From assembly GCA_028282585.1 (NCBI GenBank), contig JANQHR010000127.1, positions 1-64,000 of the forward strand: a stretch of 64,000 bases of DNA, written 5' to 3'. The position numbers were made by a program, and so were the translations under genes. Numbering within the stretch: the first letter of the stretch is position 1; each line of letters opens with the position of its first letter. The notes below the pieces were generated by a model. The model saw nothing but the letters and a program-made list of their open reading frames with translations, was not told the origin of the DNA and ran no database searches. The DNA comes from Bacteroidales bacterium. GTDB taxonomy: Bacteria > Bacteroidota > Bacteroidia > Bacteroidales > UBA12077. Shown here piece after piece: positions 1 through 64,000 of this stretch.

Positions 1-451
1 TCTGATTAACCTCTTTGTTATTTAATAAATATTTAGATGCAACTGCTATATCGTTGAACATACAATATCCTTCGCCAAAATCATAGTTTGCATGATGTGT
101 TCCTCCTGCAGCATTAAAAGAAACCCCGTTTTCCAAGGCAAGCAATGCCGCCTGAGAATTACCTGAACAAATTAAAGCCTCTCGTTTTATTAATTCCATA
201 CTTAGCGGAAAGCCTAATCTTCGTTCTTCTTGTTTAGTAATACTATTACACTTTAATTTATCGATATATTCATTACTATGCGCCAATGAAATAAAATCAT
301 CACCGGTTAATTTTGGTTCAAAAAAATTTTGTTTCGTGTAGGTTCCTTCCTTTAATAATTGTTCCGGTATTTTGATGTATTTATCCATTGGAAACCTATG
401 TCCTTCCGGTAAAGGATGGTGGTAAAAAGGTGAAAATGCGATGTAAATCAT
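1..451 (-). CDS. Histone deacetylase-family (AcuC/AphA-like) protein, truncated by window edge; missing from ORF track
   Basis: Manual translation from ATG at 451: MIYIAFSPFYHHPLPEGHRFPMDKY...GGTHHANYDFGEGYCMFND (HDAC HRFP and GGxHHA motifs). Confidence 0.9.
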   Translation of the reverse strand, partial: MIYIAFSPFYHHPLPEGHRFPMDKYIKIPEQLLKEGTYTKQNFFEPKLTGDDFISLAHSNEYIDKLKCNSITKQEERRLGFPLSMELIKREALICSGNSQAALLALENGVSFNAAGGTHHANYDFGEGYCMFNDIAVASKYLLNNKEVNQ

Positions 452-483
452 TTAGTTTTTCCCTGTTTCGATTCGGTAAACGA

Positions 484-491
484 CAAATATA
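484..491 (-). promoter_or_regulatory. Bacteroidota sigma-A -7 element (TATATTTG)
   Basis: Exact TAnnTTTG about 33 nt upstream of the HDAC start. Confidence 0.55.
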
Positions 492-528
492 ATTACTTTT
501 TATGAATCGACTAAATAACTCCAAAATT

Positions 529-2808
529 TTAAAAAGGATAGCCTACGCTAACGTACCAACGAATATTTTCATCAAAATCGTTATCTGAATACATTACGCT
601 TATAGGTCCGAGAATTGTATTTGCTCTTATACCAGCAGAAAATCCTTTTAAATATGACTTCCAAGGTGCATTTGCAACGTAGTCTAACATATCGTCTTTT
701 GATTCTGTATAAAATCCGATATTTGCTCTGGATGATAGATATACTCTGGGTACAATTTGAATATCTATTCCCCCTCCCAATAGACCAAAATTAGATACAA
801 TGGATTCGGAGAAACTCATCCCAACAAATGGTATATAACCAAACCTTTCTGTGTAATAACTACCTCCTACAACAAAATTCCCTATCCCTGAGGATGGTGA
901 GGAAGAAATACCTGTAGCAGCTTTAACGCTTAAAGTTAATTTCTTAAAAACGGTCAAATACATATCTAAACTGGTATACCCTAAATAAAAGTCTTCGGGA
1001 TCCTCATCGAAAAACGTCACCGGCCCCATTGCAACTTTATCTGTATCGTTAATTTCGTAATCCAATTTGGGTTTAAAATTGTATTTATAACTAATATCTA
1101 ACTTAAACCCCTTGCTTGGAAAGAACTTGTCATCAGTTGTATTTACATTAAAATTAAGTTTGTATCCAAATCCTCTATGTCCATAAATTTCAAAGCTGGG
1201 TACACCAAAATAGTTTCTTAAATTATCTTTGGGTTTAATTCTTTGAATCTCATAAAATCCCAGAATACCTATTTGTTGATTAACTGCAATTGAATATCTA
1301 ATGCCTCCACCAATCATAAAATGATTTAAATTATAAGACCCTATATCAATATAATTATCATAAAAAGAATGTTCATTTTGATACCAATCAATAAAATAGT
1401 TATCCATTATACGCTGGTTTTTACCCCAATACTTATTAATATTAATCCTAAGAGCTGGATTTTCAGCAATATTAAGTGAAACGGTTGCTCTTGACTCCGG
1501 TGCTAAATAATTACGTAATGTTAAATTGGTAATTACTCCCGGACCAAACTGATTATCATAATGTGCCGCAATATTAAGAAATGCCCTTGTACTCTCTTTT
1601 ACCTTAAAATATAATCTATAGTTTTCCCCATCTAATTTCTTTAATGTATAGGTTACTTTTCTAAAATATTGTGTCCCATATATTTTGTCAACTGCTTCGC
1701 TCATATCTTCCTTGGAAACAAATGATCCTTCCTTAATACCTGATCGTCTTATAATGAAACGATCTGCTACAAAAGGACGATCATTTATTACCTTAATTTC
1801 CTTGATAAATATTTTTTCAGGTTGGTCTATCTTTTTTACGGGTTTGTAAGAAAGATTTAAAGAATCTGCTAAACGATAAAGCTTCTTCTGTATCTCTAAA
1901 GCAGCAACTTCACCATAATGTTCAATTTTTTTATTTCTTGCAAAGTCCGAAGCACCTAAGCCATGTAGATCAGGTTCTATTAAAAGATCAGTTTTCTTCA
2001 TCTGCTCTTTCGAATCAAAGATTCCCAAAAATACTGTTGCCCTTGAAAGAACATCTGAAAGTGAAAATAAATCCTCTTTAGTTACTTCTTCTTCAAATCC
2101 AACAAAAACGCCGATCACATAATCTGCTCCCATTTCTTTAACCTCATCAACAGGGAAATTACGTAAAACTCCACCATCAACAAAAACCATAGTATCTATA
2201 ATTTCCGGTGCAAAAATACTTGGAATAGACATACTTGCTTTGATGCTTTCTTGCAGATTACCCGAATCAAATTCAATCAATTTTCCGCTAATCAGATCAA
2301 CACCCATGCAATGAAATGGAATTGGCAGGCTATCATAACTTTCCATTTCGGGCAATGGCCACATCAATGAGGCAAAAAACTTTTCTAATTGTTGTCCTTC
2401 TATCATTCCGGAAGGAAGTTTAAACTCATAATTCCGAATAGGAATTCCCCATATATATCTTTTATATTCATATTTCTCTTCAAAAACTACTTCATTTAAA
2501 GGAATTCTATCTGACAATAACATTTCCCAATCAGCATTTTTGTTCATTTCAGAAATCTCATCAGCTGTATATCCCATAGAATACAATGCACCAACTACCG
2601 CTCCCATACTTGTGCCAGTAATATAGTCAGGAGAAATACCGATTTCTTCCAATACTTTTAATACCCCAATATGCGCTAATCCTTTAGCTGCACCTCCACT
2701 TAAAACCAATCCTATTTTTGCTTTGGGAATTGTGTCATTTTCTTGAGAAAACGCAACATTTGATAATTTAAATAAAATTATTATTACTAATAATAACTTA
2801 GTCTTCAT
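529..2808 (-). CDS. Patatin-like phospholipase with POTRA and C-terminal beta-barrel (PlpD-like)
   Basis: Signal peptide, GGAAKG, GTSMG nucleophile, DGG motif, C-terminal barrel ending in F. Confidence 0.9.
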   Translation of the reverse strand: MKTKLLLVIIILFKLSNVAFSQENDTIPKAKIGLVLSGGAAKGLAHIGVLKVLEEIGISPDYITGTSMGAVVGALYSMGYTADEISEMNKNADWEMLLSDRIPLNEVVFEEKYEYKRYIWGIPIRNYEFKLPSGMIEGQQLEKFFASLMWPLPEMESYDSLPIPFHCMGVDLISGKLIEFDSGNLQESIKASMSIPSIFAPEIIDTMVFVDGGVLRNFPVDEVKEMGADYVIGVFVGFEEEVTKEDLFSLSDVLSRATVFLGIFDSKEQMKKTDLLIEPDLHGLGASDFARNKKIEHYGEVAALEIQKKLYRLADSLNLSYKPVKKIDQPEKIFIKEIKVINDRPFVADRFIIRRSGIKEGSFVSKEDMSEAVDKIYGTQYFRKVTYTLKKLDGENYRLYFKVKESTRAFLNIAAHYDNQFGPGVITNLTLRNYLAPESRATVSLNIAENPALRININKYWGKNQRIMDNYFIDWYQNEHSFYDNYIDIGSYNLNHFMIGGGIRYSIAVNQQIGILGFYEIQRIKPKDNLRNYFGVPSFEIYGHRGFGYKLNFNVNTTDDKFFPSKGFKLDISYKYNFKPKLDYEINDTDKVAMGPVTFFDEDPEDFYLGYTSLDMYLTVFKKLTLSVKAATGISSSPSSGIGNFVVGGSYYTERFGYIPFVGMSFSESIVSNFGLLGGGIDIQIVPRVYLSSRANIGFYTESKDDMLDYVANAPWKSYLKGFSAGIRANTILGPISVMYSDNDFDENIRWYVSVGYPF

Positions 2809-2988
2809 GTTAAAACAAGGAATTTTACGTTGTAAATTTACAAATTTGATATCAATTATATTATCTGTACAAATGAACAGAAGATTTGTGAAAATACTAC
2901 TAAAATAAGAATGAACAAGTAATTTTAAATCTTTAAATGCTTTTTTTCCGGCTTGAGCATTAATATTTCAAAAATTGGTTATAAAAAA

Positions 2989-3009
2989 TGCTACACCTTT
3001 AGTGTAGCA
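2989..3009 (-). terminator. Intrinsic terminator of the GAF-domain gene
   Basis: TGCTACAC-N5-GTGTAGCA hairpin followed by a T-run on the minus strand. Confidence 0.7.
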
Positions 3010-3041
3010 ACTTTTCATCCTTAAAAGTTTGATACCGGAAT

Positions 3042-4997
3042 TTAGTTTTTTTGTGCCGAAGACTTATAATCAAACTCACTTTGAGTTCTGTCATCTTCTC
3101 CAAGCTTCCCAAAAAGCTCAGTATTTTTAATTTTTAATTCTTCAATTTCAAGCAACAACTCTTCTTCTCTACTTGATAATCTTTCTTGTGTTACGGTAAG
3201 TTCTTCCATATTCTGCCTCATCTCTTCTTCTTGTGTTGACATCTCTTCAGCCTGACGTTTAGTTTCTTCCAGTAGTTTATTAGTTTTGATGTTCATTTGC
3301 ACAAAATATAAATGAGAAGCAATATTTTCTGCTATTTTTTCAACAAATTCAATTTCATGTTTTTCTAATTTATTAAATGATGCTATCTCAATCATTCCCA
3401 ACACTTCCTCTTCTCTTTTTAATGGTACAATTAATAGGCTGCTAGGATTAGCCCCACCCAAACCTGAAGTTATTTCAATATAATGATTTGGAATTTCGGT
3501 CATATATACCGTTTTAGCCTCAATAGCACATGTTCCAAGCATTCCTTCTCCTAGAGAAACACTTTTTTCCAAGAATTTTTTACGATCATAAGCATATGCT
3601 GCCGTTAAATTAAAATGAACATTGCTTTTGTCTTCTTCATTTCTAATGAATACCCCACCCTGATTTGCATTTAAGTAATGTACCAGGTTTTTTATAATCT
3701 CAAAAGATAAATCCTCAATATTATCATTATTTGAGCGAAGAATATCTGCAAACAGTCCTATTCCTTCATTATTCCATATTCTTCTTTCAGACTCAACTTG
3801 TTGCTGCTCGCGTTCAGATTGAACCTGTAACAGCTTTTTTCTCATTAAAATTAGATTACTACCTAATTCGCCTTCTCCGTTAAATACATTGATTTTTTCT
3901 TTAAAATTCCCATTACCAACTTCAATAACAAAATCTCTAGTTTCCTTAAGGTTTTTTGTTAAGATATTTATAGAATTCTTCATTTTTGATATTTCATCAA
4001 TACCATTGATTTCAATTTCCTCTGGAAGCTCACCCTTACCTAACCTGCTAACATATCTTCTTAATTTTTTTACTGAGTTAACAATATATTTTGAGTCACG
4101 ATAAATAAAGACTAAAATCCCTGCCGATAAAATAGTTATCATGACAAATAATGTAATTACCGCTTTTGAAATTTGATTTCTTGAATTTGCATAAATAGCA
4201 TTATGTACAACGTTTAGGTTCTTTTCTATTTGCACAACGCTTTCATTTATTTTAAGCATCAGACCCCTATCATCTTTTAGACCTATAGTGATATCTTTTT
4301 CAATTACCTTATGAAAAATATCCTGGTAATTCTTTAGGTAACCTACAATAATACTTGCATCAATAATTCTACTGGAATTTAATTCTTGTATAAAATCATT
4401 TATAACATTATCAAATCTATCCCTGTATTTCAAATCTTTTCGCAATAAGTAGTCTTTTTCATGCCTACGCAATGTGAGCATATACTTTGAATACATGAGA
4501 TTATTTTGTTCATCCACAATACCTTCAACAGAATGGATATGCCCTCTCATTTGACCTACCAATCCGTAGTCTTTAAACCCCTTTTGAATAATCTGGTCTT
4601 TTAGGAGGTTAAAATTCTTTCTATAATCGGAAAAACCGTTTTCAATCAATGTTACATTTTGAAATAAGCCAAGTTTTGTTATTATCCCATTATTTTTTAA
4701 ATATAGCATCTGCCCCTCCGCTCTGTGAAGAACAGCATATAAAGAATCTAACAAACTACTCTCTTCAGATCTGTAAAAATCAACATTTGAGGTTTCTTTT
4801 AACAGAAAATCCTTTTCATATTTACGTAGTTTTAGTTCTTCTACATTCAAAGCATCAACTATGCTAAGTAAGGTGTATTGCTTAAAAGTATTTTGTAAAT
4901 TATAATTGGTTACAAATCCAAGCGTGATTAAAATAAATGTGATTCCAATTGCCGTACTTATTAAACGCGATTTTATTGTAGCATTTATTCCTTTCAT
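3042..4997 (-). CDS. Membrane sensor protein: TM-periplasmic domain-TM-HAMP-GAF-coiled coil
   Basis: Two TM helices, HAMP-like segment (DEI), GAF motifs (GEGMLG, IVPL, IEIAS), C-terminal EEEMRQNMEEL coiled coil. Confidence 0.8.
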   Translation of the reverse strand: MKGINATIKSRLISTAIGITFILITLGFVTNYNLQNTFKQYTLLSIVDALNVEELKLRKYEKDFLLKETSNVDFYRSEESSLLDSLYAVLHRAEGQMLYLKNNGIITKLGLFQNVTLIENGFSDYRKNFNLLKDQIIQKGFKDYGLVGQMRGHIHSVEGIVDEQNNLMYSKYMLTLRRHEKDYLLRKDLKYRDRFDNVINDFIQELNSSRIIDASIIVGYLKNYQDIFHKVIEKDITIGLKDDRGLMLKINESVVQIEKNLNVVHNAIYANSRNQISKAVITLFVMITILSAGILVFIYRDSKYIVNSVKKLRRYVSRLGKGELPEEIEINGIDEISKMKNSINILTKNLKETRDFVIEVGNGNFKEKINVFNGEGELGSNLILMRKKLLQVQSEREQQQVESERRIWNNEGIGLFADILRSNNDNIEDLSFEIIKNLVHYLNANQGGVFIRNEEDKSNVHFNLTAAYAYDRKKFLEKSVSLGEGMLGTCAIEAKTVYMTEIPNHYIEITSGLGGANPSSLLIVPLKREEEVLGMIEIASFNKLEKHEIEFVEKIAENIASHLYFVQMNIKTNKLLEETKRQAEEMSTQEEEMRQNMEELTVTQERLSSREEELLLEIEELKIKNTELFGKLGEDDRTQSEFDYKSSAQKN

Positions 4998-5011
4998 CCG
5001 TTTTTTTGAAG

Positions 5012-5019
5012 CAAATGTA
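5012..5019 (-). promoter_or_regulatory. Bacteroidota -7 element (TACATTTG)
   Basis: Exact TAnnTTTG just upstream of the GAF gene start at 4997. Confidence 0.5.
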
Positions 5020-5123
5020 TTTTTTTAACTAATAAACATGCGTAAATTAACATTAAGTATTCGTTAAGATAACATTTTCAACTTACAGACATTCAATTTA
5101 ATACAATTATCTCATTTAGAGCT

Positions 5124-5588
5124 TCATAAATATTTTTTATATTCTACAAAGGTTTGTAGAAAAAACTCGGACATATTTACATCATCCTTAAGAAAAGAAA
5201 AATCCTTAAAATCAAAACCAGGGGAAACGGAACAACCTACTAATGAAAAGTCGCCTGTGGTTTCAGCTGCCTGATAAATACCTCCTTTAATAACTTTCAC
5301 AAAAGAATCATTTCCTAATATAACCTCATTAATATCTTTTCCATCAAATTCGATAATTGTAAGTGGTGCGCCATCATAAAAGTTCCAGACCTCATCGTGA
5401 AGTACCTTATGAAATCTGCTTACCTGGCCTTTAACTAAAAGGAAATAAATATGCGTTAATGCATTTCTTTCATTGTTATTAATTGGTGAATTTACTACCT
5501 GCTCTGATCTATATATTTCGCGATAAAATCCACCTTCAGGATGAGGCTTCAATTTATATTTCCTGATGACTTTTTCAATATTTTCCAT
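5124..5588 (-). CDS. Cupin (DUF985/cupin_5) protein
   Basis: HPEGG(F)Y, DEVWNFYDG, LVGCSVSPGFDF motifs. Confidence 0.9.
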   Translation of the reverse strand: MENIEKVIRKYKLKPHPEGGFYREIYRSEQVVNSPINNNERNALTHIYFLLVKGQVSRFHKVLHDEVWNFYDGAPLTIIEFDGKDINEVILGNDSFVKVIKGGIYQAAETTGDFSLVGCSVSPGFDFKDFSFLKDDVNMSEFFLQTFVEYKKYL

Positions 5589-5663
5589 GCACGTAAAATA
5601 CGAAAAAACGTTTATTTTGATGAGTGAAACAAGTACTGTATAATAAACACCAAACCTTACTAA

Positions 5664-5792
5664 TTAATTTGTAACTTTTTCTGTATTTTTTGTTGAATTA
5701 TCAGCATATGCAGGGCAATATGCATGAGACGAGCAAGAACTTAAAATTACTGCTGTAAGCAGTATAAAAAATAAAAGTATTTTTTTCTTCAT
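5664..5792 (-). CDS. Small 42-aa lipoprotein with CPAY motif (not in ORF track)
   Basis: MKKKILLFFILLTAVILSSC-SSHAYCPAYADNSTKNTEKVTN: basic N-terminus, hydrophobic core, LSSC lipobox. Confidence 0.7.
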   Translation of the reverse strand: MKKKILLFFILLTAVILSSCSSHAYCPAYADNSTKNTEKVTN

Positions 5793-6004
5793 AGTTATTA
5801 ATTTTTGTTGTTGTTTTCAAAGCTACTTACGGATATACAGCCTACTGGTTACAGCATACAGAAGATTTAATATTAGCTTACAAAATGATCATTCTATTAT
5901 GAAAGTTAATTTTTAGTTGTTCATTTACCGAAACTTAAACCGAATTATTTAAACGTTATTTATAACTATTTACATTGAAACCTTCTTTAAAAAGTGTTTT
6001 ATAA

Positions 6005-6142
6005 CACATACTTAAACTTCAAAGCACCGCATTTAGCGGTGCCTTAGAAAGGTAAATCCTAGGGCTAATTGCTTAATTGGGAAGGGCAATTTATCTCTAT
6101 TTCTTTTCCCATCAATTCAATAACCCTGTTCTTTAAAGTGTG
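6005..6142 (-). ncRNA. Candidate structured non-coding RNA, 6S-like architecture
   Basis: Closing stem CACACUUUAAA/UUUAAGUAUGUG, long inner stem, side hairpin GCACCGC-UAAAU-GCGGUGC, upstream TTTG-N20-TAATTTCA. Confidence 0.45.
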
Positions 6143-6286
6143 AGGCTGAAATTAGCAATTTTATCTTTGAAATACAAATGAACAAAATGAGATTTTATTT
6201 GTAAACTACTGTAAATTAAAAACTAAGCAAAAAAAATGATTAGTTAAAAAAAATGATTACTTTTCAACAAACTAATACTCTAAATT

Positions 6287-7171
6287 ATGGACAAAGTTTC
6301 AACTATTATTCTAGCAGCTTCATTAATAATAATTATGCTTGGAATGGGATTATCATTAGTGATAGATGATTTTAAAAGAATATTTGTTTACCCAAAAGCA
6401 ATACTAATCGGACTAACAAATCAATTAATATTATTGCCATTAATAGGCTTTACAATTGCTTTAATATTTCCACTGAAACCAGAAATTGCGATAGGAATAA
6501 TGATTTTAGCTGCATGTCCCGGAGGCCCAACCTCTAATTTAATAGCTCATTTAGCTAAGGGAGACCTTGCATTATCTGTTTCATTAACAGCCATCAGTAG
6601 TTTTATTACAATATTAACCATACCTTTTATTATAAATTTTGCCTTAATTCAATTTTTAGAACAAGGTCAAATAATCAGGTTGGATGTAGTTTCAACTATC
6701 GCCCAGATATTTGTTATAATTGTTATACCCGTTGGCTTGGGAATGATAATAAGAAAGTATAAAGAAAACTTTGCACTAAAAATGGCAAAACCTGTGCGAA
6801 AGGCTTCCGGAATTGTTGTTGTATTAGTTATAATAGGTATTGTAATTAAAGAAAAAGAGAATGTTATCCCATATTTTCAACAGGCTGGAGTTGTAGCTCT
6901 GATACTAAATGTTGCCACGATGTTGGTAGGATTTTATTCGGCTAAAATATTTAAAATATTAGATAGAAGGGCTGTTTCTATTTCAATCGAATCGGGAATA
7001 CAAAACGGAACACTGGCAATAACAATAGCAGTTGTTTTACTTGGGAACAGTGAATTTGCTATTACCCCGGCTATTTACAGTTTAATCATGTTTTTTACAG
7101 GAGGTGTTGCTATTTATTTTGGAATTAGAAGAAATAAGAAAGAAGAGGCTTTAGGTAATGTTAAAGTTTAA
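6287..7171 (+). CDS. Bile acid:sodium symporter (BASS) family transporter
   Basis: MLGMGL, CPGGPTSN, IESGIQN motifs; multiple TM helices. Confidence 0.92.
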   Translation: MDKVSTIILAASLIIIMLGMGLSLVIDDFKRIFVYPKAILIGLTNQLILLPLIGFTIALIFPLKPEIAIGIMILAACPGGPTSNLIAHLAKGDLALSVSLTAISSFITILTIPFIINFALIQFLEQGQIIRLDVVSTIAQIFVIIVIPVGLGMIIRKYKENFALKMAKPVRKASGIVVVLVIIGIVIKEKENVIPYFQQAGVVALILNVATMLVGFYSAKIFKILDRRAVSISIESGIQNGTLAITIAVVLLGNSEFAITPAIYSLIMFFTGGVAIYFGIRRNKKEEALGNVKV

Positions 7172-7354
7172 TGTTATTTATTTAGATATTATCGTAAAAG
7201 TTTTTCTGAACTCAACCTTTTTACTTGCTTTGCTAATGAGAATGTTTCACCTGATTACTGCTCTTTTTGAATACGGTCAAAAAAAGTACAATAATAATTA
7301 ATGAAACACCCTAATTCAGAGGTGATTTTGTTTAAAAGTCAAAAACAAACAATA

Positions 7355-8527
7355 TTATTTTGTTTTAATGTACTTTCTTAAATCAGAAGCAAGAATTTGC
7401 TCTAATTCGTTTTTATTTTCCACTGATGTTTCGGTAAACATGATTGCAAAGATGGGGTAATTGTTAAAATCAATCTTCCTTAACTCTAACACATTCTCAA
7501 AATCATTCAATAATAAATTATAATCAAATGATTTAATATCTCGTACATCAATACCGGAATTATTATCTAATATTACAATACTATAAATTTTGTCTTTTCT
7601 AGACTCAAATACTTTATCCCAGTTTGGTTTTTTATTATTTAGAAAGTAATCGTATGAGTTTATACCGTAAGCATACCACATAAAATCTCCTGAAGTATGC
7701 CAACCTCCAAATCTTAGTGGATTTATTTCGATCGGATGTATTTCACCTTTTCCATTTATTCTCACTTCAACATGGGCCGGGAAATTCCTTAGATTCGTTT
7801 TATTACCAATGGTTTTTAGGAACTCGGATATTTCTTCGTAATACCTAAACATTATTTCTTTCGAACCAGAATAAATTCGGTCACTTACATCATCTGCTGA
7901 TGAAAAAATATGATGCATGATATTTAAAATAACCAGCTCGCCGTTTTCATCAAAATAACAATCAACGGCATATTCTTCACCCTTTATTATATCTTCAATA
8001 ATGAAATCGTTAACATCCAACACTTCTTTAGGATAAACCTTCTTAAAAAGTTCTATTTCATTTTCTATTTTTTCTACTGATTCATAAAAACCCTTCTCAT
8101 CATCAATTTTATAAACACCAATACTGAAAAATCCAACAGCAGGTTTAAGAATAAATGGGAACTTTAATTCCTCAAGATTTAGATTCCTTAGTTCGTTATA
8201 CTTTATTCCTTTAAAAAAGTATCCAGGATTTAAATCTTTTATTAGTTCTCTGAATTTAACCTTGTTTTTAAAAACATTAATATTTTTGGAAAGATTTGAT
8301 GAATTAAGCTTTTGCTCTATCCAGGCTATCGAATTTTCAGAATTTGTATAAACTCTATTGTTTTTATTTTTCTGGTGTACAACAATTGCATCTTCCTCAC
8401 TAATCCAATTAAAGTCACCATCCTTAAGTAGCTCTCTTGCTGATGATGTGTTTACTATTGGAAAATTATTTTCTTTAAGCACCTTTATAAAAAAGTCCGA
8501 TATGTATGGTTTATCAACTAATATCAT
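7355..8527 (-). CDS. ATP-grasp domain protein
   Basis: FPFILKPAVG, EYAVD, IEINPLRFGG motifs. Confidence 0.85.
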   Translation of the reverse strand: MILVDKPYISDFFIKVLKENNFPIVNTSSARELLKDGDFNWISEEDAIVVHQKNKNNRVYTNSENSIAWIEQKLNSSNLSKNINVFKNKVKFRELIKDLNPGYFFKGIKYNELRNLNLEELKFPFILKPAVGFFSIGVYKIDDEKGFYESVEKIENEIELFKKVYPKEVLDVNDFIIEDIIKGEEYAVDCYFDENGELVILNIMHHIFSSADDVSDRIYSGSKEIMFRYYEEISEFLKTIGNKTNLRNFPAHVEVRINGKGEIHPIEINPLRFGGWHTSGDFMWYAYGINSYDYFLNNKKPNWDKVFESRKDKIYSIVILDNNSGIDVRDIKSFDYNLLLNDFENVLELRKIDFNNYPIFAIMFTETSVENKNELEQILASDLRKYIKTK

Positions 8528-8560
8528 TTTAATCTGAATTACATTTCATAGAATAGAGCA

Positions 8561-8568
8561 CAAATATA
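8561..8568 (-). promoter_or_regulatory. Bacteroidota -7 element (TATATTTG)
   Basis: Exact TAnnTTTG upstream of the ATP-grasp gene. Confidence 0.5.
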
Positions 8569-8625
8569 ATATACCTTATGTTTATTATGCTTAAATAGAA
8601 AATTTTTTCGCTACGCCTAATAAGT

Positions 8626-8669
8626 AAAAAGCACCTCTCCCGCTATTAACGGAATTAAGATGCTTTTTT
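8626..8669 (-). terminator. Probable terminator of the hnd operon
   Basis: AAAAAGCA...TGCTTTTT inverted repeat downstream of hndA; a second hairpin CCTGCCTGA/TCAGGCAGG lies at 8712-8750. Confidence 0.55.
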
Positions 8670-8790
8670 ATCTGGACACACATCGCTAAGTAATTACTAC
8701 TTAACCCTAAACCTGCCTGAATACCTTTCGGTTTTAAACTGTCAGGCAGGCTAAACTTATTGAAGATTATTTCTATCTTGAACCCTTTAT

Positions 8791-9294
8791 CTATAATTCT
8801 TTATATTCTTCAAGAATTTCTTTTACTCCTTCCGGTGAAATTCTTCCATAGGTTTTTTCTCCAACCAAAACTACCGGTGCTAACCCACAAGCTCCTACAC
8901 AACGTAAGCAGCTTAAAGAAAACTTACCATCTTCAGTCGTTTCACCTACTTCAATATCTAACTGGCGCTTAAACTCTTGCAATACATTATCTGCTCCACG
9001 TACATAACATGCAGTACCTGTGCAAATTGAAATTGGATATTTACCTTTTGGGATCATTGTAAAGAATGAGTAAAAAGTTACTACTCCGTATACTTTAGCC
9101 ACTGAAACATTCAATTCTTGTGCAACAACTTCCTGTACTTCAGCAGGCAAATATCCAAAGTGCTCTTGGGTTTTATGTAAAACGTTGATTAATTCACCTG
9201 GTTTATTATCAAAAGACTTACAAATTTCTTTGATCGTATTCAGGTCCTTTTCTTTTACTTTTACTTTTATATCTGACATTGATTTTTCCTCCAT
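8791..9294 (-). CDS. hndA: [FeFe]-hydrogenase NuoE-like [2Fe-2S] subunit (HndA/HydC)
   Basis: CTGTAC...CLRCVGACGLAP thioredoxin-like 2Fe-2S motif. Confidence 0.92.
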   Translation of the reverse strand: MEEKSMSDIKVKVKEKDLNTIKEICKSFDNKPGELINVLHKTQEHFGYLPAEVQEVVAQELNVSVAKVYGVVTFYSFFTMIPKGKYPISICTGTACYVRGADNVLQEFKRQLDIEVGETTEDGKFSLSCLRCVGACGLAPVVLVGEKTYGRISPEGVKEILEEYKEL

Positions 9295-9315
9295 ATTTTT
9301 AATTTAACCACTCAC

Positions 9316-11091
9316 TTACTCGATTTCAATCTTACGGCTCATATCAAAATAAGCTGTGTGTAATAAATGATGTGCTTTTTCACTCATTGGTTTGCCTAAG
9401 AATTCCTCATACAACTTAATAATATAAGGATTTTCATGAGATTTACGGATTGGTTTGCCGGCATCTTCCTGGTAAATTGCTTTTGCACGTGCCTTAAGAA
9501 TTTCCGAATCGCTATGGTGTAATGGTTGACCACCTCCACCAATGCATCCTCCAGGACATGACATGATCTCAATTGCATGGAATTCTGATTTTCCAGCTTT
9601 GATTTCTTCAAGTAATTTACGTGCATGGCCTAATCCGTGGGCAATTCCAATGTTAATTGAAGTACCGTCAAAATCAACCGTTGCTTTACGTACAGCTTCG
9701 AAACCACGTAATTGTTCGAAGTCTAGTTTTTCCAGTTTTTTACCGGTGTGTAGTTCATACGCAGTACGGACAGCAGCTTCTATAACTCCTCCTGTTGTAC
9801 CAAAAATTACACCGGCACCTGATGATTCACCAAGAGGTTTATCAAAATCTTCGTCAGGTAAAATATTTAAATCTAAGTTTGCTTCTTTAATTAAATGCGC
9901 TAATTCACGAGTTGAGATCGAGAAATCAACATCAGGATTACCATCTACTTTAAATTCATCACGCTGAGCTTCATATTTCTTAGCCAAACAAGGCATAATA
10001 GATACTACAATCATATCTTCTCTTTTAGTGCTAATTTTATCTGCAAAATACGTTTTTGCAATTGCACCAAACATTTGCTGTGGTGAACGAGCGGTAGAAG
10101 GAATATCCTTCATTTCAGGAAAATGGTGCTCGAAGAAACTCACCCATGCAGGACAGCATGAAGTCAAGATAGGAAGTTTAACCTCTTTATCTCCGCCTAA
10201 ATGTTTTGTTAAACGGTCCAGTAACTCTGTTCCCTCTTCCATAATGGTAAGATCAGCAGCAAAATCAGTATCGAAAACATAATCAAAACCTAAGCGACGT
10301 AATGCCGAAACCATTTTACCGGTTACCAAAGTTCCTGCCTCCATTCCAAATTCCTCACCTAAAGCGGCACGTACCGCAGGAGCAGTTTGAACGATAACTT
10401 TTTTAGTTGGATCAGAAAGTGCGTTGATAACATCTCTGGTGTGATCTTTTTCTGTTAGTGCTCCAGTTGGGCAAACAGCAACACACTGACCACAATATGT
10501 ACAAGGTGAATCTTCTATATCCATTTCGAATGCAGGGCCAACCGCCGACTCAAACCCACGGTGGAAAGCAGAAAGTGCACCAACAGTTTGAAAATCGTTA
10601 CACATCATTTCGCAACGGCGGCACATAATACATTTGTCCAACTCTCGAATTATAGACGGTGAAAAATCTGTTTTATACTCAGACATTTCAGCATATTCTT
10701 GTCCTGGAATTTCTCTAATGCCTAATTTAACGGCCATATCCTGCAATTCACAATTGCCTGATTTAGCACATGTTAAACAATCTTTTGGATGATCCGAAAG
10801 AATGAATTCCATCACCGTCCTTCGTGCATTAATTACTCTCATCGAATGAGTATTCACCACCATTCCATCCCAAACTTCAGTTGAACATGAAGGTGCTAAG
10901 TTATGACGCCCCTCAACCTCAACAACACATATACGGCATCCCCCGGGTTTATTTTCAATATTTAAACCTTCCAGGTTCATGTAACATAGTACCGGGATAT
11001 CAATTCCTAATTCTTTGGCAGCTTTATAGATCGTAGTCCCTTTTTCTACTTCTATTTGCTTGTTATCTATCGTTAATTTTACTTTATCCAT
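9316..11091 (-). CDS. hndD: [FeFe]-hydrogenase group A3 catalytic subunit (HndD/HydA)
   Basis: H-cluster motifs TSCCPAW, MPCLAKKYE, EIMSCPGGCIGGGG; N-terminal 2Fe-2S, His-ligated and two 4Fe-4S motifs. Confidence 0.96.
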   Translation of the reverse strand: MDKVKLTIDNKQIEVEKGTTIYKAAKELGIDIPVLCYMNLEGLNIENKPGGCRICVVEVEGRHNLAPSCSTEVWDGMVVNTHSMRVINARRTVMEFILSDHPKDCLTCAKSGNCELQDMAVKLGIREIPGQEYAEMSEYKTDFSPSIIRELDKCIMCRRCEMMCNDFQTVGALSAFHRGFESAVGPAFEMDIEDSPCTYCGQCVAVCPTGALTEKDHTRDVINALSDPTKKVIVQTAPAVRAALGEEFGMEAGTLVTGKMVSALRRLGFDYVFDTDFAADLTIMEEGTELLDRLTKHLGGDKEVKLPILTSCCPAWVSFFEHHFPEMKDIPSTARSPQQMFGAIAKTYFADKISTKREDMIVVSIMPCLAKKYEAQRDEFKVDGNPDVDFSISTRELAHLIKEANLDLNILPDEDFDKPLGESSGAGVIFGTTGGVIEAAVRTAYELHTGKKLEKLDFEQLRGFEAVRKATVDFDGTSINIGIAHGLGHARKLLEEIKAGKSEFHAIEIMSCPGGCIGGGGQPLHHSDSEILKARAKAIYQEDAGKPIRKSHENPYIIKLYEEFLGKPMSEKAHHLLHTAYFDMSRKIEIE

Positions 11092-11106
11092 CGTTCTAAT
11101 AATTTA

Positions 11107-12900
11107 TTATTTTACAATGATTGCATCAAACTTACATCTCTCTTCGCAAGCACCACACTTAATACAAATCTCAGGATTGATATAATGTATTTCTTTTTTC
11201 TCACCAGATATTGCTCCTACCGGGCAAACTCTAGCACAAGCAGTACAACCCACGCAATTTTCTTCAACAACAGAATATGTCATTAAGTCTTTACATTGAC
11301 TTGCAAAACATTTTTTCTCCGTCACGTGAGCAACATATTCATCGTAGAAATTATCTAAAGTAGATAATATTGGATTTGGAGATGTTTGGCCTAATCCACA
11401 AAGCGAAGTATCTTTAATTACATTACTCATATTACGTAGGCGTTGAAGGTCTTCCATTTCGCCTTTCCCTTGAGTAATTCTGTCTAGTAATTCATATAAT
11501 CGTTTGTTACCAATTCTGCATGGAGAACATTTACCACAAGATTCTTCAACGGTAAAATCTAAGTAGAATTTAGCAACAGACACCATACAATCATCTTCAT
11601 CCATAACAATCATTCCACCGGAACCCATCATAGAACCAGCTGCTAATAAGTTATCGAAATCAATGGGTGTATCTAAGTGTTCTTCAGTTAAACAACCTCC
11701 TGAAGGCCCACCAGTTTGAACAGCTTTAAATTTTTTGCCATCTTTAATTCCGCCGCCAATTTCGAAAATAACTTCACGAAGGGTTGTTCCCATAGGAACC
11801 TCAATTAGGCCTACATTGTTAATTTTACCAGCAAGGGCAAATACTTTTGTACCTTTTGATTTTTCTGTTCCTATTTTATTAAACCAGCTTGCCCCTTTGT
11901 TAATAATTACCGGAATATTTGCATACGTTTCAACATTATTAACATTGGTTGGTTTTCCTAAATACCCTTTTTCTGCGGGGTACGGAGGCTTAATGGTTGG
12001 TTCACCACGTTCACCTTCCATTGAATGAATTAAGGAAGTTTCTTCGCCACAAACAAAAGCTCCGGCACCATAACGTAACTCAATATCAAATTCGAAATCG
12101 GTTCCAAAAATATTTTTACCTAATAATCCGTATTCACGAGCTTGTTCGATAGCAATTTTTAATCGTTTAATTGCCAAAGGATATTCAGCACGAATATAAA
12201 TTAAACCTTTCGTAGCTCCCATGGAGTAACCACAAATTGCCATAGCTTCAAGTACAGCATGCGGGTCGCCTTCCAAAATAGAACGGTCCATGAAAGCTCC
12301 CGGGTCACCCTCATCAGCATTGCAAACTACATATTTCTGGTCTGCATCGTTTTTAGACGCAATCTCCCATTTTAATCCGGTTGGGAAACCTCCTCCTCCA
12401 CGTCCTCTTAAACCAGATTCTTTTATTTCATTAATAACATCAGCTGGCTTCATCTCCGTTAAGCATTTCCCTAAAGCCATATAACCATCGCGAGCAATGT
12501 ATTCATCTAAATTTTCCGGATCAATAAATCCACAATTTCTTAAAGAAATACGTATTTGTTTCTTGTAGAAGTCCATATTTTTTGAATCTGCTACAATCTC
12601 CTTTTTCTCAGGATCTTTATATAATAACCTTTCAACCTGACGCCCTTTAACTAAATGTTCTTCTACTATTTCAGTTACATCTTCAGGCTTTACCTGAACA
12701 TAGAAAGTGTTATCAGGAGATACTTTTACAATAGGGCCTTTTTCACAGAAACCAAAACAACCAGTCATTATTACCTGAACATCATCCTGAAGGCCTTTAT
12801 TTTCAAGCTCCTGTTTCAGGCTCTCAACAATTGAGTCGCTTGCAGCCGCTCTACATCCGGTACCACCACAAACTAACAAATGCATTTTATATTTTGCCAT
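11107..12900 (-). CDS. hndC: [FeFe]-hydrogenase NuoF-like flavin subunit (HndC/HydB), bifurcating-type signature
   Basis: N-terminal Trx-like 2Fe-2S, GRGGGGFP, ADEGDPGAFMDR, GAFVCGEE, GGPSG, C-terminal 2x[4Fe-4S]. Confidence 0.95.
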   Translation of the reverse strand: MAKYKMHLLVCGGTGCRAAASDSIVESLKQELENKGLQDDVQVIMTGCFGFCEKGPIVKVSPDNTFYVQVKPEDVTEIVEEHLVKGRQVERLLYKDPEKKEIVADSKNMDFYKKQIRISLRNCGFIDPENLDEYIARDGYMALGKCLTEMKPADVINEIKESGLRGRGGGGFPTGLKWEIASKNDADQKYVVCNADEGDPGAFMDRSILEGDPHAVLEAMAICGYSMGATKGLIYIRAEYPLAIKRLKIAIEQAREYGLLGKNIFGTDFEFDIELRYGAGAFVCGEETSLIHSMEGERGEPTIKPPYPAEKGYLGKPTNVNNVETYANIPVIINKGASWFNKIGTEKSKGTKVFALAGKINNVGLIEVPMGTTLREVIFEIGGGIKDGKKFKAVQTGGPSGGCLTEEHLDTPIDFDNLLAAGSMMGSGGMIVMDEDDCMVSVAKFYLDFTVEESCGKCSPCRIGNKRLYELLDRITQGKGEMEDLQRLRNMSNVIKDTSLCGLGQTSPNPILSTLDNFYDEYVAHVTEKKCFASQCKDLMTYSVVEENCVGCTACARVCPVGAISGEKKEIHYINPEICIKCGACEERCKFDAIIVK

Positions 12901-12919
12901 TTTTATATCCTCCTATTTT

Positions 12920-13321
12920 TTATTTATCGTCATCAATAACTTGATAGTTTACAGGTATGATACCATCTACCAATTCTCCCTGTTTGATATACTTCTCAAT
13001 AATTTCATCGGCTTTTTCGATATCAACATAACCGAAAACAATTGGCTCTTCTTCTGGTTTTTTAACCTCTATTGTTGGTTCCGCAAAACTGTAACCCATG
13101 TCGCCAGTTTGAGTAACAACAGCTTCAATGTTTCTTTTTTCAAGAGCTTCAATCAAAAAGTCCATTACTTCTTTTGCTCCAGAAGCAATTCCGCTGGTTG
13201 CCATACCAACTTTAATTTGCACGTAGCTTTCAGGACTATCCCCTTTTTCCCTGATTTCTACTTTTGATTGCAAATCTTCTTTCATTTTTTTTAGATCTGC
13301 TAAAGTTTTGATTTTTGCCAT
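12920..13321 (-). CDS. hndB: HndB/HydD-like thioredoxin-fold subunit lacking all cysteines
   Basis: VGMATSGIASGA and TGDMGYSFAEP align with the HndB CGIAxGA and GCxGxCxxEP motifs; lies directly upstream of hndC. Confidence 0.8.
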   Translation of the reverse strand: MAKIKTLADLKKMKEDLQSKVEIREKGDSPESYVQIKVGMATSGIASGAKEVMDFLIEALEKRNIEAVVTQTGDMGYSFAEPTIEVKKPEEEPIVFGYVDIEKADEIIEKYIKQGELVDGIIPVNYQVIDDDK

Positions 13322-13411
13322 GTTTACTTATTAATTTTTAAAGTGTTATAATCTATACTATTTTACAAAGTTATTATTTCATAAATTAAGAATCATCTTA
13401 AATAACATTAC

Positions 13412-13963
13412 TTAATCATAAATTTTACATATGTCATTTACATTTTCTAATATCATTTCTTTTAAATACCCCCTTATTTTAGGATCACTAATTTTTATAT
13501 CACCCAATACTTCTTTAATATTGAGTGTATTAAACTCATACTTTTTATCATTAACCTGATGAATATATTTGAAATCGATATCCGGATTTGCTGCCGTTAG
13601 CAAAACTATAGTTCCTGCTAAATCTCCCAATGGAGGCCTATCTATATGGCCTAGTTGAAAAACCACATTGACCAACGTACCTACTCCCAAGCTGGACTGA
13701 ATTTTTAATAACCCATTTGCTTGTTCAGCTGTATGTTTGAGCAATGGTAAACCCAAGCCAACCTTTCGGGTGGTTCGGGTGGTTGTATAGGGATCCGTAA
13801 CATGAGCTAACATTTCAGTATCCATTCCTTTCCCGTTATCTTTTATTTGTAATTCAAGCTTGTTTTGCACCTGTTGCTCTCGAATAATTATTTCAATTAA
13901 GCTTGCATTCCCTCGAATTGAGTTTTGTACAATATCTAATATATGCATCGAAATATTATTCAT
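13412..13963 (-). CDS. Stand-alone HATPase_c (GHKL) kinase-like protein
   Basis: DIVQNS (N box), DNGKGM (G1), GLGL (G2), GVGT; no HisKA domain. Confidence 0.85.
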   Translation of the reverse strand: MNNISMHILDIVQNSIRGNASLIEIIIREQQVQNKLELQIKDNGKGMDTEMLAHVTDPYTTTRTTRKVGLGLPLLKHTAEQANGLLKIQSSLGVGTLVNVVFQLGHIDRPPLGDLAGTIVLLTAANPDIDFKYIHQVNDKKYEFNTLNIKEVLGDIKISDPKIRGYLKEMILENVNDICKIYD

Positions 13964-14700
13964 GAAATTAATACTTTTCTTCCATTAATCGCTTTTAAAG
14001 CAAGTTTCACTTCGTGGAATGATTTATCAAGTACTTGGAAACTTGTATAAGCATCACCAATGTTTTCCAGAAAATGAGCATCGGAACTTTGAATGAAAGA
14101 ATAATCTGCCAGGTAATTATTCTTTTCCAAAAACTCTTTTCTTGAAGCGTATTTTGAAAGCTCCAGTGCATCAATTTCTAATCCGGTTGGTATAAAACCC
14201 AGTTGACTTATGATGGAATAACTCTTTCTATCGATATGAGCCGGAATAAATAAGCCATCCAAACTATGAACTTTTTTTTCGACCTGAATAAGGCTTACAT
14301 CTAAAGCAGTTATTAAAAGTTTATCTTCCTGAGCTAAAATATTTTCATTTTTATCAACTACAACCTGGTAACCAAACTTATTTACATCATTCTTTACCAT
14401 AGGTAAATGCTCTTCCAGGTATTTCTGAAAATCAAATAATTCATCATCTTTTTCAAAGAACGCTAAGCAATGTATTTCTTCTTTCGTGGTAACTTCTGCT
14501 CCCTTTAAAACCAGGATATCATTGCTTTTTGCCAGATCTTCAACCGCTTTACAATTTCTAGTGCTGTTGTGATCTGTAATTCCCAGTATCTCAATTTTTT
14601 CTTCTTTACACCTTTTAATTATATTTTGTGGACTCATTTCCAAACTCCCACAAGGAGATAACACGGTATGTGTATGTAAATCTGCCTTGTATGAATTCAT
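13960..14700 (-). CDS. PHP-domain phosphoesterase
   Basis: DLHTHT, ITDHN, AHID, SSDAH motifs. Confidence 0.9.
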   Translation of the reverse strand: MNSYKADLHTHTVLSPCGSLEMSPQNIIKRCKEEKIEILGITDHNSTRNCKAVEDLAKSNDILVLKGAEVTTKEEIHCLAFFEKDDELFDFQKYLEEHLPMVKNDVNKFGYQVVVDKNENILAQEDKLLITALDVSLIQVEKKVHSLDGLFIPAHIDRKSYSIISQLGFIPTGLEIDALELSKYASRKEFLEKNNYLADYSFIQSSDAHFLENIGDAYTSFQVLDKSFHEVKLALKAINGRKVLIS

Positions 14701-14701
14701 C

Positions 14702-15034
14702 TTATTTTAGTAACTCATATAATTTTCCTACAATTTCAAATGTAGTTTCCGTTGTGCCAAGCACAGGAACTCCTTCTACTTCGCCTTGCTCAGCCATGTC
14801 CTCATCAGGCTTAAAACCTTTAACTAGAATGATAGCTGATAGGTCTTTTAAAGAAGCAATAGCCATTACATTTTTATGAGTTTGCAAAGTACACCATATT
14901 TGTCCCTCCTTTGCGTGCCCCATAACGTCACTTAATAGGTCAGATACATATCCTCCAGTTATTTCTTTATCAATACCTGATTGCCCTGAAAAAACTGTTA
15001 ATCCTAATTCATTTATTATATCTGATACTTTCAT
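14702..15034 (-). CDS. DRTGG-domain protein
   Basis: GGYVSDLLSDVM...TLQTHKN pattern; ATG at 15034 avoids overlap with the upstream gene. Confidence 0.8.
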   Translation of the reverse strand: MKVSDIINELGLTVFSGQSGIDKEITGGYVSDLLSDVMGHAKEGQIWCTLQTHKNVMAIASLKDLSAIILVKGFKPDEDMAEQGEVEGVPVLGTTETTFEIVGKLYELLK

Positions 15035-15045
15035 TCTATTATATT

Positions 15046-16398
15046 TTAACATTTTCTGTTTAATTTTTCATCACCCCAGATATCCTGCATTATTTGGTGT
15101 GATTCTTCCCAATCAATTATTCCTTTTTTCTCGAATATCCTTTGAATAAATATGCAGTGATTAATTACTGCACGTTCTTGAACAATATCTTCAGCTAATG
15201 CCTGGCAATTAGGTGCACCACATGCTCCACAATCCACGTCAGGAAGGCACTTTAAAATTTCTTTAACGCGGCGCATTTTCTTCATTGCCTCAGCCATATT
15301 TTCATCGAGTTTCATCATCGATCGTGGCTTAATTTTGCCAAGAGTTATTTTTTGATTTAAGTATTCTGAGTGATTAAGTATATCTTTCTTTTTATAATCA
15401 GAATAATTCTCTTTAATATAGGCGGCTCTTTTTCTTAACCGTTCAACTGTTAAGAAACGGTTTTGAGCGGTTAATACTCCTCCAGCGCAACTTTCGTCAC
15501 ATGCTCTTAACTCCAGGAAATCAACATCTTTTATTTCCTCATTCTCTATTTTCTCAAGAAAATCCATCACATTGTGCACTCCATCAATAGCCAAACATCT
15601 ACCTTCCATCATATCAGCTTCACCATTGGTTAAGCTCCAAACAGTACCTTCTGGAGAAAGCCTCTCTGCTTTAAATTTCTGGCCCGGGATATAATCGCTT
15701 CTCTTAACACTTGTATAGACTTTATTGTATATAAAATCCATATTGATTACTCCATCTATGTGAGATTTATCTTCACCAACCGGACTCTTTATTGCAGCGA
15801 TTTTTGATGCACAAGGTGTTATATAGAAAATCGCAATATCTGATTCATCTAATCCTTCGCTTATCAATTTTTGCTTATAGTATAAAGCAGCTATATCCAA
15901 TGGTGGGTGAAGCGAAATAATATTATCAACCAGCGCTGGGAATTTTACTTGTATTAAACGAACAACTGCTGGGCAGAATGAAGATATTAAAGGTTTGATG
16001 CCCTTATTTCTGTCAACATATTCTTTCATGGAGTCCTTTAAGATATCTACTCCGTGTTCTGCTTCATAAACATCTGTAAATCCGAGGCCTATTAATACAT
16101 TGTAAATCTGGGATGTTTTGATATCTTCAGGAAATTGGCCAATCAATACTGCTGGCAACAGGGCTATTCTGTGTTTATATTGAAAAATCTTGTTAAAATC
16201 ATCTTGTTCAATAATTATAGCGTTAGCTGGGCAAACCCTAAAGCATTCACCACAATCGATACAACGATTTTCAAAAAGTTCAGCGTTACCATTCCTAACA
16301 CGAATTGCCCCAGTCGGACAAATATTCATGCAATGAGAACAGCCCATACACCGATCTTTTTGAATTTTTAATGCGTGATGAAATACTTTTTGTTCCAT
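15046..16398 (-). CDS. Sensory-type (group C/D-like) [FeFe]-hydrogenase-like protein with N-terminal 2x[4Fe-4S] and C-terminal Fe-S domain
   Basis: Altered H-cluster motifs ISSFCPA, ITPCASK, ELRACDESCAGG; CGACGAPNC...C at the C-terminus. Confidence 0.85.
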   Translation of the reverse strand: MEQKVFHHALKIQKDRCMGCSHCMNICPTGAIRVRNGNAELFENRCIDCGECFRVCPANAIIIEQDDFNKIFQYKHRIALLPAVLIGQFPEDIKTSQIYNVLIGLGFTDVYEAEHGVDILKDSMKEYVDRNKGIKPLISSFCPAVVRLIQVKFPALVDNIISLHPPLDIAALYYKQKLISEGLDESDIAIFYITPCASKIAAIKSPVGEDKSHIDGVINMDFIYNKVYTSVKRSDYIPGQKFKAERLSPEGTVWSLTNGEADMMEGRCLAIDGVHNVMDFLEKIENEEIKDVDFLELRACDESCAGGVLTAQNRFLTVERLRKRAAYIKENYSDYKKKDILNHSEYLNQKITLGKIKPRSMMKLDENMAEAMKKMRRVKEILKCLPDVDCGACGAPNCQALAEDIVQERAVINHCIFIQRIFEKKGIIDWEESHQIMQDIWGDEKLNRKC

Positions 16399-16399
16399 A

Positions 16400-16819
16400 T
16401 TATATGGTTTTCAAATAAGCTATTATTTCAAGTTTTGTTCCTACTCCAACTTCACTGGTTATCTTAAAATCATCGGAATTGTTTTTAATATTTGACAATC
16501 CCATTCCTGCTCCGAATCCCATTTCTCGTACCTTTTCCGATGCTGTTGAAAAACCTTCTTCCATTGCTCTACTTATATCTTCAATACCAGGTCCTTTGTC
16601 ATTTATTTGAATTTTAATTTTATCAGTATCAATATCAATAATCACTACTCCCAAATATGCATGAGCTACAACATTTACTTCGGCCTCATACAGTGCGACA
16701 ACAGTCCGTTTAACAACCTTATGGTCTGTTATAAGCTGCTTTAAAACTTTCTTTAACTGACTTGAAGCAAAACCAGCCTTTGAAAAATCACCACCTTCTA
16801 TGTTATATTCAAAATGCAT
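16400..16819 (-). CDS. Anti-sigma-factor-type Ser/Thr kinase (RsbT/RsbW-like)
   Basis: YEAEVNVVAHA, DKGPGI, GFGAGMGL motifs. Confidence 0.85.
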   Translation of the reverse strand: MHFEYNIEGGDFSKAGFASSQLKKVLKQLITDHKVVKRTVVALYEAEVNVVAHAYLGVVIIDIDTDKIKIQINDKGPGIEDISRAMEEGFSTASEKVREMGFGAGMGLSNIKNNSDDFKITSEVGVGTKLEIIAYLKTI

Positions 16820-16820
16820 A

Positions 16821-17165
16821 TTAAAAAACAGGTTTTATTCCAGCTTTATATAATTTTCCAGCAGTTTTAAAAACTGAACTAGCACATTCAATAAGGATAA
16901 TATTATTTTCTTTCGCAAGTTCCATCATTTCTTCGGTTATTTTCTTATTTCGAGCAAAAACAATACAAGATATATCTGACATTTCTGCAGTTCGAATAGC
17001 CTGCAGGTTAGCCAACCCGGTAATTAACAGAATATTATCGGAATCCAGCGTTAAAACATCACTCATTAAATCTGATGCAAAACCTCTCTCTATTTCAGTA
17101 TTAATCATGGATTCTCCACAAATTAATTTGCCACCAATAATATCTACCACTTCTTTAATATTCAT
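16821..17165 (-). CDS. DRTGG-domain protein
   Basis: GFASDLMSDVL, LITGLAN, AIRTAEM motifs. Confidence 0.82.
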   Translation of the reverse strand: MNIKEVVDIIGGKLICGESMINTEIERGFASDLMSDVLTLDSDNILLITGLANLQAIRTAEMSDISCIVFARNKKITEEMMELAKENNIILIECASSVFKTAGKLYKAGIKPVF

Positions 17166-17223
17166 CTCGGTAAAGATTTAGTCGATTTAGTACCTTAAAA
17201 TGATTTTCGTTTTTTTCATGGTA

Positions 17224-17231
17224 CAAATATA
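17224..17231 (-). promoter_or_regulatory. Bacteroidota -7 element (TATATTTG) for the DRTGG-hnd operon
   Basis: Exact TAnnTTTG about 60 nt upstream of the start at 17165. Confidence 0.6.
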
Positions 17232-17241
17232 ATATGCTTTT

Positions 17242-17274
17242 TGTTATTTTTATAACACTGTTATTTGATTAACA
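17242..17274. promoter_or_regulatory. Tandem TGTTA-N6-TAACA operators (Rex-like)
   Basis: Boxes at 17242-17257 and 17259-17274, covering the expected -33 region. Confidence 0.7.
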
Positions 17275-17370
17275 GTAAAATAAAATAAATCTAAATAGCT
17301 AATCTAATATTTTCGACTGATTTACTGATACTTATTGTCATATTTAAAGAAATATGTTTTACAACAAATA

Positions 17371-18024
17371 TTAGGATTTTGATATAATTTGATTAGAGAT
17401 CCAAGTATACCATTGACTCATTCCAATATTCTTTGTACAAGAAATCTCCATTAATGGAACTTTACCATTTACATTATTAAGGTCTACTTTAAAACTGGAT
17501 TTATTAAAATTGGTATATTCAATCAGATCTATTTTATTTAGTAAAATAACTTTGGCTTCTCTAAATAACATAGGATATTTAATTGGTTTATCATCACCTT
17601 CGGTTGTGCTAACCAGCGCTAATTTGAATGATTCTCCTAAATCAAAATGTGAAGGGCAAACCAAATTTCCCACATTCTCTACAAAAATTATATCGAGTTT
17701 ATCCAAATTAAATTCAGGAAGCACCTTGGATATGCTATGAGAATCAAGATGACAACCACCTTCGGTATTTATCACGACAATTGGAACTCCATGCCCTTTT
17801 AAACGTTGTGCATCGCGGTCGGTAGTAATATCACCCTCAATAACTGCTATCTTAAACCTATCCTTTAAGTTTTCTAGTGTTTTTTCAAGCAATGTAGTCT
17901 TTCCGGCACCTGGCGAACTAATCATATTTACCATTAAAACATTTTTTTCTTTTAGTAGCGCTCGTACTTCGTTGGCTTTGTTCTTATTTCTGTCAAGAAC
18001 GTTCTTGCGTATTTTGATTTCCAT
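17371..18024 (-). CDS. hypB: Hydrogenase nickel-insertion GTPase HypB
   Basis: SSPGAGKTT, GCHL, ENVGNLVCP, EGDDKP, NKID; ATG at 18024 preferred over the start inside the heptamer repeat. Confidence 0.95.
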   Translation of the reverse strand: MEIKIRKNVLDRNKNKANEVRALLKEKNVLMVNMISSPGAGKTTLLEKTLENLKDRFKIAVIEGDITTDRDAQRLKGHGVPIVVINTEGGCHLDSHSISKVLPEFNLDKLDIIFVENVGNLVCPSHFDLGESFKLALVSTTEGDDKPIKYPMLFREAKVILLNKIDLIEYTNFNKSSFKVDLNNVNGKVPLMEISCTKNIGMSQWYTWISNQIISKS

Positions 18025-18032
18025 AATATCTA

Positions 18033-18088
18033 GTTTCAAGTTTCAAATTTCAGATTTTAGATTTCAGGTTTCAGACTTCAGGTTTCAC
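18033..18088. repeat. Imperfect heptamer tandem repeat (about 8 x RTTTCAR)
   Basis: gtttcaa gtttcaa atttcag attttag atttcag gtttcag acttcag gtttcac. Confidence 0.8.
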
Positions 18089-18186
18089 CGGATACTGCCG
18101 CTGCCAACTAATTTACTCTTTCACATTTTCATCGATTTACCAACCCTCAATTTTACCATTTCACCAATAAACCATCAAACCTTAAA

Positions 18187-18531
18187 CTACTTTTCTCCTT
18201 CAATACTTTCAACAATAGTTTCTCTTCCCTGGATCATTTCTAAGTCATTCGACCCGCACAACGGACAAACAAATAGCAAATCATCTATTTCGGTTTCTTC
18301 TTTACATTTTTTACACATAAACTTTATCGGCAATATTTCAAGATTTAATTTTGCTTTCTTAGCAATTGTACCTTTTACAGCACCTTCAAATACGGAACGA
18401 AAAATATCAGGCACAATCATGATCATTTTACCGAACTGAATATTAACTTTAGTAATCTTTTTAAGGTTTTCCGATTCAGCAACCTGAAACACAATTCCAA
18501 TTAATTCTTCTGCTATTTTTAGTTCATGCAT
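18187..18531 (-). CDS. hypA: Hydrogenase nickel metallochaperone HypA
   Basis: N-terminal MHE, CKKC and CPLC zinc motifs. Confidence 0.95.
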   Translation of the reverse strand: MHELKIAEELIGIVFQVAESENLKKITKVNIQFGKMIMIVPDIFRSVFEGAVKGTIAKKAKLNLEILPIKFMCKKCKEETEIDDLLFVCPLCGSNDLEMIQGRETIVESIEGEK

Positions 18532-18743
18532 AGATTTTAGTTTCTAGTTCCGAGTTGTTGCTAATTAACTTTAAAATTCCAAAAACCAAATTATATAAGA
18601 ACAATCAAATGACAATATTCAACATTTCAATTTTTAAAAGCGTTTGAATATTAACAACTTGCGATTTGATGATTATTTGACCCTTGAGATTTGTCATTTG
18701 TGATTTTAAATTTTGTTGGTTTCCTTCAAAAACTAATCAACTT

Positions 18744-19754
18744 TTAACATATTCTAGGCAACTGTTCTCCTTGTAACATATTTATTATTCTGCTTCCGCC
18801 TATTTCAGTTTTTCCTACAACTATTTTTGGATGTTCTTTTGTTATTTCTCCTATTATCTTACTTTCTGCCCCTAAAGTATGGTTTCTCATTATTTCAATT
18901 GCTTTGTCCGCATCATCTGGATGAACTACCATCAAAACTTTACCTTCATTCGCTAAATATAAAGGGTCAAATCCCAAAACTTCACATAAGCCACTTACTA
19001 GTTCGCGAATGGGTATGTTTTTTTCGTTCAATTCAACTCCAAAATTCACGGTTTCTGCCAATTCATTTAAAACCGTTGCCAGTCCGCCTCTTGTAACATC
19101 ACGCATAAATTTTACATTTATCCCTACTTTTAAAACGGATTGAATTAAATCATTCAAACATGCGCAATCGGTCTCTACATCTGCTTTAAAACCCAATTCG
19201 TTTCGTGCACCTAAAACCGCTATAGAATGGTCTCCTATAAATCCATTTATGATAATTTTATGTCCACTTTCAATTTTTTCGCCTGTACTTATAAATGAAT
19301 AATCTTTGTCCAGAATTCCTATTCCTGTAGTATTTATAAATATTTTATCACATTTCCCTTTTTGAACCACTTTTGTGTCACCAGCTACAATTTTTACATT
19401 GGCGATTTCAGCTTGCTCCTGCATAGAGCTTACTATCTGTGTCAAATTTTGGAATGAAAAACCTTCTTCGATGATAAAAGATGCCGTTATATATTTTGGC
19501 ATGGCTCCTGATACTGCTAAATCATTGACAGTACCACATACCGAGAGCTTCCCGATATCACCTCCAGGGAAAAAGATAGGATCAACTACAAACGAATCAG
19601 TGGTAAAAGCTATTTGGTTATTTGGTAATTGCAAGATAGCCGAATCGGATAAAGCAACATTCATACCTCCAAAAGATTTAATAAAAACATCTTGTATTAA
19701 ATCTTGTGAAGCTTTGCCTCCACTGCCATGATTTAGTGTAATTAATTCATGCAT
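18744..19754 (-). CDS. hypE: Hydrogenase maturation carbamoyl dehydratase HypE
   Basis: HGSGG, TTDSFVV, GDTKVV, C-terminal LPRIC; ATG at 19754 overlaps the hypD stop. Confidence 0.95.
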   Translation of the reverse strand: MHELITLNHGSGGKASQDLIQDVFIKSFGGMNVALSDSAILQLPNNQIAFTTDSFVVDPIFFPGGDIGKLSVCGTVNDLAVSGAMPKYITASFIIEEGFSFQNLTQIVSSMQEQAEIANVKIVAGDTKVVQKGKCDKIFINTTGIGILDKDYSFISTGEKIESGHKIIINGFIGDHSIAVLGARNELGFKADVETDCACLNDLIQSVLKVGINVKFMRDVTRGGLATVLNELAETVNFGVELNEKNIPIRELVSGLCEVLGFDPLYLANEGKVLMVVHPDDADKAIEIMRNHTLGAESKIIGEITKEHPKIVVGKTEIGGSRIINMLQGEQLPRIC

Positions 19755-20832
19755 AGTTTCTATATTTATAAAATGCATTACAGACCCCTTCGCTTGACAC
19801 CATACAAGCCCCAACCGGGTTATCAGGAGAACAAACCATTCCAAAAAGCTTACAGTCCTTTGGAGTTTTCTGCCCTCTTAATATTTGCCCGCAAATACAT
19901 GAGGTATGTTCCTTTACATTATCTACTTTTATATTAAACACTTTCTCTGCATCAAACGCTGCGTATTTGGACCTAATTTTCAATCCACTATCAGGAATTT
20001 TTCCAATGCCACGCCAATTATCGGGTCTAGTTTCAAATACCTCATTCATTAAATCTTGAGCCTTTTTGTTCCCTTCTATACTAACTGCGCGTGAATATTG
20101 AATTTCTACATTAGGTTTACTTTCATTAACCTGTTTTACTAACATATATATAGATTGCATCAAATCAATTGGCTCGAAGCCAGTTATTACGCATGCTATT
20201 TTATATTTCTCAGGTATAAAGTTGTAGATTCTCGAACCAGTAATAGTACTAACGTGGCCCGGACAAATAAAACCATCAATCCTTACTTTTTCATTAAGTA
20301 AAGCTTCCATTACGGGAGGCATAATTTTATGTGTACTAAGAACAAAGAAGTTTTTAATGCTTTTTCCAAATGCTTTTTGAATTGCTACTGCTGTTGCAGG
20401 TGCCGTGGTCTCAAAACCAATTCCTAAGAAAATTACTTTCTTATCAGGATTCTGTTCTGCTATTTCCAGCACTTCCATTGTTGAATAAACAACTCGTATA
20501 TCTGCACCTTTTGATTTTTCTTTTTCTAAACTTGTTTTTGAACCTGGAACTCGAATCAAGTCTCCATAAGTTATAATGACTACATCCTTTTGTTGAGCTA
20601 AATCAATAGCCGCATCAACATAACCAATACCGGAAACACAAACCGGACAACCTGGCCCTGAAATCAGCTTAATGTTTCTTGGTAATAAAGAAGGAACGCC
20701 AAACCTATGAATTGCCATTGTATGACCACCACAAACTTCCATCAAAACAATTTCTTTCTTGCTAACTTTCTTTATTTTTTCAGAAAGATCTTTTATAATC
20801 TTAGCATCTCTATATTCTTTGATAAATTTCAT
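19747..20832 (-). CDS. hypD: Hydrogenase maturation protein HypD
   Basis: MEVCGGHT, GPGCPVC, GFETT, PGHVS, CMVSSEG. Confidence 0.96.
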   Translation of the reverse strand: MKFIKEYRDAKIIKDLSEKIKKVSKKEIVLMEVCGGHTMAIHRFGVPSLLPRNIKLISGPGCPVCVSGIGYVDAAIDLAQQKDVVIITYGDLIRVPGSKTSLEKEKSKGADIRVVYSTMEVLEIAEQNPDKKVIFLGIGFETTAPATAVAIQKAFGKSIKNFFVLSTHKIMPPVMEALLNEKVRIDGFICPGHVSTITGSRIYNFIPEKYKIACVITGFEPIDLMQSIYMLVKQVNESKPNVEIQYSRAVSIEGNKKAQDLMNEVFETRPDNWRGIGKIPDSGLKIRSKYAAFDAEKVFNIKVDNVKEHTSCICGQILRGQKTPKDCKLFGMVCSPDNPVGACMVSSEGVCNAFYKYRNYA

Positions 20833-20892
20833 CTTCTATTTCGTTTATGATAATTAGTCTCGAAACTTGAACTCAAAAAAATTGTTGTAAAA

Positions 20893-21108
20893 CTAATCCT
20901 CATTCATTTCTCGAAATAACTTTAAAGTTTCTAATGCTTCTTTCTCATTGATTTTTTGCAAAGCAAAACCTGCATGAACTAATACATAATCACCCTCTTT
21001 CACATTATCGACCATTTGCATACCTACTCTTACAATTGTTCCCCCGACCGATACTTCCGCAATATCATCGGTAATTTCAATAACTTTTCCAGGAATACTT
21101 AAACACAT
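20893..21108 (-). CDS. hypC: Hydrogenase chaperone HypC
   Basis: MCLSIPG...LVHAGFA. Confidence 0.96.
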   Translation of the reverse strand: MCLSIPGKVIEITDDIAEVSVGGTIVRVGMQMVDNVKEGDYVLVHAGFALQKINEKEALETLKLFREMNED

Positions 21109-21109
21109 A

Positions 21110-23338
21110 TTATAAATAATTTGATGCTACTATTAATTGTCCTAAAGCAATCCCTCCATCGTTTGGAGGCACTAAGCGGTTAGTGTAGATTTCAAATTTG
21201 TCTTCTTCTAATTTGCACATTGTATTTTCCAGTAAATATCGGTTTTGAAAAACACCACCAGATAATACAACTTTATTAATACCGGTTTCTTTTTTCATTT
21301 TATTAACTAACTCATGTATTACATTAATTATGGTATTGTGAAATCTTGCAGATATGCTCGAAATAGAAACAAGGTTTATATCTTCCAGAATGCCACTCAA
21401 AGTTTGTCCAAAACTTACAACTTTATTATTATATGAAAATGGATAAGACCCCTTTTCAGATTCATCAATTAACGACTCTAAACGCATTGGTCCTTCAGCA
21501 TCGAACGAATTTATCGAGCATAAGTCTAGTAAGCAAGCAACCGCATCAAACAACCTTCCCGCACTTGAGGTTAGAGGAGTATTTATATTATTTTGAATCA
21601 TTTCATTAACAGTCTCAATTTTACGATCGTCAATGTTTTTAAAACAATCGAGTTTTTTAAAAATATTTAATGAGTAATTGTGTAAATACGATAATACCAT
21701 TCGCCATGGTTCTTCTGCTGCAATATCACCTCCCGGCATTTTTACATAATCAAAATGAGCAAAGCGTTCAAATGATTTTGTATCACAAACCAAAAACTCC
21801 CCACCCCAGATATTTCCATCACTTCCATAACCCGTTCCATCAAAACTAATACCAAGTACTTTATCTTTAATTTGATTTTCGGCCATACACGAAACAATAT
21901 GAGCATGGTGGTGCTGCACATTTAGAATGGGTATTTGATTTCCATTCAAATTAGCTTTGACCAAATCTTTAGAAAATTGAGTAGATAAATAATCAGGATG
22001 TAAATCGCAAACAATAATTTTTGGTTGGAATTTAAATAAATTAAAAAATCGATTAATTACTTTTTTATAAAAATCAAAAGTTTCAAGGTTCTTTAAATCA
22101 CCTATATATTGACTTAAAATTGCACTTTGATTTTTACCTATACAAAAACTATTTTTTAGCTCTGCACCTGCAGCAAAAACTCCTTCAACTTTTTCTCCTA
22201 AAGCAATTGAATTAGGGACATAGCCCCTAGCCCTTCTTATAATTTGAGTTTTACTTTTTACAACCTTAACAACTGAATCATCGATCGGATTTTCAACTTC
22301 ACGATCATGGCTTACAATGAAACTTACCTTATTTTCGAAAGTACTCGAAGCTTTTTCATCTTTCCAGATTATTGGTTCACCAGAAATATTTGCACTCGTA
22401 TAAATCACTGCAGACGTATACAATCTCTCAAAGATCATATAATGAAATGGCAAATAAGGCAATATAGCACCAATACTACCCAATCCTGAATTAACAGATT
22501 TTGCAAGTTGTTTTTTTTCACGTAACAAAACTATTGGTTTTCTCCATGAAGACAGAAGCTCCTTTTCCCTTCTATTTACATAACAGTACTTTTGAATAAC
22601 ATTTAAGTCTGCAAACATTACTGCAAGAGGCTTTGCTTCTCTTCCCTTTATGTCTCTTATTTTTAATGAAGCTTCTTCATTATTAGCATCACAAATTAGA
22701 TTATAACCTCCCAAACCTTTTATTAATACAACTCCTCCTTTATCAATAGCGTTTACAACTTCATCCAGAATTAAACTAAAATCTGAACCACCCACCTTGT
22801 AATATTTTGGTCCGCAATTATTACAAGCTACAGGTTGCGCATGAAAACGCCGATCATTCACGTCATGATATTCACCTTTACAAACAGGGCACATTTTAAA
22901 TTTATTCATAGTCGTTTTTACCCTGTCGTATGGAAGGCTCTTAATAATTGAAAACCGCGGTCCACAGTTAGTACAATTAACAAACGGATAGTTAATTCTA
23001 TGATTTTGTTTTTTTAAATCACTTAAACATTTATCGCATACAGCAATATCAGGGCTTATCTCGGTAATTTGATCATTTATTGATTTACTTGGTAATATAT
23101 AAAAGTCATCCGAAATAAAATCATCAATATAAGTTCTATTAACATTCCTAATTTCAGCTGCAAGAGGAGCCAGCAATTCTATATCTTTTGTAAATAGATC
23201 TATTCTTTTTTCATCACCACTAATATTTAAAATAACACCATCTGTTCGATTTGCAACAGTCCCAACTAATTGATGCTTTTTAGCTAATCGATATATAAAA
23301 GGGCGAAAACCGACACCTTGAACAAGCCCTTCAACCAA
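21110..23338 (-). CDS. hypF: Carbamoyltransferase HypF
   Basis: VQGVGFRPF, CTNCGPR, RRFHAQ, QHHHAH, DGTGYG, NDGGIALGQ. Confidence 0.96.
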   Translation of the reverse strand: MVEGLVQGVGFRPFIYRLAKKHQLVGTVANRTDGVILNISGDEKRIDLFTKDIELLAPLAAEIRNVNRTYIDDFISDDFYILPSKSINDQITEISPDIAVCDKCLSDLKKQNHRINYPFVNCTNCGPRFSIIKSLPYDRVKTTMNKFKMCPVCKGEYHDVNDRRFHAQPVACNNCGPKYYKVGGSDFSLILDEVVNAIDKGGVVLIKGLGGYNLICDANNEEASLKIRDIKGREAKPLAVMFADLNVIQKYCYVNRREKELLSSWRKPIVLLREKKQLAKSVNSGLGSIGAILPYLPFHYMIFERLYTSAVIYTSANISGEPIIWKDEKASSTFENKVSFIVSHDREVENPIDDSVVKVVKSKTQIIRRARGYVPNSIALGEKVEGVFAAGAELKNSFCIGKNQSAILSQYIGDLKNLETFDFYKKVINRFFNLFKFQPKIIVCDLHPDYLSTQFSKDLVKANLNGNQIPILNVQHHHAHIVSCMAENQIKDKVLGISFDGTGYGSDGNIWGGEFLVCDTKSFERFAHFDYVKMPGGDIAAEEPWRMVLSYLHNYSLNIFKKLDCFKNIDDRKIETVNEMIQNNINTPLTSSAGRLFDAVACLLDLCSINSFDAEGPMRLESLIDESEKGSYPFSYNNKVVSFGQTLSGILEDINLVSISSISARFHNTIINVIHELVNKMKKETGINKVVLSGGVFQNRYLLENTMCKLEEDKFEIYTNRLVPPNDGGIALGQLIVASNYL

Positions 23339-23392
23339 TATGGATACAGACTTTTTGATAACAAGGGGTGTTTAATTTTAAATATTATATAA

Positions 23393-24025
23393 TTATATAA
23401 CTTTTTGAGTGTAATAAATTACACTTTCAAGCTCATCGCAGAGGTTTATATTGTTAACAATAACATCTTCCGGTGTTTTTAAAATTACGGGCGCAAAATT
23501 TAATATTCCTTTTATTCCTAACTCAAATAATCTATTTGCTACATCTTGAGCAGAAATTACAGGCACAGCCAAAACAGCTACTTTAACATGAAATTTTTTA
23601 ATTATATCGTTCATCATTTCTAACGGTAATACCGGAACATTCCATCTTTTCGATTGCTTTGCCGGATCAATATCAAAAGAAGCTACAATAATCATTTTTC
23701 TCAATTTAAATGTTTTATATTGTACCAGTGCCCTGCCAATATTTCCCATACCCACTAAAATCATATATTGATCATCCTGATGTTTAATTACATCATCTAT
23801 TGCCCTTAACAATTCGTCAATATTATATCCACCTTTTTTATTACCCGTAATTTTATAATTTGAAAAATCTTTTCTTACTTGTTCAGCACTTACACCCGCC
23901 TCTTCTCCAAGTGTATAGGAAAACAAACGATCAAATCCCTTTCGCTTAAAACCAATTAAACATAAACGATAAGTAAATAATCTTTTTAAATCATTTCGAA
24001 TAACATGTTTTGTGACTTGTTTCAC
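23393..24025 (-). CDS. rex: Redox-sensing transcriptional repressor Rex
   Basis: QVRKDFS winged helix, GMGNIGRAL Rossmann fold, GILNFAP. Confidence 0.93.
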   Translation of the reverse strand: MKQVTKHVIRNDLKRLFTYRLCLIGFKRKGFDRLFSYTLGEEAGVSAEQVRKDFSNYKITGNKKGGYNIDELLRAIDDVIKHQDDQYMILVGMGNIGRALVQYKTFKLRKMIIVASFDIDPAKQSKRWNVPVLPLEMMNDIIKKFHVKVAVLAVPVISAQDVANRLFELGIKGILNFAPVILKTPEDVIVNNINLCDELESVIYYTQKVI

Positions 24026-24027
24026 AT
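24010..24027. promoter_or_regulatory. Rex operator overlapping the rex start codon
   Basis: TTGTGACTTGTTTCACAT versus consensus TTGTGAA-N4-TTCACAA. Confidence 0.72.
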
Positions 24028-24195
24028 TAAAATTATTTTATATAATCTTTTTTGCAAGTTATACAAGTTTTTTGAAAAATAAAATTTTATTTGTTTTATT
24101 TTGATTTACAATTTATTAGCGAAAATGTTGATATGTTTTGTAACATTTTTTTATAAAAACACTTGACAACACAGATTTTGTCCCTATAAATTTAT

Positions 24196-24213
24196 ATGTG
24201 AACGACGTCACAG
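24196..24213. promoter_or_regulatory. Rex operator in front of the [NiFe]-hydrogenase operon
   Basis: ATGTGAACGACGTCACAG (TGTGA-N6-TCACA core), 2 nt before ATG at 24216. Confidence 0.72.
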
Positions 24214-24215
24214 AT

Positions 24216-25211
24216 ATGAAAAATTATTATTCATTATTAAATTCAGACTGGAATAGCGCATTAGAACAGCTATTTGGAGATTATTTAATTTACGCTCCCA
24301 TAAAAACCGAAGAATCTATCGATTTTGAACTCATTCAAAATGAGGATATTCAGGAAATAATTTATAATGTTCCAAAACCAACTACACCTTTAAAAACATT
24401 CTTTTTACCAATCAAAGAGAATCTAACATCTGAAACGCCAGATAGTAAAAGAATAATTATTGGAACACCTAATTGCGATATTCATGGATTACAAATCCTG
24501 GATGAAATATATTTAGATAAGGACTACGTTGATTATGCATACAAAACTCGTAGGGAAAACACAATCCTAATTTCATCTTCCTGTTTTGAAACTTTAGAAC
24601 ATTGTCATTGTATGACTTATGGAGTAAAGCCATTTTCAACAGAAGTTGCGGATATTTCTTTATCGCATCTTGATAAAAAAATTCATTTAGAGGTACTATC
24701 AGAAAAGGGAGAAAAGTTCATTAATGAATTAAAGAATATTGCAAGTGTTTCAAACTCTGCCGAGTCAGAAATTAAAGATATAGAATTAAAGCACAGTAAA
24801 ATAGAGAATGAAGTAATTGCAAATAATACCGGTTTACCGGATTATAAGAAAACAGGAAAAATAGTTAGTAAAGCCGAAGATAAAACTTGGATAAAGTATT
24901 CTACCAACTGTGTTTCATGCGGTGCATGCGCAACAATCTGCCCTACATGTACTTGTTTTCTATTAATTGACAAACCTAACTTTGAGAAAGTTCGCCAACT
25001 GGATGCGTGTCAATATCCCGGATTTGAAAGAGTAGCAGGCGGAGAAGATGCATTAGGAGAACTTCCAAAAAGGTTTAAAAACAGATACTTCTGCAAGTAT
25101 GTTTGGAAACCACAGAAATTTAAATCTTTGGTTTGTACAGGTTGTGGAAGATGCATAGAAGCATGTATTGGAAAAATAAATAAAAACGAATTATTCAGAG
25201 AATTAGCTTAA
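24216..25211 (+). CDS. AsrA / sulfhydrogenase beta-like 4Fe-4S dicluster protein
   Basis: GTPNCD, CVSCGACATICPTCTCF, CTGCGRCIEAC; ATG at 24216 (the track GTG start lies inside the Rex box). Confidence 0.85.
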   Translation: MKNYYSLLNSDWNSALEQLFGDYLIYAPIKTEESIDFELIQNEDIQEIIYNVPKPTTPLKTFFLPIKENLTSETPDSKRIIIGTPNCDIHGLQILDEIYLDKDYVDYAYKTRRENTILISSSCFETLEHCHCMTYGVKPFSTEVADISLSHLDKKIHLEVLSEKGEKFINELKNIASVSNSAESEIKDIELKHSKIENEVIANNTGLPDYKKTGKIVSKAEDKTWIKYSTNCVSCGACATICPTCTCFLLIDKPNFEKVRQLDACQYPGFERVAGGEDALGELPKRFKNRYFCKYVWKPQKFKSLVCTGCGRCIEACIGKINKNELFRELA

Positions 25212-25212
25212 A

Positions 25213-26037
25213 ATGGCTGAAACAAAAAACATATACAAACCTATAAGAGCCAAATTGTTGGATGTAATTGCCGAATCGCCAACAATTAAGACGTTCATAA
25301 TGGAACCCGAAGAAGATTTTACTTTTAAAACCGGTGAATTTATAGAGCTTACAGTTGATGGTATAGGAGAAGCACCCTTTACACCATCTTCTTCTCCTCT
25401 TGAAACCAAGAAAATTGAAGTAACAGTGATGAAAACCGGTTATGTAACAGAATACTTACACCAAATGAAACCAGGTGAAACTCTTGGAATAAGAGGACCC
25501 TTTGGGCGTGGTTATCCGGTAGAAAGGTTTTACGATAAAGAAGTACTTATTCTTGGTGGAGGTTGTGGCTTTGCCCCTATTAGATCCTTACTATATAATT
25601 TAGCAGCCATATCCGATAAATTAAGGAAAGTTACTTTATGCTATGGTTCAAAAACTCCTGATGAGTGTATTTATAAACCATATGTTGATGAACTAAGAAA
25701 TACACCAAAATTTGAAGTTTTAAGAACGGTTGACGAACCAAATGAATCTTGGTCCGAGTCTGTTGGTGTTGCAACAGTATTACTCGATCAGGTAAAAGTT
25801 GATATTAAAAACTCCGTTGCGGTTTGTTGTGGCCCTCCAATTATGATGAAATTCGGAACAATGAAATTCCTGGAAATGGGTTACCCCGAAAATGATATTT
25901 ACTTGTCAATGGAGAAAAACATGTCATGTGGTCTTGGAAAGTGTGGGCACTGCATGATGGGTAAATATTTTGTTTGTAAGGAAGGTCCTGTGTTTACTTA
26001 TGATGAAATTAAAGATCAACCAGATATCTGGAGTTAA
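25213..26037 (+). CDS. AsrB / sulfhydrogenase gamma-like FAD/NAD(P)-binding 2Fe-2S subunit
   Basis: GEAPF, RGPFGRG, GGGCGFAP, CGPPIMM, MSCGLGKCGHC...CKEGP. Confidence 0.88.
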   Translation: MAETKNIYKPIRAKLLDVIAESPTIKTFIMEPEEDFTFKTGEFIELTVDGIGEAPFTPSSSPLETKKIEVTVMKTGYVTEYLHQMKPGETLGIRGPFGRGYPVERFYDKEVLILGGGCGFAPIRSLLYNLAAISDKLRKVTLCYGSKTPDECIYKPYVDELRNTPKFEVLRTVDEPNESWSESVGVATVLLDQVKVDIKNSVAVCCGPPIMMKFGTMKFLEMGYPENDIYLSMEKNMSCGLGKCGHCMMGKYFVCKEGPVFTYDEIKDQPDIWS

Positions 26038-26040
26038 GGT

Positions 26041-26538
26041 ATGAACAAAAAACTATTAATAGACTTAAGCAAATTCCGTGAATGTGGTAATCAAAGTTGC
26101 GATCAAACACCACCTGAAGGTTTTTTTAGCCATTTAACAAGCACTACCGGCTTAAAATCAATAAGGGAATTAGCTGTATTTCAGTTTACTTGCCGTAAAT
26201 GTGAAGATGCACCTTGTATAACCGTGTGTCCGGCAGAAGCACTTGAAAAAGACGATAATGGTATGATAGAAAGATATACCAATTTATGTATTTCATGTAA
26301 ATCATGTGTAGCCATTTGTCCATTTGGAACTATGATGAGCGATTTCTTTGATCATCATCGAAAAAAAGATCTCTTTTTTGATTTATCTGATGAACATGAA
26401 CTTAGAGAATTTATTAAGGCATGTCCTTTAGGTTCAGTTGAACTGGTTGACATAGATGAAAATCCAGAAGAAAACATTTACAAGTTAAATGATCAAATTT
26501 TAGTTAAAGAAAATATTTGGAATACTGACAAACAGTAA
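26041..26538 (+). CDS. 4Fe-4S ferredoxin-like electron-transfer subunit (HycB/CooF-like)
   Basis: CRKCEDAPCITVCP and CISCKSCVAICP. Confidence 0.82.
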   Translation: MNKKLLIDLSKFRECGNQSCDQTPPEGFFSHLTSTTGLKSIRELAVFQFTCRKCEDAPCITVCPAEALEKDDNGMIERYTNLCISCKSCVAICPFGTMMSDFFDHHRKKDLFFDLSDEHELREFIKACPLGSVELVDIDENPEENIYKLNDQILVKENIWNTDKQ

Positions 26539-26545
26539 CTTTATT

Positions 26546-27478
26546 ATGGCAGAACAATTATTTTATTTTTTAATATATCCGGGACTACTCTTCGCAGCAG
26601 TTATAGGTGCTTTATTATCATGGTATGATAGAAAAGTAACCGCCTGGGTTCAATTTAGAAAAGGACCTCCGTTGCTTCAGCCTTTTTATGATTTCTTTAA
26701 ATTATTATTAGTAAAAGAAACCATATTACCAAAATATGGTTCGAAAGGCGTATTTCTTTCTGCTCCAATATTTGCAGTTTTTGGAGCTACCATTGCTGGA
26801 GTATTTATTTTGCTGCCTTTGCTAGGAGTTGAAACCGGATTTAAAGGTGATATCATTGTCATATTTTACTTATTAACTATTCCATCTTTAACTTATATAA
26901 TTGGAGCGCTTGCTTCAGGAAATCCTTTAGCGGCAATAGGTGGATCAAGAGAAATGAAATTGATTTTAAGTTATGAACTTACATTCCTGTTAGTACTCGC
27001 CGGAATTATTCAAAAAGCCGGAATGACAATCAGCTTTAGTGAAATTATTTCCATTCAAACATTAAATGGAGCATTTGCAGGAAGTATCTCCGGAATAATT
27101 TTATTTATTGTATTTGTTTTTTGTATTCAAGCCAAATTAGCCCTGGTTCCTTTCGATGCTCCGGAAGCCGAGACTGAAATTGCCGATGGAATTATGATTG
27201 AATATTCAGGAACTCCCTATGCCATGATTAAATTGGCTAAATATATCATGTTCTTTATCCTTCCGGCATTTTTAATCGGATTGCTTTGGAAAGGATTAAA
27301 CTTTGAAGGAATCAACATTCTCTGGTCAATATTAAAAATATTATTTGTAGTGCTATTGCTTACTCTGATTAGAAATACTAATCCGAGAGTAAAGATCAAA
27401 CAAGCGATACGGTATTTCGTGGTTTGGATGAACTTGTTAGCTATTATAGCAATTGTTCTATCATATTTTGGATTATAA
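26546..27478 (+). CDS. Group 4 hydrogenase membrane subunit (NuoH/HycD/MbhM-like)
   Basis: RKGPP..QPFYD, PFD.PEAETEI..G...EYSG. Confidence 0.9.
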   Translation: MAEQLFYFLIYPGLLFAAVIGALLSWYDRKVTAWVQFRKGPPLLQPFYDFFKLLLVKETILPKYGSKGVFLSAPIFAVFGATIAGVFILLPLLGVETGFKGDIIVIFYLLTIPSLTYIIGALASGNPLAAIGGSREMKLILSYELTFLLVLAGIIQKAGMTISFSEIISIQTLNGAFAGSISGIILFIVFVFCIQAKLALVPFDAPEAETEIADGIMIEYSGTPYAMIKLAKYIMFFILPAFLIGLLWKGLNFEGINILWSILKILFVVLLLTLIRNTNPRVKIKQAIRYFVVWMNLLAIIAIVLSYFGL

Positions 27479-27490
27479 AAAACTAAAAAC

Positions 27491-27901
27491 GTGGGATTTA
27501 AAGAACTCTGTTTTAAAAAGTCTTTGTGGTTGTTCCATTTCGGAGGAGCATCATGTAATAATTGCGACATTGAAATTCTTGATTGTTTGACGCCACGATT
27601 TGATGTTGAACGATTTGGGATGTTACTCGTTGGCAGTGTTCGCCATGCCGATGTTTTACTTGTTAATGGTTCAATTAATAAAAGAGATAAAAGCAGATTA
27701 TTAGAAATATATGAACAAGCGCCCAAACCAATTTTAGTAGTTGCGATTGGGGCATGTGGTTGTACAGGAGGAATATTTGCAGAAGGAAATACGTTTGCGG
27801 GCCCGGTTGATAAAATAATTCCGGTCGATGCCTATATTCCCGGATGCCCTCCTAAACCCGAAGCTATTTTAGCCGGAGTTGTAAAACTTTTAAATAAGTA
27901 A
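27491..27901 (+). CDS. Group 4 [NiFe]-hydrogenase small subunit (NuoB/MbhJ-like)
   Basis: SCNNCDIE, RHAD, GACGCTGG, IPGCPP. Confidence 0.92.
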   Translation: MGFKELCFKKSLWLFHFGGASCNNCDIEILDCLTPRFDVERFGMLLVGSVRHADVLLVNGSINKRDKSRLLEIYEQAPKPILVVAIGACGCTGGIFAEGNTFAGPVDKIIPVDAYIPGCPPKPEAILAGVVKLLNK

Positions 27902-27913
27902 AGAGATTCTATT

Positions 27914-28351
27914 ATGAATACTGATGAGATCTTAAAAAATATTAAAGATAAGTTTAGTTCTGATGTACTTGAAGTTTTCAAGAAATCGGAAACAAGAGCG
28001 ACCATTACAATAAATCCTGAATCTCTTTTACAGATTGCTGAATATACGTATAAGGATTTAGAGTGCAGATTTATTATTGCCACTGCTGATCATACTAAAA
28101 AAGGATTTGAAATTCTTTATCATTTTAGTAAAGACCAAATCGGGCTGATCGCTAATCTGCATGTTATACTTCCGGTTGACAAACCAGAAATTGAATCTCT
28201 TTCGAATATGTTTTCGGCAACCAACTGGATTGAGCGTGAAATGCATGAATTATATGGCATTGTATTTAAAAATCATCCTGAACCCGAAAAATTAATTTCA
28301 GAAGGAAACTGGGCAGAAGGTGTTTATCCTTATCGAAGAGAATTTAAATAG
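27914..28351 (+). CDS. NuoC/MbhK-like subunit
   Basis: WIEREMHELYGIVFKNHP motif. Confidence 0.88.
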   Translation: MNTDEILKNIKDKFSSDVLEVFKKSETRATITINPESLLQIAEYTYKDLECRFIIATADHTKKGFEILYHFSKDQIGLIANLHVILPVDKPEIESLSNMFSATNWIEREMHELYGIVFKNHPEPEKLISEGNWAEGVYPYRREFK

Positions 28352-28368
28352 AACGGAGAACCAAAACT

Positions 28369-29562
28369 ATGACTAAAAAAACACTCATACCAATTGGTCC
28401 TTATCATCCGCTTCAGGAAGAACCTGAACTGTTTAAACTGTATTGTGAAGGTGAAATTGTAAAGGATATAAAGTGGGAAACTGGTTATAATCACCGCGGT
28501 ATCGAACAATTGAGCGAAAAGAAAACTTTCGATCAGTCTTTCTTTCTTGTAGAAAGAATTTGTGGAATATGCTCAACTTCTCATCCATTAGCTTTTGCAA
28601 ATGCATTAGAGGAAGCTGGTAATATTGAGATCACAAATCGTGCTAAATATATTCGTTCCATTATTGCCGAATTAGAACGAGTACATAGTCATCTCCTTTG
28701 GGTTGGACTGGCTGGACACTTTCTAGGTTATAATACAGTTTTTATGTGGGCCTGGAAATACCGTGAACCAATTCTTGACTTATTCGAGATGATAACTGGA
28801 AACAGAAATAGTTATGCCATGTTTAAGGTCGGTGGTGTTCGAAGAGATATCGAAAACAGCATGATACCTAAAATAACCAAGATCTTAGATATGGTTAAGA
28901 AGAAAACAGATATGTTAGTTGGGGCTGTTATGGACGATCCGGTAATACATGCACGCACGAAAGGAGTTGGAACGCTAACTAAACAAGATATTATTGATTA
29001 TGCCGCAGTTGGACCAACAGCTAGAGCATCAGGAGTTGATGTTGATGTTCGAAGAGATGATCCCTACGCAGCGTATCCATTAGTAAACTGGAAAGTAATT
29101 ACGGCCGAAAAAGGTGATGTATTTGCTAAAGCAGAAGTACGTTTGTTAGAAATGTACGAATCAATCTCAATTATAGAACAATGTCTTGAAGGATTAAAAA
29201 AAGAAAAAGAAGGTGATACAGAAGTAAAAGTGAAACATGTTGCTGCAGGTTGGGGAACGGGGCATGCAGAAGCACCTAGAGGAGAAGTGTTCCATTATGT
29301 TTTGACAGATGGTTCCAACTCACCTGCAAGACATAAAATTCGTGCTCCTAGTTATACCAACATTGCAACATTTAAGAAATCATGCGTGGGCCAAACCATT
29401 TCAGACGCAACGATTTCTTTAGCTGCCGTTGATCCATGCTATTGTTGTACAGAAAGAATGGCTGTAGCTTATAACTGGAAAACAGGCGAAAGAATTCTAA
29501 ATGGAAATGAACTCATAGCTTTATCAGCTAAAAAAACTCAGAAAATTAGGAATCAAATATAA
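28369..29562 (+). CDS. Group 4 [NiFe]-hydrogenase large subunit
   Basis: GPYHP, HRGIE, L1 ERICGICS, EAPRGE, L2 DPCYCCTER plus C-terminal extension. Confidence 0.93.
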   Translation: MTKKTLIPIGPYHPLQEEPELFKLYCEGEIVKDIKWETGYNHRGIEQLSEKKTFDQSFFLVERICGICSTSHPLAFANALEEAGNIEITNRAKYIRSIIAELERVHSHLLWVGLAGHFLGYNTVFMWAWKYREPILDLFEMITGNRNSYAMFKVGGVRRDIENSMIPKITKILDMVKKKTDMLVGAVMDDPVIHARTKGVGTLTKQDIIDYAAVGPTARASGVDVDVRRDDPYAAYPLVNWKVITAEKGDVFAKAEVRLLEMYESISIIEQCLEGLKKEKEGDTEVKVKHVAAGWGTGHAEAPRGEVFHYVLTDGSNSPARHKIRAPSYTNIATFKKSCVGQTISDATISLAAVDPCYCCTERMAVAYNWKTGERILNGNELIALSAKKTQKIRNQI

Positions 29563-29570
29563 GGTTCGAC

Positions 29571-31424
29571 ATGAATGAAATAACTTACATCATATTTTTA
29601 CCAATATTCGCGGGTATCTTGCTTTTTATTATACCTGAAAAGCTAAAAACTTTAAAAGGGATAACTGCGAGTATTATATCGTTATTTGCTCTGTATCAAT
29701 CAATATTGATATTTAACGCTCAGGCAGGAATATATAATCTTACTGAAATAGCAAGTTGCCAGCTCTTTTCGGAAACTTTTAAAGATGCTGGGCGATATGT
29801 AAGTTTTAATATGGATCAGCTAAGTCAATTAATCATCTTAATTGTAAATATTTTTGCATTCTTAATTGTCATATATTCGCTGTTTTATATTGATAAGAAT
29901 AAGAAGATCAACAACTACTTTGCTTTCTTCTTAATTACCCTTGGCACATCTAATGGTGCTGTCTTATCAAATAATTTATTATTGTTCTTAACCTTTTGGG
30001 GAATTTTAGGGTTCACTTTATATAAACTTATAAAAGGAGCAGACGAAGAAAGTTCTTCAACCGCAAAGAAAACACTGGCTATTGTTGGAGCTTCAGATGG
30101 TATTATGATTCTGGGTATTGCAATTATCTGGAAAATCACTGACACCCTTAGCATTAATGAGTTAAATCTGGCAACCAATAATGCGCTTACGGTTATTGCC
30201 TTTATTACTTTACTTATTGGAAGTTTTACAAAAGCCGGTGCTTTCCCTTTTCACACATGGGTACCTGATTATGCTAAAGATGCACCAGCATCTTCATCAG
30301 CATATATGCCAGCTTCGTTGGATAAACTGCTTGGAATTTACTTCCTGGCAAGAATTTGCAATTATATGTTTGTTCTGAACGACTGGTTAACATTTACCTT
30401 ATTGGCAATTGGGGTAATTACTATTATTACTGCCGTAATGATGGCCCTAGTTCAACATAATTATAAAAGATTACTTGGATTCCATGCCGTTTCTCAGGTT
30501 GGATATATGATTGTTGGCTTTGGTCTTGGAACCGTAATTGGTGTTGTTGCCGGACTGTTCCATATGTTAAATAATGTATTGTATAAAACCGGTCTATTCC
30601 TTGTATCCGGAAACGTTGAAAAACAAACAGGCAAAAATGATATTGACGATTTAAGCGGATTATCCAGGGCTATGCCGCTAACATTTATTTGCGCTTTGAT
30701 CTTTGCACTTTCCATTTCCGGAATTCCTCCTTTTAATGGATTTGCATCGAAATGGATGATTTATCAGGGAATTATAGAATTCGGTCAAGGTTCAGGAATT
30801 GCAAATCAATGGTGGATTGTTTGGTTAGGCTTAGCTGTGCTTGGATCGGCATTAACATTGGCAAGTTTTGTGAAATTTACTTCAGGATTATTCCTGGGTA
30901 AAAAACGAAAGGAATTCGAAAATGTTAAAGAAGTCAATATACTGGGTTGGTTACCAATCTGTTTAATGGCTTTAGGTTGTATTGTATTCGGTGTATTTTC
31001 AACAAGTTACGTTGTACCAAAACTATTTAGTCCGATTGTTGGCCAAATAGAATTAATTGGTATATGGAACTCTACAACTGTTTCAATCCTGGTTCTTGTA
31101 TCCATTGCTCTTGGATTATTGGTTTACATGATTGGTAATGTTAAAAACTATCGTTCAGAAGACAGTTTTGTTGGAGGTGGTGAAAATATGAGAGAACAAT
31201 CGCATGTTGCAACAACAGGGTTTTATGATACTATTAAGAACTTTGGATTCTTATCAACTCTTTACGAAAAAGCAGAAAAACGTTGGTTCGATATTTATGA
31301 TTTATCAAAGAATTTCATACACTGGTGCGGTAAAAGATTCCAGGGTGCACATACAGGATTATTGCCTGATTACGCCATTTGGGTTTTTGCCGGACTCATT
31401 ATAATGTTACTTATTTTAATATAA
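29571..31424 (+). CDS. Antiporter-like ion-translocating subunit (MrpA/NuoL/HyfB-like)
   Basis: TKAGAFPFHTWVP, GIPPFNGFASK, many TM helices. Confidence 0.9.
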   Translation: MNEITYIIFLPIFAGILLFIIPEKLKTLKGITASIISLFALYQSILIFNAQAGIYNLTEIASCQLFSETFKDAGRYVSFNMDQLSQLIILIVNIFAFLIVIYSLFYIDKNKKINNYFAFFLITLGTSNGAVLSNNLLLFLTFWGILGFTLYKLIKGADEESSSTAKKTLAIVGASDGIMILGIAIIWKITDTLSINELNLATNNALTVIAFITLLIGSFTKAGAFPFHTWVPDYAKDAPASSSAYMPASLDKLLGIYFLARICNYMFVLNDWLTFTLLAIGVITIITAVMMALVQHNYKRLLGFHAVSQVGYMIVGFGLGTVIGVVAGLFHMLNNVLYKTGLFLVSGNVEKQTGKNDIDDLSGLSRAMPLTFICALIFALSISGIPPFNGFASKWMIYQGIIEFGQGSGIANQWWIVWLGLAVLGSALTLASFVKFTSGLFLGKKRKEFENVKEVNILGWLPICLMALGCIVFGVFSTSYVVPKLFSPIVGQIELIGIWNSTTVSILVLVSIALGLLVYMIGNVKNYRSEDSFVGGGENMREQSHVATTGFYDTIKNFGFLSTLYEKAEKRWFDIYDLSKNFIHWCGKRFQGAHTGLLPDYAIWVFAGLIIMLLILI

Positions 31425-31430
31425 AATAGC

Positions 31431-31958
31431 ATGGAATTAACACTATCTATATTATTAGGTTTTATGATCATTGGAGCTCTGTTCGCAATACATGCTAAAG
31501 ATCTTCTTTCAGCCGTAATTGCAGCAGGTATTGTAGGATACAGTCTTGTGATTTGTTTCTTATTGCTAAAAGCTCCGGATCTGGCTATTGTACAAATCGT
31601 TGTTGAAACCATAACCCTAATAATAATGGTTGCTGTTGTCCTTGACAGTACCAGAGAAGAGCTTAAAGTTAAAGTCGACAGGCAACAGATTATCAATATA
31701 TCACTTGCCCTCATTTTTATAGTTCTGCTGGCGTTTTTCTTTGTACAAGCAACTGGAAAGTTAAATCCATTTGGCGAACATACATTACGAATGGCAAATG
31801 CCTACGTTGGTGAAACTGCTTCTAAAACCGGCAGCACCAATTTGGTGACGGGTGTGCTATTCGATTTTCGTGGTTATGATACCTTAGGAGAAGCTACTAT
31901 ACTTTTCACAGCAGCAATTGGTGTTTTATCTATTTTAAGAATTAAAGGAAGAAAATAA
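31431..31958 (+). CDS. MrpA C-terminal-like subunit (DUF4040 + MbhE-type)
   Basis: APDLAI and DFRGYDTLGE motifs. Confidence 0.85.
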   Translation: MELTLSILLGFMIIGALFAIHAKDLLSAVIAAGIVGYSLVICFLLLKAPDLAIVQIVVETITLIIMVAVVLDSTREELKVKVDRQQIINISLALIFIVLLAFFFVQATGKLNPFGEHTLRMANAYVGETASKTGSTNLVTGVLFDFRGYDTLGEATILFTAAIGVLSILRIKGRK

Positions 31959-32395
31959 TGAAAGGAATGTCACTCATAGTCAAAAAGGTTGCTCAACTGA
32001 TCGCAGGTCTGATTTTCTTATATGGAATATATATTATGGTACATGGTCATTTAACACCCGGAGGCGGATTTGCCGGCGGTGCTCTAATAGCTGGATCTTA
32101 TATATTGGCAATCCTTGCTTATGGTTCCGATACAATTAAACTTAAAAAAGAAGAAACAGGTACCTCCTTAACCGAAAGTATTTCGATTTTTATTGCTTTA
32201 ATGTTAGCTGTTGCAGGATTCTTTATTGGAACCAAAGTATTTTTTAACAATTATCTACCGTCAGGTAAAATTGGAGAGTTAATTAGCGCGGGAGTTATAC
32301 CTCTATATAATATTTTTATTGGGATCGAGGTAGCTGCAGCGCTTATAACAATATTCTTAGCATTAATAATTTATAAAGAGGAAATAGAAGAATGA
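31958..32395 (+). CDS. mnhB: Mrp/Mnh antiporter subunit B
   Basis: GHLTPGGGFAGG. Confidence 0.9.
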   Translation: MKGMSLIVKKVAQLIAGLIFLYGIYIMVHGHLTPGGGFAGGALIAGSYILAILAYGSDTIKLKKEETGTSLTESISIFIALMLAVAGFFIGTKVFFNNYLPSGKIGELISAGVIPLYNIFIGIEVAAALITIFLALIIYKEEIEE

Positions 32396-32730
32396 TTGTT
32401 TACATTTTATGTTTCATATTATTCCTTGTAGGTTTATATGGATTAATAACCAGAAGAAACCTGATTAAAATAGTAATTTCATTGTCCATTATGGAATTCA
32501 GCATCTTCATTTTATTGGTTTTAATAGGTTATATCGACGGTGGAATTGCTCCAATTATTCCTGAAAATGTTACAAATCCAACTTACGTTGACCCACTGCC
32601 ACAGGCAATGGTTTTAACAGCAATTGTTATTGGTTTGGCAACAACTGCTATGCTTATGGCTATTGCAATTAGATTGTATCGAAAATACAGAACATTTGAT
32701 ATAAGAGATATTAAAAATTTAAAAGGATAA
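32392..32730 (+). CDS. mnhC: Mrp/Mnh antiporter subunit C
   Basis: DPLPQAMVLTAIVIG. Confidence 0.92.
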   Translation: MIVYILCFILFLVGLYGLITRRNLIKIVISLSIMEFSIFILLVLIGYIDGGIAPIIPENVTNPTYVDPLPQAMVLTAIVIGLATTAMLMAIAIRLYRKYRTFDIRDIKNLKG

Positions 32731-32733
32731 GAA

Positions 32734-34260
32734 ATGAATTCATTGATTCCTTTATTTGTTATAATTCCATTAGCAACAGCCTTTCTAATTCCAATAATTG
32801 GAAAGATTACAAACTATTTTGCCAAAACCATTACTCCAATTATTTTACTTGCATTAAGTATTTTGAGTATTTCTTTTTTGTTTTATGGTAAACATGAAAG
32901 TTATATTATTGGAGGGTGGCAGCCGGTTGAAAACATTCCTATTGCAATTTATCTGGTTTTAGATGGATTTAGCTGTCTTGTGCTTTGCATAACCAGTCTT
33001 ATCGGATTCCTGGTGTCTTTCTATTCGATTTCTTATATCAAAAAATATACTTCGGAAAACAATTTTTACGCACTATTTTGTTTAATGATTGCAGGGATGA
33101 ATGGAGTTGTTTTAAGTGGCGACATTTTTAATCTATTTGTATTCCTTGAAATTTCAGTAATTGCTTCGTATGCTTTAGTTGCTTTTGGTGTAGGTAAAAA
33201 TGAGCTGGAAGCTTCTTTTAAATATCAGGTTTTAGGAAACATTGCATCATTTTTAATTCTGTTTAGCATTGCTCTTTTATACTGGCAAACAAAAACATTG
33301 AATATAGCTGATATTTCAAAGGTTTTACAAAACTATGACAACAGCATATTTTTAACATTTACACAAATCATTTTAATAACTGGTTTTGGACTAAAAGCAG
33401 CAATTATTCCTTTCCATGCATGGTTGCCTGATGCACACTCATCGGCACCATCTCCTATTTCTGCCATGCTTTCCGGTGTATTAATAAAAGCTGTTGGAGT
33501 TTATGTTTTAGTAAGATTGTTCTTTAATATGTTTGTATTTACTTACGAGATCGGAGTATTAGTTGCTGTATTAGGCACATTATCAATGATAGTTGGCTCA
33601 TTACTGGCTATTAACCAATGGGATATAAAACGACTTCTTGCATATTCCAGTATTAGTCAAATAGGCTATATTATGATTGGATTTGGAATTGGAATGATGA
33701 TTCTCACAAAAGGTGGAGAAGCTAGTATAGCTGTTTTAGCGATAGCAGGTAGTTTGTTTCATATGGTAAATCACTCTGTATTTAAGGGATTACTTTTCCT
33801 TGGTGCGGGAGCCATAGAATTCAGAACTAACACGCGAGATATGAGTCAGTTGGGTGGGTTGTCCGAAAACATGCCAATTACATCGACAACATCTTTGGGG
33901 GCATCAATGTCGATTTCCGGTATCCCTCCATTTAATGGATTCTTCAGTAAATTAATTATCATAATTGCCGCAATTCAGGGTAAATTTTACTTACTAGCCT
34001 TACTCGCCGTTATTGTAAGCATAATAACACTAGCATATTTCTTAAAGTTTCAGAAATCCGTTTTCTACGGAAAAAATAAAAATTATAAAAATATTAAGGA
34101 AGTGCCATTTGCTATGAGTTTTTCAATGATCATTTTAGTAATCCTTTGTATTGGTTTAAGTGTACTGGCAATACCGAGTATACGGGAAGTTATATTAGAT
34201 CAGGCGGTTAGTTCCTTAATAAATATGGACCATTACATTAACCTAGTAATACAGTATTGA
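32734..34260 (+). CDS. mnhD: Mrp/Mnh antiporter subunit D (MbhH-like)
   Basis: DIFNLFVFLEI, LKAAIIPFHAWLPDAH, GIPPFNGFFSK. Confidence 0.9.
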   Translation: MNSLIPLFVIIPLATAFLIPIIGKITNYFAKTITPIILLALSILSISFLFYGKHESYIIGGWQPVENIPIAIYLVLDGFSCLVLCITSLIGFLVSFYSISYIKKYTSENNFYALFCLMIAGMNGVVLSGDIFNLFVFLEISVIASYALVAFGVGKNELEASFKYQVLGNIASFLILFSIALLYWQTKTLNIADISKVLQNYDNSIFLTFTQIILITGFGLKAAIIPFHAWLPDAHSSAPSPISAMLSGVLIKAVGVYVLVRLFFNMFVFTYEIGVLVAVLGTLSMIVGSLLAINQWDIKRLLAYSSISQIGYIMIGFGIGMMILTKGGEASIAVLAIAGSLFHMVNHSVFKGLLFLGAGAIEFRTNTRDMSQLGGLSENMPITSTTSLGASMSISGIPPFNGFFSKLIIIIAAIQGKFYLLALLAVIVSIITLAYFLKFQKSVFYGKNKNYKNIKEVPFAMSFSMIILVILCIGLSVLAIPSIREVILDQAVSSLINMDHYINLVIQY

Positions 34261-34261
34261 T

Positions 34262-34747
34262 ATGAAATACGTTGCATTGTTTATATTATCACTCATATTC
34301 TGGTTATTATTAACTTATAATCTAACCATACCTAACATTATTGTTGGATCAATAGCATCATTAATAACCTCGTTGATCTTTGGAAAATATTTTCTAAAAG
34401 ATGTGGTTCCGTTTTTACAACCTCAGCGTTATTTCTGGTTAATGGTATACTTGTTTATTTTTACCTGGGAATGTATCAAAGCAAACTTTGATGTTGCGTA
34501 TAGAGTATTGCATCCGGCAATGCCAATAAAACCGGGAATAGTAAGGGTAAAACTTGGATTAAAAACAAATATTGCAAAAACTATTTTAGCGAACTCAATT
34601 ACCATGACTCCCGGAACTATTTCTGTGGATATTATTGGTGATGAAATTTATGTACACTGGATATATGTATATTCAGAAAATCCAGAAGAATATAGTCACA
34701 AGATCTCAGGAAGATTTGAAAAATACATTAAAAAAATATTCGAATGA
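34262..34747 (+). CDS. mnhE: Mrp/Mnh antiporter subunit E
   Basis: LANSITMTPGT, YVHW. Confidence 0.92.
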   Translation: MKYVALFILSLIFWLLLTYNLTIPNIIVGSIASLITSLIFGKYFLKDVVPFLQPQRYFWLMVYLFIFTWECIKANFDVAYRVLHPAMPIKPGIVRVKLGLKTNIAKTILANSITMTPGTISVDIIGDEIYVHWIYVYSENPEEYSHKISGRFEKYIKKIFE

Positions 34748-35010
34748 TTGATTATCTGAACATATTACTTTATGCGCAAATTGCATTATGCATATTCTGT
34801 TTATACAGGATAATTCGAGGGCCATCTATTGCCGACAGAATGGTTGGCATCGATATTTTCGGAATCCTTGTAGTAGGAATATGTGCTATATTATCCATTA
34901 CTACGCAGCGAAAGTTTATTCTTGACATTGGTATAGCATGGATTATTTTAAGCTTTATTGGAACCTTAACCCTGGCTAAATATTTAAGTGGTAAAAAACT
35001 AAACGAATAA
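34744..35010 (+). CDS. mnhF: Mrp/Mnh antiporter subunit F
   Basis: GPS..DR...D, three TM helices. Confidence 0.9.
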   Translation: MIDYLNILLYAQIALCIFCLYRIIRGPSIADRMVGIDIFGILVVGICAILSITTQRKFILDIGIAWIILSFIGTLTLAKYLSGKKLNE

Positions 35011-35336
35011 TGGAAACAATCGGCTTTATATTCATATGTATCGGAATTCTTTTTAATCTTTTTGGCTGTATCGGTTTGATAAGGCTACCAGATGTTTATA
35101 ACAGGTTACAGTCAGCCACAAAATGTGTTACCTTAGGTACATGCAGCATTTTGGTAGGCGTAATTTTTTATTATGGTTTTAATGGAGCAGGATTTAAAGC
35201 AATTATTGCTATTCCATTATTATTCTTTGCAGCTACCGTTGCCGCGCATGCTTTAGTAAAAGGAGCCTATATATTCGGTGTTAAATTAGGCAATAAAAGC
35301 GTTAAGGATGATTATGAAGATGTTCCAAAGAGTTAA
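35010..35336 (+). CDS. mnhG: Mrp/Mnh antiporter subunit G
   Basis: GLIRLPDVYNRL..ATK..TLG. Confidence 0.92.
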   Translation: METIGFIFICIGILFNLFGCIGLIRLPDVYNRLQSATKCVTLGTCSILVGVIFYYGFNGAGFKAIIAIPLLFFAATVAAHALVKGAYIFGVKLGNKSVKDDYEDVPKS

Positions 35337-35340
35337 TTAG

Positions 35341-35420
35341 TTCAGAGTTTAGAGTTGAAAAACTCAAAACTCAAAACTCAAAACTTGTCTGCCGATAGGC
35401 AGGCTCAAAACTTTTAAACT
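35341..35420. repeat. AACTCAA heptamer repeat interrupted by a small palindrome
   Basis: aactcaa x3, then tgtctgccgataggcagg, then ctcaaaact; preceded by inverted agagttt units. Confidence 0.7.
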
Positions 35421-35423
35421 AAA

Positions 35424-36038
35424 ATGAAGTATCCAAAAATAAGAGAAGTAAAAGAAGCATTGGTATCGTTATTTACGCCGGCATATACAACTAAGTTTCC
35501 TAAAGAACCTCATGTTCCATTCGAAAACTACAGAGGTAAACCTGAGGTTGATGAAAGAAATTGTGTTGGATGCGAAACCTGTGCAAATGTTTGTCCCCCG
35601 CATGCTATTACTTTTGAAGATGATAAAGTAAAAGAAATTCGAACAATCAAAAGAGATTACGGAAAATGTATTTTTTGTGCTGAATGTCAGATACATTGCA
35701 TAACTCAAAAAGGAGTTAAACTATCAGATAAGATTTTTGATATTGCCAACTTTGACAGAACTCAGGTCGTTGAGTACCAAGAACGTGAATTAATCGTGTG
35801 TAAAAATTGCAGTGCTGTAATAACAACTAAAGATCATTTACAGTATATGCATAAAAAGTTAGGACCAAAATCATACGCATCTATTCAAAATTTGAATGTA
35901 CTTAACGAAAAACTTCGATTATCATCAAAAGAAAATGCAGAATCAGATATCAAAGATGGTTTAAAAAGAAAAGATATGTTCAATATCTTATGTCCTAACT
36001 GTTTAAGAGAAGTTTTAACAACATATACCTTTGAGTGA
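35424..36038 (+). CDS. NuoI/HycF/MbhN-like 2x[4Fe-4S] subunit with extra CxxC pairs
   Basis: YRGKP, CVGCETCANVCP, CIFCAECQIHC, CKNC, CPNC. Confidence 0.9.
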   Translation: MKYPKIREVKEALVSLFTPAYTTKFPKEPHVPFENYRGKPEVDERNCVGCETCANVCPPHAITFEDDKVKEIRTIKRDYGKCIFCAECQIHCITQKGVKLSDKIFDIANFDRTQVVEYQERELIVCKNCSAVITTKDHLQYMHKKLGPKSYASIQNLNVLNEKLRLSSKENAESDIKDGLKRKDMFNILCPNCLREVLTTYTFE

Positions 36039-36481
36039 TCGAAAACTTAGATAGTATAATAAAAGAAAACAATAAGAAAAAACTCTTTGTAGGGATCGGG
36101 AATGTTTTAAAAAGTGATGATGGTGTTGGAGTTTACATAAGTAATAAAATTAAAGAATCTTTCGATATACAAAAACTAACAGTTGAAGTTAGCATCGAAA
36201 ATTATATAGGCAAAATAAACTCTTTAAATCCTGATGTTCTTATACTTCTTGATTGTGTAGATTATGGAAAATCAGCAGGATATGTTGAACTTCTTCCTGC
36301 AGAAAAAGTCAAAGACTTTACGTTGAATACGCACAACATCTCGCTAAAAAGGATCTCAGAGTTATTTAAGATGCCTGTTTATATATTAGGAATTCAACCT
36401 GAAAATGTTCAGTTTGGAGAAAATATCTCTAAAACAGTACTAGAATCAGCGAATAAATTAATAAATAAAATCAACCAATAA
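36035..36481 (+). CDS. Hydrogenase maturation endopeptidase (HycI-like)
   Basis: GIGNVLKSDDGVG, THNISL, GIQP. Confidence 0.9.
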   Translation: MIENLDSIIKENNKKKLFVGIGNVLKSDDGVGVYISNKIKESFDIQKLTVEVSIENYIGKINSLNPDVLILLDCVDYGKSAGYVELLPAEKVKDFTLNTHNISLKRISELFKMPVYILGIQPENVQFGENISKTVLESANKLINKINQ

Positions 36482-36493
36482 AACCCAAGCACT

Positions 36494-36901
36494 ATGGCGA
36501 AAGATTATTACTGTCCGATTTGCAAAGGTCAATTAAGGGTTAAAAACTCCATTTTGCTATCGGCAAAGTCAAAACAGAACGAAAAGGGTTTAATATTTTT
36601 AAACTCTGAGATCGGAGATTACTCAATTACTACACATTCTACCTTCCAGGTTCGCGAAGGACAGGAATATACATTCTTCTGCCCTATTTGTCATGCTACA
36701 CTTAACAGAGAAGAGAATCCACAACTTGTAAAGATCTTTCTTAAAGATGGTGATGAAGTGTTCGAAGTCTATTTCTCAAGTTTAGCAGGAGAAAAATGTA
36801 CATATAAAATCAGTGACAAAAGTATTGAGCAAATAGGTCCTGATGCAAATCATTACAAACAATATTTTGATGTCCCGGAAGAAGATAAAAAGTATCTTTA
36901 A
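36494..36901 (+). CDS. Hypothetical soluble protein with two CxxC motifs
   Basis: YYCPIC and FFCPICH; no signal peptide. Confidence 0.7.
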   Translation: MAKDYYCPICKGQLRVKNSILLSAKSKQNEKGLIFLNSEIGDYSITTHSTFQVREGQEYTFFCPICHATLNREENPQLVKIFLKDGDEVFEVYFSSLAGEKCTYKISDKSIEQIGPDANHYKQYFDVPEEDKKYL

Positions 36902-37054
36902 TCGAAATAACAAATATCAAATTACAATTAGCAATTAAATTCCAAAACACAATACCAAAAACATCAAACTATAAGTATTTAAAATATTTAGAAAATTGGT
37001 TATTGATTTTTAATTGAGATTTGTCTTTTGTAATTTGGGGTTAAAACAAAAAAA

Positions 37055-37768
37055 ATGACAATAGATTCAAATGCCTTATACTTGACAGCTGCCTCAATTG
37101 GGTTCTTTCACACTCTTTTGGGGCCTGATCATTATCTACCATTTATTGTAATGTCCAGAGCAAGAAAATGGCCATTATGGAAAACAAATCTTATTACTTT
37201 TATTTGTGGAATTGGCCATGTAGCAAGTTCAATCATTATTGGTTTTATTGGTATTTTATTAGGAATAGCTGTTAATAAACTTACACCTATTGAAGCTACC
37301 AGGGGTTCTGTTGCTGCCTGGTTAATGATAGCCTTTGGATTGGTATATTTTATTTGGGGATTGAGAAGAGCATACAAGCAAAAGGAACATTCACATGAGC
37401 ATGTACATGAGGACGGCACTGTACACGTTCATAAACACTCACACTTCAAAGAACACTCGCATATACATGAAAAGAAAAATATTAAGGAGATTACACCTTG
37501 GATACTTTTTACAATATTTATTTTTGGTCCATGTGAGCCATTTATTCCTGTTTTACTATATCCTGCTGCACAAAATAATGTTATGGCAATGGTAATGGTT
37601 ACTTTAATTTTCAGCATAGTTACTGTTGGAACCATGATGTTGGTGGTTACAAGTACATATTTTGGATTTAAACTTCTGCCAAAATTGAATATTGAAAGGT
37701 TTATGCATGCAATTGCAGGATTTACAATCTTTTTATGTGGGGCAAGTATTCAGTTCTTAGGATTATAG
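37055..37768 (+). CDS. His-rich nickel/cobalt transporter (NiCoT/UreH/RcnA-like)
   Basis: HTLLGPDH, GIGH, His-rich loop, GPCE; sits at the end of the NiFe operon. Confidence 0.85.
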   Translation: MTIDSNALYLTAASIGFFHTLLGPDHYLPFIVMSRARKWPLWKTNLITFICGIGHVASSIIIGFIGILLGIAVNKLTPIEATRGSVAAWLMIAFGLVYFIWGLRRAYKQKEHSHEHVHEDGTVHVHKHSHFKEHSHIHEKKNIKEITPWILFTIFIFGPCEPFIPVLLYPAAQNNVMAMVMVTLIFSIVTVGTMMLVVTSTYFGFKLLPKLNIERFMHAIAGFTIFLCGASIQFLGL

Positions 37769-38775
37769 TTATTTTGAGTTAATATTTCATTCAATGAATT
37801 AACCCATAATTCCGAATCATTTAAACTTTTAACGAGCGTTAATTCTTTTCCACCACTCGCCAGGAACAATTCTTTATATTCTTTCTCAATTTCTATATTT
37901 GTTTCCAAACAATCAGCGACAAATGATGGAGCAACTACTAAAATTCTTTTTTTACCGTGATCCAATAATTTTAAAATTAGTTCATCGGTAAACGGAGAAA
38001 GCCATCTATTAGTAAGACGAGACTGGAACCCAACCGAACATTTTTCCTCAGGAATCAGTAATTCCTTCATTAACAAACGTGTCGTTTCATAGCAAGTAGC
38101 TTTATAACAATATTCACCGTGACTGGGAAGCTCATTTTCACAATTACACGCTTCAGGTTTTATATTTGGATGGATTTTAATTATATGGCTCAACGGTAAA
38201 CCATGATATGAAAATATGATATGGTCATAATTTTCATATTCATAGGTTTTAATTTGTTCTACAAAAGCATTAACAAATTTAGGGTGATTATAAAACTGAT
38301 CGATAATTTTGAGTTCAGGAATATGATTCCAAGTTTTTAATTCTTTTTGCACCAAATCAATTACGGATTCAGTAGTAGATGACGCATACTGCGGATAAAG
38401 AGGTAAAACTAATACCTTTTGAAAATGATCGTTTTTTATAGTTTCCAATACCGCCTTTAATGAAGGATTTCCATATCGCATTCCTAAAAATACTTTGTAC
38501 TCTGCAAGTAGTTTATCTTGTAGTTTTTCCTGAAGTTTTCTTGAATAATATAAAAGAGGAGAACCTTTTTCCGTCCATAGTTCTTGATACAATTTACTTG
38601 ATTTCTTAGAACGAAAGGGAACAATAATTCCATTTACTAATAATCTCCTTAAAATAAAAGGTAAATTAATTACGTATTTATCATTCAGGAATTCTGATAA
38701 ATATTTTCTTACATCTCTCACTGAAGGGCTTTCAGGTGTACCTACATTAACTAATATAATAGCAATACTTTTCAA
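37750..38775 (-). CDS. hemH: Ferrochelatase
   Basis: NVGTP, GMRYGNP, PLYPQY, FSYHGLP, FVADCLET. Confidence 0.95.
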   Translation of the reverse strand: MKSIAIILVNVGTPESPSVRDVRKYLSEFLNDKYVINLPFILRRLLVNGIIVPFRSKKSSKLYQELWTEKGSPLLYYSRKLQEKLQDKLLAEYKVFLGMRYGNPSLKAVLETIKNDHFQKVLVLPLYPQYASSTTESVIDLVQKELKTWNHIPELKIIDQFYNHPKFVNAFVEQIKTYEYENYDHIIFSYHGLPLSHIIKIHPNIKPEACNCENELPSHGEYCYKATCYETTRLLMKELLIPEEKCSVGFQSRLTNRWLSPFTDELILKLLDHGKKRILVVAPSFVADCLETNIEIEKEYKELFLASGGKELTLVKSLNDSELWVNSLNEILTQNNYNPKN

Positions 38776-39026
38776 AATACTCTTTTTTTAAACTTATAAT
38801 CATAAATTAATTTGCCTATATATTGTCCTGTTAAAAACATCATAACAAAAAATGTTATAAACTGCCATTTAAATTCTATTTTCAGGATAAAACGCATTAA
38901 AACGGATATAGCTACTGGAATATGAATAGCCAGAAACCATTTTAAAGAAAACCTTTTTTCATGTTTTCTCCACATACCAAATGGTATATTCATAATTAAA
39001 ATAAAAATTGCAGTTAAAATAATCAT
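38772..39026 (-). CDS. Small membrane protein (3 TM) coupled to heme genes
   Basis: NIPFGMWR...FSLKWFLAIHIP; overlaps both neighbours. Confidence 0.7.
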   Translation of the reverse strand: MIILTAIFILIMNIPFGMWRKHEKRFSLKWFLAIHIPVAISVLMRFILKIEFKWQFITFFVMMFLTGQYIGKLIYDYKFKKRVF

Positions 39027-40405
39027 TACAATTTGTTAAGAATTATCTGCAATGCAATCTGTTTGCCTTGTTTTACTCTGTCGGCCATACCAATACCATC
39101 TCGAATATTACCTGCCAAAATCAAACCTTTATATTTACTTTGAATCTGATCAATGATTTTTAATCTGGCACCGGTTGACTCCTCATATTGAGGAATTCCT
39201 TTTTTGTACCTAAAAACTCTTAATTTATCCGGGTGCTTTTCACTTTTAAGTGTTTGCTTTATTTCTTTTATTACAATCTCATGTAATTCTTCATCTGATT
39301 TATCAAACATTTTTGGTTTTCTAATACCTCCAAGAAAAACAGATAGTATTGCTCCTTCCTTTGGGGCTCTTCCTTTAAACAAACTAGCGGGAAATAATAT
39401 TCCCAGGCTATCTCTCTTCTCTTTCGAAGGAATTAAACCTCCAAATGCGTTGAGATCAATTCCGTCCCAGTTTTTGTAACATGCAACAACCTGAACAATT
39501 TTTGCATAATTTAGATTTGTTAAATCAACTAACTCCGAATCTTTTAAAAATGGTAATAAAGTGGCTAAGTTTTCTGTATCAACTGTTGATATTACCTTTC
39601 CGGAATTTATTTCAACATATTCATTTTTTTCATTGATCAGGTTTGTGGTAAAGCTCTCCACATTGGCCCTTATTTCTATTTTCTGGCTACCTAATAAAAA
39701 AATTTCGGGCTTAATTTCCCTTTTTAATGCTTCAACCAAATTATTTAATCCACCCTTTACAGAGAAAACCTCACGGGTTACCCGTTTATCTATTTCTGTT
39801 TTAGGCTCTTTCCTTTTCTTCATCGCGCCCTTTATAAAACTTCCATAGTTTTGTTCGAGCTTATAAAGCTTTGGTAGCGCATATCGGGTAACAAGCCTGG
39901 AAGGGTCTCCTGCATAAATTCCTGAAATAAATGGATCGACAGCATATTCCAAATAGCTTTTTCCCATTCTTCTTAGTACCAATTGATCTAGGGTTTCGTT
40001 GGGATTATTTCCTGGTTTAAGAAAAGGTTCTGCCAATATTCGAAATTTATCCTTGAAACTAAATAATGGAGTAAAAATAGCAGAAATAAATCCGGAAGGC
40101 AAAGCACGCCATTTACCATTCTTCCAAATCCATCTGTTTTTAGCTTTGGGGTCAGGAACTTCAACTTGAATTTTATCTTTTAAATCATCAAATAACTCGA
40201 CTATCTCCGGTGTTCCTATTACACCGGTATTGGGGCCCATTTCATAGGTAAAACCATCTTCGTTAATTGTATTTATAACTCCACCTGCCCGGTTTTCCTT
40301 ATCTAGCAATAATACTTTCTTATTATGTTTTTTAAGGTAAAAAGCCAATGTTAAGCCAGTAAGACCGGCACCAATAATTACAATATCTGTATTTAATTTT
40401 GTCAC
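39026..40405 (-). CDS. hemG: FAD-dependent proto/coproporphyrinogen oxidase (HemY-type, usually annotated hemG in Bacteroidota)
   Basis: GAGLTG, E.GPN, SGIYAGDP, FGGLIP, IPQY; GTG at 40405 follows the hemN stop. Confidence 0.9.
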   Translation of the reverse strand: MTKLNTDIVIIGAGLTGLTLAFYLKKHNKKVLLLDKENRAGGVINTINEDGFTYEMGPNTGVIGTPEIVELFDDLKDKIQVEVPDPKAKNRWIWKNGKWRALPSGFISAIFTPLFSFKDKFRILAEPFLKPGNNPNETLDQLVLRRMGKSYLEYAVDPFISGIYAGDPSRLVTRYALPKLYKLEQNYGSFIKGAMKKRKEPKTEIDKRVTREVFSVKGGLNNLVEALKREIKPEIFLLGSQKIEIRANVESFTTNLINEKNEYVEINSGKVISTVDTENLATLLPFLKDSELVDLTNLNYAKIVQVVACYKNWDGIDLNAFGGLIPSKEKRDSLGILFPASLFKGRAPKEGAILSVFLGGIRKPKMFDKSDEELHEIVIKEIKQTLKSEKHPDKLRVFRYKKGIPQYEESTGARLKIIDQIQSKYKGLILAGNIRDGIGMADRVKQGKQIALQIILNKL

Positions 40406-40406
40406 G

Positions 40407-41783
40407 TTAAACTGTTTTGGAATATTTATTCTTTTGTTTTGTATATAAAGGATCAAACAAAGCAGCTATATTTCTTATAAATAAAGAACCTGTTTCGGTT
40501 ACTTTGATTTCATCATTACTAAACGTAAGCAAACCGTCATTTATAAATCCTTGTAGTTTTTCCTCTCTGAATCCGGTAATTAAGTTTAATCTATACTGAT
40601 CGATATTAAAATCTTCAGCTATTTTTTTTAGATTCAATTGCTGATTACACATCAGCTTTGTTATTAATTCTCTTACTATAATTTCCTTATCACGAAGAAC
40701 CAAACCTTTCTCAATAGGAAGTTTTTTATTTTTTATATTTCGAATATAAGCATCAACTCCCTTAACATTTTGTACATAAGCATTTTCCAATTGACTTATG
40801 GCCGAAGCACCAAACGCATAAACCTGCCCTGTCGTTTTTCTGGTACAATATCCCTGAAAATTTCTATGTAACTGATTGTTCTTCAGAGCAACACTTAATT
40901 CATCCTCAGGTAAAACATAATGATCTAATCCAACAGGAACATATCCACCCTTAATTAGTAATTCTCGAGCAGTTAAAAACATCTGCATTTTATCTTCTGA
41001 AGAAGGTAATCCTTTTTTTTCTAAAATCTCTTGATGCTTCTTTAGCCAGGGAACATGTGCATATGAAAATGTAACCAATCTATCCGGATTAATGTGTATT
41101 GCCTTTTTAATTGTTTCATTAAAACTCTCTTTACTCTGACCAGGTAATCCGTATATAAAGTCTAAATTCACTGTTGCCATTGAACTCTTCTTTATATGCT
41201 TCACCAATCGATCTATTGGTATTTCCGAAGCAGATCTGTTTACTGCCTTTAAAACACCTTGATTAAAATCCTGAATACCTAAGCTAAAACGATTAAAGCC
41301 TGTCGCTATAAGCCGATCTAAATACTCATAATCTAGATATGCAGGATTGCACTCAATAGCTATTTCCGGATGATCTATAAATTTAAATTTATTAAAAATC
41401 AGTTCATTGATCTTTTCTAAGAACTTTACATCCATAGCATTTGGTGTTCCACCACCAAAATGAATTTGCGAAACTTTTCTATTGGGATCAAGATATTTTG
41501 TAACTAACTCGAACTCGTTCTTTAAAGCTTCAAAATAATCTACAATCAATTGATCGCTTTTAATGGCGCAAGCATTGCATCCGCAATAAAAACAAATCTT
41601 TTTACAGAAAGGAATATGTATATAAATTGCAATATGTTCAGGTCTCCTCGTGTTTGATTCCTCAATAAATTGTATATAATCTGATTCTTTAAATTCATTT
41701 TTAAAATGATTTGCAGGCGGATAGCTTGTATATCTCGGTACGGGAACATTATATTTATCAAGTATTTTCTTGTTAATCATCAT
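40407..41783 (-). CDS. hemN: Oxygen-independent coproporphyrinogen III dehydrogenase HemN
   Basis: PRYTSYP, HIPFC...CFYCGC radical-SAM motif, GGGTP, HRNFQGY. Confidence 0.95.
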   Translation of the reverse strand: MMINKKILDKYNVPVPRYTSYPPANHFKNEFKESDYIQFIEESNTRRPEHIAIYIHIPFCKKICFYCGCNACAIKSDQLIVDYFEALKNEFELVTKYLDPNRKVSQIHFGGGTPNAMDVKFLEKINELIFNKFKFIDHPEIAIECNPAYLDYEYLDRLIATGFNRFSLGIQDFNQGVLKAVNRSASEIPIDRLVKHIKKSSMATVNLDFIYGLPGQSKESFNETIKKAIHINPDRLVTFSYAHVPWLKKHQEILEKKGLPSSEDKMQMFLTARELLIKGGYVPVGLDHYVLPEDELSVALKNNQLHRNFQGYCTRKTTGQVYAFGASAISQLENAYVQNVKGVDAYIRNIKNKKLPIEKGLVLRDKEIIVRELITKLMCNQQLNLKKIAEDFNIDQYRLNLITGFREEKLQGFINDGLLTFSNDEIKVTETGSLFIRNIAALFDPLYTKQKNKYSKTV

Positions 41784-42985
41784 GTTTTTTTTAGTTTTAA
41801 CGGATAATTAATAAGAATTACAAAGAAGGTTAATACACCCAATGTAAGCTCTACAATGTAAAGTCCTTCATATCCTAACCGATCTCCGATCCTTCCACTT
41901 AAAACTGCAATTATTAAGCTACTTAAATGGGTAATCACAATTTGAACAGTAAAATCAGTTCCTTCCATGCCTTTTCTAACCGCATCCATCGATGTAGTAT
42001 AAATTATTACGGTAGATAATCCATAAGCTCCCCATAAAAGACATATTCCTATATATATATCAGCTAACGTTGGAGTATGACCTGCCAGGTATATAAAAAA
42101 TATGACTGCTATAATATTTACAAATGCAAACAAATAAATGGATGCCTTTCTTCCTATTAACTTTATAATAAAACCTGCCATGAAAGCACAAATTGCAGCA
42201 ACCGATGTACCAATAATACCTGACATCAAGCCTATTTCCTTAACGTTATAACCCAAATCAACCATGTAAGGTTTCAACATAGCTAAAATACCTATGATAC
42301 TTGAGTAATAAAAAATTAATAAAAGCAATCTTTTACGCTTATTGAAATCATTAAAAAATAAAAAGATATCTCTTATTTTAACCTTTGGTTTTTTAGAAGC
42401 TGCCATTTCAATTTTCTTGCGATAAACAAGTAATGGAACAATGGCAAAAACCACAAATGCCGATAATAATATGAGCAAGTTTTTCCAGCCAAAGTAATAG
42501 TATGCCAGCAACAAAACACCGGTCCCAAATAAACTTCCAACAAAACTTCCAGCTGATTGCATACTATTACCAGTACCCCTTTCCTGAGGTTTTAAAATCA
42601 AAATAGCAAAAATATCAGTAGCAATATCCTGAGTTGCAGATGCAATAAATGCAATCACTATCAATATAATGATTACGTTGAAATCAGTTTGCAAATTAAA
42701 AAAACCTGTACAAACAATCACTGTAGCATAAAACAATTCGGATAATATAATCCATCGTCGTATTTGATTTCTTGTCTTAGTAAAGTTATCTACCAATGGA
42801 GCCCATAAAAATTTCAAAATCCAGGGCAATTTTACCAGTTGTAACAATCCTATAGATTCCAAACTGTAGTTTTCTTGTCGCATAATTACGGGCACTACCG
42901 TAGAGAAGAAGCTCATTGGAACAGATTGAGCTATATATAAACTAAATAGTACAGGAAACTTCTGCCAATTATCAATTTTTTTCAA
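41780..42985 (-). CDS. MFS permease, AmpG/RhtX/FptX/YbtX-like
   Basis: LPWILKFLWAPLVD, SATQDIATD motifs. Confidence 0.87.
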   Translation of the reverse strand: MKKIDNWQKFPVLFSLYIAQSVPMSFFSTVVPVIMRQENYSLESIGLLQLVKLPWILKFLWAPLVDNFTKTRNQIRRWIILSELFYATVIVCTGFFNLQTDFNVIIILIVIAFIASATQDIATDIFAILILKPQERGTGNSMQSAGSFVGSLFGTGVLLLAYYYFGWKNLLILLSAFVVFAIVPLLVYRKKIEMAASKKPKVKIRDIFLFFNDFNKRKRLLLLIFYYSSIIGILAMLKPYMVDLGYNVKEIGLMSGIIGTSVAAICAFMAGFIIKLIGRKASIYLFAFVNIIAVIFFIYLAGHTPTLADIYIGICLLWGAYGLSTVIIYTTSMDAVRKGMEGTDFTVQIVITHLSSLIIAVLSGRIGDRLGYEGLYIVELTLGVLTFFVILINYPLKLKKT

Positions 42986-42994
42986 TTTGCTTAC

Positions 42995-45097
42995 CTAAAA
43001 TTTAAATTTTACATCCATTCCAAAATTTATCGGTCTTCCATTTTGGATAAAATTATATTCATAAACACTGAAAAAGTGTGTATAGTAGTTTTCATTTGTT
43101 AAGTTCCTTCCCCATAAATCAAGCTGAAAGTTGTTTTTAGCAAATGAAAGGTTAGCATTTAAAACTCCGTAAAAATCCTCCGAAGCTGTATTTTCCTCAT
43201 TAAAATATAACTTACCTGTTCCCTTGTATAACAAATTAACTTTGATATTATCGATGACATTATTCTTCAAATAAAATATCTTGTTTAATTGAAGTGATAA
43301 AGTATTCTTTGGTATAAAAGGAAGAAAATTACCGGTATAATCTTCCTGTTCATCCATTACATAGCTTTTAAAAGTGGCATGAGTATATCCGTAATTAACA
43401 GAAACATTATATCCGTTTAATGGCTCCGCTTGTAAAGAAAGTTCAACACCTTTACTTTCCGTTTCACCTGCATTTGTTAAACGTGAGCCATATCCGCTAG
43501 GGTTTGTTTGGTAAATTTGTTGATTATCCCAATCAATATAAAATATTGCAGCATTGGCATATATCATTTTATTAAAAAACGAAGTCTTTATTCCTACCTC
43601 ATAATTCCAGCTATACTCTGGTTCATAAGTAAAATCTTGCGGCCTATCTTCATCAAAAGTAGAATTAAATCCTCCTGTTTTATATCCATTTGTTATACTA
43701 GTATAAACTACACTTTCACCAATCTTATAATTTATAGCAATTTTAGGAAGCAATACAAAAGATTTTAATATTCCTGTTGTATCGTCAATTGTTGTAAACG
43801 TTCCTGCAACTCCTCTTTCATAAAGATAATCTTCAGAATCCTTTTCATAATCTAAACGAATTCCTGTTGTTATCGAAAAGTTCTCAATAAGAAAATTATT
43901 TAGGCTTGATTGATGAAACAAAGCACCTCCGTAAATAGTGCGATCATAATATCTTATTATGTTCATATTATAATCATAGAGATCAACATCTACTTTTCTA
44001 TCAAATCTTTGAATAAATCCGTATCCTCCGAAAAGCCAATTATATTTCTTATCCTTACCCGATCTAATTATGATTTCCTGTGATAACATATTCTGAATCT
44101 GATCTTGGTTCGCAAAAAGAGTAGAGTCATTGGTAAAATCCTGATCAATTTTTTGCAAATCATCCAACAACTGATAGGATGTTGTTGTTTTGATATTAAC
44201 ATTTGATCCGGTATAATCGAGGATTAAAGCGTCCGAAAATAATTTCCGGTTATAGCTGCTTTGCTGATTATAACTTATTGGTAGATCACCCATAATAGTA
44301 CTATCATATTGAGCATACGGATACCCCCCTTCATCACTTGATTCAAAAGAAGCAATATTCTTAATAGTAAGATTTGAGGTAGCTTTCATCATCAAATTGT
44401 TTCTAAAACCAATTGAAATTAGGTCATCTGCCCTATTGTTTAAAAAATCATTTTGATAATATCCTCCTTTATTAACATAATTTGCTGATAATGAATATCC
44501 TAATTTATCATTTAAAACACCATAATGATTGGCATTTAATTGATATGAATGGTAAGTTGCAGCAGACATTTTAACACTTGTACCTTGATAAGCAAATGGT
44601 GTTTGGGTCTCAATATTAAGTATTCCGCCCATCGTATTTCTTCCGTAAAGTGTACCTTGTGGACCTCTTAAAACTTCTATTCTTTCAATTTCAAAGAAAT
44701 CAAAATTGAACGCTGCTTTTTCGAAATATGGAACACCATCTACATATAACCCAACTGATGGGGCATTTATCCTGGAACCGACACCCCTGATATATACAGG
44801 TGATGTTAATTTAGATCCATAATCAGGCATAAAGAAATTGGGTACAATAACTGATACATCAGGTAAAGCAGTAATTTTATTCTCTTCTATTCTATTTGAG
44901 CTTAATATACTAACCGATGCAGGTATTTCTTTTAATCTTAAATTGCCTTTGGAAGCACTAACATATACTTCATTAATTTCTAACTCAGGTATACTTGTGC
45001 TATCTTTCAACAAAATTATATCTTGAGCTAATAATTTATTATTTACTGCAAGAAATAAAACAAGTAAAAAAACCAATTTAGATTCCATAAAATTCAC
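42995..45097 (-). CDS. TonB-dependent receptor (FyuA-like)
   Basis: Signal peptide, plug IRGVG...ERIEVLRGPQGTLYGRN, terminal F. Confidence 0.92.
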   Translation of the reverse strand: MNFMESKLVFLLVLFLAVNNKLLAQDIILLKDSTSIPELEINEVYVSASKGNLRLKEIPASVSILSSNRIEENKITALPDVSVIVPNFFMPDYGSKLTSPVYIRGVGSRINAPSVGLYVDGVPYFEKAAFNFDFFEIERIEVLRGPQGTLYGRNTMGGILNIETQTPFAYQGTSVKMSAATYHSYQLNANHYGVLNDKLGYSLSANYVNKGGYYQNDFLNNRADDLISIGFRNNLMMKATSNLTIKNIASFESSDEGGYPYAQYDSTIMGDLPISYNQQSSYNRKLFSDALILDYTGSNVNIKTTTSYQLLDDLQKIDQDFTNDSTLFANQDQIQNMLSQEIIIRSGKDKKYNWLFGGYGFIQRFDRKVDVDLYDYNMNIIRYYDRTIYGGALFHQSSLNNFLIENFSITTGIRLDYEKDSEDYLYERGVAGTFTTIDDTTGILKSFVLLPKIAINYKIGESVVYTSITNGYKTGGFNSTFDEDRPQDFTYEPEYSWNYEVGIKTSFFNKMIYANAAIFYIDWDNQQIYQTNPSGYGSRLTNAGETESKGVELSLQAEPLNGYNVSVNYGYTHATFKSYVMDEQEDYTGNFLPFIPKNTLSLQLNKIFYLKNNVIDNIKVNLLYKGTGKLYFNEENTASEDFYGVLNANLSFAKNNFQLDLWGRNLTNENYYTHFFSVYEYNFIQNGRPINFGMDVKFKF

Positions 45098-45189
45098 ATT
45101 TAAATAATTAAATACTATTCAATATAACACATGATTTTTTTCAATCTGTTTATTGAAGATTTAAGTTTAAAGCCGAGTAGGTTGGAATT

Positions 45190-45519
45190 TTATGAATTTC
45201 TTGGAGGAGGTCTTGAAAAGTAATATGGAAAGTAACATTTTTTTATAATGTCATCATCAAATGCCTTTCTGTTAAATAAAATATTTCTAACCTGGTTAGC
45301 TTCGTTAAAATTAATCTCGGAAAGTTTAAATTCTAAATCATAATAATGATAATCTGCAGAAACTTCCAGGTTTTGATTTTTTAACTCATATTGAGTTGTT
45401 GTATTGGTAAAATCATAACACTTATCGTTTTCCAGGGCATTCATACCCAGAAACCCAATATAACTTATACCAATTATTAAATATGGTACAAATGTTGAAA
45501 ATAATCCAAACTGAAACAT
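45190..45519 (-). CDS. Small upstream ORF with N-terminal TM and C-terminal RPPP motif
   Basis: 109 aa ending YFSRPPPRNS, 92 nt before the TonB receptor start. Confidence 0.65.
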   Translation of the reverse strand: MFQFGLFSTFVPYLIIGISYIGFLGMNALENDKCYDFTNTTTQYELKNQNLEVSADYHYYDLEFKLSEINFNEANQVRNILFNRKAFDDDIIKKCYFPYYFSRPPPRNS

Positions 45520-45584
45520 AAACTCAATTTCTTAATACAAAGAAAAACATATTCATTAAAAAAACATACTTTCTAGTCTTTTAT

Positions 45585-48500
45585 TCATTCCAAATTATAT
45601 TTACCCCGGTTGATATAGGCATATAAAGATAAAATAATAAGCATTATAACAGATATATAAACAAATTTAGGAACTGGAACAGGATCTCCACCAGCATAGG
45701 AATGTAATCCTGAAAGGTAATAATTAACACCAAAATACGTCATTAAAACAGAAGAAAAAGCAAATAATGCAAGTACGTTAAAAGTATAAAAACCTTTTAA
45801 TCCCTTAATCATTCCCGAATGAATTACAAAACTATAGACAATTATGGTAATCAAAGACCAGGTCTCTTTGGGATCCCAACCCCAATAACGTCCCCAAGAT
45901 TCATTTGCCCATATAGCACCAACAAAAGTTCCTATTGTTAATAGATATAAGCCAATTGTTAGCGATTTGTAATTAATAACTGTTAGCTCTTCAATAGTAG
46001 ATTCTATATTAGCTTTATTTCTTTCTGTACTTAAGGAATATAATATTAATACGATAATGCCAATAATTGCTCCTAAACCGAAGAAACCATAACTTCCGGT
46101 TATAACTGAAACATGCAGTGTTAACCAGTATGATTGTAATACTGGAACAAGGTTGGTAATTTCCGGATCCATAAAGCTTAAATGTGCTACCATAAGTGTA
46201 AAACCTCCGAGAACAGAAGTAGCTGCCAATACAAAAGCAGAACGCCTTACAAAAACGAATCCAGCCAGAATTGTTACCCAGGAAATAAATATCATTGATT
46301 CATATCCATTACTCATGGGTGCATGTCCAGAAACGTACCATCGTATACCCAAACCTAACGTATGAAACAGAAAGCCAATAATTAGGAGGATTGTAAAAAC
46401 CTTGGTTAATTTGCTTAAATCTTTCTTATGAGCAATTATGCTGTAAATAAGTATAAAAAGAAGTAAAATACCAACTGTTGCGTAAAACGGAAATAATCGA
46501 TCGTACAGTTTTGATTTATAGTATAATATTTCTGCTCTTACTTTCCGTTCCGATGGTAACTCGTATTGCGCAAATTTTCGCTGATAATCAATTATCGAAT
46601 TTAAATATTCATCAGCTCTTTCAAAATCAGAACTTAGAATACTTTGAGAATATAAATTAATTATGTTTTTTAAATACAAAGAATCATCCGAGCTTTTTGC
46701 AAAGGTAAAAGCGTCTTTTGGAGAAAACCATTTATTATTGGGGTCATTTACAGGGAATATTTTCAAAAATTCACCTGTATAAACCATATAACAAATATTT
46801 ACTCTCTCGTTAATTTTAATAATCTCCTTATCAAACTTATTACGAGCCCCTGCCGGTTTTGCATGTGCCGCATTAAAACTTTGTTTTAATTTATATGTAT
46901 TTGTATGTAAATCAACTATTTCAGAAAAAGCAGCATAATTTTCACGAATACCAATCATTTTCTTAATCTCAGAATTAGATACTTTTATTAAAGGTACGTC
47001 TTGCCAGTTTTCAAAATCAAAATATAATCCTAAGAAAACCTGCATAGGTGAAAATCCATTTAACCCGGTCTCCCTGGCTAATTTTCTTAAAATATCATTA
47101 CTTAAAGTATATAAAGGCTTTGTTCTTCCTTTTTGATCTTGTACTAATATTTTACCAAACTTATCTGCCTGTACTTTTTCAACAACAAATTTTTGTTCCT
47201 GAGATCTTGCATTAAACGTTATACCCAGAAATAAAAAGATCAAAGCAATAGTCTTTGCTGATGTCGATTTAAAGAAACTCTTGTTAACTGTCCAAAATTT
47301 TGAGTTTTTATTTAGCATTGAAAGAACAATAAACGTAAAAAGAAAAGCGTAACCGACATAAGTCACAATCATTCCCCAAAAGTCCTTATTAACGGATAAA
47401 ATAGTTCCCCTTTCATCCTTATCGTAAGAAGACTGATAAAACCTCCATCCTTTATATTTTAGAATATGGTTCATATAAATTGAGTAAGGCATATTAACTC
47501 CCTCCATTTCATCTATTAATACTATATTGCTTTTATATGACGATGGGTTATTTGAACCGGGATACCTTTCAAGAATAAAATCTTCAAGCTTTAATTTAAA
47601 TGGCAATTGAATTTCTAAAGGACCATAATTTAGTTCAAGCTTATAATCATTTATACTTATTTCTGATTTATTTTTTAAATTCTGGCCTAACCATAAGTTA
47701 ATCTCTTTTAACTCATCATTACTTTCTAATTCAAATACCAGTGCACTTTTTCTGTTATGCTGAAGGTTCCGATCTGTATTTACAACTTTAATTTTACCCT
47801 TTTTATTAATTATTTCAGGCACAATTTTAACTCCTTTAACTTCGTAAATTTTCATCCTTTCTAAAGGAACAACCTCCCCTTGATCATAATTTAAAGTATT
47901 ATTTGACATCATACTTGATTCGCTAACTTTATGGTTAGAAGTTATATAAAAGCTATTATCCTTAAAAGTAATTCTTACATTAACAGAATCATTTTCAGAG
48001 AACCCAATCAATAATCCTCCTGCTTGTTTTATATCTCCTTTCGAAAGAAAAACTTTTTCACGAAACATCATTCCTTTACTTAAAATCAGAGAAACCATCG
48101 GTTCTCCGCTTAAATCATTAACTATTGTTTCAACGGCATTTGGAATATAATCAACTAGTTTTAATGAATATTTATCGTTTCCAATGTCGAATTTACTTTT
48201 GTATTTAATACTTACCTGACTCAAATTAAGCTCTTCAAAATTGCTATAAACATCATCATTATTTATGTTTGTTACCTTTACATTTAAATAATTATCTAAT
48301 GAAAAACATATATTCTGGGTATGATTTTCTCGAATATGCACCACTCCTTCGAACCCAAAATATCTGGTAATTCCGGCTCCAATAATCATAAGTATAAAAG
48401 CCAAATGAAAGAAAAGTATAGTGAGCTTTTTTCTTTTATATAACTTATAATGAATAATTTGTCCAATTAAGTTTACTACAAGTAAAATCATTAGCAACTC

Positions 48501-48650
48501 AAACCACTTTGTTTCATAAACCAATGCCCTTGCAGCTTTTGGTCCGAAATCATTTTCATAAAAAGTTGCAAATGCCATTACCATAGCAAATACAATAAAC
48601 AGAACTCCCATAAACCATGGAGCAAATAAAAAGATTCTTTTCTCTTTCAT
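45585..48650 (-). CDS. ccsA: Fused system II cytochrome c synthase CcsBA (ResB-CcsA)
   Basis: FHLAF, WLTLHV, WANESWGRYWGWDPKE, GLHSYA. Confidence 0.93.
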   Translation of the reverse strand: MKEKRIFLFAPWFMGVLFIVFAMVMAFATFYENDFGPKAARALVYETKWFELLMILLVVNLIGQIIHYKLYKRKKLTILFFHLAFILMIIGAGITRYFGFEGVVHIRENHTQNICFSLDNYLNVKVTNINNDDVYSNFEELNLSQVSIKYKSKFDIGNDKYSLKLVDYIPNAVETIVNDLSGEPMVSLILSKGMMFREKVFLSKGDIKQAGGLLIGFSENDSVNVRITFKDNSFYITSNHKVSESSMMSNNTLNYDQGEVVPLERMKIYEVKGVKIVPEIINKKGKIKVVNTDRNLQHNRKSALVFELESNDELKEINLWLGQNLKNKSEISINDYKLELNYGPLEIQLPFKLKLEDFILERYPGSNNPSSYKSNIVLIDEMEGVNMPYSIYMNHILKYKGWRFYQSSYDKDERGTILSVNKDFWGMIVTYVGYAFLFTFIVLSMLNKNSKFWTVNKSFFKSTSAKTIALIFLFLGITFNARSQEQKFVVEKVQADKFGKILVQDQKGRTKPLYTLSNDILRKLARETGLNGFSPMQVFLGLYFDFENWQDVPLIKVSNSEIKKMIGIRENYAAFSEIVDLHTNTYKLKQSFNAAHAKPAGARNKFDKEIIKINERVNICYMVYTGEFLKIFPVNDPNNKWFSPKDAFTFAKSSDDSLYLKNIINLYSQSILSSDFERADEYLNSIIDYQRKFAQYELPSERKVRAEILYYKSKLYDRLFPFYATVGILLLFILIYSIIAHKKDLSKLTKVFTILLIIGFLFHTLGLGIRWYVSGHAPMSNGYESMIFISWVTILAGFVFVRRSAFVLAATSVLGGFTLMVAHLSFMDPEITNLVPVLQSYWLTLHVSVITGSYGFFGLGAIIGIIVLILYSLSTERNKANIESTIEELTVINYKSLTIGLYLLTIGTFVGAIWANESWGRYWGWDPKETWSLITIIVYSFVIHSGMIKGLKGFYTFNVLALFAFSSVLMTYFGVNYYLSGLHSYAGGDPVPVPKFVYISVIMLIILSLYAYINRGKYNLE

Positions 48651-48664
48651 ATGAATTTTGTTTA

Positions 48665-49396
48665 TTATCCCATATTGGATATTAATTGAAGTTTTTCTTT
48701 ATCTAAGATTTTAATATGCGGGCATTTATCCTCTATAATATGATCTTCTGAGAAATCTTTTAAGATTCTAACAACACTTTCTTTTGCCATTCCTGACAAC
48801 TCACCCAGTTCTTGCCTTGATAATAAAAGATCAAATATATCTGATTCATGAATATGATTAGCCAAATACAATAAAGTTTCTGCCATTCTTCCATGCATCT
48901 TTTTTTGAGAATGGCTTAAAAACCTATAAAATGTATTTAACGACTTTTTACTAATATCAATTAAAAAACCTTCAGCAAATTTGCTATTTTTTAAAACAAG
49001 TTCTTTTAGCACATCCATTTTTATGAAACATGCGTTTACATCAGTTAAAGCCGATAATGTATAATGATGTCGACTATCTACATAAGTACCGGGTCCTGCT
49101 ATTAACCTTTTTTGTTTAGCAATACCTATCATCATTTTTTTATTATCATATCCTTCTATATATAATTTCCCCATCCCGTTTATTAAAAAAACTGCACTTG
49201 AAATAGGCGAACCCTGTTTAAAAATAATCTCTCCTGGCCGAAACATTGCCTGACTTCTATTTTCACACACATATCTTAACTCATCTTCGGTTAAATTATT
49301 AAAATTTTCCCATGCGGATTCACAGTCAGTGCAACATGGTGCAATACAATTCTCTACCATAACGCTAAGTTTAGATATTATGATTTTAATGTCCAC
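48665..49396 (-). CDS. Crp/Fnr-family regulator with N-terminal Cys cluster (FNR-like)
   Basis: CIAPCCTDC, cNMP-binding fold, SRQEL..LSGMAKESVVR helix-turn-helix. Confidence 0.9.
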   Translation of the reverse strand: MDIKIIISKLSVMVENCIAPCCTDCESAWENFNNLTEDELRYVCENRSQAMFRPGEIIFKQGSPISSAVFLINGMGKLYIEGYDNKKMMIGIAKQKRLIAGPGTYVDSRHHYTLSALTDVNACFIKMDVLKELVLKNSKFAEGFLIDISKKSLNTFYRFLSHSQKKMHGRMAETLLYLANHIHESDIFDLLLSRQELGELSGMAKESVVRILKDFSEDHIIEDKCPHIKILDKEKLQLISNMG

Positions 49397-49405
49397 TAAT
49401 GTCTA

Positions 49406-49419
49406 TTGATATATATCAA
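49406..49419. promoter_or_regulatory. FNR box
   Basis: TTGAT-ATAT-ATCAA, perfect consensus, about 10 nt upstream of the regulator start. Confidence 0.8.
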
Positions 49420-49449
49420 TACAAGAATTGATACTTTTTGTTCGATAAT

Positions 49450-49463
49450 TTGATCATTATCAA
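49450..49463. promoter_or_regulatory. FNR box
   Basis: TTGAT-CATT-ATCAA, perfect consensus. Confidence 0.8.
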
Positions 49464-49464
49464 C

Positions 49465-49480
49465 TGTTAGCATCATAACA
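49465..49480. promoter_or_regulatory. TGTTA-N6-TAACA operator (Rex-like)
   Basis: TGTTA-GCATCA-TAACA abutting the second FNR box. Confidence 0.6.
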
Positions 49481-49561
49481 ATCAACATTTAAAAATAGCA
49501 ATTAATTACCATAATAACTACTTTGCAATAAATAAAACTAATTCATTAAAATCATTACGCT

Positions 49562-50674
49562 ATGAAAAATTTGACCAAATTATTAAGCATTTTGTTTCTG
49601 TTCGGTTTAATTTTTGGTGCTTGTGAAGGACCTGAAGGGCCAGCCGGTTTGGATGGAGAAGATGGAGAAGATGGATTAAACGGCATCGATGGTACAGCAA
49701 CATGCTTTGTTTGTCATGATGGGACAACAATTGAAACTGTTCAGGGTGAATTTTATGCTTCTCAGCATGCCCTTGGCGATATCGCTGTCGATTATGCGGG
49801 CGGTAGAAGTTATTGTGCTCAATGCCACTCGCACCAGGGATTTGTTGAATATCATACAACAGGTAGTATTGCCGCAGATTATTCAGCCCCTGAAGCCTGG
49901 GAGTGTGCTACCTGCCATACCTTACATACTGCATTCGACAGTACAGACTGGAACTTTAGGGCAGCTGATGCAGTTACTTTTCTTGCTGATGGCACAACCA
50001 GTTTTGATGATGGGAATAATAATCTTTGTGCAAATTGCCACCAATCACGCAGAAATGATGATTATTATGACAATGTAACAACCGCTGAAACATATGAACG
50101 AACATTCACCGGTGATGATACGTTGTTATACGCTAACGCTGCATTGGGCCCGTCAGGAACAGCAACATATAATGCTACAAATGATACTTTGACTGTTGTG
50201 TTTGATGTACCAACCGATTATGTTTACATAAGCAGTATACATGCCGGTCCTCACCATGGACCTCAAGCAAATGTATTTTTAGGCGTAGGTGCTGCAGGAT
50301 CTGTAACTGGTTCAGTATATTCACCACATTCAGGCGGATGTGTTATGTGCCATATGGGACCGGCAAGCGGACATAGTTTCTTGCCTGAAGATGGGAACTG
50401 TACCGACTGCCACACAAGTGGCCCTCCCACCTCTGCAATGGATGCAATTGCAGATCGTATAGAAGCAATTGGAGATGCTCTTGAAGCAATACACGCTATA
50501 CACTATGATGAAGAAGAAGGTGTATACCATCCTATGTATGCTTCAATTACAAGAGATCAATTTCAGGCATTCTGGAATTTTATGATTGCACTTGAGGACA
50601 GAAGTGACGGCGCTCATAATCCAACATTTATTAAAGCTTTACTAACAGACGCAGAAACCAAACTAGGACTATAA
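49562..50674 (+). CDS. Hexaheme cytochrome c lipoprotein with collagen-like linker
   Basis: Lipobox IFGAC, (Gxx)7 repeat, six CxxCH (CFVCH, CAQCH, CATCH, CANCH, CVMCH, CTDCH), C-terminal DRSDGAHNP. Confidence 0.92.
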   Translation: MKNLTKLLSILFLFGLIFGACEGPEGPAGLDGEDGEDGLNGIDGTATCFVCHDGTTIETVQGEFYASQHALGDIAVDYAGGRSYCAQCHSHQGFVEYHTTGSIAADYSAPEAWECATCHTLHTAFDSTDWNFRAADAVTFLADGTTSFDDGNNNLCANCHQSRRNDDYYDNVTTAETYERTFTGDDTLLYANAALGPSGTATYNATNDTLTVVFDVPTDYVYISSIHAGPHHGPQANVFLGVGAAGSVTGSVYSPHSGGCVMCHMGPASGHSFLPEDGNCTDCHTSGPPTSAMDAIADRIEAIGDALEAIHAIHYDEEEGVYHPMYASITRDQFQAFWNFMIALEDRSDGAHNPTFIKALLTDAETKLGL

Positions 50675-50697
50675 TTTCATAGCTAATAATAATTTAG

Positions 50698-50731
50698 GAA
50701 GTTGTTTGGTATTGCTAAACAACTTCTTTTT
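50698..50731 (+). terminator. Intra-operon terminator or stabilising hairpin
   Basis: GAAGTTGTTT-N9-AAACAACTTC followed by TTTTT. Confidence 0.7.
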
Positions 50732-50747
50732 ATAAAAGGATACGAAC

Positions 50748-51110
50748 ATGAAAAAATGTCTATTATTTATATTAGGATTCATTTTACTTTCATTTACTGC
50801 ATGTGAATATAAGTTTATTGATCCAATCGAAGTTGAATTACCTGATGAACCAGTAAGTTTTACAGGACAGATAATACCTATTTTTCAAGATAAATGCGTT
50901 ACCTGCCATTCTTCAACAAGTCCGATTTTAACTACAAGTAATGCATATGGTAATCTTATAAATGGAAATTATATAGATACGGTAATACCAGAACAGAGCG
51001 CATTGTATGAAAAAGTAAATGATGGCCATCCGGGTGGAAACGAGGCATTAAATGCAACCGAATTGGCCCTTATTTTAAAATGGATTACGGAAGGTGCAAG
51101 AAATAATTAA
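50748..51110 (+). CDS. Monoheme cytochrome c lipoprotein
   Basis: Lipobox FTAC, CVTCH, later GHP, C-terminal WITEGARNN. Confidence 0.85.
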   Translation: MKKCLLFILGFILLSFTACEYKFIDPIEVELPDEPVSFTGQIIPIFQDKCVTCHSSTSPILTTSNAYGNLINGNYIDTVIPEQSALYEKVNDGHPGGNEALNATELALILKWITEGARNN

Positions 51111-51138
51111 AAATAAGTTAAATAAAAAATTCAATATC

Positions 51139-52002
51139 ATGAAAACATATATTATTAAGTTACTACTTATTTTATTAATTATATCAACTTGTAATTTTAG
51201 TTTTGCACAAGATGAAACAGAAAAGAAGGAGGATAAACCTGTTCGTAATCCTTTCCACGCTACAACATTAATCGAAAGCCAAACTATAATTGGTTCTTCA
51301 GCCAAAGAATTAGAAATGATTATCCATCACCGCTTTGGAAGCGTTGAAAACGGTTTTTCTGATCTATTTGGTATTTATGCAGCGTCTAATATCAGGCTCG
51401 GACTACAATATGGAATAACTGATAAGTTAACAGTTGGTATAGGAACAGAAAAAAACAATAAATTCAATGATCTTAATGCCAAATATGCAATATTTAGGCA
51501 AACCAGATCAGGAAGTATGCCTTTATCACTGTCAGTTCATGTTAATTTCACTATCGATTCAAGAGATGAAGAACTATTCGGTACCAATTATGAATTTATA
51601 GATCGTTTTTCATATCATACGCAAATTATAGTGGCTAGAAAGTTCACAAACTCGCTTTCATTGCAATTATCGCCAAGCTACTCACATTTTAATGCAGTAG
51701 ATACCATGTATCATCATGATAAAATTGGATTAATGTTTGGCGGGCGTTTTAAGTTCGCAACTAAAATGGGTGTAATATTTGAATATCATCACCCATTTAG
51801 AATTAATCCTCAGCATGATTATCAGGAAGAAATACAACCTGGAGCAGCTCTTGGTCTTGAAATTGGAACAACTACGCATGCATTTCAGATTTTTGCTACC
51901 AATTATCAACATATTCTGGCGCAAAAAAATTATGTAATGAATACAAATAAATTTGATGGTGAAGGAATTTTATTAGGTTTTAATATCACTGTCAGTTTTT
52001 AA
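51139..52002 (+). CDS. Outer-membrane beta-barrel protein (DUF5777-like)
   Basis: Signal peptide from ATG 51139, HRFG...LFG...NIRLG..YGITD, amphipathic strands, terminal F. Confidence 0.8.
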   Translation: MKTYIIKLLLILLIISTCNFSFAQDETEKKEDKPVRNPFHATTLIESQTIIGSSAKELEMIIHHRFGSVENGFSDLFGIYAASNIRLGLQYGITDKLTVGIGTEKNNKFNDLNAKYAIFRQTRSGSMPLSLSVHVNFTIDSRDEELFGTNYEFIDRFSYHTQIIVARKFTNSLSLQLSPSYSHFNAVDTMYHHDKIGLMFGGRFKFATKMGVIFEYHHPFRINPQHDYQEEIQPGAALGLEIGTTTHAFQIFATNYQHILAQKNYVMNTNKFDGEGILLGFNITVSF

Positions 52003-52018
52003 ATGAAAACTACCTGAC

Positions 52019-52930
52019 ATGAGTAATAATAACAAAAAAAGTAGAAGAAAATTTCTTAAATATACATTAGGTGCCGGATTAGGATCTATGATCGGCCTCC
52101 CTTTAATTTCCAATAGTTTAGGTCATGATGATAAACCTTTTTCCGGTAATAAGATTAAACTTTTAACAACAGATGGAAAAGTTATAGAAGTTGATAAGGA
52201 CGAACTTAAAAACATGGCTTCATATGCACAACCTGCTGTAGATAAAGAAGCTAGAAAAGGTATTCAAAATCGAAAATTCGTAATGGTAATTGATCTTGCA
52301 AGGTGTAAAAATGCACGTACTTGTATAGAATCTTGTCAGTATGCGCATCAGCTGCGTCCTGAACAAGAATTCATGAAGGTAATTAAAATGCAAGATGCTG
52401 AAGAAACAGCTCCCTATTGGATGCCAAAACCGTGTTTTCATTGTGATAATGCAACCTGTGTTGATGTTTGTCCTGTTTATGCAACTTATAAACGCGATGA
52501 TGGACTGGTTCTGGTTGATATTGATCGTTGTATTGGTTGCAAATATTGCATGGTTGCCTGTCCCTATGAAGCAAGAGTATTTCACTGGAAAGAGCCGTTC
52601 AGAAAAGAGGAATTCGAAGGAATTAAATATTCACCTGAAACAAGTGTTCCTGTTAAACAAGGTACTGTCGGGAAATGTGATTTCTGCCCGGATTTAGCAA
52701 GAAATGACAAGTTACCTTATTGTGCCACTGCGTGCCCTGAAGGAGTAATTTATTTTGGCGATTTTAATGAAGATACAGTTACTAATGGATATGAAACCCA
52801 CAGATTAAGCGAATTTCTGAAACAAAAATCAGCTTATCGCTACCTTCCACATTATGGTACCGAACCTAATGTTTATTATTTACCACCGGTTGACAGAATA
52901 TATCCATTTGAAGAAACAAAAAGTAGTTAA
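52019..52930 (+). CDS. Tat-exported NrfC/DsrO/QrcC-like Fe-S protein
   Basis: SRRKFLK Tat motif; CKNARTCIESC, CFHCDNATCVDVCP, CIGCKYCMVACP, KCDFC...CATACP. Confidence 0.9.
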   Translation: MSNNNKKSRRKFLKYTLGAGLGSMIGLPLISNSLGHDDKPFSGNKIKLLTTDGKVIEVDKDELKNMASYAQPAVDKEARKGIQNRKFVMVIDLARCKNARTCIESCQYAHQLRPEQEFMKVIKMQDAEETAPYWMPKPCFHCDNATCVDVCPVYATYKRDDGLVLVDIDRCIGCKYCMVACPYEARVFHWKEPFRKEEFEGIKYSPETSVPVKQGTVGKCDFCPDLARNDKLPYCATACPEGVIYFGDFNEDTVTNGYETHRLSEFLKQKSAYRYLPHYGTEPNVYYLPPVDRIYPFEETKSS

Positions 52931-52932
52931 TT

Positions 52933-54072
52933 ATGAGTAATAAAAAAGCATACATAGTTTGGTTAGGTTTTTTAGGGATATTTCTGGCACTGGGATTGTT
53001 TGCGGCAATACGTCTTTATACGATGGGTAGTGACTCCGTTTTTCATGCAGATGATACGATTCCCTGGACTCTTCTTATAGCTAGTTATGTATTTTTCGTA
53101 CTAACTAGTACAGGTGCCACAATAGTTGCTTCGTTATCATTAGTATTTGGATTTACCAGATATGATCCAATTGTAAAAAGATCAATATTTATAGGTCTTA
53201 TTTCATTAGTAGCTGGTTTTATATCAATGGGAATGGAATTAGGTGATCCTTTAAATATGTTTTATTATTTTCTTTCTCCAAATTTCAAATCTCCAATTTG
53301 GTGGATGGGTACATTTTACATGTGTTTGTTAGTAGTATTAAGTGTAAAATTCTGGCAAATTCATAAGGAGAAAGGTTCATTTAAATCTAAAAAAATATTA
53401 TCAATCAGCGCTTTAATTTTAGAGGTTGCTGCATTAACTACTCTAGGCTCCGTGTTTGGATTTGTTGAAGCGAGACCAACATATTTCGGTGAATTTATTC
53501 AGGTATATTTCTTATTTTCATCAATTATAGCGGGTATTTCTGCAATTTTCTTTTTTAGTTTAATTGTATATAAAATAAAATATAATAGTATACCTGAAAA
53601 TTTGAAGGAAATGTACGATGGACTTTCCAAAATATTTGGAGCATTTATTGGAATTACCCTTTTGTTCTCAATATGGAGAATTCTGATCGGACTTTATGCT
53701 AACCGTCCTGAATTCGATGCTCTAAACTATATTATCGAAACCTGGCACTATAGAATTGAAATATTTATGGGGTTAATGGTACCATTCGCAATTATGATAA
53801 TACCGAATTTCAGAAAAACATTCTCGGGAAAATTAATTGCTTCAATTTTGGTATTTCTTGGATTAAGCATAGAACGTATGAACATGGTTATGTTGGGGCA
53901 AATTCGTCCAATCTTTCCGGAAAGCGCCGAAGGCTTACATATCATAACCTATTTTCCAACTTTTTGGGAATGGGCCATTGCTGCATTCTCATTATCAATT
54001 CTGTTCTTTTTATACACTTTAGGTGAAAAATACCTAAACCTTGATACAACGGATTTTTTAACTAATAAATAA
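52933..54072 (+). CDS. nrfD: NrfD/DsrP-family quinol-interacting membrane subunit
   Basis: IPW.LLIASYVFF, ELGDP, SPIWW, about 10 TM helices, Y.PT..EW. Confidence 0.87.
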   Translation: MSNKKAYIVWLGFLGIFLALGLFAAIRLYTMGSDSVFHADDTIPWTLLIASYVFFVLTSTGATIVASLSLVFGFTRYDPIVKRSIFIGLISLVAGFISMGMELGDPLNMFYYFLSPNFKSPIWWMGTFYMCLLVVLSVKFWQIHKEKGSFKSKKILSISALILEVAALTTLGSVFGFVEARPTYFGEFIQVYFLFSSIIAGISAIFFFSLIVYKIKYNSIPENLKEMYDGLSKIFGAFIGITLLFSIWRILIGLYANRPEFDALNYIIETWHYRIEIFMGLMVPFAIMIIPNFRKTFSGKLIASILVFLGLSIERMNMVMLGQIRPIFPESAEGLHIITYFPTFWEWAIAAFSLSILFFLYTLGEKYLNLDTTDFLTNK

Positions 54073-54076
54073 ACCT

Positions 54077-54904
54077 ATGAATCCAGTATATATGCTAACA
54101 AGATCATTTCTAATTATTATATCGCTCTTTATCAGTTTGATTTCTTTAGGTCAGGAAAAACAAAAAGTATACATGAGCATGGACACAAAAATGATCGTTA
54201 ATGAGTACAGATTAATTGAGGTCACTCTGCGAACTCGGGTGGATGGAAAATTCCATCCAATTCAGGACGCTGAAGTTGAGATTTTAATGAAAACAGAGGA
54301 GAGTGACAAGAGCCTGGCGAATATTTTAACTAATACAGAAGGCGTTGCAAGCCTTGTTATTGAAAAGGATTACTCTTACTTCAAAGATGAAGAAGGAAAG
54401 TATACCATTTTAGCAAAATTTAAAGGCAATAATAACTTTAAGAAAGCAAGTAAAAGAGTAAAAGTACGCGATTTGTCTTTAAAGGCAGGTTTTAATGAGG
54501 TTGATTCTGTTAAAAAAATTAATATCTCTGCGCTGGAGTTTATAAAAGATAGTTTAACTATTCCTGAAAAGGATGTAGATTATAAAGTTTTTGTCGACAG
54601 AATGTTTGCTGACTTAGAATTAGCTAGTGGTACGTTTAAAGAAGGTGAAGCGGAAGTTATTATTCCTAATGACATTCCTGGCAACCCAACTGGTTATATA
54701 AACCTAATTATCAGGGTTGATGAAAGAGATTATCAATTAGTTGAATTAACCACAGAAATAAATTGGGGAGTTCCTCTTAAAATAGAAGAAGCTAGAAATA
54801 AAAATGCAACAACCATTTCTTATATCGCTTTTATGATTACTTCGGTAATTGTTATCTCAATTCTTGGGCTTTTATTAAGCAGGCGAATCAATAATAAAAC
54901 ATAA
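54077..54904 (+). CDS. Hypothetical exported beta-rich protein with C-terminal TM anchor
   Basis: Signal peptide, beta-rich body, hydrophobic C-terminal helix followed by basic tail. Confidence 0.7.
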   Translation: MNPVYMLTRSFLIIISLFISLISLGQEKQKVYMSMDTKMIVNEYRLIEVTLRTRVDGKFHPIQDAEVEILMKTEESDKSLANILTNTEGVASLVIEKDYSYFKDEEGKYTILAKFKGNNNFKKASKRVKVRDLSLKAGFNEVDSVKKINISALEFIKDSLTIPEKDVDYKVFVDRMFADLELASGTFKEGEAEVIIPNDIPGNPTGYINLIIRVDERDYQLVELTTEINWGVPLKIEEARNKNATTISYIAFMITSVIVISILGLLLSRRINNKT

Positions 54905-54914
54905 ATCAAAAATC

Positions 54915-55313
54915 ATGAAAAAATCTAAATTATTATTTGTATCAGTATTACTTGCCAGTATCTTTTTTATGGCGATGGGATATACCATTTCATATGAGTG
55001 GGTAGTTCCTGATAAATACAAAAACATGAAGAATCCTTATGCCGATTCTGATGACGATTACGGCGCTGAACTTTATGAAATACATTGCGCATCCTGCCAT
55101 GGCGATGAAGGGTATGGAGATGGGAAGAAAGCAGATAACCTTGAAACACCCATGCGCGAATTAGGATCTGAAGAAGTTCTAGCGCAAACCGATGGTGAAC
55201 TTTACTATAAATCATTTATTGGTAGGGATGAAATGCCAAACTTCGAGAAAAAAATTGACAGCGAAGAAGATCGTTGGCTAATAGTAAACTTTATGAGAAC
55301 ATTAGCTGAATAA
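54915..55313 (+). CDS. Monoheme class I cytochrome c
   Basis: Signal or anchor, KNPY, CASCHG, distal EMP Met, RW.IV..MR. Confidence 0.9.
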   Translation: MKKSKLLFVSVLLASIFFMAMGYTISYEWVVPDKYKNMKNPYADSDDDYGAELYEIHCASCHGDEGYGDGKKADNLETPMRELGSEEVLAQTDGELYYKSFIGRDEMPNFEKKIDSEEDRWLIVNFMRTLAE

Positions 55314-55320
55314 ATGTAAA

Positions 55321-55415
55321 TCACACTTCGACAAACCTTGCCTAAAGCCTGCCGGCAGAAAGGGGGCAAGCGTGCTCAGTGTGACTTTTTAGAAAGTTGT
55401 CATGCTGAGTTTATC
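55321..55415. repeat. Nested REP-like palindromic element
   Basis: tcacact...agtgtga and ctcagtgtgac/gtcatgctgag inverted arms enclosing cttgcc...ctgccggcag...ggcaag. Confidence 0.55.
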
Positions 55416-55644
55416 TATTTTTTTATTCTTATCACTACCGGTATACTTCCGGTTATATAAACAATAACCCACCCTAAGTATACAACTAGTGTATATCTAT
55501 AAAGTTATGGTTATATTTCATTTTAACTAATAGTTAGGAATTTAAGATTTAAAATTCTTTTTATAGTATAAAAACACGCTTTGTTTAAAAATCAACACCT
55601 ACAAAGGTAATTTATATCAATTAAAACCCTGTTTTTATCCATAA

Positions 55645-55675
55645 AACAAAGGAGAGCAAATTGCTCTCCTTTGTT
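55645..55675 (-). terminator. Intrinsic terminator of the second [FeFe] operon
   Basis: AACAAAGGAGAGCAA-A-TTGCTCTCCTTTGTT perfect inverted repeat with T-run on the minus strand. Confidence 0.85.
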
Positions 55676-55693
55676 CATCAGACTTATTTATAA

Positions 55694-57484
55694 CTAGTGT
55701 CTTTTACGTTTAGTGTAATGAGTGTGTAATAACTCATGAGATTTATGTCCAAGAGGTTCTCCTAAGAATTCCTTATATATTTGAGCAACTTCAGGATTTT
55801 CGTGTGACTTACGTATCTTCATACCAGTATCTTCACGATAAATTGCCTCTGCACGTTTTTTACGGATTTCAGGAGTTGTTGGGATCGGCTGGCCTCCACC
55901 ACCGATACAACCACCCGGGCAACCCATTACCTCAACAAAATGGTAATTAGCCTCTCCTTTCTTAATTGCTTCCATAATTTGGTGTGCATTAGTTAAACCA
56001 TGAGCAACAGCAGTTTTTAACTCAACACCTTCCAAGAAACTCCATTCAGGTAGTAAACCTTCTAGCTTAATAGAAGCTTCTCGAACACCTTCCATACCAC
56101 GAACTGGCGTAATATCTAGATTTTCAAAAGGCACTTCTCTTCCAGTTATTAATTCGTAGGCAGTACGTAAAGCAGCCTCCATAACACCACCAGTAGCACC
56201 GAAAATAACTGCAGCACCTGTAGAATCTCCCATTATACTATCGAAACCTTCATCTGGAAGTTTTTCAAAATCCATACCCGCTTGTTTAATCATTACAGCC
56301 AACTCACGAGTTGTGATTCCTAAATCAACATCTTGATATCCGCTATCTCTCATTTCAGGACGGGCAGCTTCGAATTTCTTAGCTGTACACGGCATGATAG
56401 ATACACTTACGATTTTAGATGGATCCAAACCTTTCTTCTGTGCATAATATGTTTTTGCTAAAGCTCCAAACATTTGTTGTGGAGATTTACAAGTAGATAA
56501 GTTTTCTAAATATTCCGGATATTGGTGCTCAATAAACTTAATCCAACCCGGAGAACATGAAGTAAACATAGGAACTTTTACACTAGAATCCTTGTCAACT
56601 AATGCTTTCTTAAGTCTTGTAAGTAACTCAGTACCTTCTTCCATGATAGTTAAGTCAGCAGTGAAATCAGTATCAAGAACTGAATCAAAACCTAATCTTC
56701 TTAAAGAAGCAGCCATTTTTCCAGTTACGATCTCACCAGGTTCCATACCAAGATCCTCACCTAATGCTATACGAGTTGCTGGAGCTGTTTGAACAATAAC
56801 ATGCTTATCTTTATCATAAATAGCATCCCAAACTTGATCAATATAATTTTTCTCAATTAATGCTCCAGTAGGACAACGGTTTACACACTGACCACAGTTT
56901 GTACAAACAACATCGTACATTGGGTTTTCGAAGAACGTAGAAATCTTCATATGATCACCTTTGTAAGCAACACCTAGTGCACTTACATGTTGTAACTCAG
57001 AACAAGTTCTAACACAACGCTGACAACGTATACATCTACTATCATCCTTAATAATTGAAGGTGATTGTTGGTCCTTTGTATAGTTTTTAATTGGAACCAG
57101 ATCAGTAAACATATGCTCGTTGATAACCATTTCGCTTGCAAGATCTTGTAATTCACAATTCTTGTTTTTATAGCATTTTGTACAATCAGCATTATGTTCA
57201 GATAGTAATAGCTCAACAACGTGTCTGCGAGCATTTCTTACTTTATGTGTATTTGTATGAATGATCATTCCTTCTTGAGCAGGCATTGCACATGAAGCAA
57301 CAAGGTTACGAGCACCTTCTTGTTCAACAACACATACTCTACAGTTTCCGGCTACACACAAATCTTCGTGATAACAAAGAGTAGGAATGTGTATATTTAA
57401 TTCTTTAGCAGCATCAAGAACAGTTTTTCCAGCCTCAACACTAACATCAATTCCGTCTATTTTTAAATTTACTGTATTAGCCAT
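55694..57484 (-). CDS. hydA: [FeFe]-hydrogenase group A3 catalytic subunit, second copy
   Basis: TSCSPGW, MPCTAKKFE, EVMGCPGGCIGGGG plus accessory Fe-S motifs. Confidence 0.95.
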   Translation of the reverse strand: MANTVNLKIDGIDVSVEAGKTVLDAAKELNIHIPTLCYHEDLCVAGNCRVCVVEQEGARNLVASCAMPAQEGMIIHTNTHKVRNARRHVVELLLSEHNADCTKCYKNKNCELQDLASEMVINEHMFTDLVPIKNYTKDQQSPSIIKDDSRCIRCQRCVRTCSELQHVSALGVAYKGDHMKISTFFENPMYDVVCTNCGQCVNRCPTGALIEKNYIDQVWDAIYDKDKHVIVQTAPATRIALGEDLGMEPGEIVTGKMAASLRRLGFDSVLDTDFTADLTIMEEGTELLTRLKKALVDKDSSVKVPMFTSCSPGWIKFIEHQYPEYLENLSTCKSPQQMFGALAKTYYAQKKGLDPSKIVSVSIMPCTAKKFEAARPEMRDSGYQDVDLGITTRELAVMIKQAGMDFEKLPDEGFDSIMGDSTGAAVIFGATGGVMEAALRTAYELITGREVPFENLDITPVRGMEGVREASIKLEGLLPEWSFLEGVELKTAVAHGLTNAHQIMEAIKKGEANYHFVEVMGCPGGCIGGGGQPIPTTPEIRKKRAEAIYREDTGMKIRKSHENPEVAQIYKEFLGEPLGHKSHELLHTHYTKRKRH

Positions 57485-57521
57485 GTTTTATCTTAATTTT
57501 ATTTTTTACAATCATTAGTTA

Positions 57522-58685
57522 TTAGTAAATCATTTCTTCTACAAAGTTGTCAACTATAGAATAAAATGAATTTGCAACTGACTGACCTAAACCGCATTTA
57601 GATGATATTTTCATAGTGTCAGCTAGTTTTTGTAAAGTTTTCAGGTAAGCTGCTGATTTATCACCTTTCTTAACAGCTTCAATACCTAATTTAAGTTGTT
57701 GGCAACCTACACGGCAAGGTGTACATTGTCCACAAGATTCTTCTTCGAAGAATTCAACATAGTTCTTCAATACATTATACATTGAACGCGAACTGTTGAA
57801 AAGCATCATAGAACCCCCGGTTGGAACACCTTCGAAACCGATGATTGTATCTTTAAATTTCTTTCTAGGAACACAGAATCCTGATGCGCCTCCTACCTGA
57901 ACTGCTTTAGTATCACCATCACCGAATTCTTCAACGAAATCTTCCAATGACATACCTAATTCCAGTTCGTAGATTCCTGCAATTGGAGTATCACCTGAAA
58001 TAGAAAATACTTTAGAACCTCTTGAGTCTGCAGTACCCAATTCCTGGAATTTTTGAGCTCCAATTCTACAAATCATGAATGAGTAAACCAATGTTTCTAC
58101 ATTATTGATAACAGTTGGTTTATTTCTAAATCCTGCAATTGTAGGATACGGAGGCTTATTTCTAGGTTCACCACGTTTTCCTTCCATTGACTCGAATAAA
58201 GCACTTTCTTCACCGCATATGTATGCACCTGATCCCATTAAGATATGAATTTGGAAATCAAATCCAATTTCTTTCAATGTAGCATGAAATTCATCCAATA
58301 CTTTTTCTAACTCAGCTTTTAAAAACTGATACTCACCTCTTAAGTAAACATAACCATGCTTTGCTCCGATTACCTTACCGCAAATCGCCATACCACCAAA
58401 AACTTTTAAAGGAACACGAGAAAGAATTTCTCTATCCTTGAAAGTTCCAGGCTCACCTTCGTCAGCATTACACACTACGTATTTTTCTTCTTCAGCTTCC
58501 TGAGAAGTAAATTTCCATTTTAATCCTGTTGGGAAACCAGCTCCACCGCGGCCCCTTAATCCTGAATCAAGTACATCTTTAAGAATATCTTCATTTGATT
58601 TCTTAAGACTCTCGGCTAAAACATCCTTATAAACACTATCTTCGCTGAAAATAAGGTCTACTCTTTTTAGTTTTTTATCTGGCAT
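57522..58685 (-). CDS. hydB: Short NuoF-like NADH-binding subunit (non-bifurcating-type HydB)
   Basis: 387 aa; GRGGAGFP, ADEGEPGTFKDR, GAYICGEE, GGASG, single CGQCTPC...C cluster. Confidence 0.92.
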   Translation of the reverse strand: MPDKKLKRVDLIFSEDSVYKDVLAESLKKSNEDILKDVLDSGLRGRGGAGFPTGLKWKFTSQEAEEEKYVVCNADEGEPGTFKDREILSRVPLKVFGGMAICGKVIGAKHGYVYLRGEYQFLKAELEKVLDEFHATLKEIGFDFQIHILMGSGAYICGEESALFESMEGKRGEPRNKPPYPTIAGFRNKPTVINNVETLVYSFMICRIGAQKFQELGTADSRGSKVFSISGDTPIAGIYELELGMSLEDFVEEFGDGDTKAVQVGGASGFCVPRKKFKDTIIGFEGVPTGGSMMLFNSSRSMYNVLKNYVEFFEEESCGQCTPCRVGCQQLKLGIEAVKKGDKSAAYLKTLQKLADTMKISSKCGLGQSVANSFYSIVDNFVEEMIY

Positions 58686-58714
58686 AATTATAATCTCCTT
58701 TAACTAATTAACAA

Positions 58715-59182
58715 TTATTTATTTTTCATATAATCACCGATAATTTCACTGACTTTTTCGTCGGTTAGTTCGGTGTATGCTTCATCATTTATAAGCATAA
58801 CTGGACCTTTATGACACCATCCCAGACAATTAGTTTCTAAAAGAGTAAACTTGTTGTCTTTTGTGGTTTCACCAACTTTTACCTTAAGCAAATCTTCTAA
58901 AGTCTTAATGATCTGCTTTTTACCTTTCATATCACAAGTAATTGTTCTACAAATGCGAATAACATACTTGCCTCTTGGTTTAGTATCAAGGAAAGAATAG
59001 AATGTAGCTGTACCATATACTAGCGCAGCAGACATATCCAACTCTCTTGCAACTTCTGTCATGGCAGCATCTGAAATAAATCTCTCCTCAGTAATGATGC
59101 CCTGCAAAATAGGAAGTAAACTTTCTCTGGTTCTTCCATGTTTGTCAGCTAAACCCTTAACTAATTCTTTAATTTCTGGCAT
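58715..59182 (-). CDS. hydC: NuoE-like [2Fe-2S] subunit (HydC)
   Basis: CRTITC...NCLGWC; ATG at 59182. Confidence 0.92.
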   Translation of the reverse strand: MPEIKELVKGLADKHGRTRESLLPILQGIITEERFISDAAMTEVARELDMSAALVYGTATFYSFLDTKPRGKYVIRICRTITCDMKGKKQIIKTLEDLLKVKVGETTKDNKFTLLETNCLGWCHKGPVMLINDEAYTELTDEKVSEIIGDYMKNK

Positions 59183-59206
59183 TTTAATCAAGTTTTATTT
59201 AGTTAT

Positions 59207-59239
59207 TGTTAATTCTCTAACAGTGTTAATTAAGTAACA
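59207..59239. promoter_or_regulatory. Tandem TGTTA-N6-TAACA operators (Rex-like)
   Basis: Boxes at 59207-59222 and 59224-59239, same geometry as 17242-17274. Confidence 0.7.
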
Positions 59240-59375
59240 CTAAAATTGTTTTCAATTGTTTGATTTTCAGGATTAAATATAGAATTCATAACTAGCCATA
59301 AACATGACATTTCTTAGAATCAAACATGACAAAAGTCATGTTTTTAAAATTGCAAATATGTCATAAGTCTATATA

Positions 59376-60425
59376 TCAATTATTTACAAAATACATATGT
59401 TGACTAACATATGGAACAATGAACTGGCAAGTGTTTGGAGTGTTTATACTATCTTTAGCCCATCGTTCTAATTGTTTATCGGTAAGAATAGGTTCACTAT
59501 AATATTTATGATCCTCTCCTCCGCTATAATGAATCAATGCTACGTTTTTCGGGCATATACTTTTAATAAAAGATTCTATTGTAAAATGAAAATCCCTGGT
59601 TAGGATTTTTTTATTTAAGAAATAATTAAAACACCTCCTATAATTATCAGAAGCTTGCTCTTTGAGATGAGGCTCTAATAATAACCCTATTGTACACTGG
59701 TCGATAAAATCTGCCAAATATTTAGATTGTTTATCAGGTCCATTTGAAATACTCCAGTGATTGCTTTTTGGATAAGGGAACCTATTATTTGCATCAACCA
59801 CTAATAAATCTAATTCAACCAAAGACGCATAATCTTCTTTCCTTAATAATGGTGTTAAAATATCACCAGTAAACAGAATTTTTTTCCTATTATTTCCATC
59901 ATTAATATTGAATAAGATCATTGAAGCTCCTATTGCACTTTTTCCATGGTACACTGGGATGGGGATAAGTTCAACCCCGTTAACTTCATCTACTTTTCTC
60001 TTTTCATAGGGTATTAACTCTTTAAATTCTATCATTCCATTAAGTTGCGGAAATGTTGATTTTACAAACTTCCAGCATAATATAGTTGCATAAACGGGAT
60101 AAGGTTTCTTATATCTCTTAAAAAAACTTTGCACTATCCAATCTAATCCAAGTGTGTGGTCAATATGCGGATGCGTTAAAAAAACAGCTTCAGGAATTCT
60201 ATTACAATTTTTAAGTAAATATTGAACAGCGCCATGACCGGTATCAATCATTAAATCCCATTCTATTTCTTTTTCCTTTGGATCGTTTACATCGGATTTT
60301 ATAATAGAAAATGATGCATTGGCCAGGTCCTGATAATTTTGGCGATCATAGAATGGATGATCCTGACCTAAAACGACCGGCCAGGCATTTCCTCTACCGT
60401 TTACTCTAACCTTTATTTTACTCAT
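59376..60425 (-). CDS. Metallo-beta-lactamase-fold hydrolase (PhnP-like)
   Basis: IDTG, THPHIDH, VYHG, FTGD, IHYS; ATG at 60425 preferred. Confidence 0.82.
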   Translation of the reverse strand: MSKIKVRVNGRGNAWPVVLGQDHPFYDRQNYQDLANASFSIIKSDVNDPKEKEIEWDLMIDTGHGAVQYLLKNCNRIPEAVFLTHPHIDHTLGLDWIVQSFFKRYKKPYPVYATILCWKFVKSTFPQLNGMIEFKELIPYEKRKVDEVNGVELIPIPVYHGKSAIGASMILFNINDGNNRKKILFTGDILTPLLRKEDYASLVELDLLVVDANNRFPYPKSNHWSISNGPDKQSKYLADFIDQCTIGLLLEPHLKEQASDNYRRCFNYFLNKKILTRDFHFTIESFIKSICPKNVALIHYSGGEDHKYYSEPILTDKQLERWAKDSINTPNTCQFIVPYVSQHMYFVNN

Positions 60426-60456
60426 ATTAAAAACAAATGGCGCATAGCGCCATTTT

Positions 60457-62589
60457 TTATTCAATAATATTCATCTCATCTATTAAGTGAGTAGCCCCGG
60501 CAAATTTGTCAATTATAAATAATACGTATCTAATATCGAGGCTAATATTTCTGCTATATTCGGGATCAAAAATCATATCACTCATAATACCCTCCCACAT
60601 TCTATCAAAATTTAAACCTATCAAATTTCCCTCTGCGTCTAACACCGGGCTACCTGAATTTCCTCCCGTAGTATGGTTTGTTGCCAGAAAACAAAGAGGA
60701 ACTGTACCATTTACTTCATATTTTCCATAATCCTTTGTTTCGTATAATTCCTTCAATTTATCCGGCACATCGTAATCATATATATTCGGATTATCTTTTT
60801 CGATAACACCATCAAGCGTTGTATAATATTTATAAATTAGACCGTCGCGAGGGTAAGAACCTTTTACTTCACCATATGATACTCTCATTGTAAAATTGGC
60901 ATCAGGAAACAAAACCTTTTCACTCTGCATTTCCATTAATCCCTTCATATATACTCTGTAATGCTTTAAAGTTTCCTGATTTAAAGAATCATAAACCGGA
61001 AATATTTCATTTTGGTATATTTCATAAAATTTATTATAAAAAGAATAAACCGGATCCTTTGCCAAATTCTTTATTTCTTCCTTTACACCATTATTAATAA
61101 GATTCAGGATTTTTTCTTTTTCCGTAAAAATTGTTTGGTTATAAAGTAAATTAATATATTCAGTATGATTCGCGCCTAAATCTTTAATATCCGGATGGTA
61201 TTTCTTGTCTACATTTGAATAATAAATTGGAAGTAGCTCATTAAAGATTTCACGATCAATTTTTTCCTCATAATCCTTAAAGAAACTTTCGGTTTCTTTT
61301 TTAAGCCTTTCAATTTCACTTGTCCATGAATCATCTAATTCTGCTCTTTCTGCCATCTTTATCAATTTTGAAAATTCCCACGAATAATCAAGGATTTCAA
61401 TAGTTCTTATTGCTTCTCTAAAGTGATCATAGGCAACTACGTATTCTTCAATATTACTATAAATATCGCTTAGTTCAGATAGAACAAAATTATATTCTTT
61501 ATTATTTTGTGCCCATTGATTAAACTTTTCTTCCAATTCAAGTTTTCGATTCACAGCATCCACTCTCTCCAAACCAATAATTTCACCTTTCCATCGCTTC
61601 CATGAATTACTGGCCCCGTAATTTTTACTTGCATACTTAATACGAATAGTATCATTTTTTTCCATATATTTATTCATGATCTCCAGCCTCTTATCTCTTA
61701 TTAATACGCGATCAGGATTACGAATTTCTTTAATTAATTTTATAGCATCAGATGTAATATACTGGTTAGTACTGCCAGGATAACCTAAAACCCAGGTAAA
61801 ATCTCCTTCATTAAACCCTTTAATAGAAATTGGTAAAAACTTTTTGGGTTTATACGGGACATTATCAGCAGAATACTCCGCTGGATTATTATCCTTATCG
61901 GCATATATCCTAAATACCGAAAAATCTCCGGTATGGCGGGGCCATGACCAATTATCCGTATCACCTCCAAATTTTCCTATAGCTGAAGGTGGCGCACCAA
62001 CTAAACGAACATCATTATATTGTTTATAAATAAAAAGGAAATACTGGTTACCATAGTAGAAAGGCTTTACGCTTGCTGCAAGGTTTGTACCACTAATTGC
62101 TTCCAGTTCAATATTTTCAATGTTTTTTGATATAATTTCGCTTCTTTGTTTTTCAGTGTGCTTTTTCTTAACACCATCTAAAACCTGTTCCGTTACATCC
62201 TCAATTCTTTCTAAAAAAGTTACAGATAAACCAGGATTTGGTAATTCCTCCTCTTTACTCATTGCCCAGAATCCATCTGTTAAATAATTATTTTCAATTG
62301 AACTATGTCTTTGTATTTGCCTGTATCCACAGTGGTGGTTCGTTAGAATTAATCCTTGATCCGACACCAACTCGCCTGTACAGCCGCGTCCAAATATCAC
62401 TATGGCATCTTTAATACAAGCTTCATTAATGTTATAAATATCTTCAGCAGAAAGTTTAAATCCTTTAGCCTGCATATCCTCTATATTAAATTTTTCAATT
62501 AATAAAGGAATCCACATTCCTTCACCTGCTTTTAGCTGGCAAGTAAAAATTGTTGATATTGTTAGAATTGCGTAAAAAAACTTTTTCAT
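60457..62589 (-). CDS. S46 dipeptidyl peptidase, DPP11 (Asp/Glu-specific) type
   Basis: EGMW, TNHHC, TTGGNSGSPV, and GLNFDR (Arg as in DPP11; DPP7 has Gly). Confidence 0.9.
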   Translation of the reverse strand: MKKFFYAILTISTIFTCQLKAGEGMWIPLLIEKFNIEDMQAKGFKLSAEDIYNINEACIKDAIVIFGRGCTGELVSDQGLILTNHHCGYRQIQRHSSIENNYLTDGFWAMSKEEELPNPGLSVTFLERIEDVTEQVLDGVKKKHTEKQRSEIISKNIENIELEAISGTNLAASVKPFYYGNQYFLFIYKQYNDVRLVGAPPSAIGKFGGDTDNWSWPRHTGDFSVFRIYADKDNNPAEYSADNVPYKPKKFLPISIKGFNEGDFTWVLGYPGSTNQYITSDAIKLIKEIRNPDRVLIRDKRLEIMNKYMEKNDTIRIKYASKNYGASNSWKRWKGEIIGLERVDAVNRKLELEEKFNQWAQNNKEYNFVLSELSDIYSNIEEYVVAYDHFREAIRTIEILDYSWEFSKLIKMAERAELDDSWTSEIERLKKETESFFKDYEEKIDREIFNELLPIYYSNVDKKYHPDIKDLGANHTEYINLLYNQTIFTEKEKILNLINNGVKEEIKNLAKDPVYSFYNKFYEIYQNEIFPVYDSLNQETLKHYRVYMKGLMEMQSEKVLFPDANFTMRVSYGEVKGSYPRDGLIYKYYTTLDGVIEKDNPNIYDYDVPDKLKELYETKDYGKYEVNGTVPLCFLATNHTTGGNSGSPVLDAEGNLIGLNFDRMWEGIMSDMIFDPEYSRNISLDIRYVLFIIDKFAGATHLIDEMNIIE

Positions 62590-62591
62590 AT

Positions 62592-63191
62592 TTAACTTAT
62601 TTCTTCATTAATAAAATTGTCTAATTCAGTATATAATTTTTGGATAGGTAATCCCATAACATTAAAGAATGATCCATTGATTTTTTCAACCCCAATATAC
62701 CCAATCCATTCTTGTATTCCATATGCTCCTGCCTTATCCATTGGTTGAAAATGATTAATATAATAATCGATCTCGGGGTAGGTTAATTTTTTAAAGTATA
62801 CATCGGTTCTAGCCGTAAAAGCGAATTCCTTTTTATTTGATTTGATACAAACTCCAGTAAAAACCTGATGACAATTACCTGACAATTGATTCAATATACT
62901 AATAGCATCTTCTTGATCAACAGGTTTTTGCAACACTTTCCCTTCAAGCCAAACAATTGTATCAGCTGTAATCAAAACCTCGTTATCTTTTAAATCGCTA
63001 AAGACTTCGGCTTTTTTTTGTGCAATATAAAGTGGAATTTCATCCTCGTTTAGTCCTTCCGGATAACTTTCGTCAACAGGCCCTTTGCTTTTTATCTTAA
63101 ACTCCAAACCAATTTCCTTTAATAAATAATGCCGTCGTGGTGATTGTGACGCGAGTATTATCTTATATTCGTCGATATTAGGAATAAACAT
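62592..63191 (-). CDS. maf: Maf-family nucleotide pyrophosphatase
   Basis: ILASQSPRR, ADTIV, DKAGAYGIQ, NVMGLP. Confidence 0.94.
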   Translation of the reverse strand: MFIPNIDEYKIILASQSPRRHYLLKEIGLEFKIKSKGPVDESYPEGLNEDEIPLYIAQKKAEVFSDLKDNEVLITADTIVWLEGKVLQKPVDQEDAISILNQLSGNCHQVFTGVCIKSNKKEFAFTARTDVYFKKLTYPEIDYYINHFQPMDKAGAYGIQEWIGYIGVEKINGSFFNVMGLPIQKLYTELDNFINEEIS

Positions 63192-63194
63192 AAA

Positions 63195-64000
63195 TTAGAA
63201 ATTTTGAACTATGATATAATTTGCTAACAAAGCATATAAAATTCCTGCAAGCATAATTAACTTTGAAAGTGTACTGGCTCTGTGATAATCTTTCTTTTTA
63301 TCTGCAATTATTATTTTATATACCAATAAAATAAGTGGAATAATCAAAAAGAAAACAAAATAAATAAGTGTATATGAATCTTTTAAAAACCTGAAATATG
63401 AATAAAGCAAAGAAAACAGAGTTACAAGAATAAATGTGATTATTACAATTTTAGTATATATAACACCCAAGACAATAGGCATTGTTTTTCCACCATATAT
63501 GCTATCACCTTCAAAATCTTCCACATCTTTGATTATTTCACGAATCATAGTTAATAGAAAGGCATAAAAAGCAAATGCTAATACCCAAATTATAATATGA
63601 TTAAAATTAAAATACATTTCTCTTATCAGTAAACCATATTCCTTATTTAACAATGGTATTTCAAAGAGAATGACCATAAGTGGAACTAACGCTGTAAGTA
63701 TAGCTACTGTTAAATTACCTATTAAAAACTGCCGTTTGTAAGTCGTTGAATAAAACCATAATATACCGGTAATTAATACAAATACAAATGATAAAATAGG
63801 CATTCTAATGTAGAACGAAATGTAAATACCTAAACCTATTCCAATTGTATTAAAAAAAATGTGTAATAAAATTGCCCATCTTCTGTTTAATTTTCTTCCT
63901 ACAATTACTGTTTCCGGCCTATTAACCCAATCTGTTTTCGTATCAAAGTAATCATTGATCACGTAACCTGCAGCCGTGATAAAGACTGTGGCCATAACCA
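63195..64000 (-). CDS. UbiA-family prenyltransferase (DGGGP-synthase-like), 5' truncated by window edge
   Basis: INDYFD...NRP and REIIKDVED.EGD motifs. Confidence 0.87.
   Translation of the reverse strand, partial: VMATVFITAAGYVINDYFDTKTDWVNRPETVIVGRKLNRRWAILLHIFFNTIGIGLGIYISFYIRMPILSFVFVLITGILWFYSTTYKRQFLIGNLTVAILTALVPLMVILFEIPLLNKEYGLLIREMYFNFNHIIIWVLAFAFYAFLLTMIREIIKDVEDFEGDSIYGGKTMPIVLGVIYTKIVIITFILVTLFSLLYSYFRFLKDSYTLIYFVFFLIIPLILLVYKIIIADKKKDYHRASTLSKLIMLAGILYALLANYIIVQNF

Follow-up and report, generated by a model that had tools for sequence, protein, structure and literature searches.

The operon at positions 24216-36481 of the window (the whole stretch of 64,000 nucleotides that was analysed, from a 4.89 Mb genome that is 98% complete) appears, from its sequence, to encode a membrane-bound, ion-pumping [NiFe]-hydrogenase in which electrons would enter through an unusual module that binds NAD(P)H, together with an NADH-sensing repressor of its own. 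We consider it probable that this enzyme is a modular, NADH-induced 'NAD(P)H hydrogenlyase', in which NAD(P)H oxidation would be coupled to hydrogen evolution and ion translocation.

Seventeen ORFs of the plus strand were densely arranged across this region, with gaps of -4 to +17 nt and a sole exception of 87 nt ahead of the NuoI-like gene. Between positions 23300 and 38000, two terminator-like sites were seen where 7.8 were expected, and both were intragenic. The original prediction of a tight 17-gene run comprising an AsrAB-like head, a full Mrp set and two antiporter-like subunits was confirmed by the ORFs and by Pfam and NCBIfam, from which the gene order given below was obtained.

The hydrogenase core begins with a NuoH/MbhM/HycD-like membrane anchor (26546-27478; Pfam NADHdh, 7e-61), followed by a NuoB-like hydrogenase small subunit (27491-27901; Oxidored_q6, 3e-32), a NuoC-like subunit (27914-28351; Complex1_30kDa, 5e-21) and the NuoD-like [NiFe] large subunit of 397 aa (28369-29562; NuoD and the N-terminus of NiFeSe_Hases). 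In the latter, the motifs ERICGICSTSH and DPCYCCTER were found, the second being followed by 34 C-terminal residues; thus, the set of four Ni-Fe cysteines is complete and the protein ends in a tail that can be cleaved. Because these cysteines are intact, the earlier statement that the enzyme is not of the Mbs/Mbx type was supported, as was its assignment to the group 4, Mrp-linked [NiFe]-hydrogenases. The best solved match of the large subunit was MbhL (6cfw_L, 5.3e-80), followed by HycE (7z0s_E, 4.4e-75) and MbsL (6u8y_L, 2.2e-46). It was the sole PF00374 (NiFeSe_Hases) and PF00346 (Complex1_49kDa) gene of the genome, in which no group 3 or other [NiFe] hydrogenase and no other NuoD were found.

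The core genes are followed by an MrpA N-part/NuoL-like antiporter subunit of 617 aa (29571-31424; Proton_antipo_M, 3e-56), an MbhD+MbhE protein corresponding to the MrpA C-part (31431-31958; MbhD, MbhE), MrpB/MnhB-like (31958-32395; MnhB) and MrpC/NuoK-like (MnhC; 32392-32730; Oxidored_q2) subunits, a second antiporter subunit, MrpD-like, of 508 aa (32734-34260; Proton_antipo_M, 1e-69), and MrpE (34262-34747; MNHE, 3e-43), MrpF (34744-35010; MrpF_PhaF) and MrpG (35010-35336; PhaG_MnhG_YufB). The 3' end of the operon is formed, after the MnhG gene, by a HycF/NuoI-like 2x[4Fe-4S] subunit of 204 aa (35424-36038; NCBIfam FHL iron-sulfur subunit, 2e-26) and a HycI-type maturation endopeptidase (36035-36481; NCBIfam hycI, 5e-25), which also scored above the cut-off of the NCBIfam hydrogenase maturation protease superfamily model. 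Among solved structures, the HycF-like protein matched HycF best (7z0s_F, 1.3e-17, over residues 18-142), MbhN being matched at 4.7e-11; its C-terminal extension bears a CxxC...CxxC pattern, and C126, C129, C190 and C193 were invariant in 26 sequences. A possible 18th gene, a conserved ORF of 135 aa with two CPxC motifs (36494-36901, plus strand), starts 12 nt after HycI; it matched no Pfam family above cut-off. Of 55 Bacteroidales loci, 49 have this ORF downstream; of the 36 sister-clade loci, none does. On the minus strand, adjoining rex, the maturation genes hypB, hypA, hypE, hypD, hypC and hypF (17371-23338) were recognized by Pfam (HypF domains, cobW/HypB, AIRS for HypE, and HypD, HypC and HypA).

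Upstream of the core, three genes form the head of the operon. The first encodes an AsrA/sulfhydrogenase-beta-like Fe-S subunit of 331 aa (24216-25211; Fer4_22, 6e-22), which was the only Fer4_22 protein of the genome. It matched the NCBIfam models ShyB (1.5e-43) and AsrA (4e-38), both under their equivalog cut-offs, as well as the SHI beta subunit (9nez_B, 1.1e-29), and 16 of its cysteines were invariant across 30 sequences. The second product, of 274 aa (25213-26037; FAD_binding_6, NAD_binding_1, DHODB_Fe-S_bind), is an AsrB/sulfhydrogenase-gamma-like subunit for FAD, NAD(P)H and [2Fe-2S], AsrB-HydG-like by NCBIfam and matching SHI gamma (9nez_C) at 4.3e-48. Its FNR-type FAD and NAD(P) motifs and its [2Fe-2S] cysteines (APFTPSSSP, GGGxGxAPxRS, CGPPxMM and CGxGxCGHC) were kept in 112 unique sequences. 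A G-(S/A)-(K/R)-T-P loop was also conserved, with the basic residue in 112/112 sequences; as judged from its sequence, this loop would be compatible with both NADH and NADPH. The third product is a HycB/HydN/CooF-like 2x[4Fe-4S] connector of 165 aa (26041-26538; Pfam Fer4_11; NCBIfam HydN, DmsB and ArrB) with eight invariant cysteines, whose PDB matches were ArrB (3e-14), HycB3 of HDCR (2e-12) and HycB of FHL (7e-11).

The conservation of this arrangement was examined in related genomes. The count was restricted to Bacteroidales loci with 4700 nt or more of upstream sequence; in all 62 of these, AsrA-, AsrB- and HycB-like genes were found upstream of the hydrogenase and on its strand. The head was also linked in the nine divergent orthologues that could be judged (9/9; large-subunit identity 71-77%) and in 30 of 36 sister-clade loci (54-64% identity, GC 0.35-0.66). 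The adjacency of AsrAB to the hydrogenase, on which the original prediction depended, is thus conserved. Together with a genome that has no AsrC and no other [NiFe] hydrogenase which the head might serve, and with the modelled docking and the Rex boxes described below, this indicates that the three-gene head is a part of the enzyme and not a passenger. In five of the 36 sister-clade loci, the hydrogenase and the HycB-like gene were retained and AsrAB was absent; the HycB-like gene was retained in 35/36. These five loci carry, directly upstream, another NAD(P)H-type flavoprotein (Fer4 + Fer4_20 + Pyr_redox_2, GltD/SudA-like), as Pfam showed for L139 and L102 and the ORF layout for L132; their HycF-like subunit has the same C-terminal extension. 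As HycB-like gene, hydrogenase and HycF-like extension are all kept, the core can run on another donor; in the complex described here, ferredoxin may be a donor or co-donor. In a tree of large subunits, one clade (SH-like support 97) took in every one of the 59 locus sequences and only 5 of 60 unlabelled representatives. Sequences without AsrAB were tips beside near-identical ones that have AsrAB.

Modelling of the AsrAB-like pair on the hydrophilic arm, another of the checks proposed at the outset, placed the AsrA-like protein on the HycB- and HycF-like subunits with an ipSAE of 0.92, a measure of model confidence and not a measurement, against 0.00 for the best of three controls. Of 80 solved complexes, 58 attained this mark, as did 2 of 110 mismatched pairs; these counts apply only roughly here since the alignments were self-made. 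At least 94% of contacts were common to the model runs, and partner pLDDT was at least 90. In the model, the cluster motifs of the AsrA-like protein (230-241, 312-320) would face the cluster loop of the HycB-like protein (52-58, 94-95). The AsrA-like protein would also touch the C-terminal extension of the HycF-like subunit (143-202), which makes up most of the modelled contact between these two chains, and the score fell to 0.00 when the HycF-like chain was replaced.

Divergently from the operon, a rex redox-sensing repressor gene (23393-24025, minus strand) was identified (NCBIfam NF003996, 205 bits for a cut-off of 138; Pfam Put_DNA-bind_N and CoA_binding). A divergent rex was found in 53 of the 59 Bacteroidales loci with room for it, and a second paralogue, 31% identical, lies on contig C120. 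Two Rex boxes were predicted in the spacer: TGTGACTTGTTTCACA (24011-24026), overlapping the rex start, and TGTGAACGACGTCACA (24197-24212), separated from the asrA-like ATG by 3 nt. The pattern TGTGA-N6-TCACA occurred twice in the window, where 0.04 occurrences were expected, and twice in the whole 4.89 Mb genome, both times in the rex-asrA spacer. In related loci, box positions near -200 and -17 from asrA recurred; at least one exact box was present in 44 of 62 loci and two in 35 of 62. Of the boxes counted in these loci, 79 lay in the upstream stretches and just 1 in the other ~1.18 Mb of locus sequence. The proposal that a Rex box at the start of the operon fits a link to pyridine nucleotides was strengthened by the dedicated rex paralogue and the genome-unique boxes, and the view of the AsrAB-like pair as belonging to the hydrogenase, with which it is conserved and co-regulated, is supported. 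Rex also regulates ferredoxin-dependent hydrogenases in other bacteria, and an enzyme specific for NADPH would fit the Rex logic less directly.

As regards the electron path, coupling, direction, nucleotide and ion of the complex, we infer the following scheme. A single Rex-repressed operon would give rise to one membrane complex, with an Mrp-linked group 4 [NiFe]-hydrogenase as its core and an FHL-like input arm in which a sulfhydrogenase beta/gamma-type NAD(P)H dehydrogenase would replace formate or CO dehydrogenase; no gene for either of these was found in the operon or adjoining it. Electrons from NAD(P)H would pass through the FAD and [2Fe-2S] cluster of the AsrB-like subunit and then the AsrA-like Fe-S clusters, reach the HycB-like, HycF-like and NuoB-like subunits in turn and arrive at the [NiFe] site, where protons would be reduced to H2. 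This redox step would be coupled to Na+/H+ movement via the NuoH-like and the two antiporter-like subunits. At a high NADH/NAD+ ratio, Rex would leave the DNA and the enzyme would be made when NADH needs to be discharged, so that the physiological direction is most likely from NAD(P)H to H2. This reaction is uphill under standard conditions (about -320 mV versus -414 mV). Being near equilibrium, it would yield a small energy gain at the very low H2 pressure of syntrophic habitats and would draw on the ion gradient at higher H2; therefore, it is probably reversible. Group 4b Mrp-Mbh enzymes couple a near-equilibrium reaction to a full Mrp set, and the same is proposed here. The same window contains two HydABC-type [FeFe] hydrogenase clusters and a sensory [FeFe] hydrogenase. 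HydABC-type enzymes usually handle NADH plus ferredoxin and, with two such clusters nearby, it is not evident why one more outlet for NADH should be needed.

The same genes could instead form a ferredoxin-oxidising Mbh in which the AsrAB-like module serves as an exit, reduced ferredoxin passing its electrons to protons or to NAD(P)+. On this reading the complex is an ion-pumping ferredoxin:NAD(P)+ oxidoreductase equipped with a hydrogen valve, a role that was reportedly once proposed for Mbx. Characterised Mbh enzymes do use ferredoxin, MbhL is the best solved match of the large subunit, the ferredoxin-type HycB-like subunit persists even where AsrAB is absent, and FNR-type modules are reversible. 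However, no ferredoxin gene was detected in the operon by Pfam, the genome already has two RnfD/NqrB-family genes, and an operon induced by high NADH through a dedicated Rex would be an odd setting for an NADH producer, so we hold this reading to be unlikely. The Rex logic also bears on a mainly uptake enzyme, the other alternative raised in the original prediction, in which H2 would reduce NAD(P)+ while ions are pumped out: expression would be expected once NADH is already high. The membership of the beta/gamma homologues in the bidirectional group 3b enzyme and the two antiporter-like subunits would suit such an enzyme, and the reaction is downhill at high H2, but its free energy is near zero at environmental H2. 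With the fermentative neighbourhood of [FeFe] hydrogenases, and with no NuoD found and hence no complex I to consume the extra NADH, we regard uptake as less likely still.

That the head is a separate soluble NAD(P)H:acceptor oxidoreductase, merely co-transcribed with a ferredoxin-dependent Mbh, seems improbable. Its three genes do form a block at the 5' end, and AsrAB-less hydrogenase variants exist; against this stand the linkage across loci of GC 0.35-0.66 and the predicted docking of the AsrA-like protein on the HycF-like extension, lost in the model on chain replacement. Moreover, the genome has neither a group 3 hydrogenase nor a second Fer4_22 gene, and AsrC was not found in it (best match to the AsrC model 38.9 bits, cut-off 324). 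A role as sulfur or polysulfide reductase, in the manner of Mbs or sulfhydrogenase, is very improbable indeed: homologues are publicly annotated as 'sulfhydrogenase subunit beta (sulfur reductase)' and sulfhydrogenase beta/gamma reduce sulfur in vitro, but the large subunit has its four Ni-Fe cysteines and a cleavable tail, HycI is encoded together with a full hyp set, and the MbsL match is far weaker than those of MbhL or HycE.

The NAD(P)H hydrogenlyase proposed here combines features of several known systems. With P. furiosus MBH it shares the NuoD-like [NiFe] large subunit and, in one operon, NuoB/C/H-like subunits and homologues of MbhD/E and MrpB, C, D, E, F and G. Relative to the subunits of MBH, the MrpA/NuoL-like antiporter, the HycB-like protein, AsrAB and HycI are added, and a HycF-like subunit replaces the MbhN-like ferredoxin subunit. 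In PMC5037454, the P. furiosus enzyme (PDB 6CFW) is named HydDB group 4d and the Thermococcus onnurineus Fdh-/CODH-Mrp-Mbh group 4b. The modular order of dehydrogenase, HycB/CooF-type, HycF-type and small subunits and NiFe site is shared with these Thermococcus enzymes and with E. coli FHL-1 (PDB 7Z0S). The likeness to FHL extends to HycE as second-best solved match, to the HycF and HycB matches and to the HycI-cleaved tail, whereas a flavin/Fe-S NAD(P)H module here takes the place of formate or CO dehydrogenase. The head resembles the beta and gamma subunits of the soluble P. furiosus sulfhydrogenase I (group 3b; PDB 9NEZ) over nearly their full length, with shared cofactor motifs; however, it scores far under the NCBIfam equivalog cut-offs (149 versus 690 bits and 168 versus 600 bits), and its partner is a membrane-bound group 4 enzyme, not a group 3 alpha/delta pair. 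As in complex I, an NADH-oxidising flavin/Fe-S module would sit on a NuoB/C/D/H/I core with antiporter-like pumps, but this module is unrelated to NuoEFG, and the NiFe site is retained in the NuoD homologue, which, by its sequence, would reduce protons rather than quinone.

The gene arrangement itself is already known from 'Mbh-Mrp-oxidoreductase type' clusters of Saganbacteria RX5A (PMC6349859) and groundwater Elusimicrobia (bioRxiv 10.1101/765248), where, in the passages describing them, cooF, asrA and asrB beside an Mrp-linked group 4 hydrogenase are called 'an oxidoreductase module' of function stated to be unknown. In those passages, no NAD(P)H coupling is proposed and no Rex control is mentioned, and the Saganbacteria cluster is described with an unclassified molybdopterin oxidoreductase (PMC6349859), which the present complex lacks. 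The SudA-linked 'dehydrogenase-linked MBX' of Thermosphaera aggregans and Staphylothermus marinus, as outlined in PMC3035292, likewise represents the idea of a membrane complex of the Mbh/Mbx type that receives its electrons from an NAD(P)H dehydrogenase, its acceptor being left between protons and sulfur. That module is of the GltD/SudA family and its hosts are archaeal, whereas the one described here is of the AsrAB/FNR type; the NuoI-GltD/SudA-like fusion beside the AsrAB-less variants is comparable to it, going by the same outline. At least 588 stretches of species-representative genomes encode a relative, and the carriers include an isolate, Labilibacter sediminis CG51. The view that such an operon is unusual for Bacteroidota held across the phylum (2 of 401 genomes) but not within Bacteroidales (22 of 401 genomes, 13 of 236 genera): the design is widespread in uncultured anaerobic Bacteroidales and not rare in that order.

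Seventeen open reading frames on the + strand were found to span positions 24216-36481 of the window, with intergenic gaps of -4 to +17 nt, except for 87 nt before gene 16. Gene identities were assigned with Pfam and NCBIfam. Gene 1 encodes an AsrA- or sulfhydrogenase-beta-like Fe-S protein (Fer4_22), gene 2 an AsrB- or gamma-like flavoprotein (FAD_binding_6, NAD_binding_1 and a DHODB-type [2Fe-2S] domain) and gene 3 a HydN/HycB/CooF-type 2x[4Fe-4S] protein of 165 aa; these three genes are called the head. They are followed by NuoH-, NuoB- and NuoC-like subunits (genes 4-6; Pfam NADHdh, Oxidored_q6 and Complex1_30kDa), a NuoD-like [NiFe] large subunit of 397 aa (gene 7), an MrpA N-part/NuoL-like subunit of 617 aa (gene 8; Proton_antipo_M was detected among the antiporter-like subunits), MbhD+E, MrpB and MrpC (genes 9-11), an MrpD-like subunit of 508 aa (gene 12), MrpE, MrpF and MrpG (genes 13-15), a HycF/NuoI-like protein of 204 aa (gene 16, 35424-36038; Pfam Fer4_7) and HycI (gene 17; NCBIfam). 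The run of genes, the cysteines and the gene identities had been noted from the sequence in the original prediction, and every item was correct.

The large subunit contains the motifs ERICGICSTSH and DPCYCCTER, the latter followed by 34 residues, and thus keeps all four Ni-Fe cysteines together with a tail of the kind that HycI can remove. These cysteines (C65, C68, C357 and C360) were invariant among eight orthologues. Upstream of the operon, on the opposite strand, rex (23393..24025) is followed by hypF, hypC, hypD, hypE, hypA and hypB, and the maturation set of a group 4 [NiFe]-hydrogenase (tail, HycI and adjoining hypFCDEAB) is therefore complete. NuoB-, NuoC-, NuoI- and NuoH-like subunits typical of group 4 were recognized by Pfam along with antiporter-like subunits, and homologues of MrpA to MrpG all lie within the same operon, in the style of the Mrp-linked subgroups 4b and 4d. 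With this subunit set, the Ni-Fe ligands and the Mrp homologues all present, the operon is predicted to encode an Mrp-linked group 4 [NiFe]-hydrogenase, as had been proposed, and H2 activity with ion translocation would be expected of it. In the accessible portions of the HydDB paper, the Mrp-linked enzymes are divided into 4b (formate or CO), 4d (ferredoxin) and the uncharacterised 4g (PMC5037454); the available excerpts of later papers apply the term 4g to the Mrp-linked enzymes of Cloacimonadota, Omnitrophota and Auribacterota (PMC8542988, PMC9324843) and, in Loh et al., describe 4g enzymes as having no characterised member (PMC7886697).

Comparison with solved structures showed that the large subunit matches MbhL (6cfw_L; 5.3e-80, 272 bits) and HycE of the E. 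coli formate hydrogenlyase (FHL; 7z0s_E; 4.4e-75, 256 bits) about equally. The gene 16 protein is closer to FHL HycF (1.3e-17) than to MbhN (4.7e-11), and the gene 3 protein matches ArrB, HycB3 of HDCR and FHL HycB. The gene 1 product matches the beta subunit (1.1e-29) of the Pyrococcus furiosus sulfhydrogenase I (SHI, 9nez), and the gene 2 product its gamma subunit (4.3e-48), each over nearly the full length. Homology of the pair to SHI is clear, yet its scores fall far under the NCBIfam equivalog cut-offs; with the AsrA and AsrB models, too, the scores stay below the cut-offs (131 against 323 and 199 against 289). An atlas search with the AsrA-like protein gave solely generic Fer4_22/AsrA clusters; for the large subunit, the nearest 50% cluster representatives outside the clade showed 58-60% identity and the next at most 47%. 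These HycF-, HycB- and beta/gamma-like matches indicated that the hydrophilic arm is built like formate hydrogenlyase. The HycB/CooF-type and HycF-type Fe-S subunits are common to this operon, to FHL and to the Fdh- or CODH-Mrp-Mbh enzymes, whereas a sulfhydrogenase-type NAD(P)H module occupies here the place of the formate dehydrogenase of FHL, and the membrane arm consists of a complete Mrp set. No catalytic subunit of a formate dehydrogenase or CO dehydrogenase was found among the 17 genes or elsewhere within the window.

The Mbh of P. furiosus has no dedicated substrate module: ferredoxin docks on its MbhN-type subunit, and it contains one antiporter-like subunit. The present operon adds three input genes and one more antiporter-like subunit, and this, together with the better match to HycF than to MbhN, sets it apart from a ferredoxin-coupled enzyme of that type. 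A sulfane reductase of the Mbs/Mbx type was ruled out, in line with the original prediction, by the intact Ni-Fe cysteines and by the match to MbsL (2.2e-46), which is far weaker than that to MbhL. The beta/gamma-like pair might alternatively serve a group 3b sulfhydrogenase or an AsrABC sulfite reductase encoded elsewhere, and the genome (4.89 Mb, 98% complete) was searched for other partners. Within it, PF00374 (NiFeSe_Hases) and Complex1_49kDa were matched only by the NuoD-like large subunit of the operon, which argues against a soluble group 3b enzyme with alpha and delta subunits; the AsrA-like gene is likewise its only Fer4_22 gene. The best match to AsrC, the sirohaem subunit (TIGR02912), in the genome reached 38.9 bits, far below the cut-off of 324.1, and covered the Fe-S stretch only, which argues against AsrABC. 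This leaves the beta/gamma-like pair without any sulfite reductase or group 3 hydrogenase as a partner. As no NuoD homologue besides the hydrogenase large subunit was found in this genome, complex I is probably absent from it. The genome also carries two genes of the RnfD/NqrB family (C137 and C2) and a stand-alone Mrp-like cluster (C130).

Among 112 unique AsrB-like sequences of both clades (the Bacteroidales loci and a sister clade described below), the FNR-family flavin motif APFTPSSSP, the glycine-rich NAD(P) motif GGGxGxAPxRS, CGPPxMM and the [2Fe-2S] cysteines CGxGxCGHC...C were conserved to at least 98%; the cluster cysteines of the AsrA-like and HycB-like proteins were likewise conserved. 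The loop that follows the second strand of the NAD domain always contained a basic residue in these 112 sequences. A comparison of the loop with those of SHI gamma, NfnA-like and NqrF chains showed a similar motif also in NqrF, an NADH-specific enzyme of the alignment, so that the loop gives no call between NADH and NADPH.

The original prediction implied that the AsrAB-like genes should stay next to homologous hydrogenases, and this adjacency was conserved. Species-representative genomes were scanned with the large-subunit alignment; at least 599 stretches matched, of which at least 588 encode a relative. The best 80 of these relatives were 79-96% identical and all titled Bacteroidota or Bacteroidales; 79 came from MAGs or SAGs and one from an isolate, Labilibacter sediminis CG51 (L054). 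Sixty-two loci extended 4700 nt or more beyond the large subunit on its upstream side, and in all of them the AsrA-, AsrB- and HycB-like genes were present there on the same strand. Eleven divergent orthologues (71-77% identity) were further taken from an order-wide draw; the head was present in 9/9 that could be judged, one of the other two contigs ending in nuoH and one stretch ending in asrB owing to an insertion. A large-subunit 50% cluster representative (P0247) used for a metagenome scan brought up 80 loci of a sister clade, whose large subunits share 54-64% identity with that of the window and which lie on contigs of 35-66% GC. Among the 36 of these with enough upstream sequence, all three head genes were found in 30 and the HycB-like gene in 35. 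All nine Mrp/NuoI-like genes lay downstream in 56/56 Bacteroidales and 36/36 sister-clade loci with room for them. At positions 36494-36901, 12 nt past hycI, the window also contains a 135 aa ORF with two CPxC motifs, for which a family search gave no match above cut-off; it was kept downstream in 49/55 Bacteroidales loci and absent from 36/36 sister-clade loci.

Of the six sister-clade exceptions, one contig (L110) begins inside an insertion and five (L102, L132, L139, L141 and L156) carry other genes upstream. There, a further unit of NuoL/H/B/C/D-like subunits, in which the NuoD-like protein has no Ni-Fe cysteines, is followed by a 619 aa Fer4 + Fer4_20 + Pyr_redox_2 protein (GltD/SudA-like, again a flavoprotein of the NAD(P)H type) and then by a CBS protein; Pfam was used to check this in L139 and L102, and the ORF layout in L132. 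This unit, with its NuoI-type Fer4 fusion, is Ehr/Mbx-like (208-7476 in L139; also in the other four loci) and recalls the SudA-linked complex proposed for Thermosphaera aggregans, where an Mbx-type complex was suggested, in the accessible part of Spring et al., to be linked to a SudA-type NADPH dehydrogenase (PMC3035292). In a FastTree tree of 119 large subunits, which took every tenth of the loci L001-L080 and left out 61 of 121 full-length representatives, one clade (SH-like support 97) took in every one of the 59 locus sequences but just 5 of the 60 unlabelled representatives, and the sequences from AsrAB-less loci were tips adjoining near-identical AsrAB-bearing ones. From this placement, the three-gene head looks ancestral to the lineage, a few members having lost or replaced it only recently.

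Other related loci carry insertions or additional domains. An insert of about 0.5 kb separates the asrB-like and hycB-like genes in 25/62 Bacteroidales loci, and not in the window; it was read in L017 only, where positions 7058-7513 encode a 151 aa cyclic-nucleotide-binding-domain protein (PF00027, 7.7e-10). In two sister-clade loci, L145 (13048-14127) and L159, the HycF/NuoI-like subunit has a pair of CBS domains fused to its C-terminus (359 aa in all), and in L139 a free CBS protein lies ahead of the hycB-like gene. Domains that sense nucleotides are thus a repeated feature of the enzyme. Larger inserts were seen between the nuoB-like and nuoC-like genes of L111 (4.3 kb, 5281-9552, with one ORF of 433 aa and another for a beta-helix protein of 986 aa carrying a T9SS sorting tail) and between the nuoH-like and nuoB-like genes of L083 (about 5 kb, approximately 10500-15400); L110 and L122 have insertions as well.

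The association of the head with the hydrophilic arm, for which a structure-model check had been suggested, was examined by modelling three chains, the HycF-like, HycB-like and AsrA-like proteins, the last as scored partner, with alignments of 26-30 natural sequences each. The docking score (ipSAE) was 0.92 over three runs, against 0.00 for the best of three controls; a score at that mark was obtained for 58/80 solved complexes and 2/110 mismatched pairs, counts that are only rough guides for own alignments. The runs shared at least 94% of contacts, with a partner pLDDT of at least 90. In the model, the Fer4_22 cluster-binding loops of the AsrA-like subunit (230-241 and 312-320) face the first cluster loop of the HycB-like protein (52-58 and 94-95) and also lie against residues 143-202 of the HycF-like protein, a C-terminal extension with an invariant CxxC...CxxC that has no counterpart in the aligned part of HycF. 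The modelling supports binding of the AsrA-like subunit to the HycB-like and HycF-like subunits, as predicted. Outside its two ferredoxin motifs, the HycF-like product contains invariant C126, C129, C190 and C193, which flank the segment modelled against the AsrA-like subunit and could form a zinc ribbon or an extra cluster. Co-variation of the extension with AsrAB was rejected, as AsrAB-less loci also possess it.

The presence of a Rex box at the start of the operon, part of the original prediction, was borne out. The divergent gene is Rex by its NCBIfam model (205 bits, cut-off 138). The palindrome TGTGA-N6-TCACA, the core of the Rex operator consensus TTGTGAAnnnnTTCACAA, occurs twice in the window against 0.04 expected, and nowhere else in the whole genome; both copies lie within the 190 nt rex-asrA spacer, one (24011-24026) overlapping the rex start and the other (24197-24212) ending 3 nt before the asrA-like ATG. 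In 44/62 related loci, one or more exact boxes lie at -260..+5 of the asrA-like start, and 35 of these loci have two, at about -200 and -17; upstream regions contained 79 boxes, the remaining 1.18 Mb or so of these loci a single one. A divergent rex was present in 53/59 loci with room. Given the Rex protein and the upstream palindromic predicted operator, the operon is a putative member of a Rex regulon, and as a second rex paralogue (31% identity) is encoded elsewhere in the genome, the local one looks dedicated to it. Rex leaves its operator when the NADH/NAD+ ratio rises; the operon should thus be induced when NADH needs an outlet. A promoter scan gave 72 promoter-like matches against 65.9 expected; since this is chance level, a TTGACA-18-TAAATT match directly ahead of the second box (24163-24192) is a mere lead to a candidate promoter.

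As regards catalysis, we infer that the genes most likely encode a single complex carrying electrons from NAD(P)H to the NiFe site. Electrons would enter from NAD(P)H at the AsrB-like subunit (FAD and [2Fe-2S]) and pass through the AsrA-like, HycB-like, HycF-like and NuoB-like subunits to the NiFe site, where proton reduction would be coupled to ion movement via the NuoH-like and the two antiporter-like subunits. Under standard conditions, H2 formation from NAD(P)H runs uphill; it becomes downhill only if H2 is very low or the NAD(P)H/NAD(P)+ ratio high. This near-equilibrium reaction resembles that of the formate-driven group 4b enzymes, so the complex probably works both ways, with H2 evolution as the physiological direction favoured by the Rex logic. 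Ferredoxin or another donor may instead feed the complex, since the AsrAB-less variants retain the same HycF-like extension. Electron confurcation, in which NAD(P)H and ferredoxin together would yield H2, was set aside because no subunit like a known bifurcating flavoprotein was recognized by Pfam. Against H2 formation from NAD(P)H count two HydABC-type [FeFe] hydrogenase clusters in the same window (8791-12900 and 55694-59191, both on the - strand); each encodes a thioredoxin-like [2Fe-2S] protein, a Complex1_51K flavoprotein and an Fe_hyd_lg_C catalytic subunit, a kind usually read as confurcating NADH and ferredoxin.

For direct NAD(P)H coupling of an Mrp-linked group 4 hydrogenase there is thus a good but unproven case. 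In its fullest form, to which we would give somewhat less than an even chance, the complex would be an H2-evolving counterpart of complex I and act reversibly as an ion-motive NAD(P)H:proton oxidoreductase, with which anaerobic Bacteroidales and a wider set of uncultured bacteria vent NADH electrons as H2 without ferredoxin, gaining a fraction of an ATP at very low H2, as with syntrophic partners, and spending the ion gradient at higher H2, under a dedicated Rex paralogue; CBS or cNMP-type additions may tune it in some lineages. Transfer of NADH electrons to H2 in fermenters is a central problem of anaerobic energetics, with electron-confurcating [FeFe] hydrogenases, or Rnf plus a ferredoxin-dependent hydrogenase, as the known routes. 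If true, the proposal would add a third, a membrane enzyme with a direct link between NAD(P)H and H2 via an ion gradient, and would give the Mrp-type hydrogenases a fourth type of input after ferredoxin, formate and CO. The cultured carrier L. sediminis CG51 opens the coupling question to bench work.

An orthologue was found in 5/13 genomes of the same genus, in 22/401 genomes (13/236 genera) of an order draw and in 2/401 genomes of a phylum draw. The claim that the operon is unusual for Bacteroidota therefore holds for the phylum and fails within Bacteroidales, where it is a recurrent accessory trait of anaerobic members. The gene arrangement itself is not new, because similar clusters have been described: the accessible text of Matheus Carnevali et al. 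reports a group 4 cluster of Saganbacteria RX5A, termed 'an oxidoreductase module' and presumed to function like Mbh, that combines Mrp-like subunits with cooF, asrA, asrB and an unclassified molybdopterin oxidoreductase (PMC6349859), and that of Meheust et al. a 'Mbh-Mrp-oxidoreductase type' with the oxidoreductase function given as unknown (10.1101/765248). In the full-text literature outside subscription journals and supplements, as far as its available parts extend, no AsrAB-linked Mrp-Mbh was found to have been assigned NAD(P)H coupling or Rex control, or to have been described in Bacteroidota; the NAD(P)H reading, the breadth and the regulation are new. The finding is real and well delimited, a variant of the modular Mrp-linked group 4 hydrogenases, and the original interpretation was judged sensible overall.

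Homologues of the AsrA-like protein bear the public names 'sulfhydrogenase subunit beta (sulfur reductase)', 'ferredoxin' and 'Anaerobic sulfite reductase subunit A', and the beta/gamma-like genes are annotated 'sulfhydrogenase' or 'anaerobic sulfite reductase', so that marker-gene surveys could miscount the enzyme. At least one survey, in its available excerpt, counts sulfhydrogenases via the gamma subunit, and such counts may include the enzyme of this operon (PMC9324843). Similarly, Mrp-linked 4g enzymes are treated as ferredoxin-driven in the accessible parts of Williams et al., and metabolic models that take every Mrp-linked Mbh as ferredoxin-driven may be wrong for the AsrAB-linked enzyme (PMC8542988, PMC9324843).

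Elsewhere in the window, a homologue of the HydS-like sensory [FeFe] hydrogenases (15046-16398, - strand; Fe_hyd_lg_C, 95 bits, with a C-terminal FeS domain) is flanked by small HATPase_c, PHP, DRTGG and Hpr_kinase_N-like genes; judged by its gene content, this region (13412-17165, - strand) looks like a hydrogen-sensing regulatory cluster. Respiratory-looking genes adjoin the fermentative ones: positions 45585-55313 encode a ResB-CcsA fusion (cytochrome c assembly), a Crp-family regulator, a DUF5777 protein, a 4Fe-4S protein, an NrfD-like membrane protein and a c-type cytochrome, and a ferrochelatase is located at 37750-38775.
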